Shown here: positions 1 to 64,000 of the stretch, in pieces
Numbering within the stretch: the first letter of the stretch is position 1
Layout of the letters: each line of letters begins with the position of its first letter
IMG/VR virus record: IMGVR_UViG_3300035670_000068
Coordinates: 1 to 64,000 of that record
Source of the DNA: a virus
DNA length: 64,000 nt
Strand: one strand, 5' to 3'
Made by a program: the position numbers and the translations under genes
The notes under the pieces: generated by a model
Seen by the model: the letters and a program-made list of their open reading frames with translations, nothing else
What the model was told of the DNA's origin: nothing
Databases searched by the model: none

Positions 1-75
1 GTCATCGCTCTTCGGCGCTCTCTTGCGAAGTGGCTGAATCGGAAGGCTTTATTTTACCACTAACTAACCAGTTAG

Positions 76-705
76 TTACACCCGAGAAGGCAAAAGTGTC
101 TTCGCAAGGTTCTTCCAGGACTGCCCCCAATCCCTCAGTTGGTGAACCAGGGCGATAATGTCGTTCTTCTGCTCCGGGTTCCAAACCGCTTCTTCGATAA
201 GCGGGCAGATGGGGCCGGGTTGCTTGATCAGCCCCAAAATATCTTCGGAGGTAGGCCTCGCTCTCCCCTTGTTCCAGGGTCGGTGCAGTCGTTCGTGAAC
301 TCTTCTAGGGAATGGGCTGCGAAGCTCTTCTGGAAGCTGCTGGGAACCCGCGTAGAACAGCGCGTGTGCGACTTTCTCTGCTTGACCCTCGCTACCCCAC
401 ACGAAGTTTTCTGGATCGTCGTAAAACCGCTCGTAGAGTCGATGCTTGATTACCAGGGAGGCGTGATTCGCTACGTTCGCCAACATCATGTTGGCGGTCA
501 TTTCAGCTTCACCCATGCCGACGCAATTCACTGCAGACAGGCTCACATGAATATCTCCAACCGGCTTCACCACCAGGTTGTATTGGATGCGCTGCGCGCC
601 CAGGTGCTTGAAGTTGAAAAGCAGCTTGTTGACCGGGACTGGCTTGTAAGTGACCTCGATGCAGTCGCCAATGAGGAAGTGACCTCTGAACATTTCTATC
701 TCCAA
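76..705 (-). CDS. Hypothetical phage protein
   Basis: 209-aa ORF co-oriented with the tail operon and flanked by operator motifs at 61 and 730. Confidence 0.65.
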   Translation of the reverse strand: MEIEMFRGHFLIGDCIEVTYKPVPVNKLLFNFKHLGAQRIQYNLVVKPVGDIHVSLSAVNCVGMGEAEMTANMMLANVANHASLVIKHRLYERFYDDPENFVWGSEGQAEKVAHALFYAGSQQLPEELRSPFPRRVHERLHRPWNKGRARPTSEDILGLIKQPGPICPLIEEAVWNPEQKNDIIALVHQLRDWGQSWKNLAKTLLPSRV

Positions 706-752
706 AAGAAAAGCGGCCCGTAGGCCGCTTAACTATCTGCTTAGTGATCTGC

Positions 753-1421
753 CTAGTCAATGGCAGCGCCAATCTGTTTCCTGAACGTGAACGCCTTGTC
801 GGCATCGTCAGGAGCTTGGACTTCATTCGCGTGCTCCGGCTTGATCTTGAAGCCGTAGGTTGTCGCGTTGACAGTCCCATCGTCGTTCAGCTCGATCATC
901 TTGTAACCGTAATACTTGCGGCCAGTGACCTTGTGCGTTGCCTCGATCCAGTATTCGCCCTGCTGGCCAACCACCTTGTCGCTCAGCTTCTCAGCTCCCC
1001 AGAATCGAATCGTGCATTCGTTCACCGGGCAGGCCAGGAGCTTCGAGGTTCGCTTGAACTTGTTGAACGGGTTTCGGCACAACCACAGGTACTGGTTCCA
1101 GAACGATCGCTCTTTACCCTTCACTCTGGCGCTGTGTTTGCCAGATGGCTCACCGAGAGTTCCGTCTTCCAGGTTGTTCCACCAGTCCAGCAGCTTGAAC
1201 GGCGACGCCCAGTATTCCCAGAAGCCAGAACTGCCCTGGTCGATGTACTTTTGCGAGTGAACGCTTTCGGACTCGCCGAACTTGTTCACGGTTTTCTTGG
1301 CAGTCAGCGCGACCAGAATCCCCATCGGGAAGTAGGTCAGCAGAACGCCGATAGAGAACGGCAGCAGAATGCCGATCCATTGCAGCCAGGCTGCGACTTT
1401 GATGCTCAGTGGTGCTTTCAT
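753..1421 (-). CDS. Conserved-type phage protein with N-terminal hydrophobic segment
   Basis: N-terminal TM-like stretch; WWNNLEDG and WLCRNP motifs; ATGA overlap with upstream gene. Confidence 0.7.
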   Translation of the reverse strand: MKAPLSIKVAAWLQWIGILLPFSIGVLLTYFPMGILVALTAKKTVNKFGESESVHSQKYIDQGSSGFWEYWASPFKLLDWWNNLEDGTLGEPSGKHSARVKGKERSFWNQYLWLCRNPFNKFKRTSKLLACPVNECTIRFWGAEKLSDKVVGQQGEYWIEATHKVTGRKYYGYKMIELNDDGTVNATTYGFKIKPEHANEVQAPDDADKAFTFRKQIGAAID

Positions 1422-1765
1422 ACGATTGGCTCTACTTCTTGTTGGCCAGTCACCATGAGGCCCAATCGGTAGGCCACTGTGGATTCCGGCAGTGTGATCT
1501 GGTGCTCGGGGCCGTAGACGGTCTCCAGAGCCTGCAGGTGTTGAACAGCCAGCGATTCGGCGCCGAAGATTTTCTCAGCTGAATACTTGTAGCCAGCGAC
1601 GGTTGCCGGCTGCATCGTGGACATAAAGCCCGGCTCGATTGCGGTGTTGCCAGTTGCTTCCCTGGCGTCGATCAGACCCTGCAGGTATCCAGCGCCGTGT
1701 GCGTCCGGGCCGTACAGCGACAGAAGCAGCCGAAGGTGCTCTCGAAGAATGTCTATGGCGTTCAC
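1418..1765 (-). CDS. Hypothetical protein
   Basis: Overlaps both neighbours by 4 nt (translational coupling). Confidence 0.7.
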   Translation of the reverse strand: MNAIDILREHLRLLLSLYGPDAHGAGYLQGLIDAREATGNTAIEPGFMSTMQPATVAGYKYSAEKIFGAESLAVQHLQALETVYGPEHQITLPESTVAYRLGLMVTGQQEVEPIV

Positions 1766-2208
1766 TGGCCTACTCCCTTGAAGAATGTGTAATCCCGCAG
1801 CCGCATACCAACTCGCTCAGCGAGCTTTCCCCAGCCCCTGCGTCTGGTTGTAAAGACGATCTGACTGCACCCTCTTTCTGCCGCAATTCGCTCGATCTCG
1901 TTGAACGCAGCGACAATGCCGTCTTCTGGATCGCCCGAACGGATGAAGCCCAGCCAGACGTAGAAGTGAGCAGGGCCGATTGCTGGCTGTACGGTGTGAT
2001 GAACGAAGAAACCTTTGGCTACTCCGTCACGGAAGCCAACCACCATTTCGACCTTGCCCTGCAGCAGCGCGTGATAGATATCCGGCGCGAAGGTGGTGAA
2101 ACCCTGGGTTCTGGATATCCGTTTGCAGCCTTCCTCCAGCAGCGGGAAATACTCCTGAAGGTCGTCGTGAGTTGTGAGTTGCTTGAATGTAATCACCAGG
2201 TAAACCAC
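1762..2208 (-). CDS. GNAT-fold (acetyltransferase-like) phage protein
   Basis: C-terminal IERIAAERGCSQIVFTTRRRGW resembles the GNAT C-terminal region; start uncertain. Confidence 0.5.
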   Translation of the reverse strand: MVYLVITFKQLTTHDDLQEYFPLLEEGCKRISRTQGFTTFAPDIYHALLQGKVEMVVGFRDGVAKGFFVHHTVQPAIGPAHFYVWLGFIRSGDPEDGIVAAFNEIERIAAERGCSQIVFTTRRRGWGKLAERVGMRLRDYTFFKGVGQ

Positions 2209-2711
2209 CTTACTCCGCCAGCGCCGCCGAACGGGTTACTTGCAACTGGCGATTGAGTGGCTGAATACCACTGACCGTTGCCGTAATCAGCCCAGGCCCC
2301 GAGCGTGTACGTTGCGATTGGGTTGAAGTTGTTGTCGGTAATTCGAAGGGTTTGCGAACCCGGCTTCGCAGAGCCTGGAGCCGTGCAAAGCCAGATATAC
2401 TTCTTCCCGTCACCAAACGGATCGGCCCAGGCGACAGAGGTCATGTTCTGATTCGAGTAGCCGCCGTCGATGGCGCCGTATGCACCCCAAGGGCTAGCTT
2501 TGTAGCCGTAACCCTTGGCGTCGTTACCAACCACAACCTTTGTTCCAGCCCACTTGCCCGACAGGTCGGACATTGCGATCTGGCCAGAGGTCTTCTGAGC
2601 AAGCCCGCGAACCTGAGCGTCGTTCAGCTCGATGCCATTGGTTTCAGGCCTCTTGAGCTGCACGTTGACCTGGCCAAATGTGATCTGCTCACCTGCAGCT
2701 GGGAGGGCCAT
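2193..2711 (-). CDS. Tail-fibre tip adhesin / fibre-associated protein
   Basis: N-terminus MALPAAG..ITFGQVNVQL..LNDAQVRGLA..SGQIAMSDLSGK is typical of proteins following S74-chaperone fibres; Gly/aromatic-rich C-terminus. Confidence 0.65.
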   Translation of the reverse strand: MALPAAGEQITFGQVNVQLKRPETNGIELNDAQVRGLAQKTSGQIAMSDLSGKWAGTKVVVGNDAKGYGYKASPWGAYGAIDGGYSNQNMTSVAWADPFGDGKKYIWLCTAPGSAKPGSQTLRITDNNFNPIATYTLGAWADYGNGQWYSATQSPVASNPFGGAGGVRWFTW

Positions 2712-5700
2712 TAGGCTACCTCCCTTAGCCTGAGCTCAGCCTTGAGTTCGTCGAGCTCGGCTTTTAGCTCTTTGATAGCCTCGACCAACAGAGGAACCAG
2801 GCGCTCGTATTTCAGAGTCAGGTAGTTCTCACCAGACTTCGAGACGTTCGGGTCTTCCGATACGTCGAACGGAGCCAGCTCGACGGCCTCTGGAGCGACC
2901 TTCTTCACGTCCTGAGCGAGAAGGCCGATCTCTTTCTTGCCACGGTCGTATCCGAATGTCGCCGCCAACTCGTTAGCGTTGTAACGAACGCCGGTGAGTT
3001 GGGTCACAGACCACAGCGCGTTCTCGATAGGCTTGATGTTTTCCTTCAAGCGCTCGTCGGAGTAGTAGGCGATGATGTTGCCGGACGCTGCAATTTGGTT
3101 GGCGACGTACAGAGGCTTGCCGCCGTAGCAGCGCATCCATGTGGTGTCGGTCATGTGCCAGCCGCCGCCATAGGATTCCCAATAGATTCCGTTGCTGCCA
3201 GTTGAGCGCACCCACCCTGTTACATACTGTTCACCATTAACCTTAAAGCTCCCGCCGTACAATTCCAGCAAGTCATCGCTTGACAGAATCAGACGAACGT
3301 CAAAGTCGGTAGAGGCGTCATTGGAAAAGTCGAGGAATGGGGTTCCGCCGTTGGATCGCAACTCAGCCCAAGGAGCATGAGCTCCTCCCGTCATCGAAGT
3401 GGCGCCAGTAAAACTCGGAGAGGCAAGAGGCGCCTTCGCGTCCAAAGCTGCCTGCAAGCCATCGACGTTGCCGATGACGTGATTGTGACTGTCGTCGGTG
3501 ACGATCACTGCAATGCTGACGTTGGCCGAGCCATCGAAAGCGACCGAGCCAGATGCGTCGCCAGTCAGACTGATGGTACGGGCCGTCGTCAGCTTGTCGG
3601 CGGAGCCAGCGCTTGCAGCCTGTTGGTTCGCCAGAGCTGTGATCTGAGCTTGGAGCTTGCCGGCTGCAACGAGAATCGAGTCAGTGGCTGCAATAGCGGC
3701 GTTTGTCGATACGGACAGACCAGTCAGAGCTGCGGCACGAACGTCGGTGGCGAAGTCTCTCCAGGTCTTGTCACCTCGCCAGTAATGAACCGTGCCGCCA
3801 GCTGTGATCGCAGGCTCTTTTGTCGAGTCCGCAATGGTGATGTTCGCAGAGCCGTCGAAGGCCACGCCGTTGATCGTGCGCGAGGTCGCCAGCTTGGTAG
3901 CGGTTGCAGCGTTCTTACTGATGCTGATCGGCCAGTTGTTAGCAAAGTCCGTTGCGTCCACCTGGAGCAGAAGACCGCTTGCAGACCAGCCGATCTTGAC
4001 GATGTTTGTGCTCTGGCCCGCCCCGGTGCCTTGCTGAACAGGGGTGAAGCCCAGGGCAGCCTGTTTCCCGTCCAGGGCAGCCTGCAAGCCATCCACGTTG
4101 CTGATGACGTGGTTGTGACTGTCGTCTACAACCACCACGGTGATGGATGCGTTGGCGGAGCCGTCGAAAGACACCGAGCCTGTGGCATCGCCGGTTAGGG
4201 AGATCGTTCTTGCGGTGGCGAGCTTTGAAGCGGCTACAGCTGTGGCGCCGGCTCCCAGTGCTCCAACATCGGAGGCGTTGAGAGTGACAACTCCAGTTTT
4301 GCCGTTGACCGAGGAAACGGACTCGGTGTTGTCGATCTTGTAGAACTGATCCAGGTTCTTGGAGTAGACGAGCGTATCGCCAACGCCATAAACGTCAGTG
4401 CCGACCGTTCCACCGACCGTCACCTTCCAGAAAGCTGCGGTAGATGGTTTTGTCGGATACACACCAGAGGAAAGATCGATGGAGCCGAGTTCTGACATAG
4501 AGCCAGTTAAGCTACCTGCCGCCAAAACAGCCTGATCTCTGGCAGTTTCAGCAGCGGTCTTTGCAGACTCAGCAGCGGTCTTTGCAGTCTGAGCAGCGGT
4601 CTTGGCGGTTTCAGCAGCGGTCTTTGCAGACTCAGCCGCAGTTTTGCTTGCAGAGGCCGCAGTTGCAGAAGAGGCCGCATTAGATGCGCTTGTCGCCGCC
4701 TTGGTAGCGTGATGCTTCGCGGAGAACTTGCCAGTCTCCACAGCAACGTCAACCGCCTCTTCTGCCCACTTGCCAGCCTTCACCTCACTAGCGCTAGCAG
4801 CCGTTGCGCTGGTAGCCGCTGCAGATGCGCTGGTGGACGCCTCAGTAGCTTTTGTAGATGCGGTAGTTGCGCTGGTGGCGGCGGCGTTCTTGCTGCTGGT
4901 AGCGCTGGCCTCCAAGGAAACTACGTTGGACTGTCGGTTGGTTACGTCAGTCTGACGAGTAATCACATCGTTCTGGCGAGTAATCACATCGTTCTGGCGT
5001 GTCTGCGCGTCAGCAGCGCTGTTAGCTGCTGCAGTGGCGTGATGCTTAGCGGAATACTGACCACCGCTAACCGGGCCGCCAGTCTTTTCAGCCCAGTCCC
5101 TTGCAGTGTTCGACGAGGTTTGAGCAGAAGAAGCAGAGCTGGCGGCGTTAGCTTCTGCAGTTTGAGCGCCAGCCCTAGCCGTTTCAGCGGCAGTCTTTGC
5201 TGTTTCGGCTGCCGTCTTGGCAGCTTCAGCGGCGTTCTTGGCTGTCTGAGCTGCAGTTGCGGAGTTTGCGGCGCCAGTAGCGGAGCCGGCAGCGTTCGTT
5301 GCGCTGGTCGCAGCTTCACTCGCCTTCGTCGAAGCGGTGGTCGCTGAGGCTGCAGCGTTCGTTTCAGAGGTTGCGGCGGCATTCTTCGAAGCGGTAGCGG
5401 AGGTCGCTGAGCTCGATGCGCTGGTAGCCGACGCAGCAGCTTTCAGAGCGTGGTGCTTGGCGGAGAACTGGCCCGTTACAACGGCGGTGTTCTCTGGGTT
5501 CTCTGCCCACTTCTGAGCGAGCGTTGCCGAGGCCGCTGCGGCGTTTTTGTACCCGAGAATTTGATCAGCCCAGGTCTGCTGGTTGCCGATAGCTAAGAGT
5601 CGCGCTTCGGCGTCGGTCAGAGCGGCCTGAGTCTCGTCAATCAGGTCTTCCTGCTGCTGGACGCGAAGGTTGTGCTCGTAGTCGAGCTGTCGCGGGCTCT

Positions 5701-6097
5701 TCAGATAGACGGTCACGCCATAGCGATCTGTCATCGGGAACTTGCCGGCGTCTGCAGCTCCGGTCGTGACCGGCTCAGCGTTGATCCAATCAACGAACTC
5801 GTCGAGGGTTCGCTGACGGTCGGTCAGGAACTCTTCGATCTTCTTCATCAGATCGAAGTTGCTGGCGTTGGTCAGGTTGCGAATGATTGCGAACGGAACG
5901 CCGGTTAGGTTTGCTCCGGTCCAGGCGGTAGCCAGCTTGAGCTTGGTGTCGGATTCTGCGCGAACGATCTCGGTCAGAACGCCGTTCACCAGCAGAATGT
6001 CAGAGAAGCGAACTTCGGATTTGAAGGCGGTGCCGACGCCGACAACATCGACACTGCCGTTTACGAGGTTGATCTTGCCTTCGCGATACCAGGACAT
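2711..6097 (-). CDS. Long (side) tail fibre with C-terminal intramolecular chaperone (Peptidase S74)
   Basis: Ala/Ser/Thr-rich stalk, 3x WAE..G.[FY]SAKHHA, 3x KL.T.RTI..V.FDGSAN, C-terminal SDERLKENIKPI..YERLVPLLVEAIKEL. Confidence 0.9.
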   Translation of the reverse strand: MSWYREGKINLVNGSVDVVGVGTAFKSEVRFSDILLVNGVLTEIVRAESDTKLKLATAWTGANLTGVPFAIIRNLTNASNFDLMKKIEEFLTDRQRTLDEFVDWINAEPVTTGAADAGKFPMTDRYGVTVYLKSPRQLDYEHNLRVQQQEDLIDETQAALTDAEARLLAIGNQQTWADQILGYKNAAAASATLAQKWAENPENTAVVTGQFSAKHHALKAAASATSASSSATSATASKNAAATSETNAAASATTASTKASEAATSATNAAGSATGAANSATAAQTAKNAAEAAKTAAETAKTAAETARAGAQTAEANAASSASSAQTSSNTARDWAEKTGGPVSGGQYSAKHHATAAANSAADAQTRQNDVITRQNDVITRQTDVTNRQSNVVSLEASATSSKNAAATSATTASTKATEASTSASAAATSATAASASEVKAGKWAEEAVDVAVETGKFSAKHHATKAATSASNAASSATAASASKTAAESAKTAAETAKTAAQTAKTAAESAKTAAETARDQAVLAAGSLTGSMSELGSIDLSSGVYPTKPSTAAFWKVTVGGTVGTDVYGVGDTLVYSKNLDQFYKIDNTESVSSVNGKTGVVTLNASDVGALGAGATAVAASKLATARTISLTGDATGSVSFDGSANASITVVVVDDSHNHVISNVDGLQAALDGKQAALGFTPVQQGTGAGQSTNIVKIGWSASGLLLQVDATDFANNWPISISKNAATATKLATSRTINGVAFDGSANITIADSTKEPAITAGGTVHYWRGDKTWRDFATDVRAAALTGLSVSTNAAIAATDSILVAAGKLQAQITALANQQAASAGSADKLTTARTISLTGDASGSVAFDGSANVSIAVIVTDDSHNHVIGNVDGLQAALDAKAPLASPSFTGATSMTGGAHAPWAELRSNGGTPFLDFSNDASTDFDVRLILSSDDLLELYGGSFKVNGEQYVTGWVRSTGSNGIYWESYGGGWHMTDTTWMRCYGGKPLYVANQIAASGNIIAYYSDERLKENIKPIENALWSVTQLTGVRYNANELAATFGYDRGKKEIGLLAQDVKKVAPEAVELAPFDVSEDPNVSKSGENYLTLKYERLVPLLVEAIKELKAELDELKAELRLREVA

Positions 6098-6148
6098 TGC
6101 CCACACCTAGAAAAATCTGAATGAGCAGTATTATAACTAACTAAGGCG

Positions 6149-6529
6149 TTAGTTAGTAGTCCAACGCTCCAAGCGGAGATCAGCCATCGTGACCCGATCA
6201 CCTGCTTCGAGAGCGTCTTTCAGCTCCTTGGCCCGTTGGAAGACGTTCAGCGTGTGCCGGCCCATCAGGCTCTCCGCTTTGACCATCAGATCGTACAGTT
6301 CGGCCCGGTTCATCCTCGCACTGGTGTTGTCGTAAAAGAACCACTCGACCTCTTCACCCTCTTCCATACTGGAGATCACGTCGCGCATCCGCTGCCTGCT
6401 GATGTTGTCAAACTGGAGCAGCTTTCCTTCCACTCGAATGACGGTCTCAGCAATGCGCCTGGAAGAGTTGATATCGCCCTTGGTGGCCTCGATCAGCGAT
6501 CTCGGATCGTGATTACCCAACGATGGCAT
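6149..6529 (-). CDS. Tail fibre assembly-like protein (DUF4376-like)
   Basis: Position next to fibre; FD..SRQRM..VEWFFYDNTS pattern. Confidence 0.55.
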   Translation of the reverse strand: MPSLGNHDPRSLIEATKGDINSSRRIAETVIRVEGKLLQFDNISRQRMRDVISSMEEGEEVEWFFYDNTSARMNRAELYDLMVKAESLMGRHTLNVFQRAKELKDALEAGDRVTMADLRLERWTTN

Positions 6530-6911
6530 TTACTTCTACCTCTTTGGCTGGGAAGTTGGAGAACTTGAAGTAGTAGCTGCCCGGCTCGTTCGTCGACCAC
6601 TCGATGAAGCCATCATCTACCTTCGTTCTGCCGCCCGGATAGATCAGGTCGGTGCCTACCGGGATTCCTTCGATCCGAAGCACTTCGCCCACTGCCAGGT
6701 AAGCGTCGCCCTGGATGGACAGCGCCATTTCCGGTCTGGGTTCCGGCGAGCCGTCCTTGATGTAGAACTCGCGACCGTCTACTTCAAGATCGAGAATGGC
6801 TTCGAGGTCTTCTCGACCCATCTTTTGCAACAAAACGCTTTCCTCGTCGGGCGCCACGACGTTCATGACGATTCGCCCAGACTGTTTTTCGTATAGCAGA
6901 CCTACTTTCAA
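6513..6911 (-). CDS. Tail-associated protein
   Basis: Coupled ORF in tail operon; YE..SGRI N-terminus and beta-rich C-terminus. Confidence 0.55.
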   Translation of the reverse strand: MKVGLLYEKQSGRIVMNVVAPDEESVLLQKMGREDLEAILDLEVDGREFYIKDGSPEPRPEMALSIQGDAYLAVGEVLRIEGIPVGTDLIYPGGRTKVDDGFIEWSTNEPGSYYFKFSNFPAKEVEVNAIVG

Positions 6912-7669
6912 TTTCTTCTCCTGTAATTCGCCTCTATGTATGGCGACGGGTTCATCAGGTGAGATATCGAATCCAACCTGGGTTCATCGAGCTCGAAGCC
7001 AGCTTTCTTCATCGCCTGGTCAATCTCGGATGGAAAGTAAGGCTTCCAGTGAGGCTGCAGCAGCCAGTGCCGGAGTTGCTTCTCTTCCTTGATCATCCGA
7101 TCAACGAACCGCCTCTTGCTGTCGGTAAGCGGCATCGAGCTAACTAAGCTGTGAATTAGCATTTTAGCCTGAGTCATATCGCCAAGCGATAGCCACAAGT
7201 CTAGGAACGCCTCTCTTACCCCTTTCAGATCGCCCCAGAAGAACTCAGAGTCGTACCCGAAGTGAGCTACCGTTCCTGCCATCGAGCACTTCCCCAACAG
7301 AGAAAATACCTGCTCGAATGCCTGCTCTGGAATCCAGGACAGAAGACCTGGTGAGCCTATGAATCCGAAGGAGCCAATGCTCTCGTCGATCTCGGAAAAG
7401 TCCGCTCTGATGTATCTGACGTTCGCCGGCGCCATTCTTCTGGCCGCTTCGATATAGCCCCGATTGAAGTCGATGCCGACAATGGACCAGTCCGGGTTTC
7501 TCAAAGCCATATCGTTGACCGCGATTCCGTCCCCGCAGCCTAGAATCAAAGCGGACTTTAGCTCCGCTCTTTCTATAGCTCTCTCGATTCTCGGCATCTG
7601 CGCTGAGAGATAACTGGTCTCTGCGGAAAGTTGGTAGTTGGAAACACCGTTGATCATCGCTTTCTGCAT
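6908..7669 (-). CDS. Class I SAM-dependent methyltransferase
   Basis: Motif I LILGCGDG, motif II VGIDFN, ADFSEI, GLLSWIP. Confidence 0.8.
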   Translation of the reverse strand: MQKAMINGVSNYQLSAETSYLSAQMPRIERAIERAELKSALILGCGDGIAVNDMALRNPDWSIVGIDFNRGYIEAARRMAPANVRYIRADFSEIDESIGSFGFIGSPGLLSWIPEQAFEQVFSLLGKCSMAGTVAHFGYDSEFFWGDLKGVREAFLDLWLSLGDMTQAKMLIHSLVSSMPLTDSKRRFVDRMIKEEKQLRHWLLQPHWKPYFPSEIDQAMKKAGFELDEPRLDSISHLMNPSPYIEANYRRRN

Positions 7670-8211
7670 CCTACGGTTACAGCTCCCAGGAAGACCAGTT
7701 TGATCTCGCCCGTTCCTGTCTGATTGCTCATAGTTGGCGAATCCTGCAGCACCAAACTGTACGAGGTAGCAGAGTTTGCGCTGATCTCGAAGTCGATGAA
7801 ACGAACCACCTGCATAACTGGAATGTAGCCGACAAGACCACCGCCTTTGTCTGCTCTCTTATATTCGGTATTGATGTTCACCGCTTCTGTTCTGTACAGG
7901 GCGCCATTTTTGTACAGGTGAATGTACCCAATGGCATTGATACCCTTCGCTTCGATTCGCATTGGAACAATAATGTCCGCTACCCTGGCAAAAGGCTGGG
8001 CCGGAATTGCGAAGTCCACTCTTTTGGACTCAGCTGCGAAGTTGAAACCGTAATAGGCGGAAACTGCGCCATCGCGGATATTCACTTCTCTAACCGCCTC
8101 GATATTGTCAGACGAGAATGTTCCAGAGAACGTCCCGGATGCACCGACCATTCGACCGCGAAAGATCGCGTTTGCGTCGTTGAACTCTGCCCAACCAGCT
8201 GGAATCGTCAT
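7654..8211 (-). CDS. J C-terminal-like tail tip module 3
   Basis: Begins AEFNDANAIFRGRMVGASGTFSGTFSSDNIEAV; paralogous to the two upstream ORFs. Confidence 0.7.
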   Translation of the reverse strand: MTIPAGWAEFNDANAIFRGRMVGASGTFSGTFSSDNIEAVREVNIRDGAVSAYYGFNFAAESKRVDFAIPAQPFARVADIIVPMRIEAKGINAIGYIHLYKNGALYRTEAVNINTEYKRADKGGGLVGYIPVMQVVRFIDFEISANSATSYSLVLQDSPTMSNQTGTGEIKLVFLGAVTVGCRKR

Positions 8212-8666
8212 GTATTAGCCAACCCTGTATTTCTGATGTACCTGCAGAAGATATAACCCTTCACCGAAGTTCCGGTGAATCCCGATATCAGTCTTACGTT
8301 ATGAACGCCCTTTGCGAGCGGGATGATCTCTACGAAAGGCAGAAGCTCGAAAGACGGACCTCTTCTGTTTCTATTCGGCCTTGTTGCTCCGTTCACCTGG
8401 AGCGCAGAAGCTCCGTGCCCAAAAGCGATGATCTCGATCCATGCGTTGTTATCCGGCACGTTGATATTCCCGGACAGCATCACACCACCCTGCGCAACCG
8501 CAATGCTCGAATATCGGAAGAAGAAGTTGTAAGTTACCTGGTTGCCGGCGATGTTGATCGTATCGACGGCATTTACAGCCTTCGCAGTCAGCTTGAAGCG
8601 CGCCTGTCCTGTCGCACCTCTCAACTGACCGCGAAACATCACGTTGGATACTTCGATATAGGACAT
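8208..8666 (-). CDS. J C-terminal-like tail tip module 2
   Basis: Begins IEVSNVMFRGQLRGATG..LTAKAVNAVDTINIAG. Confidence 0.7.
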   Translation of the reverse strand: MSYIEVSNVMFRGQLRGATGQARFKLTAKAVNAVDTINIAGNQVTYNFFFRYSSIAVAQGGVMLSGNINVPDNNAWIEIIAFGHGASALQVNGATRPNRNRRGPSFELLPFVEIIPLAKGVHNVRLISGFTGTSVKGYIFCRYIRNTGLANT

Positions 8667-8667
8667 A

Positions 8668-9276
8668 TCACTTCCTGATGTAGTCTGCCCGAATTGTCAC
8701 GTCGTAGAACTCTGGATATACGTTCGTCGGGTAATCGTGCCAACGATATTGCAGAGCAATTGTGTGATACCCAGGTCCAACCTTCGCGGACACTTCATGG
8801 AAGAAGTATTTGAACACCCGATAGAACCACTTGAACTGAGTGGACTTAGGCGAAGTGAAAACCACCTGGCCGTCGATCAGAATCCTGTACTCAGTCTGGA
8901 AGCGGTCGTTATCCTGCCGCTGGTCGTTGATGTAATACTGGATGCCCGCAGTCACCCAGCCACCCTGCCAGTCACTACTCGGCACCTGGAAGCTGAGCGT
9001 GTGAACGCTTCTCCAAACCGAGTCGTCGTCGAAAATATCAGGCACATACCCGATGTAGCTGACGGTGGTGATAGCAGTCGCCCGGCCAGCGATTGTCAGG
9101 TTCTTCACAGCGTCGATTGCATTGGCAGTCAGTGCGCCGTCGAAGGTTCCCTCCATAGCGGACACATTGCCGTTGAAGATCGCGTTGTTGAACTCTGCCT
9201 GGAAGGCTTCTGATACCACCACCCCGTCGCCTCTATCGTATTCCAGGGTGATGGTGCCTACTTTTTTATGATCCAC
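8668..9276 (-). CDS. J C-terminal-like tail tip module 1, probably expressed as a -1 frameshift extension of J
   Basis: AEFNNAIFNGNVSAMEGTFDGALTANAIDAV; lies in the -1 frame at A_AAA_AAG 9267-9261. Confidence 0.75.
   Translation of the reverse strand: MDHKKVGTITLEYDRGDGVVVSEAFQAEFNNAIFNGNVSAMEGTFDGALTANAIDAVKNLTIAGRATAITTVSYIGYVPDIFDDDSVWRSVHTLSFQVPSSDWQGGWVTAGIQYYINDQRQDNDRFQTEYRILIDGQVVFTSPKSTQFKWFYRVFKYFFHEVSAKVGPGYHTIALQYRWHDYPTNVYPEFYDVTIRADYIRK
9215..9267 (-). other. Putative programmed -1 ribosomal frameshift signal (A_AAA_AAG plus 12-bp hairpin)
   Basis: ATA AAA AAG TAG ends J; 5 nt later ACCATCACCCTG (9255-9244) pairs with CGGGGTGGTGGT (9226-9215). Confidence 0.75.
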
Positions 9277-12200
9277 CCCGAGACCCCGGCGACATAGTTG
9301 TCACTCTGCAGGTCTCCGACAATGGCGTTTTGGATCACCACCCTGTTCTTCGCGGCGTCAACGGTGAAGACCGGGATTGTGTTGGTCGTACCAGGCTTCA
9401 CCACCTTGAACCGATCCGCGACGATAGAGAACTCGCTCGCCACACCACCACCAGAAGAGTTTGTAGTAGCCAGTCCAAAGCCAACCACATGACCGTTACT
9501 GTTGATCTTGACGGTGTACTGCGCCTTCAAGCCGTCGATGGAAGTCATCGCCTGGCTGATCGAGGTGGTGTTCTCGCCAACTGTCGAGCTGACGGTATCG
9601 ATCCGGCTACTCAGCGCACTGTCGGCGTTCGCCCGAGCCTGAGACTCGCTGGTGATCTTGCCTTCTGCCGTGCCGACTCTCGAAGTAAGAGTAGTCAGCT
9701 GGCCAGAAAGAGCGGTGTCAGCGTTCGCTCGCGCTACAGCCTCATTGGTGATCGCCGACTGAATGTCGTTGTTCACCTTCGCGCTCAGGGAAGTCACCTG
9801 GGCAGCAATGGCCGAGTCTGCGTCAGCTCGCGCAATCTGCTCTTCCCGCAGGGCTGCAGCGATATCGTCGTTGACCTGGGCGCTCAGCGTCGTGATCTGG
9901 GCGCTCAGCGCGCTATCAGCGTTCGCTCTGGTTTGACTCTCTACCCGCAGCTGGGCAGCGATATCGTCGTTCACGCGAGCTTCCAACTCGGTCAGCATCG
10001 TCGCGATGGCCTGGTCCTCAGTGACCAGAGTTGCGACTTCTTGGCGAACGAACGCCTCTACGCCGGCGATGGCTTCCTTGCGCTGGAAGATTTCCATCTT
10101 GTTCGAGTCGGTGACGTTCTCGACCTTCGCAGCCAGCTGGCTGACAATGGCAGAGATATCCTCCAGACCAGACTCTTTCGTGACCTCGCTTTGCAGCTGG
10201 TCATCCAGATCGGTCAGGCCGATACCGCCAGGGAACAAGTCGGAGATCGTGTCTGCAGGCAGGGTCTTGACCGACAAACCGTTAGTCGGGGCAAAGCCAG
10301 ACTTCTTGTCGTTGGCCAGGATGTTCACCGCTCTCACCCAATAGGTGTAGAAGGTGTCCGGGGCCAGACCGACGTGCGGATAGTGGTCGTTGCCGGTGAT
10401 CGCCAGCAGGGTCGCATCGTTGATGTTGGCGTTTTCGCCAGGCGCTGCCCACACCTCGTAGCGATAGACGTTCTTGTTCGCCGCCCAGGAGTCGATGTTG
10501 CCCCACTTGATCTCAATGAGGTTCTTGCGCGGCTCGGCTCGAATGTCTTCCGGGGCACCAGGTTGCGTCGGAGCACCCGGCAGCACTTCCTTGACGTGGG
10601 TAGCTACAGAGTCGAAGGTCGGCTTGTTGCCCTGGATGTTCACCGGGACGATCTTAACCCGCAGGTTGCCAGACGAAAGCTCGACCTTCGAGCTGGACGC
10701 TGCAGCCTCGTAGAGTCTCCAGGGCTCGCTGTCGATGGAAACGTGGACTTCGCCGTACAGGTAGTTCGGACTCGAGTGTTCCCAGGAGAACTCAACTTCC
10801 GACTTGTACAGGCCTCCAGACAGGTATCGACGTTCCTGGAAGCCTCGGAAGGTCACGTTGCTCAGGACTGGTACAGTCGGAACCGGGGTTGGCTTGAACT
10901 CGACAACCTCGTCGTCGTAGGCCTCGTCCGAATACTCGATTGCGATGATCTTGCGCCAAATGTCGGTCGAGCCGCTGCTGATCGCGTTTACCGAGAAGAG
11001 CCCAACCACGTTTTCAGATACGCCGAATGCCCAGGGCGTTTCTTCTCGCGGTGCGATTTTCAGCGGCGCAGCCAGGTTCAGCTCTGTGTACTCGACAGAG
11101 GTGTCCGAAGGCATGACCACGTTGACGGTCTCGATCACGTCGGTGTCGACCAGCTGGATCGTGTCGCCGATCTTCATGCCTACGGCCGAGTCAACCAGAA
11201 CGCCGTGTCTGCCGAACTGGTCGATCACCGGCTCCAGGACAGCAACGTCCTTACCGCTCGGCACATGGATCAGGCGACGGTAACGATCGATCGATCTCGC
11301 GTTGAAGCCGAAGCTCAGGAACAGGGTGTTGCCCAGAATCGCGTCGATCTCTGCTGTCCACTGGACAACCTTGTCGTGACGGATCATGACGACGTGCTGG
11401 GTGCCGATCTCGAACTTGACCGGCCTGTCCAGCTTGACCTTCGTTTTGGTGGAGCCGGATGCCAGAGCACCGCCCATCCCCCACTTCGCCATATCGTGCT
11501 GAACGGCGATCACGTCGCCGAGCGTACAGGCGATGGAGTCCAGCGGGACTTCGAAGTTGATGGTCTTGAGCAGGACGTTCATGTTCATCGCCAGGGTCGC
11601 TTCCCTGGTGGCCTGCTCCAGATTGTCCACCCCGTACAGCGTCATTTCAGTCGGCTTTGGATGGTCGCCGCGAGCGCGAGCGCGAGGACTGTGAACGGTC
11701 ACAGTCTTCTGCTTGCCGAAGTCGTTCCTGTCGAAGTAGGTCACAGTCACTTCGTTGGCGCGCTCGTCTGCCGGCAGCCAATCGATGTTCATTGAGTCCT
11801 TCTTTACGCTGCTCATGGTGAACAGCTGAACAGGCTTACGCTTGCCTACGATGGAGACCTGAAACTTGGTGCCGGAACGAACAGGCATACCGCGACCGGC
11901 CTTGAAGATCGGCAGCAGAGCGTCCCAGAGGTTCGTTTTCTGGTCGATCACGCCGTTGAACTTGAGACCGTTGGCCTCGCAGTATTCGGCCCATTGGCGG
12001 AAGTAGCTGAGCTTGATTCGCTCCATGCGAATGCCGCCGCCGTAGCGGGTGTTCGTCATCGCATCGACAACGATCCAGGCCGGGTTGTCGGTCCACCGCT
12101 CGACGTAGTTGCCTGTCGCAGCGTCCCACACTCGAACCTTCCGGCCCTTCACTCGGTAGGTGACTTTCGGGATTCCGTTCAGCTGGTCGGACAGCTTGAT

Positions 12201-13379
12201 TCGCAGACCCAGGAGCGCGGTGTAGCGATACTGGATATCGTCGAACAGAATCTCGTTCACGTCGGTCAAGGTGATCGAGTTGGCGGTCTTTTCGCTCTCG
12301 TCATCTTCCGTATGGGTTAGGCGGATTTCGTAGCGCTTGGACTTGTTCAGGGTCGTCGAGTAGTACGACTTCCGCATCGGGGACATGGATTTGCCTTCGA
12401 TGCGAATCTCAGAGCTGCTGCCGTTGAAGGGCAGCCAGGCGCTAGTCCCCTGCTCTCTGATCTCGGCTCTGAAAGCAGTGGAAGTCCCTCTCATGCCGTC
12501 TTCGTCGTCAAGGTAGCTCAGGCCTTTCGGCAGGACGATATCGATCCGCAGACGGTCAACCGGGTCGGTGATCGTGTGAAGAGTCCAGACGCCGGACTTC
12601 AAGTTCACATTGCGGTTGATCGGCTTGATGATGTCGTTGAAGTACGGGATGACTTCCTGATCTTTTGCGCCAAATCGCTTGAAGATTTCGATCTCGGAGA
12701 AGTTCGAGAGCGGCTGGTCGTTCACATGGATATCGGTAATGTCCTCGATTGGACCCTCACCGACGTTCAGCAGCATGTGCAGGTACTGAGTGTCGTCCGA
12801 GTTTTCGACGTAAGTCTGGACGAAGTTGCCCGCAAACCAGGACTCGCCGTACACAACAGGCACGGGCACGTTCTTGGTAGAGAGGTTCTTCGGTCCATCG
12901 ATCCCGTAGGTGGGACTGCTATTAAACCCACTACCTGAGCCTGGCATCTGCGGCTTCGGCGGGGGCAGGATCGCGTTCACCAGCATAGTGCCGCCGATCA
13001 TGACACCGGCAGTCACTACGGCTGCACCGACCGTACCGGCGCCGAACAGGGCCGCGCCAGCATAGGGTGCGAAAATCGCAATGGCGATCATTGCAACAAG
13101 GCGCATGATGGTTTTGCCGCTGCTCTCGCCACCACCACCCAGGAGGATCGGCGCAATGACGACGCAATCGCGCTCAGTCAGATAGGTCTTCGACCATTCC
13201 GACTTATGCACCATGCGGCCAGAAACCGAAACGGCCCACTCTCCATCGAGGGGGCCGAGATACTTGGCCAGGCTCTTGCGTGGCTTGTATTCGCGCTCAA
13301 CCAGGTTGCGGGACTCTGCGGGAGTCAGCGGGTTGGCGATGTAGAGGAAAGTGACCTTACCCTTCTCGATGACCGACAT
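9258..13379 (-). CDS. Central tail tip / host-specificity protein J (lambda I-J-like fusion)
   Basis: VPVVYGE, GEGPI, DNPAW, FN3-like region, coiled coil, DUF1983-like AQYTVKI..GFGL..F.I.ADRF; start chosen at MSVIEK. Confidence 0.9.
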   Translation of the reverse strand: MSVIEKGKVTFLYIANPLTPAESRNLVEREYKPRKSLAKYLGPLDGEWAVSVSGRMVHKSEWSKTYLTERDCVVIAPILLGGGGESSGKTIMRLVAMIAIAIFAPYAGAALFGAGTVGAAVVTAGVMIGGTMLVNAILPPPKPQMPGSGSGFNSSPTYGIDGPKNLSTKNVPVPVVYGESWFAGNFVQTYVENSDDTQYLHMLLNVGEGPIEDITDIHVNDQPLSNFSEIEIFKRFGAKDQEVIPYFNDIIKPINRNVNLKSGVWTLHTITDPVDRLRIDIVLPKGLSYLDDEDGMRGTSTAFRAEIREQGTSAWLPFNGSSSEIRIEGKSMSPMRKSYYSTTLNKSKRYEIRLTHTEDDESEKTANSITLTDVNEILFDDIQYRYTALLGLRIKLSDQLNGIPKVTYRVKGRKVRVWDAATGNYVERWTDNPAWIVVDAMTNTRYGGGIRMERIKLSYFRQWAEYCEANGLKFNGVIDQKTNLWDALLPIFKAGRGMPVRSGTKFQVSIVGKRKPVQLFTMSSVKKDSMNIDWLPADERANEVTVTYFDRNDFGKQKTVTVHSPRARARGDHPKPTEMTLYGVDNLEQATREATLAMNMNVLLKTINFEVPLDSIACTLGDVIAVQHDMAKWGMGGALASGSTKTKVKLDRPVKFEIGTQHVVMIRHDKVVQWTAEIDAILGNTLFLSFGFNARSIDRYRRLIHVPSGKDVAVLEPVIDQFGRHGVLVDSAVGMKIGDTIQLVDTDVIETVNVVMPSDTSVEYTELNLAAPLKIAPREETPWAFGVSENVVGLFSVNAISSGSTDIWRKIIAIEYSDEAYDDEVVEFKPTPVPTVPVLSNVTFRGFQERRYLSGGLYKSEVEFSWEHSSPNYLYGEVHVSIDSEPWRLYEAAASSSKVELSSGNLRVKIVPVNIQGNKPTFDSVATHVKEVLPGAPTQPGAPEDIRAEPRKNLIEIKWGNIDSWAANKNVYRYEVWAAPGENANINDATLLAITGNDHYPHVGLAPDTFYTYWVRAVNILANDKKSGFAPTNGLSVKTLPADTISDLFPGGIGLTDLDDQLQSEVTKESGLEDISAIVSQLAAKVENVTDSNKMEIFQRKEAIAGVEAFVRQEVATLVTEDQAIATMLTELEARVNDDIAAQLRVESQTRANADSALSAQITTLSAQVNDDIAAALREEQIARADADSAIAAQVTSLSAKVNNDIQSAITNEAVARANADTALSGQLTTLTSRVGTAEGKITSESQARANADSALSSRIDTVSSTVGENTTSISQAMTSIDGLKAQYTVKINSNGHVVGFGLATTNSSGGGVASEFSIVADRFKVVKPGTTNTIPVFTVDAAKNRVVIQNAIVGDLQSDNYVAGVSGWIIKK

Positions 13380-13743
13380 ATCGGTAGAAGCCCTCGATGC
13401 GTTTTTGCCAGTCTTCGAGTCTTTCAACGACGACGCCGCCACTGCCTTCCCAGGCATGAATGAAGGTGTAATCGTCTAGCACAACGCCGACGTGGCACGG
13501 ATACTTGTAAATGCGGATCAGGACTACGCAGCCGGGATGCGGATCGCATCGCTCCCACTCGTCCATCTGGCAAGCCATCAGAGCGTGATTCACGTCCAGG
13601 CTTTCGGAGAACTGGCGAACCGGGTAGTTGGCCCCGCTTCTGCGGCCCATTTCCACCACCACGCCATAGCAATCGAGGCCGCCGTCTTCGAGACTGCGGC
13701 CCCCGTATTTGAAGGGCTTACCCAGCAGGTCGATGTAGTCCAT
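13357..13743 (-). CDS. NlpC/P60 tail tip protein (lambda K-like)
   Basis: GKPFKYGGR..LDCYG..HVGVV..FIHA. Confidence 0.85.
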   Translation of the reverse strand: MDYIDLLGKPFKYGGRSLEDGGLDCYGVVVEMGRRSGANYPVRQFSESLDVNHALMACQMDEWERCDPHPGCVVLIRIYKYPCHVGVVLDDYTFIHAWEGSGGVVVERLEDWQKRIEGFYRYVGHREG

Positions 13744-14369
13744 CAACCCCTCACAATGATGCCTGGATAGCCACCGAAGTTTTTCGAGTTCCACTTTGCC
13801 CTGCAGCCGTTCGGCCCGTTCAGGGTCAGATCGCAGGTGCCGGCAGGGCCGGTATATCCGCAGTTCTGGTCCTTGAAGCGGAAGCCGCACTGCTCGTCCT
13901 CCTGGCGCCTGGCCGGGAAAATCTGACGAAGCGGGTTTTCTGCCCCCAATGTCCAGCTAACCACATAGTTCGAGACGCCCGAACTGATGACCTGGAAATA
14001 CTCGGTGAGCTCCGGGTCGGCTTCGGTGTCAGTTGCGGTGGTAGCACGCACGATGATCAGGTCAACGTCGAATCCGACGCCGCCGCCGTATCGCTGCATG
14101 TAGGACTGGACGATCTGGGTCTGGTCCTGGATCGTGATAGTGAGGGTGGGAAGCTCGTTCGCCTTCTCGTTGATCGAGATCGAGAACGGGAAAGGCTCGT
14201 AGTCTTCGCCCTGGATCGAGGTGATCTCGGTGTTGTTCACAACACGGATTACCTCAACCACAGAGTTGGTCTCGGGGTCACGGACATGAATCTTGAGCGC
14301 GATCAGCCAGGCCTCGTCCGACTGGATTTGGTTCTTGGCGATGATCGATGCAATCGAGAGGTTCTTCAT
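13743..14369 (-). CDS. Minor tail protein L-like (hub)
   Basis: C-terminal Cys cluster C..F...CGY.G...CD.TL..C and FGGYPG. Confidence 0.8.
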   Translation of the reverse strand: MKNLSIASIIAKNQIQSDEAWLIALKIHVRDPETNSVVEVIRVVNNTEITSIQGEDYEPFPFSISINEKANELPTLTITIQDQTQIVQSYMQRYGGGVGFDVDLIIVRATTATDTEADPELTEYFQVISSGVSNYVVSWTLGAENPLRQIFPARRQEDEQCGFRFKDQNCGYTGPAGTCDLTLNGPNGCRAKWNSKNFGGYPGIIVRG

Positions 14370-14408
14370 GGCCTGCTCAAGTAACTAACTTGGTAGTTAT
14401 TTTACAGG

Positions 14409-14777
14409 TTAAACCTCAATCAGTTCAATGTCGGTGATGTTCCACAGACGGGTCGGCCCCATGCCCTTATACTTTGCGGTGAAATTCTTGTTGAACCTGA
14501 CCTCGTGGGTAGTCCCAGTCGCCGGGTTCGTGTAACCGAACTTCGAGTAGGTGCCGACAAGTTCGTAGAAGGCCTCCAGGATGTTCATCTGATCCTGAGT
14601 GATCATCGTGAAGCCCGTCTTGAACGTCTTTCTCGGCCGCCTGGTGTGGCGAGGTCTGACGTGAACATAGCCGCCGTCAGCCTCACCCTTTAGACCCTTG
14701 TCCTCATACTCGATGCCGAAGTATTGAGAGTCCTGGATTTCCGCCAGGACACTCGGGAAGTTAATGCTTGTAGCCAT
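14409..14777 (-). CDS. Distal tail protein (lambda M-like)
   Basis: Small beta-rich ORF directly after TMP. Confidence 0.7.
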   Translation of the reverse strand: MATSINFPSVLAEIQDSQYFGIEYEDKGLKGEADGGYVHVRPRHTRRPRKTFKTGFTMITQDQMNILEAFYELVGTYSKFGYTNPATGTTHEVRFNKNFTAKYKGMGPTRLWNITDIELIEV

Positions 14778-17700
14778 TACGCTGCACCTTTCACTGCGTC
14801 ACGGAGGGCGCCTGGGCGGTTGACCGCTTTCAGCACCACGTCCACGACAAACTGTTCACCGTCGAAGGATTGGCCAGTCTGTTCACCGTTCATCTGAGTG
14901 CCGGACTGGTTGATCACGTTCACCGAAACTCTCGGCTGTTGAGCCGGCTGCTGACCGCCACCTCCAGCCATCTGACCCTGGAGCGTTACCGGAATTGTTC
15001 TTCCGTCAGGTAGCGGAACGTAGGCCTCTGCCATAGAGCCCTCGCCGAACACAGCTACTTGCGGGGATCGCGCGATGCCGCCATTGGCGTATTCCTTTAG
15101 CTTGGCGTTGCCCCACTTGGTCATGATGCCGCCATTGGCATAAGGCTGAGCTGCTACCCAATTGGAGAAGTCGGTTCCGGTGTAGCCAGCCTGTGTTGCA
15201 CCAGCAGACATAGAACCGCTTGCTGCGCCCGCCCCGCTCCAAGCTCCGGCGATGGACGTTGCGATACCAGCAACGGCCTTTGCGACCTGAATCTTGATCA
15301 GCTCCTTCAGGACGTACTGCACGAAGTCGGCGATCTGAAACTTGCCCTCGATCAGACCATCTGCAACGGTGTCGGAGAAGCTGTCCATCGCGGAGCCCCA
15401 CAGGGACTTGTACTGCTCAGAAGCGTCCTGGTTCTCTCGAATCCACTTCTGCAGGCCGGACTCAGTGTCACGTTCGTGCTTGGCTCGCAGAGCCGAGATA
15501 TAGCTGTAGTAGGCGTTCCAATCAGCCTCGCTCACATCCTGCGCGCTTGCCAGCTCGGCGTAGTATTCCCGAGCCTGCTGCATCTGATACTCGAACTCCT
15601 GGTCGATCAGCTGACTCTGGGTCTTCATCGAGTCTTCGATTTCCTTGGTGCGAGCGTTCAGAGCTTTAGTAGCTCCGCTGATCGCAACACGGTCGATCTT
15701 CTCGTCCAGGTCTTCGATTACGGCTCTCGCCTCGTCGATCTTCGCAGAGAGCTCGGTTTCGCCCTGAGCGTTGGCAGTGGCTTGAGCTCGGGCCAGTTCT
15801 TCCTGAATACCGACGATCTCTTCGCGGTAGCGCTCAGCGTCAGCGCTCGCCTTGAGCCACTGGTTTTCGTTCTCGTTCTTGAGCTGCTTGCCGGTCAGCA
15901 CCTTCTCAATCTGGTTCACTCTGTCGAGAGATGCCTGATAGGAGTCGGTAGCTTCCTTGACAGCTTTGGTGGCCTTCTCCTGCTCCCAGCGCTGAGCCGC
16001 GAACTGTCGAGCCTTCTCGATCATGGCCGGGTCGGCGCTCTGACCCATTTCAGCCATGTTCTGCAGAACCTGTTCGAGCTGAGCCAGGTGCGGGTTCGCT
16101 TCTTCCGCAGTAGCGCCGGCCTTCGCGACGCTCAGAGACAGGCTGCTCATGAACTTGACGAGCGGGTTGAACTTGGCCGCCCCACCAGCAGCGCCAGCGC
16201 CCCCACCGACAATGGTGTCTTGCAGGTTGGTCTTCTGAATGCTGTTCAGGCTGTCGCGAGCTTCGTTCAGCTTGAGAGTGTACTCGTCAGCCTGCTTGGT
16301 CGCGGATGCCAGTCTCTCCCTCAAGCCCTGGCTTGCCGAGTCGCCGGCCAGCTTGATCGTCTGTTCAAGGCTGGCACGCTGCGCTTCGACTTTGCTCAAC
16401 GCTTCGGTGTACTGGTCAATCTGATCCTGAACGCCCAGACGGCCAAGCTGACCAAGACCATCAACATACTGTTCCTGGGTGATCTCGCCGCGCTCGCGCT
16501 GGTCAGCCAACTTCTTCTTGTTGATCTGGTACTGGCGAGTCAACTCGGCGACTTTCTTCTCTTCGGCCAGGATCGCGGCACGAGCTTCCCGCTCGCCGTA
16601 GATTTGAGCGAGCTCTTGCCTACCCTTAGAGATATCCTCGTCTACCTTGCGAATCTCTGCTTCGGCCTTAGCTTTGGCGGCTCGGTATTCGCGCACGTTC
16701 GCGAAGTCGCCCTGCATACCGATTGTGTAGTTGCCTCGACCGAATCGCTCTTCCAGCTTCTCCTGGAGAGATTTCTTGTGATCGAGCAGGGTTTGCAACT
16801 GAGCGTTGTTGGTCAGAGCGCCATTCAGAGACAGAACCTCGTCGCGAGTTTTGCGAACCTCGTCCTGATACTCCTTCCAGGCCAAGCCACCGGCAACAGC
16901 GGCCATAGTGACCATGCCAATTGGGCCTGTGATTACACCGAGAGCGCCGCCCAGAAGACCCAGACCGCCTCGCAGCAGAGTGGATTGGGTAGCTGCGCCG
17001 GCAATCGATTGAGCGGCCTGGGTGGTCGGGTTGGTGAAGTTCACCATCGACCGGCCTGTGGTGGCGAGCATAGCGCTCAGACCCATGCCAGCTTGTTGCG
17101 CGAGCGCGACCTTGCCTGCAAGCGAAGAGATACTGCCGGCCATCGCGTCGGTTACGCCCTTGATGACGCTGTAGCCCTTCACAGCGCCGTAGACGTACAG
17201 GAACGCCTTGCCCCACTCATACAGAGCTTCGCGATGCTCAACGATCCACTTCACGCCTTCCGCTGCGATCTTGACTAGCTCAGCTAGGGCGCGGCCGAAC
17301 TCTCTCGCGGAGTCGATCATTTCCGGGTCGGAGAGGATATCGTTCAAGCTATTCAGCTCGCCGGTTAGCGTGCTGAAATAGCCGCCCTCTTCGTAGCCGT
17401 CGTCGTTCAGGCCGCCGATGGCCAGAGCGAGGCGCTTGGTGGTGGTTTCGAACTGAGCGACAGCGCCGTTCCAGGTCTCTGTCATTGCTGCGGCGCGGCC
17501 TTTGAACGAGCGCTCAAGCTCGGCCATCATCGCTGCCAGAGCAGGCTCAGATTTTACCCGGCCCAGGCTGATTTGCTTCACCAGGTCGGAGTAGGTGGTG
17601 CCCAGCGCATCGGCCATTGCGTTGATGGCCACAGGAACGCTCTCGCCGAGCTGTTGACGCAGCTCTTCCATACTGACCACCCCTTTACCAGCCATTTGCT

Positions 17701-18235
17701 GAATAGCAACAGCGGCTCGTTGGAGGTTCTGGTCAGTGCCGCCGAACGCAGCAACAGAGTCGATCAGGGTGTTCAGGCTCTTTTCGGCAGGATCGAGGCC
17801 GGCGACGCGCAGCTTCACAAAGCTGTCAGTGATCGAGTTCAGGCTGAAAGGCGCAGTGGATGCGCGGTCGAGCAGACCCTGCACATCAGCAATCGCCTCT
17901 GCGGTTGCTTTGGTGCTATCGGTCTGCATCGAGAAGTTTTTCATCAGCTGGATCGAGCGTTCCATTTCGGCGTTGACCGAAACGATTGCCCGCTGCCAGC
18001 CAAATGCGGCGTCGGAGACGTTCTGAATTGCGGATCGAATCAGGGAAAGGACGATCACGCCGTCACGCAGGGCGCTTCCCCACGAACGGGTAGACCGCTC
18101 AGCTCTGCGAATGGCCTGATCTGCAGCGCCACTTCGCTGAATGAACTGAGCCAACTGGCCGTCAGCTCTCTTGAGGTTGAGCGTAAATTCGCTGCCATCG
18201 AGAGACAGCTCTACAACCAGTTGACCCAAGCTCAT
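14777..18235 (-). CDS. Tape measure protein
   Basis: 1152 aa, helical and Ala-rich; tape-measure motif QMAGKGVVSMEELRQQLGE; C-terminal ANGGI repeats. Confidence 0.92.
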   Translation of the reverse strand: MSLGQLVVELSLDGSEFTLNLKRADGQLAQFIQRSGAADQAIRRAERSTRSWGSALRDGVIVLSLIRSAIQNVSDAAFGWQRAIVSVNAEMERSIQLMKNFSMQTDSTKATAEAIADVQGLLDRASTAPFSLNSITDSFVKLRVAGLDPAEKSLNTLIDSVAAFGGTDQNLQRAAVAIQQMAGKGVVSMEELRQQLGESVPVAINAMADALGTTYSDLVKQISLGRVKSEPALAAMMAELERSFKGRAAAMTETWNGAVAQFETTTKRLALAIGGLNDDGYEEGGYFSTLTGELNSLNDILSDPEMIDSAREFGRALAELVKIAAEGVKWIVEHREALYEWGKAFLYVYGAVKGYSVIKGVTDAMAGSISSLAGKVALAQQAGMGLSAMLATTGRSMVNFTNPTTQAAQSIAGAATQSTLLRGGLGLLGGALGVITGPIGMVTMAAVAGGLAWKEYQDEVRKTRDEVLSLNGALTNNAQLQTLLDHKKSLQEKLEERFGRGNYTIGMQGDFANVREYRAAKAKAEAEIRKVDEDISKGRQELAQIYGEREARAAILAEEKKVAELTRQYQINKKKLADQRERGEITQEQYVDGLGQLGRLGVQDQIDQYTEALSKVEAQRASLEQTIKLAGDSASQGLRERLASATKQADEYTLKLNEARDSLNSIQKTNLQDTIVGGGAGAAGGAAKFNPLVKFMSSLSLSVAKAGATAEEANPHLAQLEQVLQNMAEMGQSADPAMIEKARQFAAQRWEQEKATKAVKEATDSYQASLDRVNQIEKVLTGKQLKNENENQWLKASADAERYREEIVGIQEELARAQATANAQGETELSAKIDEARAVIEDLDEKIDRVAISGATKALNARTKEIEDSMKTQSQLIDQEFEYQMQQAREYYAELASAQDVSEADWNAYYSYISALRAKHERDTESGLQKWIRENQDASEQYKSLWGSAMDSFSDTVADGLIEGKFQIADFVQYVLKELIKIQVAKAVAGIATSIAGAWSGAGAASGSMSAGATQAGYTGTDFSNWVAAQPYANGGIMTKWGNAKLKEYANGGIARSPQVAVFGEGSMAEAYVPLPDGRTIPVTLQGQMAGGGGQQPAQQPRVSVNVINQSGTQMNGEQTGQSFDGEQFVVDVVLKAVNRPGALRDAVKGAA

Positions 18236-18238
18236 TTA

Positions 18239-18580
18239 CTATCCACCTATCAAACTCAAGAACTTGTCTTTGGCGCCTGGTTCTGGAGCGACGTGGATGT
18301 TCCGTCGAAGCCTCGCCGTCTCACCGATCTCCAGGGTCAGGCGACCCACATACTCTTCAATCCGTCGAGACTGGTCGGTGGTCTGCGGAGGCGTGATCAT
18401 CGTCCCGCGCTGCACAGACCTGATTTCTTCCTCTGCTCTGATCCGCTCGATCTGCCGCTCCAACATCCAGAACCGGCGAGCTGGCATTGCCAGCACATGC
18501 GTGTCAGTCCATCCGTAGAAGCGGCAGAAGCGGGCGAACAGGAAGGCGAAATCGATTGCCTCGACGGCTGCTACTCCCCC
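18239..18580 (-). CDS. Tail assembly chaperone T segment (G-T fusion via -1 frameshift)
   Basis: G_GGG_GAG (18580-18574) before the G stop; -1 frame reads VAAVEAIDFAFLFARFCRFYGWT..MPARRFW. Confidence 0.7.
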   Translation of the reverse strand, partial: GGVAAVEAIDFAFLFARFCRFYGWTDTHVLAMPARRFWMLERQIERIRAEEEIRSVQRGTMITPPQTTDQSRRIEEYVGRLTLEIGETARLRRNIHVAPEPGAKDKFLSLIGG

Positions 18581-18930
18581 GATACGGGGGCAACGCTCTC
18601 CACTGCGCCGGTCTTGCCTTCGGCCTTCGCCTGGGCTTCGGCTTCGGCAGCCAGCTTGTTCGGGTCTTGGTTCACGAACTCGATCAGCGCGACCATCTGG
18701 CGCAGGCTCATGGAGCGAATCACCTCTTGCGGGGCGTCCGGGATCACGGCTTCGATGGTCTTCACCATCGAGTTCAGGAAGTCTTCTTCGGTCTGCACGC
18801 CGCCCTTACGAGTGATGGCGATGGACTCGATCATTTGGCCGACAGAGCGATCCACGACCGGGTAGCGCTTGCCGCGCAGGGTGACGAAGCGTTCCAGGGT
18901 GGTCAGTTCGTCCAGGTTCAGCAGTTCCAT
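18571..18930 (-). CDS. Tail assembly chaperone G
   Basis: Between tail tube and TMP; slippery 3' end. Confidence 0.75.
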   Translation of the reverse strand: MELLNLDELTTLERFVTLRGKRYPVVDRSVGQMIESIAITRKGGVQTEEDFLNSMVKTIEAVIPDAPQEVIRSMSLRQMVALIEFVNQDPNKLAAEAEAQAKAEGKTGAVESVAPVSGE

Positions 18931-19000
18931 TTCTTTCTCCTAAGCAGCAGCCCCGATGTGGGGCTGCTTATTGGGTGACACTAACTAAGTCGTTAGTGAG

Positions 19001-19543
19001 TTACGGGGTTGCTACGACGGCTTTGTCGCCGTAGATGAACAGCACGCCGGTGTCCGCGTCCGGGTAGCCCTTGAACTCGCAGTTGAATACGCGCTCTTGG
19101 TCGTACTTGTACGCGAAGTTCATGCCACCAGCGGTAGCGGCCAGCGGGATCACCAGGTCTTCGGACTTGTCCGACAGCGGCTTGGAGATCGGGTGCAGCA
19201 CCAGCTCCTTCGCACGCTCCAGCAGCGAGATACCAGTACCCGACTTCACTTCGACCTTCTTCTTCGGAGCAGAAGGGTTGGTGTTGTCGGTGATCAGGGT
19301 CGCGCCCGGAATCACGGCGGCCATGTTGTCCAGGGTGGTTTCGGCCAGCGGAGCCTTGACCACGATGTTACGACCCATGATGTACTCGTTCGCGACGGTA
19401 TCGCCGAACTGGTCCACTTTGGTTTCGTGAGTGGTAGTGGTCACTTCCACTTCCACACCGCCCATCGTGAAGCCCAGGTCAACGCCGTCGTACAGCAGGG
19501 TGCAAGTACCCATGCGGATATTTTCGGTGGAGTTGTTCGCCAT
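19001..19543 (-). CDS. Major tail tube protein
   Basis: DLGFTMGGVEV..LAETTLDN motifs and position. Confidence 0.8.
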   Translation of the reverse strand: MANNSTENIRMGTCTLLYDGVDLGFTMGGVEVEVTTTTHETKVDQFGDTVANEYIMGRNIVVKAPLAETTLDNMAAVIPGATLITDNTNPSAPKKKVEVKSGTGISLLERAKELVLHPISKPLSDKSEDLVIPLAATAGGMNFAYKYDQERVFNCEFKGYPDADTGVLFIYGDKAVVATP

Positions 19544-19549
19544 CTCCAA

Positions 19550-19930
19550 TTACTCCCAGTTGTCAGCAACGAATTGGTAATTGACAGAAGCCTCGTACTG
19601 GCCGCCGTCTGTTCGCGGAAACACAAGAGGCTCGTGTTTCGGGAGGATGAACTTGAACTTCACCCCGCCCAGCTCCGCTCCTTCAAGCCGCAACACTTTC
19701 TTGATCGCGGCGGCCCTGTCGTAAGCCTGAGCGCTTTTCATTGCTCGGCTCACGACCTGGAAGGTTCCTTTGTTGATCCCGGTGTACGGGTCGATATCGA
19801 TCATCACCCGAGCCAGAACAACGCTTCCCGAATCGATCTCTGCCGGCATGTAGCCGTAGAACAGATCGACCCCTTGAGTGCCCAGGCCCTGAGCCTGGAT
19901 GTAACCTGTGATCGCCTCCAGCAGCTTCAT
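19550..19930 (-). CDS. Tail terminator
   Basis: GTQGVDLFYGYMP; position before tail tube. Confidence 0.65.
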   Translation of the reverse strand: MKLLEAITGYIQAQGLGTQGVDLFYGYMPAEIDSGSVVLARVMIDIDPYTGINKGTFQVVSRAMKSAQAYDRAAAIKKVLRLEGAELGGVKFKFILPKHEPLVFPRTDGGQYEASVNYQFVADNWE

Positions 19931-20361
19931 AGCTTCGCCAGCTCCTTAAACACTGCAGCGGCCTGGGCTTTGATGAACGCCCTGTTTTCCTCTGCCGCTC
20001 TTTCGAGAAACTTGGCGCCTACTACGACTTCCGGGTAGACCGACTGCTTGATCTTCGACTTCGGACCCAGGTTCTCCCAGCCAATGCCTTCGTGAATCCT
20101 GATGGTGTAGTCGTAGCCCTGGTGGTCTTCGAGATCGATCAGTGACTTGTCGATGAAAACACTCACCGTCTTTTGCGAGGTGAGTCTTGAAACAATGGCT
20201 TGCTCCATGTCCCTGGTATCAATCGGAGCTCGCTTCTGAGCTTCCTTCTTGACGAACTCGCCAATGAGTTCGAGCCACTGCTTCTGCAGGCCTTCCATTC
20301 GAGCCTTTACCAGCGTGAAGCTGGCTCTGATACCTGGACCGCCTTTGATCCGAACGCCCAT
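19927..20361 (-). CDS. Tail completion protein (HK97 gp10-like)
   Basis: AP.DT..M..AI, HEG, AKFLERA. Confidence 0.7.
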   Translation of the reverse strand: MGVRIKGGPGIRASFTLVKARMEGLQKQWLELIGEFVKKEAQKRAPIDTRDMEQAIVSRLTSQKTVSVFIDKSLIDLEDHQGYDYTIRIHEGIGWENLGPKSKIKQSVYPEVVVGAKFLERAAEENRAFIKAQAAAVFKELAKL

Positions 20362-20699
20362 TACAGTTCGACCTGGTAGTGATCGATCTTGCCGTCCATC
20401 GAGAAGACGGGGCGGACGCCGGTGATCTCATACTCGACGCCGCGAATCTCCAGCTTGTCGCCCTCTTTGGGCGTGTGGCGCGGGTGCATCAATACCCTGC
20501 CCTTCTCCAGCTGCTCGTCGGCGTAGCTCTTGGTGCCAGATTTGTCAGCGCGAACGGAAGTCTGGCTCACCGAAGTGGCCAGACGAATGATGCTGATACC
20601 GACTTTGACAGGCAGTTCAAAGAGTCGATCTCCAGTGACGGTGAACCCGGCACTGGATTTGATCAGCTTGGCGGTATTGACAGGAATGAACGGAGTCAT
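20361..20699 (-). CDS. Head closure (stopper) protein
   Basis: GDKLEIRGVEYEI..HYQVEL; position. Confidence 0.65.
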   Translation of the reverse strand: MTPFIPVNTAKLIKSSAGFTVTGDRLFELPVKVGISIIRLATSVSQTSVRADKSGTKSYADEQLEKGRVLMHPRHTPKEGDKLEIRGVEYEITGVRPVFSMDGKIDHYQVEL

Positions 20700-20736
20700 G
20701 CCAACAATTATAACACGCCACTAACTAACAGAATAG

Positions 20737-21438
20737 TTAGCTTGGAACTTGCAGGAGGGCTTTGCTGTTGTGGTGGAAGATCGATCCAGACCTCTTGTCG
20801 TAGTCTTCCAGGCTCAACTTGGTGCCGCTGTTCGAACCGCCGTCAACAACGAACTCTTCCAGGCCCAGCGCGGAGGCTGAGAACAGCAGTGTCGTGTTGT
20901 AGTTGGCTCGATAGCTCCAGTTGATCTCGCGACTGATGTGGTCAGCCGAATCGATCTCTCGACCTGCTTTGTCCCGGAACTTGAACTCCAGCTCCCGCGC
21001 AAGCTCTTCGGAGGTAGCGAACGATCTGCCGCCCATCAGTTGCTTTCGCACGAAGTCCTCGGCTACTCGAACGTCTGCGCGCATCTGAGTCGCAAGCGTG
21101 CTCAAGATACTGTCGGTAAAGCTCGCTACGAGCGTTTCTGCGACGGCAAAGCTGCGATCAGTAGCGTGACTACTGCTCGCGCTTTCCGACGCTGCTATCG
21201 CGCTCCCAGAGCCCTCCCTGAGTGCTGAGCCAACCATGCCTACGAACACATGCTCGAAGTCGTCTGCAATTCGCTTGAAGTCCCGGTCCATCGCGACCAG
21301 AGACTTGGTTCCATTGCTGACGCCGGCAAGAAGTTCAGCTGCTGCGCCGCGAAGGCCTGTCAGGAAGTGCTTGTAGAGGGTCACGGCTTCCTTGACGTGA
21401 CCACCTACTGCCTGGTTATCGACCGATACGGATTGCAT
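20737..21438 (-). CDS. Head-associated hypothetical protein
   Basis: In head-tail operon; F.DKAGR and IFHHNSK recall minor head proteins; start at MQSVSV. Confidence 0.5.
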   Translation of the reverse strand: MQSVSVDNQAVGGHVKEAVTLYKHFLTGLRGAAAELLAGVSNGTKSLVAMDRDFKRIADDFEHVFVGMVGSALREGSGSAIAASESASSSHATDRSFAVAETLVASFTDSILSTLATQMRADVRVAEDFVRKQLMGGRSFATSEELARELEFKFRDKAGREIDSADHISREINWSYRANYNTTLLFSASALGLEEFVVDGGSNSGTKLSLEDYDKRSGSIFHHNSKALLQVPS

Positions 21439-22201
21439 AGTTGATGATCCCGCGCAGCTCGACAGCAGCACGCTTGCTGATTGGCAGTTCGAGCGGCTTG
21501 GAGGTGCGATAGAAGTGAGTGGATTCGCCGGCAGCATGGGACAGCAGACCCAGGATGCGCTGGCGTTCGATTGGGTTTCCGCCCAGGAGCGAGTCGGCTT
21601 CGGCCAGCTGGCAGCGAATCAGCTGCTTCACCACTTCCGGCTTGAGCTTGGAAATCTGGTCGGCGGTCAGAGATCGAGTTGAGCCGATCTTCGCCATATC
21701 AGACGGCATGATCGACAGTGGATCGATCAGGTGGCGATGGTTGAAGAAGCTCACGCTCATGGAGCCGGCGTTGTAGTACGCGGTGATCAGAGCTGCGATC
21801 TGCTCTTCCTTCGAGGCGTCTTTGAAGGTGGCCAGGTCGGTCATGTTGAACGACTCGATGATCAGCTCCTGGTAACTGGCGAAGCTGTTCTCACCCACCA
21901 CCAGCAGGTTGTCGGACTCGATCACGATCTCGGTCGCTACCGAGCTGATCAAGTTGCCGTCAGCGTCCTTGAAGTCGTAGGTCGCGATTGCGAAGGCTCG
22001 ACCAGAACTGATCTGAGTTGCGGACGATGGCAGATTGACCCCTGCCGTCAGGGCATCGGCGAACAGGAAGTCGCCGGCGTAGGTTTCAGCTCCACCAACC
22101 GTCACCTTCACCGAAACGGTGTGAGCGGTCATCGGGTGACCGCCCACGCCAGGCTCGATTTGATAACGAATGGCAGTGCCGGATTTCACGACACTGACCA
22201 T
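21416..22201 (-). CDS. Head-tail adaptor
   Basis: VVGENSFAS..E motif typical of adaptor/DnaT-like proteins; position. Confidence 0.65.
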   Translation of the reverse strand: MVSVVKSGTAIRYQIEPGVGGHPMTAHTVSVKVTVGGAETYAGDFLFADALTAGVNLPSSATQISSGRAFAIATYDFKDADGNLISSVATEIVIESDNLLVVGENSFASYQELIIESFNMTDLATFKDASKEEQIAALITAYYNAGSMSVSFFNHRHLIDPLSIMPSDMAKIGSTRSLTADQISKLKPEVVKQLIRCQLAEADSLLGGNPIERQRILGLLSHAAGESTHFYRTSKPLELPISKRAAVELRGIINYAIRIGR

Positions 22202-22204
22202 GCC

Positions 22205-22702
22205 TTACTCCTTGTTGGACTCGGCGGCTTCTTTCAGAGCCAGCAGCTCTTCGATGATCTCGACGATGGAGCGGCCCTTGATGCCGTGTTGCGAACCCAG
22301 GTTGCGCAGACCGGCGATGCCTTCGGCGTCGGCCAGGGCTTCCAGGTCTTCACGGGTGAAGTCGAACTTGGGCTTTTCGGCAGAACTATTGACGGACTCG
22401 CCCTGCCCTTCGCTCTGAGCGTCGACCTGGTTCTCAGTCTGAACCTGGTTCTGCTCTTGGGCGCCCAGGTTGGATACTTCGTGGCCGGTGCCGTGCAGGT
22501 CGTTCAGGTCTTTGTTGCGAACGTCCACCATGCGCTGAGTAGCGCTGGGGTTTTCGCCTTCCAGGGTTTCGCAGGCGACGATGCAGCCCAGGCGCTCGGC
22601 CTCGACGGAGCTGATGTGCTCGGATACGCCATCTTCGAACTTGATGTTGCCGAAGTAGCCAGTGAAGCCGGCGAAGCCGGGGTCAGTCAGACGAATTTGC
22701 AT
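22205..22702 (-). CDS. Head-associated protein
   Basis: Follows MCP; C-terminal small helical domain TREDLEALAD.EGIAGLR. Confidence 0.6.
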   Translation of the reverse strand: MQIRLTDPGFAGFTGYFGNIKFEDGVSEHISSVEAERLGCIVACETLEGENPSATQRMVDVRNKDLNDLHGTGHEVSNLGAQEQNQVQTENQVDAQSEGQGESVNSSAEKPKFDFTREDLEALADAEGIAGLRNLGSQHGIKGRSIVEIIEELLALKEAAESNKE

Positions 22703-22795
22703 TGATATTGTCTCCAGGAGAAATGAAAAGAGGGGCGTGGTTTCCCATGCCCCTCTTATACCACACTAACTCACTGCTTAGTGAGTCCAACGTCC

Positions 22796-23701
22796 TTAGA
22801 CGTTGGTGACACCGCGCAGAGCAGCCAGCGACTTGGTGGCCTTGAGGGCCAGGCCGCAGTACCACTTCAGACGGGTGCGGGTGGCGTCCTTGTTCTGGAC
22901 GGTGCCGATATCCTCGATGCGGATACCAGCGGACTCGCCGCCGAACAGGCCGTGAACACCGTCAACTTCGTTCAGGCGCAGGGCGTAGATCGAGCAGGTG
23001 TTCGCGGCGGAACCCTGAGCAACGTCGCCCGGAATGAACTCGTTGATGATGATCGGGATGCCGTCGTGAGCCGGCACTTGCAGACCGAAGTTGTCGATCT
23101 GGAGCATACCGCCAGTGTTGCCACCAGCTGCACGCCACAGGGTTTTCAGGGCGCGGAAAGTGCCCGGACGCATCATCAGAGCGTCAGGACGACCGTTCAC
23201 CTTGTCGATCAGCTCGTCCAGCATCGCCAGGCTGATGGCAGCGCCATTCGGGCCAGCGGTGATGAAGTTGCCGGTGTCGCTCACCAGCTTGTTCAGGCCG
23301 TCGAAGGACTTCGGGTTGACCGAGCTGTCGCCTTGCACCAGAGCACGACGGAAGACGGTGGCCAGGCCCTTCGCCTTCATGGCGATCTGGATCGCCAGCT
23401 GCTGATTGGTGTCGGACATGGTTTCGTTCAGGAACTTATCCACGTCCACGTCACCAGCGATGATACGCAGCTTGGTGACCACTTCTTCGACTTCGGACGC
23501 GCCTTCCGGCACGACTTCGTTCACGTCCAGGAACACGCCTTCGCTGTTGGTCTTCTCGCGGACGTAGACGTAAGCCTTACCGTCGGTGCGGGAGAACGGC
23601 AGCAGGGCCATCAGATCGTCCTTGTGGACGATTTCTTCGATCACGCCGCGCACCATGTCCTCTTGGGACAGAGTTTCGGCGATATCACGCATCAGAGGCA
23701 T
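22796..23701 (-). CDS. Major capsid protein (HK97 fold)
   Basis: LLPF, GDVDVDKFL, GD...NPKSFDGL, RLKWYCGLAL; strong SD. Confidence 0.9.
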   Translation of the reverse strand: MPLMRDIAETLSQEDMVRGVIEEIVHKDDLMALLPFSRTDGKAYVYVREKTNSEGVFLDVNEVVPEGASEVEEVVTKLRIIAGDVDVDKFLNETMSDTNQQLAIQIAMKAKGLATVFRRALVQGDSSVNPKSFDGLNKLVSDTGNFITAGPNGAAISLAMLDELIDKVNGRPDALMMRPGTFRALKTLWRAAGGNTGGMLQIDNFGLQVPAHDGIPIIINEFIPGDVAQGSAANTCSIYALRLNEVDGVHGLFGGESAGIRIEDIGTVQNKDATRTRLKWYCGLALKATKSLAALRGVTNV

Positions 23702-23767
23702 ATAACTAACTCCTTAGTTAGCTTGGATTTCGGAAAACTCAGTAAAGCCCCGGCCTTGTCGGACCCT

Positions 23768-24649
23768 TCACTGATTCTTGTTGCTGAGCGCCTGAGCGAT
23801 GCGGTTCACACCAGTAGCGACAGGCTTCGGAGCCTCGACCTTCTTGCCGGTGTCCAGGTTGCCACTTCCGCTACCCGGCTTACCCTTCTGCTTGATCAGA
23901 GAAGCGGCTTCCGGGTGGGCCGAATACAGCGCTGCAATCGCGTCCTCGAACGCCTTGTATTTGCCGTTCGCATCCACCAGCGGAGTACGGTCGGCAGCGC
24001 CTTTCGGCTTGTCGTACACAACGACCTGGCCGTCGATCAGCTCGACGTGATTGCCAAATTCCTTGCGAGCGATGCTGGCCGGAATCTTGGACTGCTCACG
24101 AATGAACACCGACTCGGAGAAGGCACGACCTACGGTCATTTCCTGAATCTGCGAATCGCGCTCATTGAGCTGCGCTTTCAGAGCCTCGATCTGCTCGGAC
24201 AGAGTGCTCTTTTCCTTGGTGTGCTCAGTACGCACTTGCTCCAGGATGCGGTCGTACTCGCCACGCTTCTCCAGGTTCAGGCGTTCCTGTTCCTTTTGCT
24301 GCGCTACGAGAGCGGCCACATCTTCCGGTTTCAGGTCGCCCAGGGCGCCCTTGAGAGCGTTCAGCTGCTCTTCTGCCTGCTTGGCGCGATCTTTGTGCTT
24401 CATCACGTCACGCAGCAGCTTGGCGGCCTCGTCGCTCAGACCGGACTTGGAGCCGGGCTTGTCGTCTTCGCCTTCACCACCATCGGAACCAGGCTGGTTG
24501 TCACCAGGCTTGTTGTCCGGGGTGTTGTCATCACCTGCATTGTCGGCGCCATCGCCGTTACCACCGGGCAGATCGTTGCCGTTGCCGTCGTTGGCTTCCA
24601 TTACAGGGATGCCGGCTCGACCGAAGAGCCAAACAAGATGTTGGGGCAT
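23768..24649 (-). CDS. Capsid scaffolding protein
   Basis: Acidic Gly-rich N-terminus, coiled coil, GSGSG; between portal and MCP. Confidence 0.8.
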   Translation of the reverse strand: MPQHLVWLFGRAGIPVMEANDGNGNDLPGGNGDGADNAGDDNTPDNKPGDNQPGSDGGEGEDDKPGSKSGLSDEAAKLLRDVMKHKDRAKQAEEQLNALKGALGDLKPEDVAALVAQQKEQERLNLEKRGEYDRILEQVRTEHTKEKSTLSEQIEALKAQLNERDSQIQEMTVGRAFSESVFIREQSKIPASIARKEFGNHVELIDGQVVVYDKPKGAADRTPLVDANGKYKAFEDAIAALYSAHPEAASLIKQKGKPGSGSGNLDTGKKVEAPKPVATGVNRIAQALSNKNQ

Positions 24650-24656
24650 AAATTAC

Positions 24657-26264
24657 TTACTCCTGGCCTTTCGCTTGGCCGCTGGATTTGCCGTTCTCTC
24701 GGCTTTGGGTTTCTGTCTTCTTGGAGGCCGCTTGGTCGCGATTCCGTTTGGCTTCCTCGACGACACGCTTGGCTGCATCCGAACCTTCGGCACGAACCTG
24801 CTCTGCGCTCTCTTGCAGATCAGAGGCCCAGGTCTTCAACTCGCCACGCATTTTCTTGAGAAGGTCATCCCCGAGGTCCGGGAACAGCTTCTCGACGGTG
24901 CGGAACATCTGCTCTTCCATGAGGATCGCGGGCACGCTCATGAGGCGGAGCTTCATGGCCACGTCGATCTCGTCGTACAGCGTCCGCACGTCAAACTGGC
25001 TTTCGACCGGGTAGGTCACAACGTCCTTTTCAGGAGCGTCGGCTTCTGCCCAGGCGCAAACCACCTTGACGATCTTGTTCTCGACGGTCTCCAGGGCATC
25101 TGCTTTGGACGACAGCAGAGCTACGACGCGCTCGAAGTCCTTGGACTTGGCTACGCCAGAGCTGTTGTCGATGCCCTTGCTGTTGTCCTGCTTGGTGCGC
25201 TCACCAGCCAGACCAACCGAGTGGTAGATTTCGTTGATCAGCTGCTGGATGGCGCTGATGATCAGCGTGGCCTGGCGCGGGTCCGGGCTCAGGTACGCAG
25301 GAGGCTGACCGCCTTCACCGTCGTACAGGAACACCCGCTTGGTGCCCATTTCCAGCAGCTTGTTGTAGGCGTCATCACCCGGTAGGACGTTCTGTGCCGG
25401 CATGGCCAGCTGCGAGAAGGTCTGATCCTGGATGATGGCGTCGAGGTTCGAGGCGTAGTTCGCGACAGCGCGATCCAGATACGCCACGTCGGCAATCAGG
25501 GCTGGGCAGTCCCAGAGGTCGGCGACGACGGAGTTGTTTGCCGGAATAACAGGAACCAGTCCCAGGTCATGCTGACCGCCTCCCTGAACTTCCCACGCGC
25601 CACCCAGCTTGCCAGTACCTTTCCTGAACCCAAATAGGGTCCAGCTAGTGCGAGTCCACAGGCGATAGCGAAGCGAGAGGTCGCCTGTCGAAGTAATTGG
25701 GTCTTTGTCGTCACGGTATTGTTCCTCGATCAAAACCCACAGCAGTTCGCCGGCCTCGTCGAAGGCGTAGTCAACCACTTGCTGCGGGGGAACGATGTAG
25801 GCGTAGAGATCAACGCCCTCTTCCTTCACATCGTCTTCTTCGTCACCGGCCGCTTCCGGGGTTTCGGTGACTCGGTTGTCGATCACGATCCAGGGGCGGC
25901 CGTAGATCGAGGACTTGAGCGAGACGATACGCATGAACTCGTCGATGCTCAGGCCCTGGGCATCGACTTTCTTCCAGAAATTCTTGACCTCTTCGGGAAC
26001 GTCATCATCCTTGCGGCTGATCGGCGCACGGAACAGATACTTGTTCACCAGGTCCACGACTTCGCGGGTGTGGTTGAATCGGTAGGCCCGCTTCACACGG
26101 TCGCCGTACTCGATATCGCCCTCTTTGATGTAGCGGAAGATGTTCTTCTCGAACCAGGAGCGACCGCCCTTGTACGACTCGCCAAGAAACTCCCAATGCG
26201 GCAGCAGCTCCCGATACAACGGGTGCCTACGGTCGATGATTTTCTTGATCGCCTTACTGTCCAC
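24657..26264 (-). CDS. Portal protein
   Basis: Follows TerL; RHP.Y..W..L..SY.GG, HDLGLVPV, SSGVAK; GTG start chosen. Confidence 0.88.
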   Translation of the reverse strand: MDSKAIKKIIDRRHPLYRELLPHWEFLGESYKGGRSWFEKNIFRYIKEGDIEYGDRVKRAYRFNHTREVVDLVNKYLFRAPISRKDDDVPEEVKNFWKKVDAQGLSIDEFMRIVSLKSSIYGRPWIVIDNRVTETPEAAGDEEDDVKEEGVDLYAYIVPPQQVVDYAFDEAGELLWVLIEEQYRDDKDPITSTGDLSLRYRLWTRTSWTLFGFRKGTGKLGGAWEVQGGGQHDLGLVPVIPANNSVVADLWDCPALIADVAYLDRAVANYASNLDAIIQDQTFSQLAMPAQNVLPGDDAYNKLLEMGTKRVFLYDGEGGQPPAYLSPDPRQATLIISAIQQLINEIYHSVGLAGERTKQDNSKGIDNSSGVAKSKDFERVVALLSSKADALETVENKIVKVVCAWAEADAPEKDVVTYPVESQFDVRTLYDEIDVAMKLRLMSVPAILMEEQMFRTVEKLFPDLGDDLLKKMRGELKTWASDLQESAEQVRAEGSDAAKRVVEEAKRNRDQAASKKTETQSRENGKSSGQAKGQE

Positions 26265-26322
26265 ACGAACACCTACGAAGAAAGTGCCATATATAGTAAC
26301 TAACTGGTGAGTTAGTTGGCAA

Positions 26323-27591
26323 CTACAAAGAACGACCAGCGATAACAATTTGCTTGGTCGGGAACTCAAGCTCGATGGGATAACCCATCGCGTCAGTGAT
26401 GTGTTCCATACCAGCGGCCTTGTCGATATCGCGGGAACCCGCTTTGTAGAGCGTCTGTTCCAGGGACTCGATGACGTTGCGGCAGCCCTGCCCTACCAGC
26501 AGGCGCATGTTGCCATCGGCAGACTGCAGCATCCGGTTTACCGAGTTCACACGGTCGGCAACAAACGGGTGCTTCTTGCGATACTTGATCCGCTTGAAGC
26601 CCTTCTGCCGGAAGATATCCAGGTCAGACTCACCGCGAGCGTGCTGACGTGCGCCGCCTGCAGGGTCGGGATAGATCGTGATCTTGTCCATGTAGCGCCA
26701 ATACCGGCGCTCCAGTTCCTCGCACATTTCGGCCGTGTTGGAGTTGTGCAGGAACACCTCGTCCACGATCCAGAGCTGGCCGTTGGTTTGCGGCTGAATG
26801 ATCGCGGCGGACATGGGGTCGATGTTGAAGTCTACGCCTACCCAGATCGGCAGAGCCGGGTTGAACACGACCTTGCTGTGGACATGCTTGTGACGGTCGA
26901 ACGGGTAGTACACGCGACCGGACATGGTTTCGAAGCTAGCCTCGAACTCCTGGCGGAAGGTGCGCGGGTCCATATCGCGGCGAGCGTCGGCGATCTCTTC
27001 CTCGGGAATGAACGGCGAGGTGATCGTAGGGAACTGGTAGCTCGACCAGGCGGTGCGGCTGTCGTCCTGACCCAGCATGTACAGCTCGTAGAGCTGGTTG
27101 TATGCCTTTGGGGTGCCGATGAACAGCGCTTCACCGCGATCCTTCGCCAGCGTCGGTCGAATGATCGTTGTCCAGGTCTCGGTGCGAATGTCCTGGAACT
27201 CGTCCAGGACGACGAAGTTCAGACCCACACCGCGCAGTGTGTCCGGGTTGTCAGCGCCCTTACACTCGATGATCGTGCCGTTGGCCAGCGTGACCGACAT
27301 TTCGGTTTCGTGGATACGAACGATCCAGTCACGCGGAATCGACTCTTTGAGGTCGTTCCACATGATCTGCTTGGCCATGCGGTAGGTCGGAGCGATGTAC
27401 CAAATCTTCTGCTTGGGCGTTCTGGCCCTGGCGAGGATTTCGCTCTTCGAGAGGTTGGTCTTGCCCCAGCGGCGGCCGGCGACGACTACCCGGAAGCGGG
27501 CTGTGTCCAGAAAGACCTCGGCCTGCTTTGGGTGCAGGCCGGTTTCAATGTCGAACTTGGGCTTGAAGACCTTCGCTGGGCGAATCTTCAT
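26323..27591 (-). CDS. terL: Terminase large subunit
   Basis: Walker A AGRRWGKT, Walker B VVLDEF, GTP, nuclease GVDFN and HITDAMGY. Confidence 0.95.
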   Translation of the reverse strand: MKIRPAKVFKPKFDIETGLHPKQAEVFLDTARFRVVVAGRRWGKTNLSKSEILARARTPKQKIWYIAPTYRMAKQIMWNDLKESIPRDWIVRIHETEMSVTLANGTIIECKGADNPDTLRGVGLNFVVLDEFQDIRTETWTTIIRPTLAKDRGEALFIGTPKAYNQLYELYMLGQDDSRTAWSSYQFPTITSPFIPEEEIADARRDMDPRTFRQEFEASFETMSGRVYYPFDRHKHVHSKVVFNPALPIWVGVDFNIDPMSAAIIQPQTNGQLWIVDEVFLHNSNTAEMCEELERRYWRYMDKITIYPDPAGGARQHARGESDLDIFRQKGFKRIKYRKKHPFVADRVNSVNRMLQSADGNMRLLVGQGCRNVIESLEQTLYKAGSRDIDKAAGMEHITDAMGYPIELEFPTKQIVIAGRSL

Positions 27592-28274
27592 CAGGCGGCC
27601 TCTTCCGGCTCGCCCTCGACCAAGATTTCGTCCAGCTCTTCCAGCTCTTCTGGGGTGAGGCCTTCAAGCTCGTCATCGATCATTTCACCGGCAGCCTCTG
27701 CGGCTTCTCGACGCTGCTTCTCGCGAAGCTCCTTCACGTCTTCCTCGGTCATGATCTTGATGCGCAGTTCGGACAGCTCTTCGCCTTCATCCAGCTCGCG
27801 ATCCAGACCCAGGATGTTGGCCCCGGTCTGGTAGTTCTGCGAAATTATCTTGGATGCTTCGGAGATCGCCTTGAGGTCGGTCAGTCGCTCACCAACCGGC
27901 GTGCCGTCCTTGATCGCTTTGGCCACGTCTGCGTAGGCCTTGCGATTGAACAGGTCGATGGCCTTGAGGGCGTTCATCTTGAGATCGTGGGCGTAGCTCG
28001 CCAGCTCTTCCGCCTGGGCAGCCGCAGTTCTCTCAATGGACTTCTGAACGGCAGCAGCGGTCTTGTCCGCGAATGAGCCACGCTTCACGCCGTCTTTTTT
28101 GAACCGGCGCGACAAAGCCGTAGCGCTCACGCCCACGGCTTCTGAGATTTCGGAAAGCGAGTAGTCGCCGGACTGCCACATGGATTTGGCTTTGGCGTAC
28201 TCTCTCGGCGTCAGACGTTTACTGAGGGCCGGAGTGCTCGATTCTGCTGGGTTGGCTACGGTTTCGTCTGTCAT
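27591..28274 (-). CDS. terS: Terminase small subunit
   Basis: N-terminal HTH (SLSEISEAVGVSATALSRRF) directly upstream of TerL. Confidence 0.75.
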   Translation of the reverse strand: MTDETVANPAESSTPALSKRLTPREYAKAKSMWQSGDYSLSEISEAVGVSATALSRRFKKDGVKRGSFADKTAAAVQKSIERTAAAQAEELASYAHDLKMNALKAIDLFNRKAYADVAKAIKDGTPVGERLTDLKAISEASKIISQNYQTGANILGLDRELDEGEELSELRIKIMTEEDVKELREKQRREAAEAAGEMIDDELEGLTPEELEELDEILVEGEPEEAA

Positions 28275-28791
28275 CTGAAAAAAGGCGGGCAAGCCCGCCG
28301 AAGGAGAAAAACGCTGCCCGTGGAGTCGGCAACCGGACTACATTCTCCTATGACTTCCGGGTGGTGTCAATAACTAACCAGTTAGTGTGGTTGGAGGCTA
28401 CCGGAGTGAGCTAACCCCTTGATTTCTCCCGGCTTGTGTAAGGTTTTAGAAAATTTGCTTCCCAACGCCACGCTGCGTATATTTATAATACTTCTAACTA
28501 ATTAAATACTTACTATCCCTCTATCTCCCCCTATAGTCCCCCTCTTTCTCCCTTTCACGACGACCCATCTACCCGGCCCGCCGCGCTCATGAAAATTTCC
28601 AAGCTGCCCCTCGCCATTCACACCATAATCGCGTCCGGGAGCTTTGTCGCGCCCAGCTCGGTTAGCAAGTAACGAATCGGTTATTTGATAGCTCGGGAAC
28701 CCGTCTGGTTTCGCGTATAACGCACGATCTCGCTCAAGACGACCCGATGTAGCGCCCAGAGCGAGATCGTTCAACCAGCGCGAAAATAGAG

Positions 28792-29130
28792 CTATTCCAG
28801 AATCAGCTCCACCACGTCATCCTCCACCACTTCGCGGTAAGTCACCGGAGCGGGCTTGGATGCCGGGTTGAGGATTCTCTTGGCCACAGCCGTTGGCGCT
28901 ACTGTCTGCCTCGCCCGACCATCCCGGATTTCCTTGCCTTCGCGCTCGATCCACCCCTGGTTGACCAGGATTCGAATCGAGCACATCAGCGACTCGCGGG
29001 AGGTCTTGTACGGCAGCCGATCCAGAATCTGCTGGTAGTCGCACCAGCTGACCCAGGCGCCTTTCGCATCGATGTTGCCGGCCATGACGACTTTCATCAG
29101 GGCGGTCTGCTTTCTTGTGAGTGGCTTCAT
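28792..29130 (-). CDS. Winged-HTH protein
   Basis: LTRKQTALM..SRESLMCSIRILVNQGWIER wHTH pattern. Confidence 0.65.
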   Translation of the reverse strand: MKPLTRKQTALMKVVMAGNIDAKGAWVSWCDYQQILDRLPYKTSRESLMCSIRILVNQGWIEREGKEIRDGRARQTVAPTAVAKRILNPASKPAPVTYREVVEDDVVELILE

Positions 29131-30005
29131 AGCAAATCAAGCCTCAGAGGTTCGTTGGGTTTCTGGAAGTCGAAGGCTTTCAGTGGAAGTCGATCAGGCA
29201 GCTTCCGGCCCAGGTCAGGGTTCTGCCAAATCCCGTAGACCGGGCTTGCGAACACCAACTGCTGCAGCTCGCGGAGCAAGTGCGCCGGCTCCATTGCATC
29301 GACCTTGCCCGTGCCGACGTTCAGGTTCGATCCGGTTTTTTCGCGACTGGAGTGCCGGTAGTAAAACGCCCTCATCTCTTCAAGAGCCTTCTCGCAAAGA
29401 GCCGGTGGCATCTGGGCCAGTTCTTCCATGACAGCCTGGTGATCCGCAGGGTGAGCCTTGAACAGACTCCGCATGAATTTCAGACCCTTCTCGTAGGCCG
29501 CTGCGGATTTCAGGTGCGCGTGCTTGAAACCGGACTTGGTGTCGAAGGGGTTGAACTTGCTCATGGACGACTGGATTTCCACGAACTTGTAACCCTCCAT
29601 CCGCATGGCCAGGTTGACCATCCGGTAGCTCACGCCCACGCCTCGGTACATGGTGTCCGTGACGATCCGCGCCGCTCGACGGAAGTTCGCGTTCAGGTAT
29701 GTCGCTCGATGGACGTTGGTGAAGTGCGAGTCCTTGCCAGGCTTCAACTTGGGGAAGACCTGGTGTCGCGGAGCCAACAGCAGCGCAACCGAGCTCAGCA
29801 CCACCACGCCAACCAGGGAGTTATCCCGGTAGTTGACGCAGCGCCAGAAGTGCGGACCTGCAGGCAGGGTTTCCGCCTTGTAGTGGAGGTCGTGCAGCTC
29901 GTCCCAATCTGCCTTGGTTCCGCGCTCGACCCACATATCGTCCATCAGCGAAAACCGGGGCTTTGCGTCGTCCCTGCGTTCGATGATCAGGTCGTGGTCA
30001 GTCAC
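29127..30005 (-). CDS. Mom-like GNAT acyltransferase (putative DNA modification)
   Basis: LHY, LVGVVV, GNAT motif A RIVTDTMYRGVG; co-operonic with ABC ATPase and ParB genes. Confidence 0.7.
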   Translation of the reverse strand: MTDHDLIIERRDDAKPRFSLMDDMWVERGTKADWDELHDLHYKAETLPAGPHFWRCVNYRDNSLVGVVVLSSVALLLAPRHQVFPKLKPGKDSHFTNVHRATYLNANFRRAARIVTDTMYRGVGVSYRMVNLAMRMEGYKFVEIQSSMSKFNPFDTKSGFKHAHLKSAAAYEKGLKFMRSLFKAHPADHQAVMEELAQMPPALCEKALEEMRAFYYRHSSREKTGSNLNVGTGKVDAMEPAHLLRELQQLVFASPVYGIWQNPDLGRKLPDRLPLKAFDFQKPNEPLRLDLL

Positions 30006-30318
30006 TGGAACCGCTCTCCGTCGGTTGCAGGCCCTTTTCCAGCTTTGCGACCAGACTCTTGAGACAGTCGATCGCCTCTTGATCACTGATCAAGTCACCG
30101 TCCATGAGCATCGCTTCACCGTCCACCGCGATCACGATCATGCGGTTCGGATCGCCGCCCTCACCGGCAGTCGAAACAGCCAGGTCAGCCATTGCTGCAG
30201 TCAGACCCTTGAAGTCTTCGTCCTTGTACGGGTTGTAAACCGGGGCTTCCTCACCCAGCTGCTCGCGGCCTTTCACCTTGCGGTTCTTGAAGTCCACACG
30301 AATCAGTTCACAGGTCAT
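29998..30318 (-). CDS. Hypothetical protein
   Basis: Coupled within the ParB-ABC-GNAT operon. Confidence 0.65.
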   Translation of the reverse strand: MTCELIRVDFKNRKVKGREQLGEEAPVYNPYKDEDFKGLTAAMADLAVSTAGEGGDPNRMIVIAVDGEAMLMDGDLISDQEAIDCLKSLVAKLEKGLQPTESGSSD

Positions 30319-30952
30319 TTCTTGTCACCATCATTTCGATCTTGTCCTTGAAGCGCTTCTCGACGTAGATCGTCGGCGCCAGCTCTTCCAGGAGGTCTTT
30401 GTGGGTAGTGGCCACGATCAGAGTCGCGCCACACTGTTTTGCGAATTTGCGGACGTTGAAGCCAACGACCTTGGCGGTTGTGCGATCCAGAACGGCGCCG
30501 AACTCGTCAGCGACCCAGACCTTGCAGCCGCTCTCCATGAGCTTCGCGACCCGGAAGCGGTAACGCTGGCCGTCAGACAGCTCGCTCGGCTTGCGGATGA
30601 ACAGGTAGGCGTCGTTCAAGCCGGCCAGGTTCAGGATGCGAATCGCCTCTTCGGTGGTCTTACCCACCTGGTCGATCAGCGGCACTTCCAGGAGCTCAAC
30701 CTTGTCGATATCAGCGACCGGCTGCTCTTCGGCGATCTGCTTGGCCAGCTCTTTCAGCAGCAGGGACTTGCCCGAGCCTGACTGGCCGGTGATGTAGATC
30801 ACGTCGCCCTGGCGAACATCGAGCATCAGGTCGTCGTAGACCGTGAACTCTTTGTCTTCCAGGCCCAGGCCGAACGCTTCTGCGCACTCCAAGACCCGCT
30901 GAGAGCGGGTCACGGTGGTCTTGAACGACTTGCGGATCAGGTAGCTGCTCAC
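30308..30952 (-). CDS. Stand-alone ABC ATPase
   Basis: GQSGSGKS, signature LSDGQ, VADEF, TTH; no permease nearby. Confidence 0.9.
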   Translation of the reverse strand: MSSYLIRKSFKTTVTRSQRVLECAEAFGLGLEDKEFTVYDDLMLDVRQGDVIYITGQSGSGKSLLLKELAKQIAEEQPVADIDKVELLEVPLIDQVGKTTEEAIRILNLAGLNDAYLFIRKPSELSDGQRYRFRVAKLMESGCKVWVADEFGAVLDRTTAKVVGFNVRKFAKQCGATLIVATTHKDLLEELAPTIYVEKRFKDKIEMMVTRNDL

Positions 30953-31641
30953 GCCTCACCCCCAGCGAACTGGCCGGCGAATACGGTCAGAGCCTCGGCA
31001 CCCTGCAGGCCTGTTTCAGCCTCGATGATCGCGACGAACTTCTTGACCAGGCGAGCCTGCTCGCTGGTGAAGCTGGCGAAGCCCAGGACTTTGCCGACCG
31101 GGACAGAAGACTTGTCGGACTGCTCGATCTCGGTGGCGGTGCGCTCGGTCTGCTCGATCACTTCTGCGGAAATGTCATCGCTCAGCGCGCCAAGGTCGAT
31201 CTCGCCCAGGTCGTCGATGGCGAAGTTCAGATCGCGCTCGTCGAAGAACTTGGACATATCGAAGTCCAGGTCCAGCACCAGCTCGCGCAGTTCCTCGGAC
31301 AGCAGGCCTGTGTCGTAACCGCCCTCTTGGACCTTGTTGTCGATCAGGCGGAGGGCTCGGGCTTGCTCCTTCGTGATGCCTTTCAGCACCAGCACCGGGA
31401 CTTCGCCCTTCGGGTCAATCGAGATCGCTGCCAGGCGGCGACCATGACCGGCGATGATCGTGCCGTCTTCTTCAACGACGATGCGGGTGATCCAGCCGTT
31501 CTGGCGAATCGACTCTGCGATCTTGGCCACCTGCTTGGGCTCATGCTTCTTGGCGTTCTTCTCATACGGAATGAGCCTGGACACCGACCAGGTTTCTTCG
31601 GAGCGGACGATGCCGCTGAAATCAGTCGAAGTGGTTGCCAT
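30949..31641 (-). CDS. ParB N-terminal (Srx-like) domain protein
   Basis: PYEKNAKKH..IAESI..IIAGHGRRLAA..DNK. Confidence 0.85.
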   Translation of the reverse strand: MATTSTDFSGIVRSEETWSVSRLIPYEKNAKKHEPKQVAKIAESIRQNGWITRIVVEEDGTIIAGHGRRLAAISIDPKGEVPVLVLKGITKEQARALRLIDNKVQEGGYDTGLLSEELRELVLDLDFDMSKFFDERDLNFAIDDLGEIDLGALSDDISAEVIEQTERTATEIEQSDKSSVPVGKVLGFASFTSEQARLVKKFVAIIEAETGLQGAEALTVFAGQFAGGEA

Positions 31642-31798
31642 CAAAATCAAGTTCCATGCTGGTGAAGTCTTCGGTCGATTCCCAGGTCAGGTCACGATCC
31701 GGGTTCAGCGGGCGCACCCGCTCGGGCTTTTCCCGTTTCAGGCGCTCGCAGGCCTCTTCAACGGGGTTCAGTGCGATGTGAGGTCTTTCTTTCGGCAT
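31622..31798 (-). CDS. Small hypothetical protein (58 aa, not in ORF track)
   Basis: MPKERPHIALNPVEEACERL..GNHFD fills the gap between the two ParB genes. Confidence 0.45.
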   Translation of the reverse strand: MPKERPHIALNPVEEACERLKREKPERVRPLNPDRDLTWESTEDFTSMELDFDGNHFD

Positions 31799-31812
31799 AG
31801 GTAACTAACCGA

Positions 31813-32571
31813 TTAGTGAGACGAAAGCAGAAGATGAACCAGCGCATCGCCGTCGTTGGTCATATCGTCGGACTCCATGAAGCCCTGCTCGGCGCGGACC
31901 TTCTTGACGATCTCGCCGATCTTGGCTGCGTCCTCAACCGACACGCGGAAGCGGATGATCTGGTGGGTTCGAGTTGCAGCACCAGCGCCCAGGTCGATGG
32001 CAGCGCCCTTCTCTTCCTCGTCGTCGCCCAGGATCGAGTCGATCTCGACCTCGACTTTCTCGGCGGTGAGGTGGGAGAAGTAGCCGGCCAGCTCTTCCTC
32101 GTCGATGGGCATGGTCATCAGCAGCTCTTCGGCGCTGCCGATCTCCGGGTCTTGCAGCAGCGCAGAGAAGCGCAGCGCGTCGTCGGAGCCGTAGCGGAAG
32201 TTGTCGATCAGAGTCTCGCGCTTGGCGTCGGCATCGCTGATCTTGCCGCGATTGATAACCGGCACTCGGTCGTAGCCCAGAGAGATAGCCGCCATCGTGC
32301 GGTGCTGGCCGCCGATGATTTCCAGGGAGCCGTCTTCCAGGGTGCGAACCACGATGGGCCGCTTGATCCCGTCTTTCTGGATCGATGCCTCCAGCTTGAG
32401 CTGGTTGATCGGGTCCACGATGTTCGGGTTCCAGGGGTTCGGACGCAGGTCTTTCGGGTTGACCTCTTCCACCTGCATATCGTTGTACGCCAGTGGCAGG
32501 TCAGCCGGGGTCAGACCACCCGAGTTCAGGAATGCGTCCAGGTCTTCCAGGTCAGAAAAATCAGTGTTCAT
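31813..32571 (-). CDS. ParB N-terminal domain protein
   Basis: LRPNPWNPN..PIVVR..IIGGQHRTMAA. Confidence 0.85.
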   Translation of the reverse strand: MNTDFSDLEDLDAFLNSGGLTPADLPLAYNDMQVEEVNPKDLRPNPWNPNIVDPINQLKLEASIQKDGIKRPIVVRTLEDGSLEIIGGQHRTMAAISLGYDRVPVINRGKISDADAKRETLIDNFRYGSDDALRFSALLQDPEIGSAEELLMTMPIDEEELAGYFSHLTAEKVEVEIDSILGDDEEEKGAAIDLGAGAATRTHQIIRFRVSVEDAAKIGEIVKKVRAEQGFMESDDMTNDGDALVHLLLSSH

Positions 32572-32651
32572 TGAATTGCCTTGTTGGTGAACTTAACTAA
32601 CCACATAGTTATGCTAGAATAACTCTTGACAGTGTTAATCGGAAGTGTTCC

Positions 32652-34343
32652 ATGTCCAAATTCGTCAAGATTGTGTTCAACCCGGTCATCGCAGCCCTGG
32701 TTGAGCCAGATCGTGATGCCAAGCTCCTGGTCAACGATCTTCTGACCTACAAGATCGAGACCGGCATGAAGGGCATGGGCGTAGCTCACGGCTCGATGTT
32801 CGATATGAACAAGTGCCGTTTCCCGACAGGCTTCGTTCGCCTGGTCACGAAGAAGCTCGAAGGCGCCGGGTATCGTGTGCAGGTGGTTGGTAAGCCCGCT
32901 CCTGAACCTGCAGGCCCGTCCAACCCGGTTGTTGACTCGAACGCGCCGGACCCGCGCTACGACTATCAAGAAGAGACGATGAATCGTCTGGTCGTGCTCA
33001 AGCGCATGATTGCCCAGATCGCAACGGGCGGCGGTAAGTCTCGCACGTTCAAGCTGTGCTGCGAGCGCATCGCCCTCCCCACTCTGTTCCTGACCACTCG
33101 CAAGTCGCTGATGTACCAGATGGCTGCCGGCTATCGAACTGTGAAGTCTGGCCGCCCCGTTGGATTTATCGGTGACGGCCACTGGAAGCCCGAGCCGACC
33201 GGCGTGAACTTCGCCATCGTCGATACCCTGGTTTCTCGTCTTGAGGTCTGCTCTTTCGAGAGCGAGCTGGACAAGGCCGTCACCAAGCACGTCGAGGCGG
33301 TCGAGAAAGAAGTCCAGGCCGCGCTCAAGCGATTCAAGCTGCCGACGAACCCATCGACTCTGCGTCACGCCGACAAGGACACTCTGGCCAAGATCGCCAG
33401 CGTGAGATCGCGCGTGGAGCTTGCGAAGAAGCTCGACGAGAAGGCTCTTCAGGAGAAGATCAAGCGTAAGGTCGAAAAGCAGCAGGCTATTCGCGAAGAA
33501 ACTCTGCAGTTTCTGGCTCAGGTCGGATTCTTGTGCCTCGAAGAAGCGCACGAAGTCTCCGGTCAGGGCTTCTTCGATCTCTGCAACTCGATGCCGAACG
33601 CCCACTACCGCCTGGCTCTGACCGCAACCCCATTCATGAAGGACAGCGAAGAGGCTAATCTGCGCCTCATGGCGGTCACTGGAACGATCGGCATCAAGGT
33701 CAGCGAGAAAGACCTGATCGACCGGGGCATCTTGGCCAAGCCTTACTTCATGATCATGCCGTCGAAGCGCCCAGATGGAGTTTTGCGGGGAACCGCTTGG
33801 CAGGCCGCCTACGAACGCGGAATCGTCTCCAACACGGGCCGCAACATGCAGATCGTCCAGGCTGTTCAGATGGCCCGGCGTTATGGTCTGACCGCGATCA
33901 TCCTGGTGCAGCGAACCAAGCACGGCGAAGAGCTCAAGACCCTACTCAGCAACATCGGCGCTCGAACCGACTTCATCTACGGCGAGAACGAGCAGTCTGA
34001 GCGTCAGGCCGCCCTGGACAAGCTCGGCGCCGGCGAGATCGATGTGCTGATCGGCACCACAATTCTCGACGTTGGTGTGGACTGCCCATCTGTCGGCATG
34101 GTGATTCTCGCCGGTGGCGGCAAAGCAGAAGTGGCTCAGCGCCAGCGAATCGGTCGCGGCCTGCGTGCGAAGAAGTCCGGCCCCAACGTCTGCTTTGTGG
34201 TCGACTTCGACGATGTGTGGAACAACCACACTCACGGCCACTCGGTCGAGCGTCGCAGGATTATCGAATCGACGCCTGGGTTCGCCGAGAACATCGTCCC
34301 CTACTTCGATTTCGAAGGATTGGGCTTCAAGAGAGCCGCCTAA
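32652..34343 (+). CDS. SF2 (UvsW/DEAD-like) helicase
   Basis: ATGGGKS, EEAH, TATP, DVGVD, QRIGRGLR. Confidence 0.92.
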   Translation: MSKFVKIVFNPVIAALVEPDRDAKLLVNDLLTYKIETGMKGMGVAHGSMFDMNKCRFPTGFVRLVTKKLEGAGYRVQVVGKPAPEPAGPSNPVVDSNAPDPRYDYQEETMNRLVVLKRMIAQIATGGGKSRTFKLCCERIALPTLFLTTRKSLMYQMAAGYRTVKSGRPVGFIGDGHWKPEPTGVNFAIVDTLVSRLEVCSFESELDKAVTKHVEAVEKEVQAALKRFKLPTNPSTLRHADKDTLAKIASVRSRVELAKKLDEKALQEKIKRKVEKQQAIREETLQFLAQVGFLCLEEAHEVSGQGFFDLCNSMPNAHYRLALTATPFMKDSEEANLRLMAVTGTIGIKVSEKDLIDRGILAKPYFMIMPSKRPDGVLRGTAWQAAYERGIVSNTGRNMQIVQAVQMARRYGLTAIILVQRTKHGEELKTLLSNIGARTDFIYGENEQSERQAALDKLGAGEIDVLIGTTILDVGVDCPSVGMVILAGGGKAEVAQRQRIGRGLRAKKSGPNVCFVVDFDDVWNNHTHGHSVERRRIIESTPGFAENIVPYFDFEGLGFKRAA

Positions 34344-34485
34344 TAGCCCACGAATACCCCACGAATGCGGGGTTTTTGTTGGTGAATCAAAAAAATCTCA
34401 AAAAAGCTGTTGCATACCCGAGAGTCGCTGTGTAAATTTTGCATCGTGTTCAGTAAGCAGTTAGTTAGCGAAGACGGAGACAGCG

Positions 34486-35022
34486 ATGAAGTTCTATGTG
34501 GGCTGCGGCTCTACAGAAGCTCCACCGCAAATCCTCAAGCTGATGTGCAAGCTGGCAGCTCTGATGGATCAACGAGGGTTCACCCTCAGAACCTCAGAGC
34601 AACCTGGGCCGGATGAAGCGTTCAGGCAAGGATCGGGCGGTAAGTTCTTCACCTACCTGGCCGATCAGGACTTCGAAGGGAAAAGCGTGTGGGGTATCCC
34701 CGCCGACATAACCTTCGGTGGAGCACGCTCGGTCCTTGCCCGAAAGCTGAACCCGATGTTTGTGATGCTCCCGGATAGCGAAAAGCGCTGGGAGATCGTA
34801 GCGAATCAGGTGCTGCTCGGTAGCTCAGGCGACGACCTCGCGAAGCTGCTGATTACTTGGACAAAGGACGGCGCGACGAAGCCTGCAGAGTTCACCGAGA
34901 ACACTGGCAACGTCGCAAGGTATCTGAAACTGGCTGATCGCTTCGGCGTGCCGGTGATGAATCTGGCCCGTCGAGATCACCGGGACAAGGCGCTGTCTTG
35001 GCTTGGGTTGAAAAGTAAGTAA
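34486..35022 (+). CDS. SLOG/DprA-like protein
   Basis: YVGCGSTEAP..LRTS..GPDEAF..QVLLG..WTKDG..VPVMNL; degenerate SLOG motifs. Confidence 0.55.
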   Translation: MKFYVGCGSTEAPPQILKLMCKLAALMDQRGFTLRTSEQPGPDEAFRQGSGGKFFTYLADQDFEGKSVWGIPADITFGGARSVLARKLNPMFVMLPDSEKRWEIVANQVLLGSSGDDLAKLLITWTKDGATKPAEFTENTGNVARYLKLADRFGVPVMNLARRDHRDKALSWLGLKSK

Positions 35023-35048
35023 CCGCTTAAATAGAAGGAAAATGTCTC

Positions 35049-35483
35049 ATGCTGGGCAAACTGTTTGGTAAAGGTCGCGAAGCTCGTGCTGCTGTGGCCA
35101 AGCTGGAAAACCGCGACATGATGCAAGCTGCTGTCTACGGCTGCTTCTACGTCGCCTCCGCCGATGGCGAGATCGAAGCTGCAGAGCTGGCGAAGGTCGA
35201 GTCTCTGCTGCGCAACAACCCGGCTCTGTCCGCCTTCGGCGTCGAGCTGAGCAAGGTCATCGATCAGGCCAAAGCTGACTTCCAGGAAGGCGGCGCCCGC
35301 ATCATCCGCATGAACGCCGAGCGCGAGCTGGCTGATCTGGCTCACGATCCGAAGTCTGCCGAAACCGTCCTCAACTTCATGCTGACCGTCTCCGAAGCGG
35401 ACGGCGAGATCGAGGACGCCGAAATGCACGCCCTGGAGCGCGCTGCCGGCAAGATGAACCTGCGTCTCAAGGACTACCTGTGA
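35049..35483 (+). CDS. TerB-family protein
   Basis: Two ADGEIE..E motifs. Confidence 0.85.
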   Translation: MLGKLFGKGREARAAVAKLENRDMMQAAVYGCFYVASADGEIEAAELAKVESLLRNNPALSAFGVELSKVIDQAKADFQEGGARIIRMNAERELADLAHDPKSAETVLNFMLTVSEADGEIEDAEMHALERAAGKMNLRLKDYL

Positions 35484-35734
35484 TCAACAAGATCGCCGGT
35501 GTGTTCGGCACGAAGTTCACCGAGAAGGGTAAGCGGTTCGTCAAGGTTCTGCTTATCGTCTGGGCGCTCTTCATGGTCGTCAGCTTCGTAGCAACCCGGC
35601 TCTTCGCCTGGGGCGTCTGCGAGTGGTACGGCAGTGAGACGGGTCGTGAAGTTCGCTACGCAACCTTCATCGGTTGCATGGTGAAAGTGAACGATACCTG
35701 GGTGCCGCGAAACGAACTTCGCATCGTGCAGTGA
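35480..35734 (+). CDS. Small membrane protein
   Basis: One TM segment; GTGA overlap with TerB-like gene. Confidence 0.65.
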   Translation: MINKIAGVFGTKFTEKGKRFVKVLLIVWALFMVVSFVATRLFAWGVCEWYGSETGREVRYATFIGCMVKVNDTWVPRNELRIVQ

Positions 35735-35766
35735 CGGTTTCGAGCCTTTGTCCGCAACAAAGGCTC

Positions 35767-35839
35767 CATCTGAAAACCTACTGGCTGCTCAAAAGGGCTT
35801 GCCATGACCCGGACTCCACAGTCAGTAGGTTTTCAGATG
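35767..35839 (+). other. 21-bp stem-loop abutting tRNA-Asn
   Basis: CATCTGAAAACCTACTGGCTG pairs with CAGTCAGTAGGTTTTCAGATG (one G-U). Confidence 0.7.
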
Positions 35840-35840
35840 T

Positions 35841-35917
35841 TGGTGCGTAGCTCAGTTGGTAGTAGCAGGTGACTGTTAATCACCAGGTCGAAGGTTCGAG
35901 CCCTTCCGCACCAGCCA
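35841..35917 (+). tRNA. tRNA-Asn(GTT)
   Basis: Cloverleaf, GGTGA-CTGTTAA-TCACC, GTTCGA, encoded CCA. Confidence 0.93.
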
Positions 35918-35929
35918 GTTTGTTTTTGC

Positions 35930-36006
35930 CGGCGCATAGCTCAACTGGACAGAGCATCGGGCTTCTATCCCGTTGGTTGTAGGTTCGAGTCCTACTGCGT
36001 CGGCCA
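35930..36006 (+). tRNA. tRNA-Arg(TCT)
   Basis: Cloverleaf, CGGG-CTTCTAT-CCCG, GTTCGA, CCA. Confidence 0.9.
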
Positions 36007-36021
36007 CTTGAGATAGAGAGG

Positions 36022-36210
36022 TTGAAGATGGAAGTGTTGTCTGGCGGTATCGCCACTCTGATGAACGCGCACGACGCCTATAGCGTCAACGCCCCGATTC
36101 ACGAAGCGGAAGGCAATCATGAGCAGGCTCAGTTCTGCCGCGATATGGCTGCCGACCTGCAGCTTTCCATCGTTGCTCTCAAGATGGTTCAGAGTTCCGA
36201 GCCGGTATAG
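36022..36210 (+). CDS. Small hypothetical protein within tRNA cluster
   Basis: SD GAGG; ORF end overlaps tRNA-Thr 5' end. Confidence 0.55.
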   Translation: MKMEVLSGGIATLMNAHDAYSVNAPIHEAEGNHEQAQFCRDMAADLQLSIVALKMVQSSEPV

Positions 36211-36276
36211 CTCAGTTGGTAGAGCAGCTGCTTTGTAAGCAGAGGGTCGTGGGTTCGAAACCTACTGCCGGCACCA
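36201..36276 (+). tRNA. tRNA-Thr(TGT)
   Basis: Cloverleaf, CTGC-TTTGTAA-GCAG, CCA. Confidence 0.93.
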
Positions 36277-36283
36277 GAGCAAT

Positions 36284-36359
36284 GCGTAGGTAGCTCAAAT
36301 GGGAGAGCGACGGATTCCAAATCCGTTGGTTGGTGGTTCGACTCCATCCCTGCGCGCCA
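36284..36359 (+). tRNA. tRNA-Trp(CCA)
   Basis: Cloverleaf, ACGGA-TTCCAAA-TCCGT, CCA. Confidence 0.9.
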
Positions 36360-36360
36360 G

Positions 36361-36800
36361 ACACCCCTGACCGGGTGGCCCTGAAAGACCTGGATGACTA
36401 CAGGTATCGCTCAGGCTGATGCAGTCGCCCCGAGGGGCTTTCAGCAAGAGAGTGGGCAGTCGAGCGTAAAGCCGCTCAATGCGGAAGGTGAGCTTCCTTA
36501 TCCGAAAGGACGACCGTGGCGACGGGCAACGCAACCCTCCTGGCCGGGTAAAAGACCAGGAAGAGCAACTGCGGTACGTTCGTGGCTGGTGTCATGAGTC
36601 TGCTAGGGTAAGGTGGCTTTCGTGCCGAGCCCAACGTGCAGAGCCGGCCTGCCACCACGAATGAAGGGCGTTTTTTCTCCTTTTACGCCCGAGCAAAGGC
36701 CGGCTACCTCCTGACCTGTCGCCCCGGCAGGAACGAAACTCGCGGGGCTTCCCAGCCCTGGTCTGACACCTCACCCAATCGTCAGACCAGGGCTTTTTTC
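36361..36800 (+). ncRNA. Candidate large structured ncRNA
   Basis: Nested helices and short-loop hairpins, no credible ORF, ends in terminator. Confidence 0.55.
36754..36799 (+). terminator. Intrinsic terminator
   Basis: AGCCCTGGTCTGAC..GTCAGACCAGGGCT followed by a T run. Confidence 0.75.
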
Positions 36801-36968
36801 GTCTGTCAGAAAGCAGCAGCTCGAACAGCGTGGCAAGCGCTCAGATTTGCGCTGTGCTGCGCGATCTCTCTTGACGTGCATCGACGTAGCGCTAGAAAAG
36901 AAAAACGCTCAGAGCGCGAACCCTGAGCGTTTCTGTGAAGCTGGAGATCGATCGTTAGGCGAGCGCTT

Positions 36969-37442
36969 TCATACGAACCCCCAGCTCTCGATATCGAAGG
37001 TCTTGATGCGACCACCAGAGAAGCAGTCCAGCTCGCAGGCCACCTTGACCGCTTCGGTAGCAGACTTGCCCAGAGACATTGCTGCCATCGCGAAGTCTGT
37101 ACCGCTACCGATGGCCACCGGGCTCTCAGTCGGCATGGGGACCAGACGATGCTCCAGGACGAACGCTTCGCCAGTCTCCAGGATCAGCAGGCCGCTCATT
37201 TCACCCGGCTCGAACTCGGGGATCATTTCGCAGTCGTGCAGATCGTTGCCTTCCAGGTGCTTCTTGAGCAGCAGGATCGACTCGTAGCTGCCGGCGCCAG
37301 CGAGAACAGCTTTAACTTCGACACCGTTGGCGCGAGTGACCAGCGGGAAAATCTTCTGGGTGGACTTGGCTGAGATCAGGTTGCCGAGCGTTGCGCGACC
37401 ATCAGCGGCCAGGAACTGTCCGTCGAATGCGACTGTGGTCAT
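36969..37442 (-). CDS. HslV/proteasome-beta-like Ntn protease
   Basis: M-T-T N-terminus, AADGRAT, AIGSG..AMAAM, D.FSGG. Confidence 0.85.
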   Translation of the reverse strand: MTTVAFDGQFLAADGRATLGNLISAKSTQKIFPLVTRANGVEVKAVLAGAGSYESILLLKKHLEGNDLHDCEMIPEFEPGEMSGLLILETGEAFVLEHRLVPMPTESPVAIGSGTDFAMAAMSLGKSATEAVKVACELDCFSGGRIKTFDIESWGFV

Positions 37443-37684
37443 CAGAAGCCCTCCGGGCAGGCGACAGCGCGAGTGATCGCCATGAAGCCCTTCTGCAGAT
37501 CGGTCGTGCCGATGCTCAGCCAGCGCATATCGATCTGGTGTCCGCCAGTTTGGTAGTGAGTCGCTTCCAGGTAGGTGATCAGGTCTTTCACCTCCTGGGC
37601 CTTGGCCTTGATCTTGTTGATGCAATCGATCTCGTCCTCGGTCAGATCGCGATAGCCCTTGATCAGACGATGCTGATTATCCAT
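37442..37684 (-). CDS. acb2: Anti-CBASS cyclic-oligonucleotide sponge Acb2
   Basis: MDNQH..IKGYRDL..EID..N..K and RWL.IG.TD.Q.G.MAI.RA.A.P..F match the Acb2 pattern. Confidence 0.9.
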   Translation of the reverse strand: MDNQHRLIKGYRDLTEDEIDCINKIKAKAQEVKDLITYLEATHYQTGGHQIDMRWLSIGTTDLQKGFMAITRAVACPEGF

Positions 37685-37730
37685 TCCGCCACCTACTGCA
37701 AAGTAACTAAGTAGTTAGTATTATATCACT

Positions 37731-38030
37731 TTGCCGAATATGCCCATAAGGAGCCCTATGTTCACCGTTTATTCCATGCCCAACTGCCCGGACTGCATGA
37801 ACGCCAAAAACCTGCTCAAGCGAGAAGGCATGGAGTTCCAAGAGAAGGTCGCTGGCCAAGATTTCACGCGCGAAGAGCTGGTAGACCTGATCGGCCCGGT
37901 ACGCACTCTCCCGCAGATCACTCGCTCTACCGAAGAGGGTCTGTTTCACATCGGCGGCTATCGTGATTTGGTGGCTCTGATGAACGGCGGAGGCTCTACC
38001 GTGCGCAAAATCGAGCAGCCGGTCGTCTGA
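37731..38030 (+). CDS. Glutaredoxin
   Basis: CPDC, TLPQI, HIGGY. Confidence 0.9.
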   Translation: MPNMPIRSPMFTVYSMPNCPDCMNAKNLLKREGMEFQEKVAGQDFTREELVDLIGPVRTLPQITRSTEEGLFHIGGYRDLVALMNGGGSTVRKIEQPVV

Positions 38031-38230
38031 TCGTTGTGTCAAAAATTCGCGATGTTGGTTGCTGAAACCTCTTTTAGCCTCTAACGTGCGCGGCCTTTGC
38101 GGTTTGTTCTCCACACTATCCCGCATCCCCGAACCAAGGCAGAACCAGACTTGGTTCGGGTTTTTTCCCGCCTAGACTTCTTCGCGTCTATAACGGTGAC
38201 AGAGCAACCACGAAAAACGAGGTATCTGTC

Positions 38231-38452
38231 ATGCACTTTCTTATCGCAACCAGCCCGCAAGGTCATCGACTGGTTGACTTCGGCGACGAGATCATGAGGC
38301 TCAAAACCTCGATGAACGCCTACCTGGAGAGCCATATCGGCCACCAGCCGGCGATCTTTAACGAAAAAATGGTTCGGGACGCTTTCCTCTGTGACGAGTA
38401 CGGCGTCCCGATTCAAGACGACGGATATCTGATCCGTCTCGACGATCTCTGA
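38231..38452 (+). CDS. Hypothetical protein
   Basis: SD GAGG; plausible ORF. Confidence 0.55.
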   Translation: MHFLIATSPQGHRLVDFGDEIMRLKTSMNAYLESHIGHQPAIFNEKMVRDAFLCDEYGVPIQDDGYLIRLDDL

Positions 38453-38467
38453 CAGGATCGAGGAAGG

Positions 38468-39205
38468 TTAGGCGTTCAGCTTCGCTCTGCTGAGCGCCTG
38501 GCTTGCCAGCTTAGAGACCAGCCCGCCGTTTGCTTTGCTTCTTGCCTGCAGAGCGTTCTCCCGCAAAACAGCCCCCTTCGCAATGAAGTCAGCCACGTCA
38601 TCGTTCAGAACGCTCACGCGCATGGCTTCGTCACGCATGATCAGCAGCTCACCCTCGGACACTTCTCGATAGGGATCGGGGTCGTCTCGATTGATCCGGC
38701 TCTCGATGACCAAGGCTGTAGCGATGCGAGAGATCAGCAGCTCCTGGTCTGCAGCAACCTTTCTGTCGCTCCCAATCGTGACGCTCTTTGTCTTGCCCAC
38801 CAAGGGCGAGTACACGCTGCAATACATGAACGGGGTAGCGTCAACCACCTTCCAGTGCAGCTTCACACGGTCGCTGAGCATGATCGGCTGCGCGTGCTTG
38901 CACTGAGCGTCGTTGCGGTTGACCAGCTTCACTGCTTTGCCGACCTTCTTGAGCTGGCCAAGCTCGGACTCGATACGCCGGATGACTGCAGCCAGGCTTT
39001 CAGCCGGATCGACGCCGGCATCAGATACCGAGCCGGAAATCAGCACCTGACCCTTGCGCTCGATCTTGATCTGCCAGGAATTGCTCTTGTAGTTCCGGGC
39101 GACACCTCGCGGAACGAGCATGAGCCTGTCGTTGACTTCGATTTGACGCGCCGGGAACTTGGTATCGCCGATTACCAGGTGCTGAGCTTGTTTGCTTTCG
39201 GACAT
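38468..39205 (-). CDS. Hypothetical protein (possible DNA-binding)
   Basis: 245-aa ORF; VPRGVAR..WQIKI recalls AP2-like domains. Confidence 0.6.
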   Translation of the reverse strand: MSESKQAQHLVIGDTKFPARQIEVNDRLMLVPRGVARNYKSNSWQIKIERKGQVLISGSVSDAGVDPAESLAAVIRRIESELGQLKKVGKAVKLVNRNDAQCKHAQPIMLSDRVKLHWKVVDATPFMYCSVYSPLVGKTKSVTIGSDRKVAADQELLISRIATALVIESRINRDDPDPYREVSEGELLIMRDEAMRVSVLNDDVADFIAKGAVLRENALQARSKANGGLVSKLASQALSRAKLNA

Positions 39206-39303
39206 TTTTCTACCTGTGTGTTATTCGCTGAGTTTTACGGCCAATATATTTGGCTCTGTTCTATAAAGCGTTATGTCGCAAAGTATATAGTGTTAAAACC
39301 GTT

Positions 39304-39693
39304 TTAGAAACCTTCTTGTCCCCATCCAGTGCCAGGCATTTCGTAGCTGTAGTACAGGCCGATCTCTTCGTAGGTCGGGATCGCCAGTGCGCAGTCATCT
39401 TCCTCTGCAGGGTGAGCGAACCGAGTCTTGCGAATCGGACAGACCGGGAACTCGCCCTTCTCAGTGCGCACCTGGAGAATGCCGTCGCGACCCGAGATCA
39501 CGATCTCACCCTCTGGGTAGAAGTAGTGAGCGATCTTGATCCAGCCAGTCTTCGCTTCTCTGCGAGCCTTTTCTTCTGATTCGCGCTCCTTCCGGCACTC
39601 GTCGCACTCTTCCTTCAGATAGCCGCCCATTTCATGCCCAGAGCGCACAGAGGGCGTATTTGCAGCGGTCGCGTACACGCATTTACAGGTCAT
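39304..39693 (-). CDS. Hypothetical Cys-containing protein
   Basis: Coupled ORF. Confidence 0.6.
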   Translation of the reverse strand: MTCKCVYATAANTPSVRSGHEMGGYLKEECDECRKERESEEKARREAKTGWIKIAHYFYPEGEIVISGRDGILQVRTEKGEFPVCPIRKTRFAHPAEEDDCALAIPTYEEIGLYYSYEMPGTGWGQEGF

Positions 39694-40102
39694 GTTTGTC
39701 TACCTTCTTGAACAACGTCGGACTGATGGTTTCTTCGCCATTGGTGATCGTCTGAAAGCCTTTGCCTAGCAGGTGATCACGCAGACGATGGTTGTTGATC
39801 GACTCGACCACTACAGCGTCGTAACCCCGGAGGCGAGCGAGCATCTTCAGGTTCTCCAGCAGCTCTTTGAAAATGCTCTGGCTTCTGCGACGAGGGTCTA
39901 CCTCAATGGTCGCTATCGTGATCACCTTCAGCATTTCGCCCTTGCACATGCGAACCTGAGCCCGAGCGTAGAGGTTGATCGGCGCGTAGCAGAGCCATCC
40001 AGACTTGGACGAGAAGTAGTTCTTGGCGCTTATGTCGTCGATCATCTGCTCCACATTGCGAACGATGAACCCGATAGCGCCTTTGGCTTCCAGATCAATC
40101 AT
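39683..40102 (-). CDS. GNAT-fold protein
   Basis: IATIEVDPRRRSQSIFK..VESINN. Confidence 0.65.
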   Translation of the reverse strand: MIDLEAKGAIGFIVRNVEQMIDDISAKNYFSSKSGWLCYAPINLYARAQVRMCKGEMLKVITIATIEVDPRRRSQSIFKELLENLKMLARLRGYDAVVVESINNHRLRDHLLGKGFQTITNGEETISPTLFKKVDKHDL

Positions 40103-40406
40103 GTTTGCTCACCAACCTGTAGATATCCTGCTCGTACAGCGAGTTCGGATAAATCGCTTCGCCCTGAGCCAGACAAGTGTGTATATCGCGCAGCAGCTCA
40201 AGCGCCTTTTCCAGCGTGACTCTCGCCGGTTCCTGGCTCAGCTTGTTGATCTTGCCCTTGAGTCTGGCGATCTCAGCCTTCTGTTCGAAGATTAGCTCCT
40301 GGTCACGCGCCCAAGCCGCTTGCGCTGTTTCGAGAGTGTTGGGAGCTTGTTCGCCACGCGCAAACTGAGCGCTATGTGCTCGCCAATCGATTGGTTTGTC
40401 GGTCAT
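40095..40406 (-). CDS. Hypothetical protein
   Basis: Coupled ORF with coiled coil. Confidence 0.6.
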   Translation of the reverse strand: MTDKPIDWRAHSAQFARGEQAPNTLETAQAAWARDQELIFEQKAEIARLKGKINKLSQEPARVTLEKALELLRDIHTCLAQGEAIYPNSLYEQDIYRLVSKHD

Positions 40407-40627
40407 GGCAGTTCCTCAAAGTGGTCTGAGTGAAGCATGTAACGGTTAAGCGACCCTTCGACCTCGACAGCCCAGAAGTCCTCCGAATCGATGTAATCGC
40501 TATCGCTGACCCAGGTGATTTTGGTTTCAGCAGCGCACTTGGCGTCTTCCTCAGAAGTGACCAAACCCCCTCTCCAGCCCTCCCGTGAGAGCTTTACGCG
40601 CTGACCTACAAATGGCTTGCTCTTCAC
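40403..40627 (-). CDS. Hypothetical protein
   Basis: GTGA and ATGA overlaps. Confidence 0.6.
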   Translation of the reverse strand: MKSKPFVGQRVKLSREGWRGGLVTSEEDAKCAAETKITWVSDSDYIDSEDFWAVEVEGSLNRYMLHSDHFEELP

Positions 40628-40836
40628 GACAGGTACTCCATAGCAGCGTCGTAAACGGCAGCGGCGTCTTTGCCCGCTTGGACGACTGCTTCGCGAAGCG
40701 CGGCGTCGTCCAATGGGTCGAGATCGCCTTTTGCCACCATGTTCGTCACGATCTCAGTGGCTATCTCGCGTATCCGCTTGGTGCGCTCGTTTGCTTTCTG
40801 TTTGGCAATCGCCGGCTCAATCCAACTATCGTCCAT
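40624..40836 (-). CDS. Hypothetical protein
   Basis: SD GGAG. Confidence 0.6.
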   Translation of the reverse strand: MDDSWIEPAIAKQKANERTKRIREIATEIVTNMVAKGDLDPLDDAALREAVVQAGKDAAAVYDAAMEYLS

Positions 40837-41105
40837 TTTGCTTACTCCGCTTGGTTGTGAAAGGTTAGCTCCGTAGCCCGCTCTCCCCTATTCCCGTTTT
40901 CGTCGTGACTCCCGGCAGTCCCATAACCCGTAGGTTGTGTAAGGGGTGAGGTTCTAGATTCCTCCTGCCGGCTGTGTAAGGACGACTTCCGGGTATTCGG
41001 CTCGCAGGCTCCTGTAGGGCCAGACTGTTAAACTTTTTTCTAAGACTTTGACACTTTGCATATATGCGCAAGTGTTCTAGATTCACACTCGCATATATAC
41101 ATATA

Positions 41106-41285
41106 TTATTGTTCGATAATATCATTCATCGCTTTAATATATAACTTCGCGCTTATTGCTTTAAGTGCGCGCATTTTCATCAGCTCAAACAATTGCGCTG
41201 CAACTTCAAACGATACAACTTTAACGCGATACTTCGTACTAACAATTACGCAGTCAGCGTTAATAACTCGAATATTGATGCTCAT
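41106..41285 (-). CDS. 59-aa Gly/Pro/Trp-free protein (not in ORF track)
   Basis: MSINIRVINADCVIVSTKYRVKVVSFEVAAQLFELMKMRALKAISAKLYIKAMNDIIEQ; GG-free SD-like GAGAG. Confidence 0.6.
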   Translation of the reverse strand: MSINIRVINADCVIVSTKYRVKVVSFEVAAQLFELMKMRALKAISAKLYIKAMNDIIEQ

Positions 41286-41312
41286 ATATAATCTCTCGCT
41301 TATTTAATTATA

Positions 41313-41349
41313 TATCTAGTGAGTTAGCTATTAACTAACTCACTAGATA
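41313..41349. repeat. 15-bp perfect inverted repeat with 7-bp spacer
   Basis: TATCTAGTGAGTTAG-ctattaa-CTAACTCACTAGATA. Confidence 0.85.
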
Positions 41350-41358
41350 GTGTACAAG

Positions 41359-41904
41359 TTACTTGCTGTAAACTTCGAGCAATGCTTTCAGAAACGCATT
41401 GCTATAATCGAAAGTTACTTTCTTATCACTTGCGCTGTACTGCGCGAAGCTAAAGAACTGAGCGAAAGTCTTAAAGTAGCTTGCTTGCGTCAGCGTTTCG
41501 TGCTGCATCTCGCGCTTGATCTGTTCGAGCGTCAAGCTAGCGTCGTGCTTTGCTGCGAGTCGCTGCAGCAGCGCGTCAAGCGCTTTGTCGCGTACTCGCG
41601 CAGAGTGCGCGACAGCTTCGAGCATTGCGATAGAACGCTTCTTACACTCGCGCGACTGCTGAGCGAGCTGCTTAGCGTCGAGCTTGTGCGAGTGCAGCAG
41701 CGCTAGCGCTTTTTCGCTCATATCTGCGAGCGCTTGAGTGTAAGTCTCGTGAGTGTGAGCGCGCTTTGCTGTTTTAGTGAGTGCGTCGCGCTCTTCTTGA
41801 GCTTCGACACTTTCGAGCTTTTGCAGCGCTTCATTTTTAACGCTTTCGTGCTCGTTAGCAGCTACAGCGAAAACATTCTTGATTGCTTCGATTGCTTTAG
41901 TCAT
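41359..41904 (-). CDS. 181-aa Gly/Pro/Trp-free helical protein
   Basis: MTKAIEAIK..LLEVYSK; SD-like AAGAGAGAG; upstream in-frame extension in the ORF track is probably UTR/promoter. Confidence 0.8.
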   Translation of the reverse strand: MTKAIEAIKNVFAVAANEHESVKNEALQKLESVEAQEERDALTKTAKRAHTHETYTQALADMSEKALALLHSHKLDAKQLAQQSRECKKRSIAMLEAVAHSARVRDKALDALLQRLAAKHDASLTLEQIKREMQHETLTQASYFKTFAQFFSFAQYSASDKKVTFDYSNAFLKALLEVYSK

Positions 41905-42073
41905 GATTTTTCTCTCTCTTGAAAATTGCGCTTTTTGCGCTATTGATTTAAGTTTGATTTTCTTTGCTTCATTGTGCGCGACAGACTGCGCGCAGATAAA
42001 GCATCGATCTAGATTGTTAAAGAGCGTCGAGCTTTTCAGCTCTAGAGAGTGTGTTTCGTCTCTCTTGATGCAC

Positions 42074-42240
42074 AGTTTACAGCGTACAGGAACAGCGTCA
42101 AGCGTTTTTTGAGAAAAAATAGAATTTTTTCGACTTTTTTTAGTGCTCAAAAAATGATCAGTTTTGACTATCTATTACATGCGCGCACGCGAGTAGGACA
42201 GCTAGAAAAGTCTGTCAAGCGTTTTTTGTGCAAAATAGAA
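42074..42240 (-). promoter_or_regulatory. Tandem sigma70-like promoters with A/T-tract UP elements
   Basis: TTGACG(42101-42096)-16 nt-TAAACT(42079-42074); second TTGACA at 42218-42213 with weak -10; shared GTCAAGCGTTTTTTG repeat. Confidence 0.6.
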
Positions 42241-42271
42241 AATTCGCAAAAGTCAAGAAGATTTTTTTGGG

Positions 42272-42391
42272 TGAGGATCATCCGCATCGGCGGGCCGTCC
42301 GCACTTGAGGAACTCCCACGGATAAGGAAGGACCACGGTTGAGGATGATCCGCATCCGGGTCCACAGCCGTGGGTGAGGACGATCCGCATC
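42272..42391 (+). repeat. Three 17-bp iteron-like direct repeats TGAGGAYSATCCGCATC
   Basis: 42272-42288, 42340-42356, 42375-42391. Confidence 0.85.
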
Positions 42392-42603
42392 CGCAGCCAA
42401 GGGCGATCCTCAACCGAGGATCAGCCGTGGTGGTATGGCGCTCCCGCCACGGGGCTTGTTCATCCGGCAGCCTTATACCTAAAGGCCGCCATAGGAAAAT
42501 TCCTGGGCCACGGCTATCCCTATATAGGCGCTATGGAAACTCCCACGGTGACTCCCGGACTGACAAAAGAGCAGCTGCGGTGAACAACTGCTCTTGGCTG
42601 TGA

Positions 42604-42840
42604 TCAGTATTCAGCGGTCATGCTGACGAGATCATGGGGATCGTCTTGGTAGTAGTCGTCGAACAGCTTGGCGATAGCTCGCTCTTTGTCGGTGAGCACA
42701 ACAAACGGTCGTTCGTTCAGGTGCTCAGAGAAGACTTGAAAGTTGGCAGACGGGATGTGCTCGATGCGGCGTTCGACGATCTCGACGGTCAGCATGTCGG
42801 TGGATTCGTCGTACTGGACTACGGTGATTTCGTTTTTCAT
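42604..42840 (-). CDS. 78-aa acidic Gly/Trp-free protein
   Basis: SD-like GAGAG, upstream TAAAAT -10; no GG on coding strand. Confidence 0.75.
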   Translation of the reverse strand: MKNEITVVQYDESTDMLTVEIVERRIEHIPSANFQVFSEHLNERPFVVLTDKERAIAKLFDDYYQDDPHDLVSMTAEY

Positions 42841-43075
42841 CTGGTTTCGATCTCTCGGTCTGTTCAGCGTCGAAGTGCGCTGAATCAGAGCGCATTTTAT
42901 CGTGCTGAGAACGGCAAGAGACGGCTCCTAAGCGTTTAGACGAGCTCACCCACGGGTTTTCTCAAACCTCGCTCAAAACGGCTTATAGAGCGTTCTAGAG
43001 GGGTATGCGCGTGGCCGGAATCCGGTGGACTGGACCTTACACGCGCATGGCCTGGTTTATATGGACTGGACCTGG

Positions 43076-43360
43076 TTAGACCAGCTCTTCCAGGCGAACC
43101 GACTTCTTGGACGGTGCTCGGGTCTGGAAGTCTTCCTGAGAAACGGGCTTGTACGTCCCGGCTTCGAGCTCGGCCAGGTATTTTTCCCATTCAGCTTGCT
43201 TGAGGTTGGCGGGTTTCTTACCAGGCTTCTGGTTCAGGATGGGCTTGATGTTTTCAGGGCTGGCGTAGCGGGTGACCTCCCCGCCGTAAATCTGCTCGTA
43301 GCGCTCGGTTTCGTGAGCGAGCATGGCGCGTAGTGCTTCTTTGCTCATGGCTTTACTCAT
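43076..43360 (-). CDS. Hypothetical protein
   Basis: SD GGGAG. Confidence 0.65.
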   Translation of the reverse strand: MSKAMSKEALRAMLAHETERYEQIYGGEVTRYASPENIKPILNQKPGKKPANLKQAEWEKYLAELEAGTYKPVSQEDFQTRAPSKKSVRLEELV

Positions 43361-43561
43361 GGTTGAAGACTCCCGTTTGGTTTAGCTGATTCATCTGGCA
43401 GCGTCTAGCGCGCTGCTCAGACTTGAGTCTATCAACTATCTAACGGGCTAGTGAGTCTTGCGTAACTAAGCCCTTAGTGCTACCGGGTGCCAAGGGAGCC
43501 GTGGTGTGCCGTGGGTAAGCCTGCTCAAAAGAGAGCACCGTTGTAGGCGCTCTCCGGTAGA

Positions 43562-43798
43562 TCACTGACCAAAAACAGCCGCTGCTGGTTCGATTCGGCC
43601 GTAGTCTATGTCGGCAGCCCAGCACTGAATCTTGCCGTTCACATAGTTCACCGCTTCTTGCAGATTGGTGAACGTCTCATGATCCACCAGCTCGTTGATT
43701 TCGCTGTACTGGTGAAAGTCGTACAAGCCGTTTGCTTTCAAGGTGATCTCGAACAGATCACCCATGAAGTTGGCCTTGAAGATAACCATGTTTGCCAT
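43562..43798 (-). CDS. Hypothetical protein
   Basis: Start MANMVIF with GAGAG SD-like sequence. Confidence 0.65.
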   Translation of the reverse strand: MANMVIFKANFMGDLFEITLKANGLYDFHQYSEINELVDHETFTNLQEAVNYVNGKIQCWAADIDYGRIEPAAAVFGQ

Positions 43799-44878
43799 TT
43801 TTGCTTCTCTCGTCAGTGCAGCCTCTAGCGTGCTGCTCGACTTGTATTGTCTCAACTGACAAGCGGCATGAGCTGGCTCCCGGAGAGTGGTAACTGGCTA
43901 GCCGTGGTGCAGCCGTGGGTGAGCCTTATCCTGGGTAGACCTTGGTTCTGCCGTGGCGATGATCCGGGATTTACCGAGTGCCTACTGGTAAGCCGTGGTG
44001 CAGCCTATTCAGGTAGTGCCGTGGCTCACCAGGACTGCCAAGGTGTGCCTTGGAGCTGCCACGGTTGCCGTGGGTATTTCTACGGCAGCGCCTAACCGTG
44101 GCTAATTGGAAACCCAGCCTTATATATAAAAGGCCCTATGGAAAAATTCCCGCGCATGTACATGCCGTGGCGTGTATAGGCAAAAAAATAGCCCGATTAG
44201 AGGGGTTAGCTCTAACCGGGCTCAACAGTCAGTGGTTCGGGGAGACTGACTGAAACGAGAGGGAGGGTATTACAGCGCGCCCCCTGCCTGGCGCTGAAAC
44301 CGTTTAGCTGAGCTTGTTCCTGATCTTGACCAGTTCCCGGTGGCAATCGATCAGCTTGAACCAGACCAGTAGTAAGACTATTACACCAAGAGCCACTGGA
44401 ACCATTTTGCGACCTATCTCTTTAGGTGCAGACTGGTTAAAAATCTAACCAGTCTATACTCAATCTTTTAGCCAGCTGACTGACGTTCTGTCTGTCTCGC
44501 TGCTCAGTTACTAGAACTATACAGACTGACTAGAGGCTGATCTTGTCTGCCAGGTAGGTAGAACTGTAATTCCAGAGGCATTACTACAGGTTGCCGTGGC
44601 AAAGGATAGAAACCACAACCAGACCAATCTAGTCTCGTACCTGTGTGTACCAGCGCACCCGTGGCCGGAATCTCATGGACTGGACCAAGCCTGGTAGCCA
44701 AGGACCGATGGACTCCTGTTCTGGTGAATGGGAGAGCGGTTAGAACGAGAGCGGGCTGCCGGGTGGTGTAAGAAAAGTTTTAGAACGGCTGAACGCACGA
44801 TGATTTGAATACAACCACCCCACCAATCTTTACTCTTACCTATTACACATCCCCTCTATGGTTCTCCATTTCCTTCCC

Positions 44879-45178
44879 CTATACCCAACCGTCTCTCTTT
44901 ACCAGATTCGTTTCATCCTCTAGCCATACGAAGCTAACCTCTCCTGGTGTTCTCTCACTAGGCATTGGTTGTCTCATATAGGGCGGAGGCTCAATTTCTA
45001 TTGCTGTGCATTGGGTAAGGTGCTTTACCTCTATTGGGTTTGTGACGCCTATGAGGTGCAGCCACAGATTGTCGTCGCTGTCTTGTCCTATGTAGCCGAT
45101 CTTCCAGTCGTGGTACTGGTTGAGCATGATCCAGTAGTGCTTACCGGCTTCAAGGTTCTCTTGCTTGAGTATGTTCAT
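44879..45178 (-). CDS. Hypothetical protein
   Basis: Last ORF of the 47.9-44.9 kb operon. Confidence 0.6.
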   Translation of the reverse strand: MNILKQENLEAGKHYWIMLNQYHDWKIGYIGQDSDDNLWLHLIGVTNPIEVKHLTQCTAIEIEPPPYMRQPMPSERTPGEVSFVWLEDETNLVKRDGWV

Positions 45179-45205
45179 TGGCGTGGTTCTTCTATCTCTA
45201 TGGTT

Positions 45206-45667
45206 TCAGACTGCTGCGTACCGGATCAGGTCGAATGCACGCTTCTCGTATTCACCTAACTGCTTGTAGGTTTCCCATGCTTGGGTAACTGTAGTAATCG
45301 GCGGCTCGTACATTTTGCGCATGATCTCTTTTTGGGAGTGAGACAGTCCTTCCCACCAATCCATTGCCAGTTCGTATTCTGGGTGCATGGAGTCAGCCAG
45401 GAGCTCTTCCATTGTTGCTTCACCCGGACCTCTGTGGGCATCGATGATCTCGAACATCTTTTCCATCGTCATGGGTTGAGAAGGCTGATTGGAGGTGAGC
45501 TTGTATTGATAGGTAGAACCGGGCTTGATTGTTCCTTGTCCTGAGCTTGAGAACGACAGGCTGCCTACGATCTCTTCCATGATCGGGATGATCATGTCCT
45601 TGTATTGGCTATCTATGTCGAAATCGATTGAGAGGTTCAGGACGATCCGGTTCTGGTTATCGGTCAT
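45206..45667 (-). CDS. Hypothetical protein
   Basis: Start MTDNQ at ATGA overlap. Confidence 0.65.
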   Translation of the reverse strand: MTDNQNRIVLNLSIDFDIDSQYKDMIIPIMEEIVGSLSFSSSGQGTIKPGSTYQYKLTSNQPSQPMTMEKMFEIIDAHRGPGEATMEELLADSMHPEYELAMDWWEGLSHSQKEIMRKMYEPPITTVTQAWETYKQLGEYEKRAFDLIRYAAV

Positions 45668-46152
45668 GAGAAGGCTCCAAAGGCTTGTGGTCTTGGCGGT
45701 GCTTTTGCTGCTGGTACAGGTTGCTCTTCTACCACTTCTCCGTCGATCTGGAACAGGTTTCTCAGGTGGTTGGTCAGGTAGGTGATTTCGTTTCGGTCGA
45801 GCCTTTCTTCTGTGAGCCTTCTCACTAGGATTTGGACGTAGGCTCTCCACGCTATCTTGAAGTCCTTGTATTCACCTGCGTCGGACTGATCCACCACCCA
45901 GACTTTCTTGGTGCCGTTCCATCCCAGGAACACCGGCATTCTGTAGGCTCCGTCGAAGATGAATTTGGCGAAGAACTGGCCATTGCTCTGGCTCATGTTC
46001 ACCGGGATTCCTTCGTCGTCCAGCTCAACGTCCCACAGGTAATGCAAGCCTGCTTCTGCTCTGCACAGGCCTTCTTCTGCCCGATTCATGTGGACCAGAA
46101 AGAACCTGGCGATCTCAGGGACTATCTTGGGATCGTGCTTGAGGTTTCTCAT
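45664..46152 (-). CDS. Paralog-array protein with C-terminal FGAFS
   Basis: W.V..F..AW..Y motif and tag. Confidence 0.75.
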   Translation of the reverse strand: MRNLKHDPKIVPEIARFFLVHMNRAEEGLCRAEAGLHYLWDVELDDEGIPVNMSQSNGQFFAKFIFDGAYRMPVFLGWNGTKKVWVVDQSDAGEYKDFKIAWRAYVQILVRRLTEERLDRNEITYLTNHLRNLFQIDGEVVEEQPVPAAKAPPRPQAFGAFS

Positions 46153-46709
46153 GACCAGGTTCCGTATGAGCTTGGTTTCGGTGCTTGTGGCTGTGGCTCA
46201 ACCAGTGGCTTATTGGGGTCTTGAAGCCTGTACAGCTGCATGAGCAAGCGGGCGTCTATCGGGTTGCTGGTTATCGTGTGGCAGAAGCATTCCCAGGCCT
46301 TCTCGAAGGTCGTGAACCGCTGGTCGTCGTTGGGCTCTGTTATCCAGGTGCCGTCTGCGCCGATCTCGTCCGTGCAGACGATCCAGACCATTCTCTCGGG
46401 CTCCCAGACTATCCAGGCCGACCCTAGCCTCTTGCCATATTTGGCTACAGCCAGGGCGAACACACCGTCTTTGGCTACCGGCTCTTCAACCCTTCCAATG
46501 CTGTTCTCCCAGCTCTCGTAGTAGGCAAAGCCTGTGGGCAGCACCAGCACCTCGTCGGAATACTCGAACGAGATCAGGTGAGGGCTGCGCTTCAATTTGG
46601 TCAGGAAGTTCGGGGTGCCATCTACGCAGACCAGAAAGGCGGTTCTATCCCGGATTTCTTCGAACGATATGGCTCTGTTGACCAGGACGTTCTGGTATTT
46701 CTTGCTCAT
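46149..46709 (-). CDS. Paralog-array protein with C-terminal YGTWS
   Basis: WIV..F..AWECF motif and tag. Confidence 0.75.
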   Translation of the reverse strand: MSKKYQNVLVNRAISFEEIRDRTAFLVCVDGTPNFLTKLKRSPHLISFEYSDEVLVLPTGFAYYESWENSIGRVEEPVAKDGVFALAVAKYGKRLGSAWIVWEPERMVWIVCTDEIGADGTWITEPNDDQRFTTFEKAWECFCHTITSNPIDARLLMQLYRLQDPNKPLVEPQPQAPKPSSYGTWS

Positions 46710-47194
46710 GACCAGGCTCCATAGAGTCTTGGCTTAGGTGTCTTGTCAGGCACTTTGCGAGGTGGCTCTTGAGCAGGTCGAGCCTCATCCCTGGCCAGGT
46801 AAACCAACATGGCCATCTTCATTTCAAACTCTTCGGAGCAAGAGCTGATCAGCTGGGAGAAGGTTGCCCAGGCATCGTGAAAATGGTCGTGGTATTCGTT
46901 CCCGGAGCACCAGCAGTTGCCTGTCCAGTAGACCTGGGCGATCACCTCTTGGTCCCGCACCAGCATGGCGAATCTCTGCTTGGCAGCCATGTTTCTCGGG
47001 ACATAAACCTCGCTGATCCGGGAGTGATCTCGAACCAGCTCCACGCCTTCTACGACCGTCAACCCCTCGTCGTTTCCGATGTGTGTCGTTACCGGCTTGA
47101 GGTTCACCGGCTTGTCGTAGAGGTCTTGACCAGGCTCATTGACCAGCTTTGGAATCATGGAGTGGTTGATCTTGATCCACACCACTTCACTCAT
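46706..47194 (-). CDS. Paralog-array protein with C-terminal YGAWS
   Basis: WC..F..AWATF motif and tag. Confidence 0.75.
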   Translation of the reverse strand: MSEVVWIKINHSMIPKLVNEPGQDLYDKPVNLKPVTTHIGNDEGLTVVEGVELVRDHSRISEVYVPRNMAAKQRFAMLVRDQEVIAQVYWTGNCWCSGNEYHDHFHDAWATFSQLISSCSEEFEMKMAMLVYLARDEARPAQEPPRKVPDKTPKPRLYGAWS

Positions 47195-47715
47195 GAGAAG
47201 GCTCCAAAGCACTCAGGCTTTTTGACGGTCTTGATCTTGGTTGGCTTCACGGCGGTCGTTTGAGCCTTGTAGATTCGCTTCATGATCCTGGCCTGGTCTG
47301 GCTCAAGTGAAACCAGGTCTGCGAACTCTTCCCAAGCCTGCATGAACAACGGGAAGGTCTCGACCTCCTTAGTGGGCACAGCGTTCTTGCTGCCGGCGCT
47401 GACGTTGTTTACAACCCAGCAGCAGCCGTCAGTGCGGTCAGGCTCGTAGTAGATCGAAAACGAGCTCCATGAGCCTTTGGCGTTCTCGAAGCGGATCAAG
47501 GCTACCGGGTTCCAGTGCTCGTCTTGAAGCCTGTCGAACGGGAAGTCCCTGCCCTCTTCCACCTCGACGTTCACGAAGTCCCGTAGGTAGAGAATCTGGT
47601 CGCTGTCGTAAGCGCCCATGCCCTCCATGATGACCTGGTAGCCTTTTACCTCTTGGTCTTCGTTAAGCCAGGTCTCAAGCGGCCCGAGCATCAGTTCGTA
47701 GGACTTGGTGGTCAT
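47191..47715 (-). CDS. Paralog-array protein with C-terminal FGAFS
   Basis: WVV..F..AWEEF motif and tag. Confidence 0.75.
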   Translation of the reverse strand: MTTKSYELMLGPLETWLNEDQEVKGYQVIMEGMGAYDSDQILYLRDFVNVEVEEGRDFPFDRLQDEHWNPVALIRFENAKGSWSSFSIYYEPDRTDGCCWVVNNVSAGSKNAVPTKEVETFPLFMQAWEEFADLVSLEPDQARIMKRIYKAQTTAVKPTKIKTVKKPECFGAFS

Positions 47716-47936
47716 GCCCACTCCCCGAACGATTCAGGCTTCGGAGCTGGAATCCGGGATTGCTCGATCTTCTCCACATGGCGATCGATCGCTCGCTTCA
47801 TGAGTTCGGTTTCGCTGGGTATCTGCTTCATCAGGGCTCTGACGGCGGCAGCTCCTACCTCTGGAGGCAGCGGCTTGTGCATGGCCGCCTCCCGACGCTC
47901 AACCTCTTTCATCAGGTAGTCAAAGTAGTCCGACAC
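47712..47936 (-). CDS. Small protein with C-terminal FGEWA
   Basis: GTG start after AGAGG; operator upstream at 47975. Confidence 0.6.
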   Translation of the reverse strand: MSDYFDYLMKEVERREAAMHKPLPPEVGAAAVRALMKQIPSETELMKRAIDRHVEKIEQSRIPAPKPESFGEWA

Positions 47937-48371
47937 TTCCCAATGCCTCTCTGCGTTTATTAGTAAATGGTTAATAACTAACTCTCTAGTTAGTAGTATG
48001 ACAGTGAGGACTTGGGAATGACAGATCACCTCGTCCGGGAGCCTGTCTCTGGAAACGCTCTATAAGCTCGTCTGACGCTTGCCCATTTCGAAGCGCTATC
48101 TGCGCTCGTCTTTTTCGAGATCGTTCGATACCGCGCAAATCTGAGCGCTTCCCGAGCGCTTCCCTGCTCAGTCATCAGCTCAGTTTTCGACTAGCGCGGG
48201 TCTATGAACAAAATCGCAACTTTTGTTGCGCTCCCGGCAGGCTGAGAGCGTGACTTGGTGCGGGGTTGGAGCTACCCGAGGTGGCATTTTGTGAAGTTCA
48301 AGTTCACAGAGGTTCACGCCTCGGTTGATCATTTTTTGAGCAATAAAAAGCCCTCACTAGGAGGGCTTGGA

Positions 48372-48602
48372 TCACATGGCCATCTTGTATTCGTGGTACA
48401 GATAGTCGAGCAGAATGGCTTTCTTGGTGTCTCTGTCGAGAACCGACCACTGAGCTTCTGCTGGCGAGCCAGAGAAGAACATGGATGCGTTCATTCCGTC
48501 ACCCTGGTCGATGAAGTCCTGGATCAGCCTTACGGAGTCATCGAGGTCGCTGTACTCACAGGCGTCGTCGATCAGCTGCTTGATCTTGGTCAGGTGACTC
48601 AT
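48372..48602 (-). CDS. Hypothetical protein
   Basis: Start MSHLTK at ATGA overlap. Confidence 0.6.
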   Translation of the reverse strand: MSHLTKIKQLIDDACEYSDLDDSVRLIQDFIDQGDGMNASMFFSGSPAEAQWSVLDRDTKKAILLDYLYHEYKMAM

Positions 48603-48922
48603 TTCGGACCCCCAGCCTGCAGGCAAGCATAGACTTTGAGGCTGACTTCCAGATCACCGAACTCGTACAGACCGGCCTGGTATCCACCGGCGTCGTAGCT
48701 CTGCAGAACGTCCTCGTTGCGAATCTTGTCGCCAATTCGAACCACGTTCAGCACTCCGCTGATGTGGCGATCTGCATCGACGAAGGCAACCCGGTCGACA
48801 TACACCATCGAGCCATCGTCGCTCTTGTCTTCCTCGACCACCGTGTAGGCGATGCGCTGACCGTTGGTTAGGCAGTACATGCGGCCGGTGTTGAAGGCGT
48901 AGAACTTGTCGTTCATGGTCAT
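48599..48922 (-). CDS. Hypothetical protein
   Basis: SD GGAG; upstream TAAAAT. Confidence 0.65.
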   Translation of the reverse strand: MTMNDKFYAFNTGRMYCLTNGQRIAYTVVEEDKSDDGSMVYVDRVAFVDADRHISGVLNVVRIGDKIRNEDVLQSYDAGGYQAGLYEFGDLEVSLKVYACLQAGGPK

Positions 48923-48998
48923 ACTCCGTTTACCCTTTCTCGCTTGTTTGTTGCTGTTGCGAGCATTTTACAAGCGAGATCGAGGCAGAAGGAGGCAA

Positions 48999-49415
48999 TT
49001 AGGACAGGCTAAGCGGGGGCCATTTGCTCAGATCGACACCGCACATGAGGCTCAGAACACCTTCGGGGATAGGCGAGAACCTGGGGAAAGACTCCTGGAC
49101 CCAATACTCGAAGCGCTGCTGGTCTGGCCAGAACACTCCATGCTGAGCAGCTGGTCCCATCCACATGCGAGCCCGGTAGTCGATGTAGGTGCCATCCGGC
49201 AGTTCGATCCACCAGTGAGTGACGCCAACCAGGTCGTCACCGGACACCGCTTCGTCATCCATGAGCGCGCGGTCAGTGAGTAGGCCTGTGTTGATGTGGT
49301 GATCGATGCCGTTCTTGTCCAGGAGCAGCGATATCACCCTGGACATGCCGTCACATTCCATGTGCCTGATTGGATCGAGGGGATCGAGCCAGGCCTGCAG
49401 CTTATCCACGCCCAT
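48999..49415 (-). CDS. Possible transglutaminase/papain-like fold protein
   Basis: ECDG..HWWIEL..IDY gives Cys-His-Asp order. Confidence 0.45.
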   Translation of the reverse strand: MGVDKLQAWLDPLDPIRHMECDGMSRVISLLLDKNGIDHHINTGLLTDRALMDDEAVSGDDLVGVTHWWIELPDGTYIDYRARMWMGPAAQHGVFWPDQQRFEYWVQESFPRFSPIPEGVLSLMCGVDLSKWPPLSLS

Positions 49416-49798
49416 CAGTCGTGATCCGCAGTCACCGCAGCGTACAGAATCCCTTCTGCGGTCTTCTTGGCCTCTTCCAGCTTGGCTTGCATCCGCGCAA
49501 CCATCTGCCTGTGAGCAGCCTCTGCATCTGACCAGACTGACGTTCTGAATACCGGCTCGAAGTGGCTCGGTTTCAACCTGCCTTCTTCGTGCATGAACAC
49601 CATAGTCTCGAAGAACAGAGGCTCCTGACCAAACCTATGGGACAGGTCGTAGCCCATGAACACAGTGCTGACCCATACATTCTCTATCATGGTCTCAGCG
49701 ACTCGCCGCTCTTCGCTTTGCATGAACAGCACCCATTCCTCTACGGATTCGCAGAGAACCGGCGCCTTGTCCTTGAGAATGTATCGGCCAAATCTCAC
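49415..49798 (-). CDS. Hypothetical protein
   Basis: VSTVFMG..FETMVF common phage motif; GTGA overlap. Confidence 0.65.
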   Translation of the reverse strand: MRFGRYILKDKAPVLCESVEEWVLFMQSEERRVAETMIENVWVSTVFMGYDLSHRFGQEPLFFETMVFMHEEGRLKPSHFEPVFRTSVWSDAEAAHRQMVARMQAKLEEAKKTAEGILYAAVTADHD

Positions 49799-50331
49799 TG
49801 CTTCACACCTTCTACCCACCAGTCGATGCTGGAGAACTCATTGGCGTACAGAACAATGTCGTTGTTCGGCATGATCTGCGCCACCTGGAAGCCATCGGTC
49901 AGCCCCAGACCGAATTTTTCTGGCTTGTTGCTTGAGCCAGAGGATATCACCTGCAGCTCACCCGGCTTAAACCCGTTGTTCTCGATGCGCTCGAAGGCCG
50001 CATACTTGAACTTCGGCATCGCAATGAACGGGCAGACCTGGACAGCGTACTCGGCACATTCCTTGTGCATGGGCAGATCAGCGAACAGTCGGTTGGAAAT
50101 ACTGATCGGGCCGCCAACGAAAGCCATTTGACCATCAAGCCTTTGACCGCAAATGCCGCACTTGTGGTTTTTGACCGCATCCACCCACTTGAGCTGATCG
50201 ATCACCCGGAAGTCAGGCTTGCCGTTGACCCACTGAACAGTGTGCGGGATCGGATAACCCCGCTCGTCCTTCTGCAGATCAGCCACGCGAGCAGGCGTTT
50301 CAACCAGGTTCAGGTCTTTCCAGGTTTTCAT
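49795..50331 (-). CDS. Zn-binding hypothetical protein
   Basis: CGICG..HKECA..CPF. Confidence 0.65.
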   Translation of the reverse strand: MKTWKDLNLVETPARVADLQKDERGYPIPHTVQWVNGKPDFRVIDQLKWVDAVKNHKCGICGQRLDGQMAFVGGPISISNRLFADLPMHKECAEYAVQVCPFIAMPKFKYAAFERIENNGFKPGELQVISSGSSNKPEKFGLGLTDGFQVAQIMPNNDIVLYANEFSSIDWWVEGVKQ

Positions 50332-50525
50332 GCTTCAAACCACTCGATCACGGACCAGTCGTAGCTCAGCTCAGAGCCATCCGGGAGGCGCCAGTTGCAG
50401 TCGCTTTCATCGACGGCGACCAGTTCGTGCTCCTGGACGTTCTTGGAGCTGCAGTGCTCAATTCGGCACAACACCTGAGAGCCCGGCTTCGGCTGTTTCT
50501 CAAGAGCCTTGACCCAGCCCATCAC
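50328..50525 (-). CDS. Small hypothetical protein (DUF551-like)
   Basis: GWVK..P..VL..V.EW. Confidence 0.5.
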   Translation of the reverse strand: MMGWVKALEKQPKPGSQVLCRIEHCSSKNVQEHELVAVDESDCNWRLPDGSELSYDWSVIEWFEA

Positions 50526-50992
50526 ATGAACCTCGCAAGCATCGGCTGTACCTTGCCGAACTTCTCTTTCTCGTAGCCTTCCTGCCAGGGCAGTTTGCCT
50601 TTGGTGTCAGGCCACACCCACTGCACAAACTCGGGCTTCTTCCAACCCATGTCCTCTGCGAAGGCGAAGGCTTGAACCGCATAGTCGTCAGCTCGACCGC
50701 TCTCGACGTTGACCACGCTCATGGGCATGTTGAACCAGTCGTCTTCCGGGCTGAGCACACCAGGGCCGCCACAGCGAGTCTTCTGGTTGACGATCTCGTC
50801 GTAGTAGCGATTCAGGTACGGAGCCACCATTCGCATATCCAGGCCGAACACGATGACTTCCGGGAGTCCGTGCGCAGCGAAGCCGATGGTGTAGGTAAAT
50901 GGCGGCGACTTCTCGTCACCGAAGATGCCGAACAGGTGCAGGCCGCAGCGGTCGACGTTCTGCTTGATATCGCCGTAGTAGGGGGAAATCAT
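50522..50992 (-). CDS. DUF4262-like protein
   Basis: FTYTIG..GLPEVIVFGL..QWVWPD..G.LPW. Confidence 0.75.
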   Translation of the reverse strand: MISPYYGDIKQNVDRCGLHLFGIFGDEKSPPFTYTIGFAAHGLPEVIVFGLDMRMVAPYLNRYYDEIVNQKTRCGGPGVLSPEDDWFNMPMSVVNVESGRADDYAVQAFAFAEDMGWKKPEFVQWVWPDTKGKLPWQEGYEKEKFGKVQPMLARFM

Positions 50993-51062
50993 TTTAGGTT
51001 CTCGCTTTCGATTAACTATGCGCTTAGTTTATCGAAGCGCATCTGGCAAGTGCTGGGCTTTG

Positions 51063-51455
51063 TCAGGGGAAGTAGCTTATTGCCGCGTGAGCAGAGTATT
51101 TCTGGAGGGTGGCGTCGTGGGTCAGCAGGATCATGCCTTCGATCTGAGCCTGGCCAATCAGAGCGCGGTCGAAGGGATCGCCGTGAATGTGAGGAAGGCT
51201 GGAGGCAGCGATAGCGTGATCGGAGCTCATGGCGAGCTCCAGGTAGCCGGCACCAACGAGAGCCGTCCTGATCACCCCAGGGTCGTACATGAAGGCGATC
51301 TTGTTGAGCGCTCGTTTGATGCCGATCTCCCAGATGCTCATGGAGCTGAAATACAGCTCGCCGGGACCGTTGATGATCTGAGGCACGCCGTTCGGAAGAG
51401 CTCCTGGACATACGCAGGCCCAGAGCAGCAGGTGAGTGTCGAGAAGGTACTTCAT
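51063..51455 (-). CDS. vapC: PIN-domain toxin (VapC family)
   Basis: LLDTHLLLW, SIWEI, HGDPFDR.LI.QA, LLTHD. Confidence 0.92.
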   Translation of the reverse strand: MKYLLDTHLLLWACVCPGALPNGVPQIINGPGELYFSSMSIWEIGIKRALNKIAFMYDPGVIRTALVGAGYLELAMSSDHAIAASSLPHIHGDPFDRALIGQAQIEGMILLTHDATLQKYSAHAAISYFP

Positions 51456-51694
51456 AGACCGAACATTTCCTCGATCTCCTTCTGGAACGGCGTGTCGATA
51501 TCATCAGGCACAGGTGGGTAAACCCCAACCAGCATACCCATGCGGCTCTTCTTCTCGGGCTCGTAAGCGACAACCTTGACCATAGGCTTGCCGGCTTTAG
51601 CGATGACGTACTCGCAGCCGCCGCTGACCACCTTCTCGATGACTTTGGACAGGTTTGTCTTGGCGTCGTGGATGTTCATGGTTTCGGTCTTCAT
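51452..51694 (-). CDS. Phd/YefM-family antitoxin
   Basis: NIHDAKTNLS..IAKAGKP; inverted repeat GATTAGCTA..TAGCTAATC upstream (51711-51736). Confidence 0.9.
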   Translation of the reverse strand: MKTETMNIHDAKTNLSKVIEKVVSGGCEYVIAKAGKPMVKVVAYEPEKKSRMGMLVGVYPPVPDDIDTPFQKEIEEMFGL

Positions 51695-51790
51695 GATGAC
51701 CTCCGCTTGTGATTAGCTAAATCAGTCTAGCTAATCCATCGCGGCGCGTGAACAGCGTTTCGTCGCAAGAAAAAGCCACCCGTAGGTGGC

Positions 51791-52090
51791 TTATTTGAAC
51801 ACTCGACTGACCGCAGCGTCTGCCGTGATCTCCATCAAGGCCTTGAAACCTGTAAAGACCCCGTTTCGGTGCAGAATCTGGTCGTACATGCCTTCGCTAT
51901 CCCGGTACACAACCGGCGTGTTCGTCAGATCGAAAGCCTCATGAGCTACAGCGATCACATCCTCTGCATCGTTGGTCACGCTCATGGCGCCGCGATTCAG
52001 ATCGACGATGATCAAGCAGCGGCCTTGATCGGTTTCCGCCAGTGTCCAGGTCCACTCAGACCGAGTTTTTCTTGGGCTTTTCAATGCCAA
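51791..52090 (-). CDS. Hypothetical protein
   Basis: SVTNDAE..YRDSEG motif. Confidence 0.65.
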   Translation of the reverse strand: MALKSPRKTRSEWTWTLAETDQGRCLIIVDLNRGAMSVTNDAEDVIAVAHEAFDLTNTPVVYRDSEGMYDQILHRNGVFTGFKALMEITADAAVSRVFK

Positions 52091-52466
52091 TATCCTCTGG
52101 CTCGATGATCAGGTCGTGGAAGGGCTTGAAGTCTTCCGGGTTGTAAACGTGCATTCGCCGCATGACCTGCATCAGTTGGTTCTCGACGCCCAGCTTCTGC
52201 ATCATGATCAGCGAGCCGGCGCATTGCTTCTCGTTGCCGCTCTGTTCGTAGACCTCGTTGCCGTCTTCGTCTTCCGTCCAGGTGCCACCAGTCTTTCGGT
52301 TGTGGACCGTCTTGTGACAGGAGAAGCTGGTCGCTTCCCCCGTCAGCAGGTCTTTGACGATACCCGGAACCCGCTCGGGGTGAAGATCGATAGCCTTGCT
52401 CTTGTCCTTGAGGAACGGGCAGTTGGCACACGGCTTCTTGAGCGAGTAGGGGTTCCATTTAGCCAT
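52056..52466 (-). CDS. Cys-rich hypothetical protein
   Basis: PCANCPF..FSCHK..CAG. Confidence 0.65.
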   Translation of the reverse strand: MAKWNPYSLKKPCANCPFLKDKSKAIDLHPERVPGIVKDLLTGEATSFSCHKTVHNRKTGGTWTEDEDGNEVYEQSGNEKQCAGSLIMMQKLGVENQLMQVMRRMHVYNPEDFKPFHDLIIEPEDIGIEKPKKNSV

Positions 52467-52773
52467 GATCTTCGGCCTTGATCGTGTGAGATTCAGGGAT
52501 TGGACCGCGAGCAAACTCCCAGCGAGCAACCGGCTGACTTGGCCGCTCAATGCTGTCCAGCCAGTCCTCGACGTAGCCTAATTTCTTGCCGATGAAGTGG
52601 AACATCTGAGCGTCTTTGACGGTCATCCAGCGGAAGAAATTGAGCGGCGAGCCCCCGTAGGTGCTGCGGGTCATCACTGTATCAGACTGACCAACGTACT
52701 CGATCTCCATATAGCGGACCCAATCGTCCCCCCTGATCACGTCGTCTCGTTCAAGGATGCCGATGCTGATCAT
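52459..52773 (-). CDS. Hypothetical protein
   Basis: Coupled ORF. Confidence 0.6.
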   Translation of the reverse strand: MISIGILERDDVIRGDDWVRYMEIEYVGQSDTVMTRSTYGGSPLNFFRWMTVKDAQMFHFIGKKLGYVEDWLDSIERPSQPVARWEFARGPIPESHTIKAEDHG

Positions 52774-53180
52774 ACGCGGCCACCCTTGATATCGCCGCTC
52801 ACAGTTCTGACATTGCCGGCGATGTTCCCACCAGCCTGCACGTCACCGCTCACGGTCTGTACGTCACCGAAGCAGCTCTGGTTCACGCGCACATCGCCGC
52901 TGGTGGTCTTGATATCGCCCACGTCACCCGCAACAGCGACGTAGCCGCTGACCGTGTTCAGGGAGTTGAGCGATCCAGTGACCTCGATGTTGATCGGCCC
53001 GATGTTGCAGAGGCTGTCGATCACGGTCTTGCCGTCGATGATCACGCTGTTGCCGACCACCAGATCACCACCAACGTAGGTGCCGCTGATGTTCACGCCT
53101 TTGATCTCGATCTTGGCTTTGGTGGAGCCGCACAACGATCGGTTAATTTTCGCGAGCAAGCTCTTGAGACGGTTTTCCAT
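52770..53180 (-). CDS. Beta-helix repeat protein (DUF4097-like)
   Basis: Repeated T.SGD[VI] units. Confidence 0.7.
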   Translation of the reverse strand: MENRLKSLLAKINRSLCGSTKAKIEIKGVNISGTYVGGDLVVGNSVIIDGKTVIDSLCNIGPINIEVTGSLNSLNTVSGYVAVAGDVGDIKTTSGDVRVNQSCFGDVQTVSGDVQAGGNIAGNVRTVSGDIKGGRV

Positions 53181-53273
53181 TTTCAGTTTCCGATTAGTTA
53201 CTCGGCATGTAAACGCATGGGTAGAACGTAAGTCACCCGTTAGTGAGCGTTTCGGACAAACTAAGGCTAGGCC

Positions 53274-53789
53274 TCAGTCGATGATCTCCGCGATCTCGGA
53301 GAGCTCCGGGTGCTTCGAAAGACGGGGGACAATCAAGTCCAGTTCCTCTTCCGTCAGATCACGGCAGCCCTCACCTTCCCCTTTCGTGATCATGAAGCGC
53401 ACACGGCCGGCGAGCATATCCAGCAGACCGTGATACTGGTCGTGGATGTAGTCGCGCAGAGGGTGGTCAGGCTTCTTCTCAGCCAGCTCCATCGAGATCA
53501 TGGAGAGGGTCATGAGCCAGATTCCGTAGCTCACAGCTTCCATGCTGCAGGTGACGTAGTTGCCGTTGAAGGTGATCGGCTCGACTTCGGTGCTGTCCGG
53601 GAAGACCATGCACACAGCGCCATTCGGATACTTGCGGAACTCCCACATACCGCCCTTGTACTTCTCGCCGCACATCTTGGTCATGAAGTGGTAGGGGTAG
53701 GTGTCCAGAGGAACCGCTATGTCCTCGTAGTGAGTCAGCAGCGGGTTCGACTCATGCGGAAGAACGTCATACGGCTGGATGGTGCTCAT
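53274..53789 (-). CDS. ardB: Antirestriction protein (ArdB/KlcA family)
   Basis: Y.GG.WEF...NG..M, NG....S.EA, Y..L, HPE...I...ID. Confidence 0.75.
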   Translation of the reverse strand: MSTIQPYDVLPHESNPLLTHYEDIAVPLDTYPYHFMTKMCGEKYKGGMWEFRKYPNGAVCMVFPDSTEVEPITFNGNYVTCSMEAVSYGIWLMTLSMISMELAEKKPDHPLRDYIHDQYHGLLDMLAGRVRFMITKGEGEGCRDLTEEELDLIVPRLSKHPELSEIAEIID

Positions 53790-53864
53790 TGATCTCTCCT
53801 TGTGATTTTGTTTCTGAGCGTATTGTCTCGCGCTCAGCGCGGCAGCGATACGCTGTCCTTGCGG

Positions 53865-54119
53865 CTACCGTCTTGCGATCCAGCCTACCGGCTCGCTGTC
53901 ACGGTCTTCGAGTCGGTCGAACTCGCTGTGAGCGAGCTCCACATTGTCGAAGCAGAACCTGTTGGCGTAACCGCAGTAGTCAACGTCGGTCACAATAGCG
54001 GTGGTGAACATCAGCTTGATCATGGCCACATAGGTTCCGTCTTCGAGCTGACGCCACCTGAAATACCCGTTGGACGGGTTCTCAAGCTGCCTCTCGATCT
54101 CCGGGACTCGATCAGCCAT
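53865..54119 (-). CDS. Hypothetical protein
   Basis: MFTTAI..GY..RFCF..P.GW. Confidence 0.6.
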   Translation of the reverse strand: MADRVPEIERQLENPSNGYFRWRQLEDGTYVAMIKLMFTTAIVTDVDYCGYANRFCFDNVELAHSEFDRLEDRDSEPVGWIARR

Positions 54120-54501
54120 CGCACTTGCCCGTCTGGAGCCTGTTCAGGAACTTCTGAGAGATAGGCGTTGCAAAGCTCTCGAAGGAGGAAAGGGTGAGCT
54201 TCGTGCCGCCATCACCCTCGGCTCTGCCTCGAATCAAATCAGTCGCTTGGCCGCCTGCAGAGAGTGGGGAGTTGGCGATGAAGCGAATCTCGAAAGACTG
54301 GCTGTAGCCGTCGAACCGGCTATCCAGGCGCCAGTTGAAGCCGCAGTAAGGGTAGGCATTCAGATTGTCGTAGACCTGCTGAGCAGGCATATCGACAGTC
54401 ACAACCTTGTAGGGCTCGCGATGCTCCAAAGGAGCGCCGGCGCAACCGGCTAGAACAGCCCCAACCACAGCAAATCCAAACAGTCGCGCCAGCACCATCA
54501 A
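54112..54501 (-). CDS. Putative lipoprotein
   Basis: Lipobox LAGC. Confidence 0.65.
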   Translation of the reverse strand: MMVLARLFGFAVVGAVLAGCAGAPLEHREPYKVVTVDMPAQQVYDNLNAYPYCGFNWRLDSRFDGYSQSFEIRFIANSPLSAGGQATDLIRGRAEGDGGTKLTLSSFESFATPISQKFLNRLQTGKCDG

Positions 54502-54818
54502 TTGATCTCCGATCTTTCAAGCAAAACGGCATTGCCGACGATCATATCATCGATGGGTAGAGCCCCCATAAGCGTGACCATCGACGTGGCCACCATGTTC
54601 AGAGGCAGCTTCATGAGCTTGCCTTCCTCGTTGCAGGCCAGGTAGGCGTACTCGACACCGGCGATCTTCAAAGGCTGGGCGAACGTCACAAGCTCCACCC
54701 AGCCACCGAAGAACTCGCGCAGCTTTTCCATGTTGATTAAGCCTTCCTCGAACCAGCCACCCGGAGAGCTCTGGTCGATCATGAAGGCGTTGCCGTTATG
54801 CGGGATTGCAAGCGCCAT
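54498..54818 (-). CDS. DUF3846-like protein
   Basis: GGWVE..CNEEGKL..LPLN..IVGNAVL. Confidence 0.7.
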   Translation of the reverse strand: MALAIPHNGNAFMIDQSSPGGWFEEGLINMEKLREFFGGWVELVTFAQPLKIAGVEYAYLACNEEGKLMKLPLNMVATSMVTLMGALPIDDMIVGNAVLLERSEIN

Positions 54819-54990
54819 AAGTCACCCCACCATCCTTTGCGCCGATCACGTTCTTACGGAACACCGAGCGCTGTCCTTCGTCGAGCGGCCAGTCGATCTC
54901 ATGACCACAGCCAGTACACATCTTCTTGTCTTCACCGTGCAGCAGCACCAGCTCGGAGCACTTGCACTTAGGGCAAACCTTCGTCGTCAT
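54796..54990 (-). CDS. Zn-ribbon protein
   Basis: CPKC..CTGC. Confidence 0.6.
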   Translation of the reverse strand: MTTKVCPKCKCSELVLLHGEDKKMCTGCGHEIDWPLDEGQRSVFRKNVIGAKDGGVTYGACNPA

Positions 54991-55145
54991 CCCCATGTCC
55001 CATACTTGCTTTTGACTTCAAACTCTTCGAGCTCGGCGATGCCGTCCTCGATCTCCTGCAGTTCGTTGGCCCTGGCCTGCAGAACGCCGGCGAGCTCGGT
55101 CAGAACGAACTTGCGCAGCCGCTCTTCGAACGGCGGAAGGCTCAC
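54987..55145 (-). CDS. 52-aa protein with C-terminal YGTWG (not in ORF track)
   Basis: MSLPPFEERLRKF..EVKSKYGTWG; GTGA and ATGA overlaps with both neighbours. Confidence 0.6.
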   Translation of the reverse strand: MSLPPFEERLRKFVLTELAGVLQARANELQEIEDGIAELEEFEVKSKYGTWG

Positions 55146-55354
55146 AGCTCACCTCGCAGCTTGCGAATCCGAGCGACGTTGCGAGCGATGGCATCGATCA
55201 TCACCTGCTCACGCTCCTTGAAGCGATCCAGCGGAAGACCCTGCTTCTCTGCGTCGGCGGTTTGTTCACGCGCAGCCTTGAGGCCCATGCCCAGGACGCC
55301 GCACTTGACGCTCAGAACGAACGCCAGCGGCCAGGTAACAAGGCGGCGCATCAC
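55142..55354 (-). CDS. Hypothetical protein
   Basis: Coupled ORF. Confidence 0.55.
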   Translation of the reverse strand: MMRRLVTWPLAFVLSVKCGVLGMGLKAAREQTADAEKQGLPLDRFKEREQVMIDAIARNVARIRKLRGEL

Positions 55355-55749
55355 TGCGCCGCCAGGCTTACGGAGATCGACCAGGTGTCGCCCTGGAGCA
55401 GCAGCTGCTTGGTGTCCAGGTCTACACCGCCGCAGTCATGACCGAACGAAGCAACGACCGTGTGGTTGTCGCCGCTCTTCGAGAAACTGAGGTGAGTCAG
55501 CTCGATCACGGTGCCGGCGTCGAAGTCACCCAGGAAGGGCTGAACGCCTTTCTCTCGGCTCAGCTCTTCGACCAGGCTCAGCGCCTCGATATCGGAGAAC
55601 TTGAAGGTCTGCTTGTTGCCTGCCTCGTTGGGCACGAACAGCTTCTGGAAGGCTTCCTTCTCAGCAGTCCGGCCCTTGAAGATGATCTTGCCGCTGATCT
55701 CAGCAGGCCGGCTCTGGGTCGCAACCCGGAGTTGTCGTTTCTGTCGCAT
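55351..55749 (-). CDS. Hypothetical protein
   Basis: SD AGGAG before MRQKRQ. Confidence 0.6.
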   Translation of the reverse strand: MRQKRQLRVATQSRPAEISGKIIFKGRTAEKEAFQKLFVPNEAGNKQTFKFSDIEALSLVEELSREKGVQPFLGDFDAGTVIELTHLSFSKSGDNHTVVASFGHDCGGVDLDTKQLLLQGDTWSISVSLAAQ

Positions 55750-55757
55750 ATTGGCTC

Positions 55758-56039
55758 CTATGACCATGTTCCAAATTCTTGAGGTCTACTGACCTTCTTG
55801 ACTTGCTTCGGCCTCGATTCGAGGTCGCTGTTCTCAGCCAGGCTGTCGTATTCGTCCAGCGCCATCAGATCGACCTCCTTAGCCTTCTCCATCATCGTCT
55901 TGAAGGCCTCGATGGCTTTCTTCTCCTGCATGGCTTTCATGACAGCCTCATAGGCTTCCTTCTCCACTCCGAGCTTTTCGATGGAATCGATCAGCTCGGG
56001 CATACTGGAGAAAATGCTTTTGCCTTTCCCTCGCATCAC
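55758..56039 (-). CDS. Helical protein with C-terminal FGTWS
   Basis: Coupled ORF; tag. Confidence 0.65.
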   Translation of the reverse strand: MMRGKGKSIFSSMPELIDSIEKLGVEKEAYEAVMKAMQEKKAIEAFKTMMEKAKEVDLMALDEYDSLAENSDLESRPKQVKKVSRPQEFGTWS

Positions 56040-56425
56040 GCAGCCTTCGGAAGCTGACCGCTCTCTTCCAGGAACTCGACGATCACCTGGATCGCTTTGT
56101 CCGTGAACGGAGTCGAGCGCTGATCGACTTCAACAGCCCAGGCACCGCAGCGAGAAAGGTTGCGTGCGTCATCGAGCGCTTCGGTCAGAGTGTTGAACTT
56201 CACCACGTCGAAGCGGACACCCGGCTGCTGCTCGTCTCGGCTGACGCGATACCAGGTGTTCTTGAGCTTGCCGTCCACCGTGCGGATGTACAGGATGCCC
56301 TGGTCATCCGGGTTGACGGTGCTGACAACGTGCGCGACGAAAGAGCCGTACAGCTTGTTCGTCGGGTCAAACTGGAGCGGTTTCGGGTCGCTCACACCAT
56401 CGATCATCACTACCATCTGTTTCAC
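56036..56425 (-). CDS. Hypothetical protein
   Basis: SD GAGG; operator at 56462. Confidence 0.6.
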   Translation of the reverse strand: MKQMVVMIDGVSDPKPLQFDPTNKLYGSFVAHVVSTVNPDDQGILYIRTVDGKLKNTWYRVSRDEQQPGVRFDVVKFNTLTEALDDARNLSRCGAWAVEVDQRSTPFTDKAIQVIVEFLEESGQLPKAA

Positions 56426-56484
56426 CTCGTTGCTTTGTTTGTTCTGTTCACAGCATACAGCTAACTAAGCGGTTAGTCATTCTG

Positions 56485-57126
56485 TCAGCTAAAAGACCCG
56501 AACCCTGGAACGCTGCTGGGAACGCTCTCTGAGCGCGTTTCTGTCTGAGCGCTACGCTTGCGCGTAATCGACTGGAGAACGTCACTAGCGAGCGTTTTGC
56601 GCGCTTCCCGACGCTGTTCCTGATCGACTTCTGCAGACTCGCGAACGTATCTGTCGCCGTTGTCCAACCAGGACAGATTGATCGACCATTCAAACTGGCT
56701 TCGCCACTCCCAGCGATTCATTTCGACCTCTGCATAGGCTTCTGCCATGTGCAGCGGCCAATTGTTGACCTTCGCCATGTGCTTGAGCGTGGGTTCCAGG
56801 AAGCCCATGCGCGCAGCGTTGCCGATATGCTTAACCCGGTGGCAGCTCGGGCAAAGGCTGATCAGCCCGGTCAGGGTCTGGACCTTTTTGTCGTCGTCGT
56901 AGTGCCAGATTTCATGGCACTCGACAGGGTGCTTCTTCCCTACCCCGCCGCAGATTTCACAGCGATGACCGGCGTAGACAAAACAGGCTTTCTTGAGCAG
57001 ACCCCACTGACTCTCTGTGATCCTGGCCCGCACGTTGTCGAACCACTGACCGAACGGGACCAGCTCGATGGTCAGCCTGGGCGGATCGAAGGGTTCGAAT
57101 GGGTTTTCAGCGATCATATTTGTCAT
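56485..57126 (-). CDS. HNH-type nuclease with C-terminal FGSFS
   Basis: CEICG..CHEIW..LCPSCH.VKH. Confidence 0.8.
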   Translation of the reverse strand: MTNMIAENPFEPFDPPRLTIELVPFGQWFDNVRARITESQWGLLKKACFVYAGHRCEICGGVGKKHPVECHEIWHYDDDKKVQTLTGLISLCPSCHRVKHIGNAARMGFLEPTLKHMAKVNNWPLHMAEAYAEVEMNRWEWRSQFEWSINLSWLDNGDRYVRESAEVDQEQRREARKTLASDVLQSITRKRSAQTETRSESVPSSVPGFGSFS

Positions 57127-57376
57127 ACCAGCTCTTGTTGCAGAAGCCGCCGATGTGACCCTCTTCGTTCATTCGAGGGATGATTCCACCTGCAGGGTTG
57201 CCGACGTACTGACAGCCCGTCTTTGCGTCGGTGAACAGCATCAGACCACTGCGGCCGTTCTCCGGGTCAGTGTCGTCTTTGTCCTTGAAGTAGCCATGAA
57301 GGCTGGAAACTACGATGGCGATGATCACCAGCCTGATCAGGTCTTTCTTCACCTGTTTGTAGACTTCCATAGCCAC
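57107..57376 (-). CDS. Small membrane-anchored protein (DUF6440-like)
   Basis: TM segment then TD..TGCQY..GGI.PR. Confidence 0.65.
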   Translation of the reverse strand: MAMEVYKQVKKDLIRLVIIAIVVSSLHGYFKDKDDTDPENGRSGLMLFTDAKTGCQYVGNPAGGIIPRMNEEGHIGGFCNKSWYDKYDR

Positions 57377-57379
57377 CTC

Positions 57380-57616
57380 TTACGACCAGGAGCCTACAAC
57401 TTCGGATTCGGTCTTCACGGCCTCTTCCTCTGCTGGCTTGTCTTCGATCAGAGCCAGCACATGCACCCGCCCGGCGATGTAATGCCAGTCGTGCTTGTAG
57501 CCGGTTCGCTTGGTTTCGGCAGCACAGTAGTCTTCTGCCTCCTGCTTGGACATGGCGAAGAGACCCATGCTCTTGCCCCGATCAAACACTTCCTGGTCAC
57601 ACTTTTCGGTACTCAT
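57380..57616 (-). CDS. Small protein with C-terminal VGSWS
   Basis: DWHYIAGR; tag. Confidence 0.6.
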   Translation of the reverse strand: MSTEKCDQEVFDRGKSMGLFAMSKQEAEDYCAAETKRTGYKHDWHYIAGRVHVLALIEDKPAEEEAVKTESEVVGSWS

Positions 57617-57673
57617 TTCTGTTCTCCAAATGCCATGAAGCCTGCTTTCGCAGGCTTCGGGCTCTTCCGTTGA

Positions 57674-58441
57674 TTAGGCGGACAGCATCGGCAGCAGCAG
57701 ACTGTCCGGGTTGGCGACGAGCTTCCCACCGTCCTTGCGGGCGAGCTCCAGGACTTGCAGCACCTTCATCAGCTGGGTGCATTGCGAGTTGGCAGTGCCG
57801 ACGCTGTACGGGCGAGCGATGTAGGCGTCACGCAGAGCCTTCGATGTGATCTCGCCTTGCTTGACGAGAATGTCCACCGCGATCTTGGTGTAGTTCGACA
57901 GCGAGGCGCCGTTGCTCAGGTGGGCGTAGAAGTTCACGACCTTCTCCTGAATCTTGATCGGCAGCGCATCGATCTCACCGAGCTTGGCGTCGATGACGGC
58001 TTTCAGATCGTCAGCCGGCAGCTCAGCGTTCTGCATCGTCAGAGCCAGGTAGTCGTTGAGCTTCGCGCCCAGCGCTTTCGACAGCGCTTCGGACTTCTTC
58101 ACACCGGCGACGGTGATGCGCTTGGTGGACGGAGCAGTGCGCTTGGGCTTGGTCGGCTCGATGCTGCCGGTAGCGATGCCTGCAGCGTCATCGACGGGCT
58201 CACCCACTTCGTCCATTTCAGCCAGCGCTTCGTTGCGGGCTTCTTCGATGCTGGCCTGGATGCCAACTTCTTCCAGCTCGTCGTCGCTCAGCTCGGCAAC
58301 GGGCTCTTCGATCACCAGTTCACCGGAGCCATCAGCTTCCAGTTCTTCGAACATGGCTTCCAGCTCGTCCAGTTGATCGAGCGGATCAACGGCAGCGGTG
58401 GTGGTAACAACTTCTTCTTGAACTTTCAGAGCAGCTTCCAT
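57674..58441 (-). CDS. Acidic protein with putative C-terminal winged-helix domain
   Basis: Very acidic N-terminal half; YSVGTANSQ..MKVL..L. Confidence 0.65.
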   Translation of the reverse strand: MEAALKVQEEVVTTTAAVDPLDQLDELEAMFEELEADGSGELVIEEPVAELSDDELEEVGIQASIEEARNEALAEMDEVGEPVDDAAGIATGSIEPTKPKRTAPSTKRITVAGVKKSEALSKALGAKLNDYLALTMQNAELPADDLKAVIDAKLGEIDALPIKIQEKVVNFYAHLSNGASLSNYTKIAVDILVKQGEITSKALRDAYIARPYSVGTANSQCTQLMKVLQVLELARKDGGKLVANPDSLLLPMLSA

Positions 58442-58566
58442 CTTGAGACACCTCGTATTGGTTTAAGCGTTCTGCGCTTCTTTTGTGTCGCGCTTCAACA
58501 GTTCAAATACTAAAGATCATCCTGCGGCTGATATATAGCGCCGAAAGGAAGCCCGTAGGATTGCCG

Positions 58567-59169
58567 TTACAACACCGGAATCAACGGATCAGATATCACC
58601 AAGTTAGTGCCATCAGTCATGAAGTTAGCCGGATTCTGCAGGTCAAGAAGAACATCGTGGTCGCTCTTCTCGATGTAGTCGGATATCGCCAACAATGCCC
58701 AGGACACCGATGCCGAAAACATCCTTGAAGCCGTCAGGTCTTTCAGCGCTCTCGCATGGGAAAACTTGCCCAACTCCGGCTTCTCTCCAAGCTCGCGCGC
58801 TGCAAGCCTGAAATCAACTGCGCTGGCTACGGCTTTACTCTCCAGAACCATAGTTTCATTTTCCCACTTATCCAGCGGGCGCAACTTGACCACTTCCAGC
58901 AGAGATATTTGACCGTAGTCCTGGCAGTTGAAACTTCCGTAGTCGTTCACCAACTTGGGAACACCTGGCACTCCAGACTTCAAACGAACAAAGTCTGGAT
59001 ATACCGGGTCGCAAGTTAGTTTGAGAACCGTATTGTCGGTGCATTCGTAGACGATTGAATAACAGCCGCGACCGACAATTTTCTTGCCGGTCAGAACTGG
59101 AAACTTCTCAATAATCAAATCCCGGTCTGGGTCGAATGACTCAGTGCCGGATTCACCGAATGCCATCAT
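58567..59169 (-). CDS. Protein-kinase-like fold protein
   Basis: VGRGCYSIVY, VLKLT, DL..ANFM, LVISDP; lower GC than neighbours. Confidence 0.65.
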   Translation of the reverse strand: MMAFGESGTESFDPDRDLIIEKFPVLTGKKIVGRGCYSIVYECTDNTVLKLTCDPVYPDFVRLKSGVPGVPKLVNDYGSFNCQDYGQISLLEVVKLRPLDKWENETMVLESKAVASAVDFRLAARELGEKPELGKFSHARALKDLTASRMFSASVSWALLAISDYIEKSDHDVLLDLQNPANFMTDGTNLVISDPLIPVL

Positions 59170-59660
59170 TACGACCAGCCCCCGATATTGATGCCTTTCG
59201 CGCTCGCTGCTTCCAGGAGCTCTTCGTCAACATCGATGGCCAGCTCCTTCATCACCGGCGCCAGCTCGTTGCCCTCTTCAACCAGCACCATTTCCCCGTC
59301 CTCGTCTTCGTCGAGGTAGGAGCCTGTGTATTTCAGGAGAACGTCTTCATAGGCAGCCATCGCTGCAGACTTGGTGCGGAAGGTTTCGGTGGCGCCGTGA
59401 TCGATCACCCAGCCCTTGTCTTCCAGGACACTCTCTTCCTCCCACTCGCTCTTGCGAACCTGGAGGCGGGTGCGAACGAAGATGCCGTGCGAATGCCGGT
59501 ATTCGGCGGGGAGCTTCTTGTCGTAGCGACCGATCCACTCAACCGCGATCCAGATGCGGTCGTTGCGGAACTCTTTGATGATCCAGTCCTTGCAGTGGCT
59601 CTTTTCCTCCCACTGCTTCTTCGACAGGCCTTTGCCGTCAATGTCCTGGTAGATGAACAT
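59169..59660 (-). CDS. Acidic protein with C-terminal IGGWS
   Basis: SD AGGAG; operator at 59677. Confidence 0.65.
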   Translation of the reverse strand: MFIYQDIDGKGLSKKQWEEKSHCKDWIIKEFRNDRIWIAVEWIGRYDKKLPAEYRHSHGIFVRTRLQVRKSEWEEESVLEDKGWVIDHGATETFRTKSAAMAAYEDVLLKYTGSYLDEDEDGEMVLVEEGNELAPVMKELAIDVDEELLEAASAKGINIGGWS

Positions 59661-59837
59661 GATGTTTTAGCTCCTGTAACTAACGGTTTAGTTAGCCATC
59701 CTCTCAAAAAAACGGGCCATATTTCATGCCCGCAAGAGAGATCAAAAATCAGCTAAAACACACGGAAGACGATATTTCCGCGTGTTTCAGTATGTCAATT
59801 TACCGCTAAATATTCAACATCCTCCTGAATTGTGGTT

Positions 59838-60416
59838 CTAAATGCCAACAAATTGACAGGGCTTGTCGAACATGCCGAACTCGATGCCGTTCCAGTAGGC
59901 TTTTTCAAGCACCTCAACGTCGTAATCGGCGGCGTGAGCAGCATCCGGGTCGTAATCAACGCCAGTTGCCCAGCAAAGCTCTCTCAGGTTCGGAACCTTA
60001 CCGAACCCGGTAGATGGTCGGCCTTTCAGCATCGTATCGAACACCTTGATCGGCGGCACTCGATAGCCCAAACGAATCAACTCCAGGGCGATGAAGGGTG
60101 CGTCAAAACCTTCGCCATTATGGGCGACAAAAATCTGACACATGGACATGATCTTGTGGACCTTCGGGGCAACATCCTCCCAAACCGGGCAGCCACGCAG
60201 GTCAGTGATCGAAATCCCATGCACTGCTTGAGCGCCTGGATCGATATCACGCATGGGGTTGATACGCTGATTCCAGGTCGAGCCGACCTTGCGCTTATCG
60301 CCCGTCGCCGGGTCGTATTTCCAGACACCGAAAGCTACTTCGATGATGCGGTGGCCGGACTCCTGGCTCAAGCCAGTGGTCTCGATATCGCCAACGCAGA
60401 TGTTGATGGTGCTCAT
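59838..60416 (-). CDS. DEDDh 3'-5' exonuclease (DnaQ-like)
   Basis: DIETTG, AHN..FD, HAADYD. Confidence 0.9.
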   Translation of the reverse strand: MSTINICVGDIETTGLSQESGHRIIEVAFGVWKYDPATGDKRKVGSTWNQRINPMRDIDPGAQAVHGISITDLRGCPVWEDVAPKVHKIMSMCQIFVAHNGEGFDAPFIALELIRLGYRVPPIKVFDTMLKGRPSTGFGKVPNLRELCWATGVDYDPDAAHAADYDVEVLEKAYWNGIEFGMFDKPCQFVGI

Positions 60417-60865
60417 ACCAGCTCCGTAAAGCCGCGCTTTGTCAGTCCTTCTGCCAGCTCGTTGAAGTGCTGGCAGGCCCATTTGTACTCGTCATCTGCC
60501 GAGTCGTTCTTGATTTCCTTCGTGGCCACGCGAACATCAGGCTGACGAACGATCGCAGTCATCAGCACTCGGCCAGACTCGCGATCCAGCTTGAGGATCA
60601 CGATGCGCTCAGCGGTGTAGAAGGCACGAACATCGCCGGCATCGATGTGCGACAAGCTCATGCGGCGCTCAGACGCCCACCTGCTGTACTCGTCTGGAAT
60701 CAGGCCAAGAAGAGCCATATCCAGGGCGATCAAAGCATTGAAGAAGGCGTTGTCGCTCAAGCACCCGCGCTTGTACTGGTTATCGAGCCAGGAATAGGCC
60801 TCACCAGCTTTGCGAGTAAGCTCTTCGGACAAGCTGAAATCTTCTGCCTGCATGACCATGATCAC
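60413..60865 (-). CDS. Hypothetical protein
   Basis: GTGA-coupled start chosen. Confidence 0.6.
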   Translation of the reverse strand: MIMVMQAEDFSLSEELTRKAGEAYSWLDNQYKRGCLSDNAFFNALIALDMALLGLIPDEYSRWASERRMSLSHIDAGDVRAFYTAERIVILKLDRESGRVLMTAIVRQPDVRVATKEIKNDSADDEYKWACQHFNELAEGLTKRGFTELV

Positions 60866-61014
60866 GCACTCGCCAGCCGACGCTTCTGACGAATCCGGCT
60901 GCACTTCGAATGGTTAGTGGTGGCGTTACGGTGCCTGCCGCAAACGTCGCAGTAGGAATTGCACGCCTTCACGATGCTGCGCATACGCAGCGGGACAACC
61001 TTGAACTCTTGCAT
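60862..61014 (-). CDS. 50-aa Zn-finger-like protein (not in ORF track)
   Basis: CDVCGRHR..NHSKCSRIRQ; operator at 61023. Confidence 0.55.
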   Translation of the reverse strand: MQEFKVVPLRMRSIVKACNSYCDVCGRHRNATTNHSKCSRIRQKRRLASA

Positions 61015-61075
61015 ATTGGAACTCACTCACTCGTTACTGATTTATTATGACAGCGCTACGACGGCAGGGGTTGGG

Positions 61076-61432
61076 TCACAGCCCTGCCCTCTCTTCTGCT
61101 GCCAGGAGAGCGTCACGACGCTTCGAGAAGCCGATGCAGGCGACGTTCTTGCCGCACGGCTCGCCCGTTGGGTAAACAGCCACGCTATCCGGGTCATCGA
61201 CAGCCTGAGCGTTCTTGATCATCCAGTCGGGCAGACAGGAAATGCTCGGGCTCTGCTGGTTCTCGTCATAGACCCAGCAAGTGACCTGGCGAACCTTGTC
61301 GTGGCGCACACTGACGTAAGGGAACGGCTCGTTGATCGACTTGTGGCGAGCTTCACGAAGGCGCTCAGCGTCAGTTTGAGGCTTGCAGCCGGCGATAATC
61401 AGAGCAGCGGCGATCAGGATCAGGCGCTTCAT
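61076..61432 (-). CDS. Putative lipoprotein
   Basis: Lipobox IAGC; HD..RQVTCW..ISCLP. Confidence 0.7.
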   Translation of the reverse strand: MKRLILIAAALIIAGCKPQTDAERLREARHKSINEPFPYVSVRHDKVRQVTCWVYDENQQSPSISCLPDWMIKNAQAVDDPDSVAVYPTGEPCGKNVACIGFSKRRDALLAAEERAGL

Positions 61433-61824
61433 GAGAACATTCCTATGCCGAGCTTCTCGGCGTTCTGAGCGATTTCCAGTCGAACAGCTTCGACCAGGCG
61501 CTCCAGGGTTTGACGATCCAGAGCCAGGTCTTTGCCGACTCGCTTCATGACCGCGATGAACTGGCCCTGCATAGCGTCACTGGACGCCAGCAGCGCTTCG
61601 CGAACCATGCTCTCGATCATGGCCTCGTCGGAGATCACCTTTTCGAGAGCTCGACTCACCGCAGCCTTGATCACCAGCTCGTTGCCGGTGATCACCTGGT
61701 CGACCATTCGATTGACCTGAACCTTGATCTGAGAACCGCTGCCGAGCATGGCGTCGCGGATTGCCTGGTGAGCAGCAGCCTCAACTGTGCTCTGCAGGCC
61801 GGTGATGGTCAGAGAATCAGTCAT
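61429..61824 (-). CDS. Helical protein with C-terminal IGMFS
   Basis: Coupled ORF; tag-like end. Confidence 0.6.
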   Translation of the reverse strand: MTDSLTITGLQSTVEAAAHQAIRDAMLGSGSQIKVQVNRMVDQVITGNELVIKAAVSRALEKVISDEAMIESMVREALLASSDAMQGQFIAVMKRVGKDLALDRQTLERLVEAVRLEIAQNAEKLGIGMFS

Positions 61825-62086
61825 CAGCCCTGATCTCCAACTTGCCCCCGTTCTTCTCCATGCTCGACTTCGCGGCGAGGATCATGCAAACGTCCTCTTC
61901 GGTCTGGCTGTAGCCTGCAGCGCACTTCGCAGCCATCGGATCGATGCCAGCTTCGATTGCGCGGTTGATGGTGTTCAGCTCAGCTTCGGTTTCCTGGGAC
62001 TTACAGGAAGCGATCTGACCCACAGCGATAGAGAGGGAGATAACGGCCGCGACACCGAATATCGTCCAGCCTTTCGTTTCGTCCAT
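61817..62086 (-). CDS. Membrane-anchored protein
   Basis: TM segment; G.DPMAAKCA. Confidence 0.6.
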   Translation of the reverse strand: MDETKGWTIFGVAAVISLSIAVGQIASCKSQETEAELNTINRAIEAGIDPMAAKCAAGYSQTEEDVCMILAAKSSMEKNGGKLEIRADD

Positions 62087-62087
62087 T

Positions 62088-62306
62088 TCAGATGCCTTTA
62101 CGGGTGTTGATGATTGCGCGGGCTTCGGTGCGATAGAAGCCGGCCGGGAGTTCGCGGATCAGGTCTTCCAGCTCGTCGTCAGGCTTGTCTGCCAGGTTCG
62201 CGACGATGGGCTCCAGGAGATCATCCTGAGCCGCATTGAGTTGGCTGATCAGCAGCTCGATCTTGCGAGCTTGATCGAGGCGCAGTTTGCGTTCTTGCAG
62301 TTCCAT
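62088..62306 (-). CDS. Hypothetical protein
   Basis: Coupled ORF. Confidence 0.55.
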   Translation of the reverse strand: MELQERKLRLDQARKIELLISQLNAAQDDLLEPIVANLADKPDDELEDLIRELPAGFYRTEARAIINTRKGI

Positions 62307-62608
62307 CAGATCACCGCCGTCATTGTCTTGGAGCCATCGCCGCTCTCGGTGGTGATCATCATCGGAGCTGCGCGACCGCCACGACGCAGGAAGGTGACGC
62401 AGCCGGCGAACATCTTGTTGTGATTGCCATCGCCATCCGGCACCAGGGAGGTGCAGAGCAGGTTGGAGCAGTCCTCGCCGTTCGGGCCTTCGCCATCGTG
62501 AGCAATGTCGAAGCTGGCCATCATGGCGATGCCGTTCTCCTGGCAGATTTCGATGATCTGACGCATCAGCGGGCTGATTTGGGCGTCGTAGATTTGTTCC
62601 TTGTTCAT
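62306..62608 (-). CDS. Conserved-type phage hypothetical protein
   Basis: KEQIYD.QISPLM.QII.IC..GI.M.ASF. Confidence 0.65.
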   Translation of the reverse strand: MNKEQIYDAQISPLMRQIIEICQENGIAMMASFDIAHDGEGPNGEDCSNLLCTSLVPDGDGNHNKMFAGCVTFLRRGGRAAPMMITTESGDGSKTMTAVI

Positions 62609-63309
62609 GCTACTTTGACCTCGATGGGCGCCAGGTCAGCGAGGAAGCTGCGGACCTGTTCGGCGTTGACGTTGGACGGGAGAGTGGCTGGTTGATGCTT
62701 GCCGACGACTTCCAGGATCAAACCCTTGATCTCCGGCAGCTTCTCGATCAGCGACTCGACGTTGTGCGTGGACTTCACGACTTCATGAACGCCACGCAGC
62801 GCATCGAAGCTGGCCGGAGCTTTCGAGAATTTTTCGAAGACCTGGGAGCGGAAGTGAGCTGCGATCTTGGCCAGGTTCTCGCTGCCCTGCAGGCGAACAG
62901 CAACGTCTGCCATCAGATCGGCCGGGTACTTGATATCGTCGGTCTCGAAATTGACCAACACGGTATGGAGAGTGCAGTCGCTCCAGAAAACACCCAGGTG
63001 CTCACCCAGGAAGCGCCAGTCGCCACTGCCGAAGCTCTGGTGCATATCGCGGAACGAGTCGTTGCCGCCGATGAAGGCGTCATCGAGGTTCAGGTGAGTG
63101 AGTGCTTTGACCAGACCGGCTTTGTGCAGAGTCTGCCAGCTGTTGTGAAGCTCGCCGTGACCGTACAGCTCCTGGTAGAAGGCTTGGGTTTGATTGCGTA
63201 CCGCCTGACGCAGAGCATCGCGGTCAATCGCTTTGAGGATCGCGCTCTTGAAGATCGCCTGCATGATCGACTTCTTCATGGCGGCGCTGAGCTTGGTCTT
63301 TGCAGACAT
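62605..63309 (-). CDS. Nmad5-like (nucleotide modification associated) protein
   Basis: N-terminal KL...MK.SI...I and C-terminal S...V.SLIE.LPE....I..LP pattern. Confidence 0.5.
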   Translation of the reverse strand: MSAKTKLSAAMKKSIMQAIFKSAILKAIDRDALRQAVRNQTQAFYQELYGHGELHNSWQTLHKAGLVKALTHLNLDDAFIGGNDSFRDMHQSFGSGDWRFLGEHLGVFWSDCTLHTVLVNFETDDIKYPADLMADVAVRLQGSENLAKIAAHFRSQVFEKFSKAPASFDALRGVHEVVKSTHNVESLIEKLPEIKGLILEVVGKHQPATLPSNVNAEQVRSFLADLAPIEVKVA

Positions 63310-63388
63310 TGGCTTACTCCTGATTGTGGTTTATGTGTAACTAACTGCTGACTGAGATTATCAGTCAGCAGTTACGGGACAGCAAGCG

Positions 63389-63955
63389 TTAAAGAGTCAA
63401 CGCCCTGATCTCTTCCACCCGCTGAGCCAGGTCAGAAGAGCGGATCGTGGAGAACTCGATGCCGTTGGCCGAGAGGATGCCGCGCAGGATAGTGTCCAGC
63501 TTATAGCTGTAACCCCAGGACAGATTCGCACGCATCTTGTCGGTGCTTCCTTCGACGAAGCACTGATTCGGCAGAACAACCAGCTTGTCGAAGAACTTGA
63601 CGTAGTTGCCCAGACAGTTGCCCAGGTAGTAGGAAAGCATGGCCTCCTGCTTCTCGGTCAGCTTGTCGTAGGTGTCAACGTCAGCCAGCGTGTAACCCAT
63701 CAGATCGATTGGGGTTCTATCAGTGATAGCGTTCTCGCCGGCGTAGCTCTGCCACTCGACACGCAGCTCGTTGAGGATCGCGTACTGGACCTCCAGGCGC
63801 TCGTCGAATGTCATGCGAACAGCCGGGTCTTTACCCAGGCGCTTGTAAACGTCGGAAGTCGAGGTCTTGCAGAAGTGGTAGCCGAGCTTGTCGGCTACCT
63901 CCTGAGCGAGAGTCGTCTTCCCGGTGCCGTGAACACCGATCAGACCGATCATCAT
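63389..63955 (-). CDS. P-loop nucleotide kinase (AAA_28/NadR-like)
   Basis: GVHGTGKTT, ITDRTPID.MGY. Confidence 0.8.
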   Translation of the reverse strand: MMIGLIGVHGTGKTTLAQEVADKLGYHFCKTSTSDVYKRLGKDPAVRMTFDERLEVQYAILNELRVEWQSYAGENAITDRTPIDLMGYTLADVDTYDKLTEKQEAMLSYYLGNCLGNYVKFFDKLVVLPNQCFVEGSTDKMRANLSWGYSYKLDTILRGILSANGIEFSTIRSSDLAQRVEEIRALTL

Positions 63956-64000
63956 GCCGAGACTTCCTCTACCAGCTTGGTGTTCTCGACGACAGCTTCC

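Follow-up and report, generated by a model that had tools for sequence, protein, structure and literature searches.

Architecture of the J locus

We analyzed positions 1 to 64,000 of the IMG/VR virus record IMGVR_UViG_3300035670_000068; this whole 64,000-nucleotide stretch, referred to here as the window, is that of a Pseudomonas-type phage. At the locus of interest, the genes run in the order tape measure, L, K (NlpC/P60), and J, and the L-K-(I)-J order is common to this phage and lambda. The J protein matches PHROG 31 (central tail fiber J; E value, 2e-185) and carries the Pfam domains FNIII-A_GpJ (PF24801), Phage-tail_3 (PF13550), fn3 (PF00041), and Phage_Tail_Tip (PF09327). Judged against the start of the nickie J gene, the real J start is probably Met27, at ∼13379, and a gpI-like segment seems from the sequence to be fused to the J N terminus, unlike in lambda. 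The features discussed below are collected in Table 1.

Table 1. Features at the end of J and downstream of it (window coordinates)
Feature	Position	Strand	Details
J, tail-tip/central tail fiber, zero frame (J-short)	9258..13457	-	1399 aa from first ATG
Phage_Tail_Tip (PF09327) region of J	9261..9560	-	residues 1300-1399, profile 5-117
Slippery heptamer A_AAA_AAG	9261..9267	-	zero-frame codons ATA AAA AAG; X_XXY_YYZ type
Zero-frame stop TAG	9258..9260	-	abuts heptamer; TAG in 9 lineages, TAA in L010
Putative stimulatory hairpin	9215..9255	-	12-bp stem, 17-nt loop, 5 nt past heptamer
ext (P0247), -1-frame extension	8668..9261	-	197 aa plus stop TGA at 8668-8670; -1 frame open throughout
Shared fiber motif in ext	9064..9204	-	∼45 aa; FQAEFNN..F.G....GTF.G.LTA.AI.AV..L.I.G...AITT
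B (P0001)	8208..8666	-	152 aa; starts 1 nt past ext stop, behind AGGAAG
C (P0002)	7654..8211	-	185 aa; ATG overlaps B stop (ATGA)

The hub, FNIII, and tail-tip fiber domains expected of a lambda gpJ-type protein are all present in J. The C-terminal jelly-roll receptor-binding domain (RBD), in contrast, is missing from the zero-frame protein and was found in the -1 frame only. The J stop also cuts PF09327 short, at profile position 117 of 139. Across the junction, the match reaches position 124 of 139 and the score increases from 44 to 49 bits (the junction query, which lacked one residue and had a garbled end, served for Pfam and PDB sequence searches and was kept out of folding).

Zero-frame J ends in GWIIKK* (minus strand, ...GGG TGG ATC ATA AAA AAG TAG). 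The first-pass annotation had described an end on A_AAA_AAG TAG with a 12-bp stem 5 nt further on; this can be read directly from the DNA, and RNAfold recovers the same helix in the window (-26.3 kcal/mol; z = -2.96). The arms pair 9255-9244 with 9226-9215 behind the spacer TAGGC, and 2 of the 12 bp are G-U. Read from the slip site, the -1 frame gives KK VGTITLEYDRGDG...AEFNNAIFNG and stays open into ORF 8668, up to its TGA, as had been proposed.

Conservation of the slip site, stop, and hairpin

The signal was compared across 10 distinct related lineages (Nickievirus phages and IMG/VR contigs), which include 5 phages that were isolated and sequenced independently. Heptamer, stop, and hairpin are kept in 10/10 lineages, with the heptamer identical in all 10, while the identity of the ext proteins between those lineages is only ∼30 to 50%. 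At the site, K, K, V, and I are each encoded by a single, fixed codon, whereas other invariant residues use three to four codons and synonymous sites away from the slip site are saturated. Thus, the slip signal is conserved beyond coding need. Among the 10 sequences, hairpin z-scores range from -1.8 to -4.1 and the spacer measures 4 to 6 nt. The register of the 3' arm in the window and in L009 differs from that in nickie, and L013 carries one compensatory A-U to U-A exchange; both changes leave the hairpin in place.

Not every element around the site is shared. A pseudoknot between the loop and downstream sequence (GAGGC/GCCUU), also suggested in the first-pass annotation, can form in the window and in L009 but is impossible in relatives with a short loop and is thus no conserved feature. 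GGGG lies 8 nt upstream of the slip site in the window, yet no comparable Shine-Dalgarno-like stimulator was found in L007 or L010 to L013; an upstream stimulator of the dnaX type is therefore unconserved among J sites, and it is optional for the -1 frameshift class.

Homologs in which the two parts are joined bear on the same question. GW.I.K..G.AEFNN had been taken to be normally contiguous, and L041, P0145, and other homologs do have GW.I.K.G.AEFNN in a single frame. More distant members of the ext family (∼200 aa) begin x-x-K-K-V in 21/29 cases among the matches listed. P0124, one such member, has MAPGKV at its start and might rely on another heptamer. Single-protein scans of IMG/VR with ext and with P0115, P0120, P0124, and P0132 gave no matches, nor did a megablast of the region against phages.

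Programmed -1 frameshifting at the end of J, giving a short and a long protein as originally predicted, is in our judgment highly probable. This reading draws on the conserved slip site, stop, and hairpin, the fixed synonymous sites, lineages that lack a start codon for ext, in-frame homologs, and independent assemblies. Three other explanations of the locus were weighed. Gene callers and five GenBank/RefSeq Nickievirus records treat ext as an ordinary gene, translated from its own GTG or ATG overlapping the J end, and the sole -1-frame start upstream of the site in the window, the GTG at 9276, does have GGGG 6 nt before it and in principle might serve as an independent ext start. That GTG, however, overlaps a conserved J Trp codon (GGG TGG read as G GTG G), and the GTG of the nickie group is likewise derived from Trp. 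Moreover, the -1 frame ahead of the site contains no ATG, GTG, or TTG in L010, L012, and L013, and the ext linker residues ahead of any internal Met are conserved. Overlap alone would leave the fixed heptamer, stop, and hairpin unexplained, and homologs are contiguous; a separate gene without recoding is thus very improbable. We give equally scant credence to a shift made in the RNA by transcriptional slippage. A-runs can cause polymerase slippage, and its products would be identical, but known slippage-prone runs (Thermus dnaX and IS elements) have 8 to 10 residues, whereas the run in J has only six A residues. The conserved hairpin ∼5 nt downstream and the stop next to the heptamer are stimulators of ribosomal shifting. 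A-run length variants were absent from the four contig sets, which is a weak point against slippage because contigs drop rare variants; two of the four derive from libraries labeled RNA-Seq, whose RNA status is a guess. Finally, homopolymer runs are error-prone and homologs are contiguous, so that the split might have stemmed from a sequencing or assembly error (a true A7 run) or from a frameshift mutation that recently inactivated an originally contiguous J. The A6 run is the same, without indel, in contigs from four independent studies and recurs in the 10 lineages, which rules out an error at the run and leaves this explanation a negligible probability.

Known frameshift sites resemble the J site in part. 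Escherichia coli dnaX (tau/gamma) and orfA-orfB of the IS3 family have the same heptamer, a stem-loop a short distance downstream, and two products per gene. The zero-frame stop directly after the heptamer sets J apart from both, and while the shift in dnaX truncates the protein, that in J would extend it.

Three paralogous modules

The extension consists of a beta-hairpin linker, the shared fiber motif, and a jelly-roll head resembling the lambda gpJ RBD. Its AlphaFold model (mean pLDDT, 83.7) has its best Foldseek matches in the lambda gpJ central fiber (8xcj/8xck; E value, 6e-7) and also matches BC2L-C and C1q-like domains (E values, 1e-5 to 6e-4). In a profile search of the PDB, ext aligned with lambda gpJ at the C-terminal end of both proteins, at an E value of 0.36. 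The model of C (mean pLDDT, 83.1) likewise has 8xcj/8xck as its best Foldseek matches (E value, 2e-6). As judged from these models, the folds of ext and C are of the lambda gpJ receptor-binding type. Sequence searches of the PDB with the B and C profiles retrieved nothing meaningful, and no solved structure with a B- or C-like chain was found.

By profile comparison, ext, B, and C are true paralogs. The family profiles align pairwise at an hhalign probability of ∼98% (E value, ∼5e-13), and the motif HMM scores 74 to 79 bits in all three, which bears out the earlier observation that the two ORFs following ext share its motif. The motif opens B and C and repeats many times in long fiber proteins. 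In the ext monomer model its pLDDT is 46 to 57, and it is of low confidence in the single-chain model of C as well, which is what an intertwined segment would be expected to show. B and C are each preceded by a Shine-Dalgarno-like sequence. Two genes downstream, at 6149-6529, lies a gene encoding DUF4376, a domain that presumably occurs in tail-fiber assembly (chaperone) proteins; with such a gene nearby, a fiber chaperone role for B and C themselves is unlikely.

The number of modules follows the state of J. In a census of 65 loci, with motif genes counted on both strands, split J was accompanied by exactly three motif genes (17/17 loci) and fused J by exactly one (48/48), and no intermediates between the three-gene split and one-gene fused arrangements were found. 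The ext, B, and C families are each monophyletic (support, 100/95, 100/99, and 100/98, respectively) and have congruent internal topologies, which indicates that the trio was inherited intact. The association of split J with three modules probably has a single evolutionary origin and thus counts as one event rather than 17.

The central tail fiber of lambda provides a structural reference. Lambda gpJ (PDB entries 8XCJ and 8XCK; PMC11101478) is a single in-frame chain with a homotrimeric RBD. The order of domains is the same (hub, FNIII, helical shaft, beta-prism fiber, and jelly-roll RBD), and gpJ is the top structural match of both ext and C. Unlike in lambda J, the RBD here lies behind a predicted frameshift and is present as three paralogous genes.

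A candidate heterotrimeric tip

From these data, we propose the following mechanism. Most ribosomes would end at the TAG at 9258 and produce J-short, a fiber ending inside the beta-prism at GWIIKK. Some would pause on A_AAA_AAG, with the hairpin and the stop codon ahead, slip back one base, and add 197 residues to yield J-long. The added segment would contribute the beta-hairpin linker, one turn of the fiber motif, and a jelly-roll head akin to the lambda gpJ RBD. The motif and head would recur in B and C as free copies. Through their common motif, single copies of ext, B, and C could then wind around each other to form a head with pseudo-threefold symmetry, held on the fiber by the one J-long chain in a J trimer whose other two chains are short. 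A frameshift efficiency of about one-third would suit such a tip, although this figure is pure inference.

Given frameshifting, we lean modestly toward this heterotrimer of one fused and two free chains. It is favored by the three-versus-one rule and by the age, monophyly, and matching trees of the three families. It is further favored by the fold, since ext and C resemble both the lambda gpJ fiber and RBD, a trimer, and TNF/C1q-like trimeric lectins, and by the poor modeling of the motif in a single chain. For an asymmetric tip built from three different paralogous chains, in which recoding sets the stoichiometry so that one of three J chains is headed and the two free paralogs occupy the remaining positions, the balance appears even, and the complete explanation (frameshift plus heterotrimeric head) has about the same chance of being right as of being wrong. 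The Shine-Dalgarno-like sequences of B and C count against the proposed stoichiometry, as these proteins could be dosed independently of the frameshift. Unless assembly is directed, short and long chains mixing at random would leave no more than 44% of trimers with a single long chain.

A different outcome of the same frameshift would be that the modules trimerize separately, each with itself. An ext3 head would then sit on J-long3, while B3 and C3 would be separate virion proteins, either alternative tips docking on J-short3 or accessory adhesins, giving several receptor specificities per population or particle. The lambda RBD is a homotrimer, which makes J-long homotrimers structurally conceivable, and B and C each have a predicted ribosome-binding site. 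In addition, the solved J-like fibers 9ze4_N, 9l9p_S, and 23gd_D stop 40 to 60 aa past the GW motif, so the J-short end is viable as a fiber end; a separate receptor-binding protein can attach to ends of this kind, as T5 pb5 does. Interchangeable tips, however, should vary in number and swap between lineages, whereas the free modules always number exactly two and belong to two old orthologous families with congruent trees. B and C also begin right at the fiber motif with no recognizable docking domain, and mixed short/long J trimers would arise anyway. We consider separate homotrimers unlikely, though far from negligible. Different receptor specificities on different virions, with the free paralogs serving as alternatives, are another possible arrangement. 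A keyword search of one Nickievirus paper found no virion proteomics.

There is precedent for virion proteins extended by frameshifting: T7/T3 capsid 10A/10B, Lactobacillus phage A2 gp5A/5B, Listeria phage PSA Cps/Tsh, and SPP1 gp17.1/gp17.1*, the last being the tail tube. The G/GT frameshift concerns a tail chaperone. In the T7/T3, A2, PSA, and SPP1 cases, recoding at the gene end yields a minority long isoform that coassembles with the short one, and J would behave likewise. All of these examples, G/GT included, involve capsid or tail tube decoration or a chaperone rather than a central fiber or receptor-binding tip, and to our knowledge none has free paralogs of the added domain. As an architecture, the proposed head recalls the C1q globular head, a jelly-roll heterotrimer with three paralogous chains (A, B, and C) in one head, and TNF-like trimeric lectins, such as BC2L-C-Nt, which are jelly-roll trimers as predicted here. 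These likenesses to C1q and BC2L-C are analogies of architecture only, with no detectable sequence relationship, and the heterotrimer in J is itself inferred.

Searches of the literature outside subscription journals turned up no account of frameshifting within a central tail fiber or of a heterotrimeric fiber tip. Host recognition in lambda-like siphophages is generally attributed to a homotrimeric J tip, while the locus analyzed here suggests a tail tip of three different chains, an arrangement as yet undescribed and unproven. If true, this would be the first heterotrimeric central-fiber tip and the first instance of frameshifting that breaks the threefold symmetry of a phage fiber. Receptor-binding sites would then be built and diversified by a new route, each head displaying three different surfaces, and recoding would gain a new role in subunit stoichiometry and symmetry breaking. 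Nickievirus phages are studied for the biocontrol of Pseudomonas syringae. The five GenBank/RefSeq Nickievirus records examined list J and ext as unrelated genes, so that both host-range studies and phage engineering would miss the real receptor-binding proteins.

The probable recoding signal at the end of J

In the window, gene J encodes a protein with a match to PHROG 31 (E 2e-185; "central tail fibre J") and ends in ...SDNYVAGVSGWIIKK* on ATA AAA AAG TAG (minus strand). Read in the -1 frame, the sequence gives KK-VGTITLEYDRGDGVVVSEAFQAEFNNAIFNG... and meets no stop for 197 codons, until a TGA at 8668. After a 5-nt spacer, 9255-9244 pairs with 9226-9215 in a 12-bp stem containing two G-U pairs, which is also the minimum-energy structure predicted by RNAfold. 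The dnaX/IS3-type heptamer, stop, spacer, and stem all lie exactly where the first-pass annotation had placed them.

A tblastn search with the -1 product matched only Nickievirus phages of Pseudomonas syringae (nickie, Nican01, phiK7B1, ZY21, and hairong; 46-50% identity), and scans of IMG/VR and metagenomes added further relatives (L007-L013 and L040). The proposed slip site and stem proved to be conserved: all 10 distinct lineages carry GW-x-x-KK, A_AAA_AAG, a stop (TAG, except TAA in L010), and a hairpin in that order, with ~5 nt (4-6 nt) between heptamer and hairpin. In the nickie type, the G-D-G codons encode the 3' arm; in the window and L009, these codons are noncomplementary and the 3' arm is displaced 9 nt downstream. 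At one stem position, L013 pairs U with A where L010 and nickie pair A with U. Invariant residues elsewhere in the -1 frame module (ext) use three to four different codons across the 10 lineages, and synonymous sites are thus saturated; at the slip site and 5' arm, K, K, V, and I each use a single codon. This comparison indicates selection on the nucleotides themselves at the slip site and 5' arm.

When the family profile was searched against 1.8 billion representative proteins, full-length matches were ~200 aa long, and 21 of the 29 listed began with x-x-K-K-V (or -A, -I), a start that persists even where the linker has diverged beyond recognition. A distant metagenomic member, P0124, starts with MAPGKV rather than x-x-KKV; known from the protein alone, it would fit a different slippery heptamer, e.g., G_GGA_AAG, at the same place. 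Where -1 frame start codons exist upstream of the site, they overlap or abut the conserved Trp codon of J (in the window, GGG TGG read as G GTG G). In L010, L012, and L013, the stretch from the upstream stop to the slip site contains no ATG, GTG, or TTG.

The same junction lies in one frame in long fibre proteins of other phages (e.g., ..SGQRGWLIQKDGNAEFNNGVFRG.. in locus L041 and ..TGWKIDKAGEMEMNNAVFRG.. in protein P0145), in agreement with the earlier statement that it is normally contiguous within J. The stop of J cuts PF09327 at profile position 117 of 139; once the junction is read through, the match reaches position 124 with a better score. Logan contigs from four independent studies, one of them a variant ~6% diverged, were aligned to 8900-9600 and showed no indel in the A run. 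An assembly or sequencing artefact is therefore rejected, as the independent contigs agree and the signal recurs in 10 distinct lineages. Transcriptional slippage at the A run is unlikely, since the run is only six A long and a ribosomal-type stimulator lies downstream. Given the conserved signal, fixed codons, missing starts, contiguous homologues, and independent contigs, a programmed -1 ribosomal frameshift, as first proposed, is by far the best reading of the J/ext junction and very probably correct. The five GenBank/RefSeq records consulted list J and ext as separate genes.

A wastewater variant (run X5) is ~94% identical over 8900-9600, with no listed substitution in the 200 nt containing slip site and hairpin (9146-9347). 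The next 250 nt of J hold ~40 substitutions, most of them at third codon positions; the pattern is suggestive only, as the tool left nine differences out of its list.

Gene layout of the tail module

Features of the tail module in the window
Feature	Coordinates	Strand	Match or remark
Tape measure	14777-18235	-	
122-aa ORF	14409-14777	-	
L	13743-14369	-	PF05100
K	13357-13890	-	NlpC/P60
J	9258-13457	-	FNIII-A_GpJ, Phage-tail_3, fn3, Phage_Tail_Tip domains
First short gene after J (ext)	8668-9276	-	
Second short gene (B)	8208-8666	-	
Third short gene (C)	7654-8211	-	
Methyltransferase	6908-7669	-	Class I SAM-dependent; PF13649, E 2e-10
132-aa ORF		-	After methyltransferase
DUF4376 protein	6149-6529	-	After 132-aa ORF
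Side fibre, 1131 aa	2711-6106	-	C-terminal Peptidase_S74 intramolecular chaperone domain

J residues 73-221 (12795-13241, minus strand), which include a hydrophobic Gly/Ala-rich segment, match the lambda gpI-like "tail assembly protein" family PHROG 32. Given this N-terminal match and the lack of a separate I gene between K and J in the window, this clade seems to carry an I-J fusion. Starting at the first ATG (13457), J would overlap K by 101 nt (13357-13457, minus strand); judging from the nickie J start, Met27 (~13379) is more likely the real start, giving a J of ~1373 aa. The 110-kb phages have a J of 1300-1700 aa. In L010, L012, and L013 (IMG/VR contigs of 37-61 kb, from smaller phages), the zero-frame ORF ending at the slip site is open for only ~390-407 codons, so that a much shorter fibre carries the frameshift-plus-trio module there.

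The methyltransferase separates C from the next conserved gene of the tail region. It is missing from all nine related loci inspected, where C directly precedes a gene of 132-144 aa, and thus looks like an inserted moron. Upstream of the side fibre in the window is the DUF4376 protein, whose domain presumably occurs in tail-fibre assembly proteins; in Nickievirus relatives, this position is taken by a GDSL lipase and another fibre.

Three paralogous modules

The family profiles of ext, B, and C match one another (~98% probability, E ~5e-13), which bears out the paralogy claimed in the first-pass annotation. An HMM of the shared motif was run over both strands of 67 retrieved loci and the window. 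At the 17 loci with a split J (16 of those retrieved, plus the window), exactly three genes carry the motif, arranged one after another as ext, B, and C; the 48 loci with the motif embedded in a long fibre gene have exactly one such gene each. No intermediate pattern occurred among the classified loci, with L036, L039, and L051 left unclassified as below the motif threshold or length limit. B starts 1 nt past the ext stop or overlaps it, C overlaps the stop of B, and Shine-Dalgarno-like sequences precede both. In a maximum-likelihood tree, ext, B, and C form three clades (support 100/95, 100/99, and 100/98) with a shared branching order: L009 basal, L010 with L012 and L013, and the nickie group together. 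The matching order within the clades indicates that the triplication is old and that the three genes have descended together, with none lost, added, or exchanged.

AlphaFold models of ext and C (mean pLDDT, 83.7 and 83.1) show a confident beta-sandwich head preceded by the ~45-residue shared motif, which is poorly predicted as a single chain in both. This motif is a common fibre repeat, with up to 20 copies in some long proteins. For both models, Foldseek ranks lambda gpJ, comprising the central fibre and receptor-binding domain, first in the PDB (8xcj/8xck; E 6e-7 for ext and 2e-6 for C); tip proteins of other phages and trimeric lectins of the TNF/C1q-like type come next. By profile search, ext aligns weakly (E 0.36), up to its own C-terminal end, with the C-terminal part of lambda gpJ, where the equivalent part is a trimeric beta-prism and then a trimeric receptor-binding domain (PMC11101478).

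Models of the fibre tip

The main rival to the heterotrimeric tip favoured below is that each module homotrimerises, yielding alternative or additional tips. The solved J-like fibres 9ze4, 9l9p, and 23gd end 40-60 residues past the GW motif, so a short fibre end can stand alone; we regard this reading as possible but doubtful. No solved structure with B- or C-like chains was found when the PDB was searched with both profiles, and the literature searched yielded no proteomic data.

We lean, with some reserve, toward a heterotrimeric tip of one frameshifted J chain (J-long) with B and C, an arrangement drawn from sequence and models. The zero-frame product (J-short) would form the shaft, one J-long per trimer would contribute ext, and the two remaining heads, like the two remaining strands of the last prism turn, would come from B and C. 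Such a heterotrimer would account for the head placed behind a frameshift, for the invariable presence of exactly two free paralogues, for the retention of all three families as orthologues, and for a motif that does not fold alone. A full-text literature search turned up neither a recoded central tail fibre nor a fibre tip described as heterotrimeric. Recoding does produce C-terminally extended virion proteins in T7 (10A/10B), A2 (gp5A/5B), PSA, and SPP1 (gp17.1*), and J-long would resemble these as a C-terminally extended virion protein.

What the first reader, a model, noticed from the sequence alone, without database searches (positions are those of the whole stretch)
41022..42281. 1.07-kb island with no GG or CC dinucleotide, encoding two Gly/Pro/Trp-free proteins
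Seen: 41022-42088 has no GG or CC on either strand, although the core (about 41450-41850) is not AT-rich and is full of CG/GC. The + strand has no CC until 42282. Both genes (41359-41904, 181 aa; 41106-41285, 59 aa) lack exactly the residues whose codons force GG or CC (Gly, Pro, Trp). Even their ribosome-binding sites are GG-free (GAGAGAG/GAGAG). Boundaries with the CC/GG-rich flanks are sharp. Established: the type I-F CRISPR PAM is CC/GG, and ParB-terminase loci carry DNA-modifying enzymes. Inference: selection on the DNA dinucleotide overrides protein composition. Three models fit. (a) Virion DNA is modified at CC/GG in a transcription-blocking way, and this cassette stays unmodified so it can be expressed first (e.g. 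eraser, host takeover, second-step injection). (b) It is a PAM-free, restriction-site-poor refuge for anti-defence genes. (c) It escapes a GG/CC-specific nuclease or deaminase. I do not know of a described system like this.
Basis: partly seen in the sequence, partly recalled or inferred. Interest (0 to 1): 0.95.

Follow-up and report, generated by a model that had tools for sequence, protein, structure and literature searches.

The report
GG/CC-free immediate-early phage gene island
A group of ~110-kb Pseudomonas phages keeps one ~1-kb, first-expressed gene cassette completely free of the dinucleotides GG and CC, so its proteins lack glycine, proline and tryptophan; this points to an unidentified factor that acts on GG/CC early in infection.

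Summary
Window 41022-42088 has no GG or CC on either strand, where about 100 are expected. The next longest gap in the 110,316-bp genome is 107 bp. Every complete relative examined has exactly one such island, at the ortholog of the 181-aa gene. This includes the cultured Pseudomonas syringae phages nickie, hairong and Nican01. Orthologs are saturated at third codon positions yet still carry 0 GG/CC, and codon order itself avoids junction GG/CC. So purifying selection acts on the nucleic acid, not on protein composition.

The island is a transcription module. Two tandem sigma70-type promoters with A-tracts, unique in the genome, are followed by a winged-helix protein, then variable orphan small ORFs, then a conserved downstream promoter whose inferred start marks the island's edge.

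New complications: a neighbouring unit avoids GG only on the sense strand, the genome's densest GG/CC stretch abuts the island, palindromes are not avoided, and no known DNA-modification enzyme family was found.

Best reading (about 0.35): an immediate-early cassette kept free of targets of a CC-keyed, transcription-blocking DNA lesion or mark. The rivals are type I-F PAM avoidance and an RNA-level GG constraint. The mechanism is unresolved. The scan had also flagged this same stretch from another window of this genome.

The parts
41022..42088 (.). Core island: no GG or CC on either strand
   Evidence: a 1069-bp gap where about 100 GG/CC are expected; it is the only such gap in the 110-kb genome.
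41359..41904 (-). Gene A, 181 aa, free of Gly/Pro/Trp. N-terminal long helical hairpin plus C-terminal winged helix; a putative DNA-binding regulator.
   Evidence: 18 homologs at 50-100% identity, 17 with no Gly/Pro/Trp and one with a single Gly. AlphaFold2 pLDDT 94.9. Residues 103-181 align to TubR, ArsR, MarR and SarA winged helices at Z 7-8, rmsd 2.4 A. No Pfam, PHROG or NCBIfam hit.
41106..41285 (-). Gene B, 59 aa, free of Gly/Pro/Trp; occupies the variable cargo slot
   Evidence: Its only relative is in L003 (59% identity over 34 aa). Other phages carry unrelated Gly/Pro/Trp-free ORFs of 73-110 aa in this slot. No family hits.
41313..41349 (.). 13-bp-stem palindrome between genes A and B (attenuator or operator candidate)
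   Evidence: Self-match on the opposite strand; sequence.
42074..42107 (-). Promoter P1: A-tract, TTGACG, 16-nt spacer, TAAACT. The island's upstream edge lies in its spacer.
42190..42224 (-). Promoter P2: second copy of AAAAAACGCTTGAC[AG]. The motif occurs only twice in the genome.
   Evidence: Relatives have 2-4 comparable CGCTTGCA promoters.
42090..42282 (-). Promoter zone: sense strand has 0 GG and only 4 CC
41026..41054 (-). Conserved downstream promoter-like element P3 (GTGTCA, then AAGTCTTAGA..., then TTAACA). Its inferred start coincides with the island's downstream edge.
   Evidence: Alignment of nine loci. GG/CC resumes within about 10 nt after the -10 box in eight of the nine loci; the most distant, L009, lacks the element.
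40860..41021 (-). GG/CC-rich leader after P3, holding GGCCCTAC and two CCTTACACA repeats
   Evidence: this flank is at the 98.5th percentile of GG/CC density.
42556..42927 (-). U78 unit (promoter, 78-aa gene at 42604-42840, intrinsic terminator). Sense strand has 0 GG but 25 CC.
   Evidence: Its homolog in L003 is also GG-free on the sense strand; the Nican01 homolog is partly so.
42283..42555 (.). Spacer with the highest GG/CC density in the genome; CCGTGG/CCACGG and GATCCGCATC repeats
40953..42999 (.). Five of the genome's seven TCTAGA sites (40953, 41076, 42008, 42041, 42994); candidate operators

Best explanation
The island is the immediate-early expression module of a clade of virulent ~110-kb Pseudomonas siphophages (Nickievirus and metagenomic relatives). 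Tandem strong host-RNA-polymerase promoters drive a winged-helix regulator (gene A) and one or two interchangeable small orphan proteins. Gene A probably acts at the TCTAGA sites clustered around these promoters. The small proteins are likely host-takeover or anti-defence cargo. The module ends where the next promoter's transcript begins.

The GG/CC exclusion is kept by purifying selection on the nucleic acid. My preferred mechanism is that the CC dinucleotide (GG on the complement) is the target of a DNA-level activity that leaves a transcription-blocking lesion or mark, such as a nick or a base modification. This activity could come from the host (a defence), from the phage (host shut-off), or be pre-installed on virion DNA. 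DNA that host polymerase must read first therefore cannot contain CC on the template strand. In the core it cannot contain CC on either strand. The logic matches phage T5's first-step-transfer region, where only target sites in the pre-early DNA matter.

Shown here: the exclusion, its conservation, its nucleotide-level nature, the promoter-like anatomy and the winged-helix fold. Inferred: immediate-early timing, the regulatory role of gene A, the anti-host role of the cargo, and the existence and nature of the CC-keyed agent.
For: - One island per genome, always at the gene A ortholog, in four whole genomes and three cultured phages.
- Third-codon-position identity between orthologs is 33-51%, yet the coding sequence has 0 GG/CC in seven of nine orthologs (1 in L004, 3 in L003).
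- Codon junctions avoid GG/CC (0 of 2000 shuffles).
- Unrelated cargo ORFs all obey the rule.
- The promoter motif with A-tract occurs only twice in the genome, both times reading into the island. Relatives have 2-4 such promoters.
- The downstream edge falls at the inferred start site of a conserved promoter in eight of the nine aligned loci.
- The neighbouring U78 unit lacks GG only on its sense strand, that is, CC only on its template strand. This holds exactly from promoter to terminator, which fits a transcription-linked cost.
- Relatives show a graded state (about 5-fold, about 2-fold and no depletion), which fits a per-site cost rather than all-or-none cutting.
- Precedent: T5-like phages resist restriction-modification, CRISPR and Ssp systems unless the sites lie in the first-step-transfer DNA (PMC10644984).
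- Precedent: dinucleotide-keyed defence exists, since CmdT modifies GA in RNA (PMC11618068).
Against: - No candidate enzyme was found. C5 and N4/N6 methyltransferases, TGT/DpdA, PAPS reductase and DndB families are absent.
- If the mark is on virion DNA, the phage's own replication genes, which are rich in GG/CC, would also be blocked.
- In nickie, a 326-bp upstream zone has 1 GG and 22 CC on the gene-A-sense strand, although its only plausible ORF lies on the other strand. The asymmetry therefore does not follow each local gene.
- Immediate-early timing is inferred from promoter-like sequences only.
- Genome termini and the order of DNA entry could not be determined; only contigs were available.
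- T5's first-step-transfer DNA and the T7 early region show nothing comparable (maximum gaps 87 and 81 bp).
Confidence: 0.35

Rival explanations
1. RNA-level constraint. Transcripts made at the very start of infection must contain no GG, because a GG-recognising RNA factor would inactivate them. Candidates are an endoribonuclease, an RNA-modifying defence enzyme of the CmdT kind, or an RsmA/anti-Shine-Dalgarno type binder. The core also lacks CC because both of its strands are transcribed.
For: - The U78 unit is GG-free only in the sense strand, from promoter to just past its terminator, with normal CC.
- The sense-GG-free zone of the island begins upstream of the tandem promoters and reaches further than the CC-free zone in all relatives.
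- Ribosome-binding sites are degraded to GAGAG.
- In L009 a divergent Gly/Pro/Trp-free gene sits inside the depleted zone, so both strands can serve as template.
- A promoter-like site on the + strand at 41082-41109 reads antisense into the island.
- CmdT shows that dinucleotide-specific RNA targeting exists (PMC11618068).
Against: - GG and CC are excluded with equal stringency in the core.
- No conserved antisense promoter was found in relatives.
- Nickie's upstream zone is GG-free on the strand opposite to its only plausible gene.
- No known factor recognises bare GG.
Confidence: 0.2
2. Type I-F CRISPR avoidance. The island is purged of the CC PAM on both strands so that the first-acting genes cannot be targeted or yield spacers.
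For: - The excluded motif is exactly the I-F PAM on both strands.
- Mild genome-wide CC depletion is reported for P. aeruginosa phages targeted by I-F (PMC12174588).
- T5 is hit by CRISPR only in first-step-transfer DNA (PMC10644984).
- The layout of strong promoter, HTH protein and variable small ORFs resembles acr-aca operons (own knowledge).
- A graded depletion in relatives fits a per-PAM risk.
Against: - The genome's most PAM-dense 200 bp lies directly upstream of the island in G000 and G003, and about 420 bp upstream of the depleted zone in G005. The downstream leader is also PAM-rich. Cas2/3 is processive (own knowledge), so a 1-kb PAM-free patch protects nothing unless it is alone in the cell.
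- PAM logic is strand-symmetric and does not explain U78.
- The cultured hosts are P. syringae, which is not among the CRISPR-bearing species listed in PMC10379622.
Confidence: 0.15
3. No specific GG/CC-reading factor exists. The pattern would be a by-product of optimising the cassette for speed (no Shine-Dalgarno-like or pause motifs, no slow Gly/Pro codons), or of a local mutational bias such as deamination at CC.
For: AG/CT dinucleotides are enriched (observed/expected 1.37 and 1.24). The island's GC content is 44% against 57% for the genome.
Against: - GC and CG are strongly enriched (2.28 and 1.65), and the gene core keeps 50-60% GC. Together these indicate compensating selection rather than decay.
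- The exclusion is absolute, covers non-coding parts and codon junctions, and has sharp edges at regulatory signals.
- Speed optimisation would not remove every GG and CC on both strands.
Confidence: 0.05
4. Assembly chimera, synthetic insert or sequencing artefact.
For: None. The 127-bp end repeat is probably only an assembler overlap.
Against: The same feature, with diverged sequence, occurs in independent metagenomes and in five independently sequenced cultured phages. Contigs from other studies cover the island.
Confidence: 0.01

Closest known systems
Phage T5 first-step-transfer (pre-early) region
   Same: A short block of small pre-early genes behind strong host promoters. Restriction-modification, CRISPR and Ssp systems only succeed if their sites lie in this DNA (PMC10644984). 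How this DNA survives the phage-induced destruction of host DNA is unknown (PMC10644984).
   Different: T5's region is 10 kb, lies in a terminal repeat and enters the cell alone. It shows no GG/CC exclusion (maximum gap 87 bp). The island here is about 1 kb, its position relative to the virion ends is unknown, and no A1, A2 or dmp homologs were found.
Phage T7 leading end (promoters A1-A3, then gene 0.3 ocr)
   Same: Tandem strong host promoters followed by the first-expressed small genes; neighbouring early genes share their orientation.
   Different: T7 has no dinucleotide exclusion (maximum gap 81 bp). Gene A is a winged-helix protein, not a DNA mimic. A convergent + strand helicase-tRNA operon follows about 5 kb downstream.
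Genome-wide CC (type I-F PAM) depletion in P. aeruginosa phages (PMC12174588); motif depletion in phages of CRISPR hosts (PMC4246573)
   Same: The same dinucleotide, the same host genus, and selection on a two-base motif.
   Different: Those are mild, genome-wide statistical shifts. Here the purge is total, local and sharply bounded, it reshapes protein composition, and it sits beside the most CC/GG-dense DNA of the genome.
acr-aca anti-CRISPR operons (own knowledge)
   Same: A strong early promoter, a conserved HTH protein and variable small orphan genes.
   Different: The gene order is reversed, with the HTH gene first. No sequence-family link was found. No known acr locus is motif-free to my knowledge.
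[quoted passage not shown]
   Same: They show that a defence or toxin can be keyed to a 2-3-nt motif, and that motif-free messages escape it.
   Different: The motifs differ (GA, ACA) and the target is RNA only. No natural GG/CC-specific enzyme of this kind is known.

Membership tests
T5-type first-step-transfer region | Lies at the genome end that enters first, bounded by an injection stop signal | not testable with these tools
   All available runs are Logan contigs, with no read starts. The 127-bp end repeat looks like an assembler overlap.
T5-type first-step-transfer region | Strong host-polymerase promoters driving small early genes | tested here: met
   Promoter-like sites with A-tracts. 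This rests on sequence only; no expression data were available.
T5-type first-step-transfer region | Homologs of A1, A2 or dmp | tested here: not met
   No Pfam, PHROG or NCBIfam hit for genes A, B or U78.
Type I-F PAM avoidance | CC absent on both strands of the protected DNA | tested here: met
Type I-F PAM avoidance | Adjacent DNA that is co-exposed is also PAM-poor | tested here: not met
   The upstream flank is at the 99.9th and the downstream flank at the 98.5th percentile of GG/CC density.
Type I-F PAM avoidance | Hosts carry type I-F CRISPR-Cas | not tested
   Literature only: P. syringae is not among the carriers listed in PMC10379622. The host of the window phage is unknown.
Restriction-site (palindrome) avoidance | Short palindromes under-represented | tested here: not met
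   4-mer palindromes: 128 observed against 105 +/- 8 in shuffles. 6-mers: 33 against 31 +/- 5.
Phage DNA modification systems (methyltransferase, DpdA/TGT, Dnd/Ssp) | A modifying enzyme encoded in the genome | tested here: not met
   Six-frame searches for PF00145, PF01555, PF01702, PF01507 and PF14072 found nothing, while the control genomes gave hits. Unknown enzyme families cannot be excluded.
Winged-helix DNA-binding proteins (MarR, ArsR, TubR-like), for gene A | Winged-helix fold | tested here: inconclusive
   Residues 103-181 align to many winged-helix regulators at Z 6.6-8.1, rmsd 2.4-3 A. Foldseek probability is 0.9-0.98 but E > 0.1. There is no Pfam hit.
acr-aca operon | Membership of a known Acr or Aca family | tested here: inconclusive
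   No PHROG or Pfam hits. No dedicated Acr library was available.

The most novel reading that the evidence does not exclude
Infection by these phages involves a so-far-undescribed activity with bare dinucleotide specificity for CC/GG. It could be a nickase, a base-modifying enzyme or a DNA-coating factor, of host, phage or virion origin. It disables or masks essentially all DNA or RNA in the cell. The phage has evolved a motif-free 'safe' cassette that forces three amino acids out of its proteins, so that the first genes can still be read. The GG/CC-densest block beside the cassette would be the loading or decoy site of that activity.
Probability: 0.4. Interest if true: 0.95.

Novelty: new variant of a known kind. 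Interest (0 to 1): 0.88.

Why it matters
Phage genomes are known to avoid motifs, but only as mild statistical depletion of restriction sites or PAMs. Here a two-base word is removed completely from a kilobase. The removal is strong enough to ban Gly, Pro and Trp and to degrade the Shine-Dalgarno sequence, and it has been held through sequence saturation across a phage clade.

That is a direct genomic footprint of a very strong sequence-keyed force acting in the first minutes of infection, and its agent is unknown. Five cultured, non-hazardous P. syringae phages carry the island, so the question can be tested at the bench now. The outcome could be a new defence or host-shut-off enzyme with dinucleotide specificity, a new DNA mark, or the first case of complete local PAM erasure. 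The island also supplies natural Gly/Pro/Trp-free folded proteins and a search rule (dinucleotide-free islands) for finding first-expressed anti-host genes in other phages.

Tried and rejected
- Sequencing runs: 20 holders, all Logan contigs and no RNA holder listed, so there is no information on termini, strand or expression.
- The metagenome-contig scan gave only 2 loci. The genome-contig scan gave none. A scan with the remote Gly/Pro/Trp-free clade (alignment A2) gave none.
- megablast of the region against GenBank phages found no match.
- Rfam found nothing meaningful in 40000-45500.
- The ESM Atlas gave no useful hit for gene A.
- Foldseek against PDB gave no match at E <= 0.001.
- Pfam and PHROGs gave nothing for the cargo ORFs or U78.
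- DarT1 as a GG-specific ssDNA modifier was rejected because it has no consensus motif (PMC11543638).
- Phosphorothioation (GpsG/CpsC contexts, own knowledge) was considered because ParB_N and ABC-type ATPase genes sit near the terminase. No DndC/SspD-type or DndB family was found.
- Cumulative GC skew was uninformative.
- The idea that contig ends mark a physical terminus upstream of the island was dropped: the L006 record has end repeats, and only one fragment (L007) starts there.
- A comparative gene-content screen of island-bearing against island-lacking genomes yielded only an SF2 helicase (32652-34343, + strand) and small ORFs. The island-lacking genomes are too distant for this to carry weight. 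The 451-aa minus-strand ORF is a shadow of the helicase gene.
- Cas3 directionality as an explanation for the strand asymmetry was rejected because the spacer between U78 and the island is full of CC on the relevant strand.
Full report
**Observation.** On the + strand of the window, the last CC before the island is at 41020-41021 and the next GG is at 42089-42090. Between them there is no GG or CC on either strand, a gap of 1069 bp. The window is the first 64 kb of a 110,316-bp IMG/VR virus record with 56.6% GC. Over the whole record, the next longest GG/CC gaps are 107, 89 and 73 bp. No other complementary dinucleotide class shows anything comparable. The island's own base composition predicts about 49 GG and 53 CC. 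The 127-bp end repeat is also present in relatives and looks like an assembler overlap.

**Who carries it.** The portal protein and the 181-aa protein place the genome next to the genus Nickievirus. These are virulent ~112-kb siphoviruses of Pseudomonas syringae: nickie, hairong, phiK7B1, ZY21 and Nican01. They are more distantly related to SSU5-like elements. The published descriptions of these phages that I could read do not mention the feature.

The 181-aa protein (gene A) has 18 homologs at 50-100% identity in the 5.8-billion-protein set. Seventeen lack Gly, Pro and Trp entirely, and one has a single Gly. I could fetch DNA for nine related loci.
- L004-L009, nickie and hairong have GG/CC-free islands of 659-1490 bp at the ortholog.
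- L003 has an island of about 890 bp with 2-3 leaks.
- Nican01 has gaps of 1083 bp (GG) and 1171 bp (CC).
- In four complete genomes the island is the single outlier of its kind.

Third-codon-position identity between the window's gene A and its orthologs is only 33-51%, which is near saturation. Even so, each ortholog has 0 GG/CC in its coding sequence, except L003 (3) and L004 (1).

**The constraint acts on nucleotides.** Shuffling gene A's own synonymous codons among positions creates on average 14 GG and 5.5 CC at codon junctions, and none of 2000 shuffles reached the observed zero. Recoding the same protein with the genome's codon usage gives 23 GG and 30 CC. Non-coding parts are also free of the motif. 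GC and CG are enriched 2.3-fold and 1.65-fold, and the gene core keeps 50-60% GC. This pattern indicates selection that preserves G+C content while avoiding two words. It is not what mutational decay would leave.

The slot after gene A holds unrelated small ORFs in different phages (59, 73, 99+110, and 100-108 aa). All of them lack Gly, Pro and Trp. None has a Pfam or PHROG match. The rule therefore belongs to the DNA segment, not to one protein family.

**Anatomy.** Two near-identical sigma70-type promoters read into the island from upstream, on the minus strand. P1 is at 42074-42107 and P2 at 42190-42224. Each has an A-tract followed by CGCTTGAC[AG], and this motif occurs nowhere else in the genome. 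Relatives carry 2-4 comparable promoters, preceded by a strong terminator that closes the upstream operon.

Gene A folds with pLDDT 94.9 into a long helical hairpin plus a C-terminal winged helix. Residues 103-181 align to TubR, ArsR, MarR and SarA domains at Z 7-8 and rmsd 2.4 A. Foldseek probabilities are 0.9-0.98 but its E-values exceed 0.1. A 13-bp-stem palindrome separates genes A and B.

The downstream edge is marked by a conserved promoter-like element: TTGTCA, then AAGTCTTAGA, then a -10-like hexamer. GG/CC resumes within about 10 nt of that hexamer in eight of the nine aligned loci, beginning with G(G)CCCTAC and 2-4 CCTTACACA repeats. The most distant relative, L009, lacks the element.

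Five of the genome's seven TCTAGA sites lie between 40953 and 42994. They sit at P3, in gene A's leader and upstream of the neighbouring unit, which suggests operators. From this I infer, but have not shown, that the island is the immediate-early unit and that gene A regulates it.

**New complications.**
1. The monocistronic unit just upstream (U78, 42556-42927) has 0 GG but 25 CC on its sense strand, from its promoter to just past its terminator. About 6.7 GG are expected in the coding sequence alone, and none of 2000 recodings reached zero. Its homolog in L003 behaves the same way, and the Nican01 homolog partly so.
2. In all relatives the sense-GG-free zone reaches further upstream than the CC-free zone.
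3. In nickie, a 326-bp upstream zone has 1 GG and 22 CC on the gene-A-sense strand. Its only plausible ORF is a 63-aa membrane protein with its own promoter, on the opposite strand. The asymmetry therefore follows the strand that serves as template for transcription in the gene A direction, not each local mRNA.
4. The densest GG/CC 200-bp window of the whole genome lies directly upstream of the island in G000 and G003, and about 420 bp upstream of the depleted zone in G005. In the window it consists of CCGTGG/CCACGG repeats and iterons. Of the genome's 27 CCGTGG/CCACGG copies, 21 lie in 42321-44659.
5. In the wider protein family (45 representatives) the Gly/Pro/Trp-free state is patchy. Parsimony needs 9 changes, and at least 3 are forced by well-supported branches. 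Remote relatives show graded depletion of about 5-fold (G007), 2-fold (G008) and none (G006). IMG/VR classes G007 and G008 as proviruses.

- Generic restriction avoidance is not supported. Four-base palindromes are, if anything, enriched (128 against 105 +/- 8), and six-base palindromes are as expected.
- A virion DNA mark lacks an enzyme. Six-frame searches found no C5 or N4/N6 methyltransferase, TGT/DpdA, PAPS-reductase or DndB family, while the control genomes scored. The ParB_N and ABC-type ATPase genes near the terminase carry no such domain.
- The I-F PAM idea matches the motif exactly, and it has literature support as a selective force on CC in Pseudomonas phages (PMC12174588). However, the flanks are the most PAM-rich DNA of the genome, PAM logic is strand-symmetric, and P. 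syringae is not listed among CRISPR-bearing Pseudomonas species (PMC10379622).
- The classical first-entering regions show no such island. The maximum gap is 87 bp in the first 14 kb of T5, which includes its first-step-transfer DNA, and 81 bp in T7.

**Interpretation.** I am confident of one thing: a strong, long-lasting selective force removes GG/CC from the first-read module of these phages. The identity of the force is open.

I rank highest (0.35) a DNA-level, CC-keyed activity that leaves a transcription-blocking lesion or mark. That model explains three things: why the zone is delimited by transcription signals, why only the template strand is constrained in the accessory unit, and why depletion can be graded. 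It borrows its logic from T5, where only sites in the pre-early DNA matter and where the survival of that DNA during host-DNA destruction is itself unexplained (PMC10644984).

An RNA-level 'no GG in early transcripts' rule (0.2) explains the asymmetry equally well. It needs antisense transcription to explain the loss of CC, and it conflicts with the nickie zone. I-F PAM erasure (0.15) would need the island to be alone in the cell at the critical moment, which I could not test. By-product explanations (0.05) and artefact explanations (0.01) are unlikely.

**Novelty and value.** I found no description of a complete local dinucleotide exclusion in a phage. Known motif depletion is mild and genome-wide (PMC12174588, PMC4246573). 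I file the finding as an extreme new variant of motif avoidance. There is a substantial chance (about 0.4) that it reports a new kind of dinucleotide-specific activity. Five cultured phages carry the island, so the decisive experiments are straightforward.

Noticed in passing
window 42321-44659: CCGTGG/CCACGG occurs 27 times in the 110-kb genome. Of these, 21 lie in this 2.3-kb stretch of mostly non-coding DNA, leaving only 6 in the remaining ~108 kb. This could be an origin, a cos/pac site or a protein-loading site.
   Followed up: partly
window 40953, 41076, 42008, 42041, 42994: Five of the genome's seven TCTAGA sites cluster around the island's promoters and the U78 promoter. They are candidate operators for the winged-helix protein.
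   Followed up: partly
window 28443, 40944, 40981; genome 68210; relatives L003-L008: The motif CCTTACACA always lies in sense orientation, with 2-4 copies just after the island and single copies upstream of other gene blocks. It may be a leader or regulatory element.
   Followed up: partly
window 32652-36800 (+ strand): A rightward operon is convergent with the leftward early genes. It holds an SF2 (DEAD/ResIII) helicase of 563 aa, two small ORFs and tRNA-Asn, -Arg(TCT), -Thr and -Trp. The 451-aa minus-strand ORF at 32568-33923 is a shadow ORF. The helicase is present in the three island-bearing genomes compared and absent from the three island-lacking ones; this is weak evidence because the latter are distant.
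   Followed up: partly
window 29127-32571 (- strand): Two ParB_N-domain proteins (233 and 252 aa) and two ABC-type ATPase-like proteins (319 and 214 aa) sit upstream of the HTH small-terminase-like gene (27591-28292). No modification-enzyme domain was found with them.
   Followed up: partly
L008 9520-9846 (nickie 103611-103937): This zone has 1 GG and 22 CC on the gene-A-sense strand. It holds an opposite-strand 63-aa membrane-protein ORF (CNR34_00145) with its own promoter-like site. The strand asymmetry is unexplained.
   Followed up: partly
G007 49.6-50.4 kb; G008 41.5-42.4 kb: Remote gene A homologs in records classed as proviruses sit in the most GG/CC-poor part of their genomes (about 5-fold and 2-fold depleted), but these parts are not free of the motif. 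This may be a relaxed or incipient state.
   Followed up: partly
window 36969-37625: An HslV-family peptidase homolog (phrog_1040) lies among the early genes.
   Followed up: no
window 41166-42027, against contig X12 record 1: In a wastewater relative, the gene A region is about 92% identical while the neighbouring early genes are diverged or replaced. The island is more conserved than its surroundings.
   Followed up: no

Follow-up and report, generated by a model that had tools for sequence, protein, structure and literature searches.

A predicted leftward transcription unit purged of GG on its sense strand in an uncultured relative of the Nickievirus phages

Avoidance of a motif is the footprint of an interaction, and the locus described here raises the question of which interaction could have removed one dinucleotide completely from one strand of a short stretch of phage DNA. 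A total, strand-specific purge of this kind implies a strong selective agent acting in transcription or on mRNA. The window, a stretch of 64,000 nucleotides, is the first part of a 110,316-bp viral contig (IMGVR_UViG_3300035670_000068) from an uncultured phage; a 127-nt overlap closes this contig on itself, and it gives no physical genome ends. The relatives of the phage are 112-kb Pseudomonas syringae phages of the genus Nickievirus (nickie, Nican01, ZY21, phiK7B1, and hairong), and core genes are common to the Nickievirus relatives and SSU5-like phages.

The features of the window on which the argument turns are as follows.

42556 to 42927, plus strand: run of 372 nt free of CC (equivalently, a minus, RNA-like strand free of GG), with 25 GG on the plus strand
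42894 to 42917, minus strand: promoter-like element TTGCCG-N12-TAAAAT, putative in function, with a -10-like TAAAAT at 42894 to 42899
42852 to 42856, minus strand: GAGAG ribosome-binding site, itself without GG
42604 to 42840, minus strand: gene for a 78-aa acidic protein, an open reading frame with homologues and a confident predicted fold
42563 to 42595, minus strand: terminator-like 12-bp hairpin and U tract (hairpin at 42567 to 42595, z = -3.6)
42283 to 42555: spacer between the 78-aa unit and the main island, with 30 CC and 32 GG in 273 nt
41019 to 42282, minus strand: main island, with no GG on the minus strand throughout

The initial annotation had described a plus-strand stretch rich in GG and without CC, and that stretch is real. 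Positions 42556 to 42927 hold no CC where base composition predicts 18, the bounding CCs lying at 42555-6 and 42927-8. GG on the same strand (25 observed, 36 expected) is near the genome-wide observed/expected ratio of 0.8, and CC on the RNA-like strand of the unit reaches or slightly exceeds its expected level (18 against 13.9). Among the CC-free runs of the 110,316-bp genome, the run of 372 nt is second in length, after the 1262 nt of the island (41021 to 42282) and before a run of 149 nt. The longest CC-free run in 60 genomes generated by a first-order Markov model averaged 160 nt, with a maximum of 209, and 20,000 mononucleotide shuffles of the region gave a minimum of six CC (Poisson P ~2e-8). 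When the protein was held fixed and synonymous codons were resampled from the codon usage of the genome, the mean number of sense GG in the 78-aa gene was 6.9 and the probability of finding none was 1.5e-4; permutation of the gene's own codons gave P=0.046 for zero sense GG. The 135 noncoding nucleotides within the run, in which about 8 GG are expected at intergenic density, likewise hold none (P ~3.5e-4).

There is a negligible probability that chance, base composition, or a wrong gene call accounts for this pattern. The gene is short, and the permutation of its own codons yields only a marginal value, but the Markov and shuffle controls exclude chance, the pattern is kept in a homologue of 29% identity, and a confident fold together with a family of 16 members argues against a wrong call. 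An antisense open reading frame of 101 aa on the plus strand was considered as the gene and rejected; the 78-aa frame has 15 diverged homologues and a predicted fold with a mean pLDDT of 92. Purifying selection excludes every GG from the RNA-like strand of the unit and leaves CC untouched, and this selection is real, strand specific, and tied to transcription.

The tie to transcription appears in the anatomy of the run, which, as predicted from sequence features, corresponds to one complete leftward transcription unit from promoter to terminator. The earlier statement that the run spans the entire 78-aa minus-strand gene, its GAGAG site, and a promoter-like element was borne out, and the terminator-like hairpin proved to be included as well. 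The nearest downstream sense GG (42555-42556) lies 7 nt past the U tract, and the nearest upstream sense GG precedes the predicted start site by about 40 nt. Both here and in the homologous unit of a related phage (L015, below), the word is absent along the sense strand of the predicted transcript, untranslated parts included, but not along the antisense strand. The putative promoter has a counterpart upstream of the homologue in that phage (TTGCCA-N12-TATAAT, L015:2840-2861), and the 12-nt spacing of the element looks unlike that of a sigma-70 -35/-10 pair. The promoters of the two GG-free homologues share the pattern TTGCCR-N12-TAWAATGC.

The spacer at 42283 to 42555 holds a cluster of the words CCGTGG and CCACGG. 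Copies of these words are concentrated in this part of the genome, 21 of 27 lying within 42 to 46 kb (42283 to 42555, 43400 to 43560, and 43860 to 44200), and the spacers that bear them, between GG-free units, are apparently nontranscribed. In relatives, the same spacers carry CCGCGG/CCATGG (nickie, Nican01, and L004) or TTCCGCCAGRYGG repeats (L015). Contigs of relatives from four sequencing runs cover the unit (compared over 42300 to 43100). In one run, X5, a relative's contig joins 42482 to 42850 and omits the 78-aa gene unit; the evidence for this junction is weak (a short side of 21 nt, 80% likeness), and it fits a slot that holds different genes in different relatives.

Related loci, chosen as those holding homologues of the island protein, allow the purge to be followed across lineages. 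L015 is a locus from a phage of 108 kb, and the island protein of this phage shares 60% identity with that of the window. The L015 homologue of the 78-aa protein (P0005, at 2915 to 3151) is 29% identical, and lies in a 404-nt run (2808 to 3211) whose sense strand has no GG and 27 CC, with borders as in the window, from the TTGCCA-N12-TATAAT element to a terminator hairpin. Holding the P0005 protein fixed puts the probability of zero GG in its gene below 2e-4; the CC content of the gene is normal. In Nican01 the homologue, at about 30-40% identity, carries 4 sense GG where 12.1 are expected (P<2e-4); CC is normal there too, and a 177-nt GG-free stretch spans the promoter, the leader, and the first 27 codons. 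In nickie the same slot holds a nonhomologous gene with 6 sense GG against 15.1 expected (P=2e-4), again with normal CC. The slot gene is ordinary in hairong and ZY21, so the upstream slot is not always purged. A search for GG in homologues had been proposed as a test, and its outcome is divided: the absence from L015 and the depletion in Nican01 agree with the original idea, and two close homologues that hold at least one GG each do not.

The main island extends the comparison. GG is absent from its minus strand throughout, but minus-strand CC is absent only at 41019 to 42089, and the 5' leader (42090 to 42282) is purged of sense GG only, with CC present. A leader with CC and without sense GG is found in five phages (this phage, nickie, Nican01, L004, and L015), and the opposite pattern was not encountered. 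Between the two island genes lies a near-perfect 18-nt inverted repeat (41313 to 41349; 17/18 complementary, with a 1-nt gap), operator-like or terminator-like in form. The island protein gave no sequence match in the PDB and no Atlas lead, and scans of genome contigs and metagenome contigs with it returned no new lineage.

The related loci refine the identity of the banned word. In L009/L010 and in one gene of L022, GGA and TCC occur at their expected frequencies, and GGB and VCC are observed 0 to 1 times against 11 to 32 expected; in L009 and L022 the words banned on the two strands are exact complements. L011, whose island protein is closely related to that of L009, has a sense-only ban (GGB 3 and 0 against 13.7 and 11.5 expected) with VCC normal. 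The homologous genes L009:4727-5784 and L011:5851-6852 ban the same word, GGB, the former on both strands and the latter on the sense strand only. In the window itself all GG is absent, and this window alone cannot separate GGA from GGB. An open reading frame divergent from the island gene in L021 has no GG and 6 CC on its own sense strand, which tentatively indicates that the purged strand flips with gene orientation; the indication comes from one orphan frame, for which homologues were not found.

L022 carries two paralogs of the island protein (2851 to 3402 and 5674 to 6195), one constrained and the other essentially unconstrained, and in the constrained paralog only GGA and TCC are allowed (GGB 1 against 14.4 expected, VCC 0 against 27.1). 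This contrast implies that the ban belongs to the locus or its expression and not to the protein family. A proline-rich gene just downstream of the island has roughly half the expected sense GG in hairong (L029:3678-4076; 11 against 22.9) and ZY21 (L030:3607-4077; 19 against 30.1), with CC normal or high, and homologous genes are found in nickie and Nican01; the gene appears to represent a third, graded tier of this bias. The loci form a hierarchy in which the ban on sense GG or GGB is the stricter one in every case, the complementary word is banned only in core units, and neighboring genes are graded.

The strand rule bears directly on the most familiar cause of missing words in phage DNA, the avoidance of sites recognized on double-stranded DNA, whether restriction sites or CRISPR protospacer-adjacent motifs (CC for type I-F, NGG for Cas9), with the one-sidedness incidental. 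Site avoidance is indeed strong in this phage: the 110-kb genome lacks 28 of the 64 six-base palindromes altogether (e.g., GAATTC, GGATCC, CCATGG, CCGCGG, and CCCGGG; AGATCT has an expectation of 43), and among the 4032 nonpalindromic hexamers only 17 are missing. In its avoidance of type II sites the genome is extreme, and the adjoining island is purged on both strands. However, zero CC against 25 GG on one strand is not symmetric, the one-sided pattern recurs in L015, L011, and L021 and follows gene orientation, and a patch without protospacer-adjacent motifs would be useless while the remaining genome carries them. Palindrome avoidance is a feature separate from the strand-specific purge of GG. 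The argument of the initial annotation, that neither palindromic restriction nor protospacer-adjacent motifs predict strand asymmetry, holds, since the purge follows the sense strand here and in those three loci. The strand rule rules out ordinary restriction and protospacer-adjacent-motif models for these units, and we regard double-strand site avoidance as very unlikely.

A second group of explanations places the avoidance at translation, with Shine-Dalgarno-like sequences, CsrA/Rsm sites (GGA), or GGAG sites of the T4 RegB type as the word shunned. Ribosome-binding sites in the window are suggestive, in that the three GG-free genes (the 78-aa gene and the two island genes) all use the GAGAG type and 71% of the other genes carry GG in the ribosome-site window. 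Yet in L009, L011, and L022, AGGA/GGAG ribosome sites are present and GGA occurs at its expected frequency while GGB is absent. Because the lineages that ban GGB tolerate GGA and AGGA, the avoided word is not the Shine-Dalgarno, CsrA, or RegB word; this distinction rules out models built on ribosome binding, CsrA, and RegB, and leaves avoidance at the level of translation very improbable indeed.

The protein encoded by the unit is acidic (pI 4.4) and contains no Gly, no Trp, and 3 Pro; the genome averages are 7.5% for Gly and 1.1% for Trp. Its predicted fold, three strands followed by three helices, has a mean pLDDT of 92 (a first prediction had been poor, with a pLDDT of 55). No significant match to the protein was found in Pfam or PHROGs, and no clear match to the fold in the PDB and BFVD (Foldseek) or in a wide VIA search, the best hit having a Z of 4.2 and a PX-like topology. 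Searches for the family in viral contigs (queries: the single protein, A1, A7, and A9) and in metagenome contigs (query A1) gave no match; in tblastn against GenBank phages the protein itself had no match and the Nican01 homologue found only Nican01. Several phages with the island protein (nickie, hairong, ZY21, and L004) lack the family.

The family comprises small acidic proteins (pI 4.1 to 5.3; 16 representatives). Only this protein and P0005 are Gly-free among the 16, as is P0004 from outside the set; the remaining representatives have 1 to 7 Gly each, and Gly averages 2.5% over the family, compared with 7.5% across the genome. For the Logan homologues P0002-P0004 and the representatives P0006-P0019, the comparison covers the Gly and Trp content of the protein only. 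The lack of Gly and Trp to which the initial annotation drew attention is therefore true of this protein and not a family trait. About half of the family has a Gly in the C-terminal region, where the GG-free members have Ser, Asn, or Asp, and the loss of this conserved Gly near the C terminus appears to be a protein-level cost of the purge. In two close homologues, at 86% and 82% identity, this one Gly is retained, which implies at least one GG in each of their genes. The selection behind the ban on GG is strong, and the ban is complete in some lineages but partial in others.

A deficit of this kind might suggest that the codons for Gly and Trp are themselves shunned, their tRNAs being scarce or cleaved early in infection. 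The composition of the 78-aa protein would fit, and so would the tRNA genes of these phages (tRNA-Trp in this phage, tRNA-Gly and tRNA-Trp in Nican01). Against it, noncoding GG is absent too, not only from the 135 nt counted here but from about 490 nt over four lineages (P ~3e-13); codon junctions are GG-free, at the permutation value given above for this gene and at P<5e-5 for the island gene; and L022 uses Trp codons only where the next base is A. We consider an origin in codons or tRNAs scarcely tenable.

The complementarity of GGB and VCC in L009 and L022 carries a different implication, pointing to one reader that sees both strands there and not to a purely mRNA-level effect. It qualifies the earlier expectation that this unit would discriminate between models for the main island, which the asymmetry at the unit does only in part. 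The main rival to the explanation that we favor starts from this point. A nick or bulky mark on the strand carrying CC (VCC in some lineages) would block RNA polymerase only when on the template; early units would clear CC from their template strand, and the most critical ones would clear both strands. Template-strand nicks and bulky adducts stall RNA polymerases, and those on the nontemplate strand are largely bypassed. Strand-specific nicking enzymes with short words also exist, as in the chlorovirus enzyme Nt.CviPII (CCD). A single reader at the DNA level would account for the complementary GGB and VCC and for the sense-GG orientation always being stricter, and the promoter region lies within the purge.

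Several observations weigh against such a lesion. Both strands of the remaining genome carry CC at normal density and would be exposed to the lesion as well, and no candidate nickase was identified. Searches of the genome for DNA-modifying enzymes (PF00145, PF01555, and PF01702, covering C5 methylases, N4/N6 methylases, and TGT/DpdA) gave no match, with working controls, and the absence of 28 of the 64 palindromes suggests that the phage DNA is unmodified. The initial annotation had proposed either a polymerase-blocking mark on template-strand CC or an RNase cutting GG in mRNA, and either model may hold; these results weaken the version in which the mark is on virion DNA, which is less likely, and the mark itself stays in place as the main rival. 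Overall, we judge a template-strand lesion to be rather unlikely.

Our preferred explanation, which we put forward tentatively, is that an activity in the infected cell reading GG on single-stranded nucleic acid, mainly mRNA, selected GG-free early units. Such an activity would recognize GG, or only GGB in some lineages, with mRNA as its main substrate; it could also reach sense DNA displaced in transcription, and either DNA strand when unwound. Each GG would be an independent hazard, through cleavage or chemical modification, so that the few genes needed while the activity is unchecked would lose all sites, and the rest of the genome could keep normal GG, since it would be expressed later, with the hazard neutralized or past. 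The 78-aa acidic protein would then be one of the first-acting early proteins, and the reader would be either an effector of host defense or a shut-off enzyme encoded by the phage.

A reader acting on mRNA would explain why the borders of the purge match those of the predicted transcript. The graded depletion in neighboring genes fits a hazard that accrues per site, and normal GG elsewhere in the genome is easier to reconcile with a transient or RNA-level hazard than with irreversible cutting of DNA. Across loci, it is the sense strand that stays constant in the purge (L011, the leaders of five phages, and L021), and this constancy supports a sense-strand reader. A purely mRNA-level reader leaves the ban on CC in the core island unexplained, and the complementary pair GGB and VCC still more so; we infer the extension to unwound DNA to cover this complementary ban in core islands. 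In four lineages the purge reaches about 40 to 60 nt upstream of the predicted start site, which an RNA-only model does not require and which may reflect promoter composition.

To our knowledge, neither an RNase specific for GG or GGB nor a GG-specific RNA modifier has been described. A GG-specific RNase or RNA modifier was not found in the genome; a search of the genome for the RegB family, run without a working control, gave no match; and in the literature we found no paper describing phage genes free of GG or a toxin specific for GG. DarT1, an enzyme that ADP-ribosylates guanine in single-stranded DNA (PMC11543638), was considered as the reader and rejected, because it has no consensus motif (PMC11543638).

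The purge is bounded by the predicted promoter and terminator, appears to cost a conserved Gly, and persists to 29% protein identity. Sense-GG-free units of this kind are a signature that could pick out the first-acting early genes in uncultured phages. It is conceivable, if doubtful, that a single-strand-specific enzyme reading GG or GGB, whether an immune effector or a phage shut-off nuclease or modifier, is spread across many bacterial groups. If so, sense-GG-free units would mark phage genes that must work in the presence of that enzyme, and the 78-aa family and the island protein would be new counterdefense or shut-off components. The cultured relatives Nican01 and nickie make the idea testable, and a simple reporter design could serve to find the reader.

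Known systems offer partial parallels to both leading explanations. Nt.CviPII, with its asymmetric three-base CC word on one strand, is a precedent for the template lesion, although the degenerate base stands on the other side of CC (CCD, against VCC here). Chloroviruses with nicking enzymes protect their own DNA by a cognate methylase; unlike them, this phage yielded no such methylase. For the single-strand reader that we prefer, the closest models act on RNA. MazF with its ACA-less mRNAs and T4 RegB, which cuts at GGAG, are sequence-specific endoribonucleases, and the purge resembles the ACA-less case in that the word is missing from the sense strand only and from the whole mRNA, which would make the message immune while others are cut. 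It differs from both in that the lineages banning GGB tolerate the GGAG of RegB and that the adjoining island also bans the complementary word.

Dinucleotides are likewise suppressed in the RNA of animal viruses, CpG against ZAP and UpA against RNase L. There, as here, selection acts against a dinucleotide on the RNA strand, graded by the number of sites; unlike that suppression, which is genome-wide and partial and has known readers, the purge described here is total, confined to a few units, and found in a DNA phage. The CmdTAC defense system reportedly ADP-ribosylates GA in single-stranded mRNA. This bacterial immune effector recognizes a dinucleotide on single-stranded RNA, and a reader of that kind is what the favored model needs, but its word is GA, and neither a Cmd-like gene nor an enzyme specific for GG was identified here.

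The broader logic may be that of site-free early phage DNA. Early DNA is reported to be free of sites in the first-step-transfer region of T5/BF23, and in the early-injected region of T7-like phages facing type I restriction (PMC10644984, PMC12455610). The locus described here differs from those regions in that the word is a dinucleotide, is purged from one strand only, and is bounded by transcription unit borders, in a contig that shows no physical ends. Compared with pre-early DNA of the T5 type, the unit is word-free on one strand only, and both CC and GG are frequent in the spacers that separate the units. What it would have in common with the T5/BF23 and T7-like regions is a small, putatively early block from which a short word, the potential target of a host nuclease, has been removed although it persists elsewhere in the genome, and with it the shared logic that the genes expressed first must be intrinsically immune.
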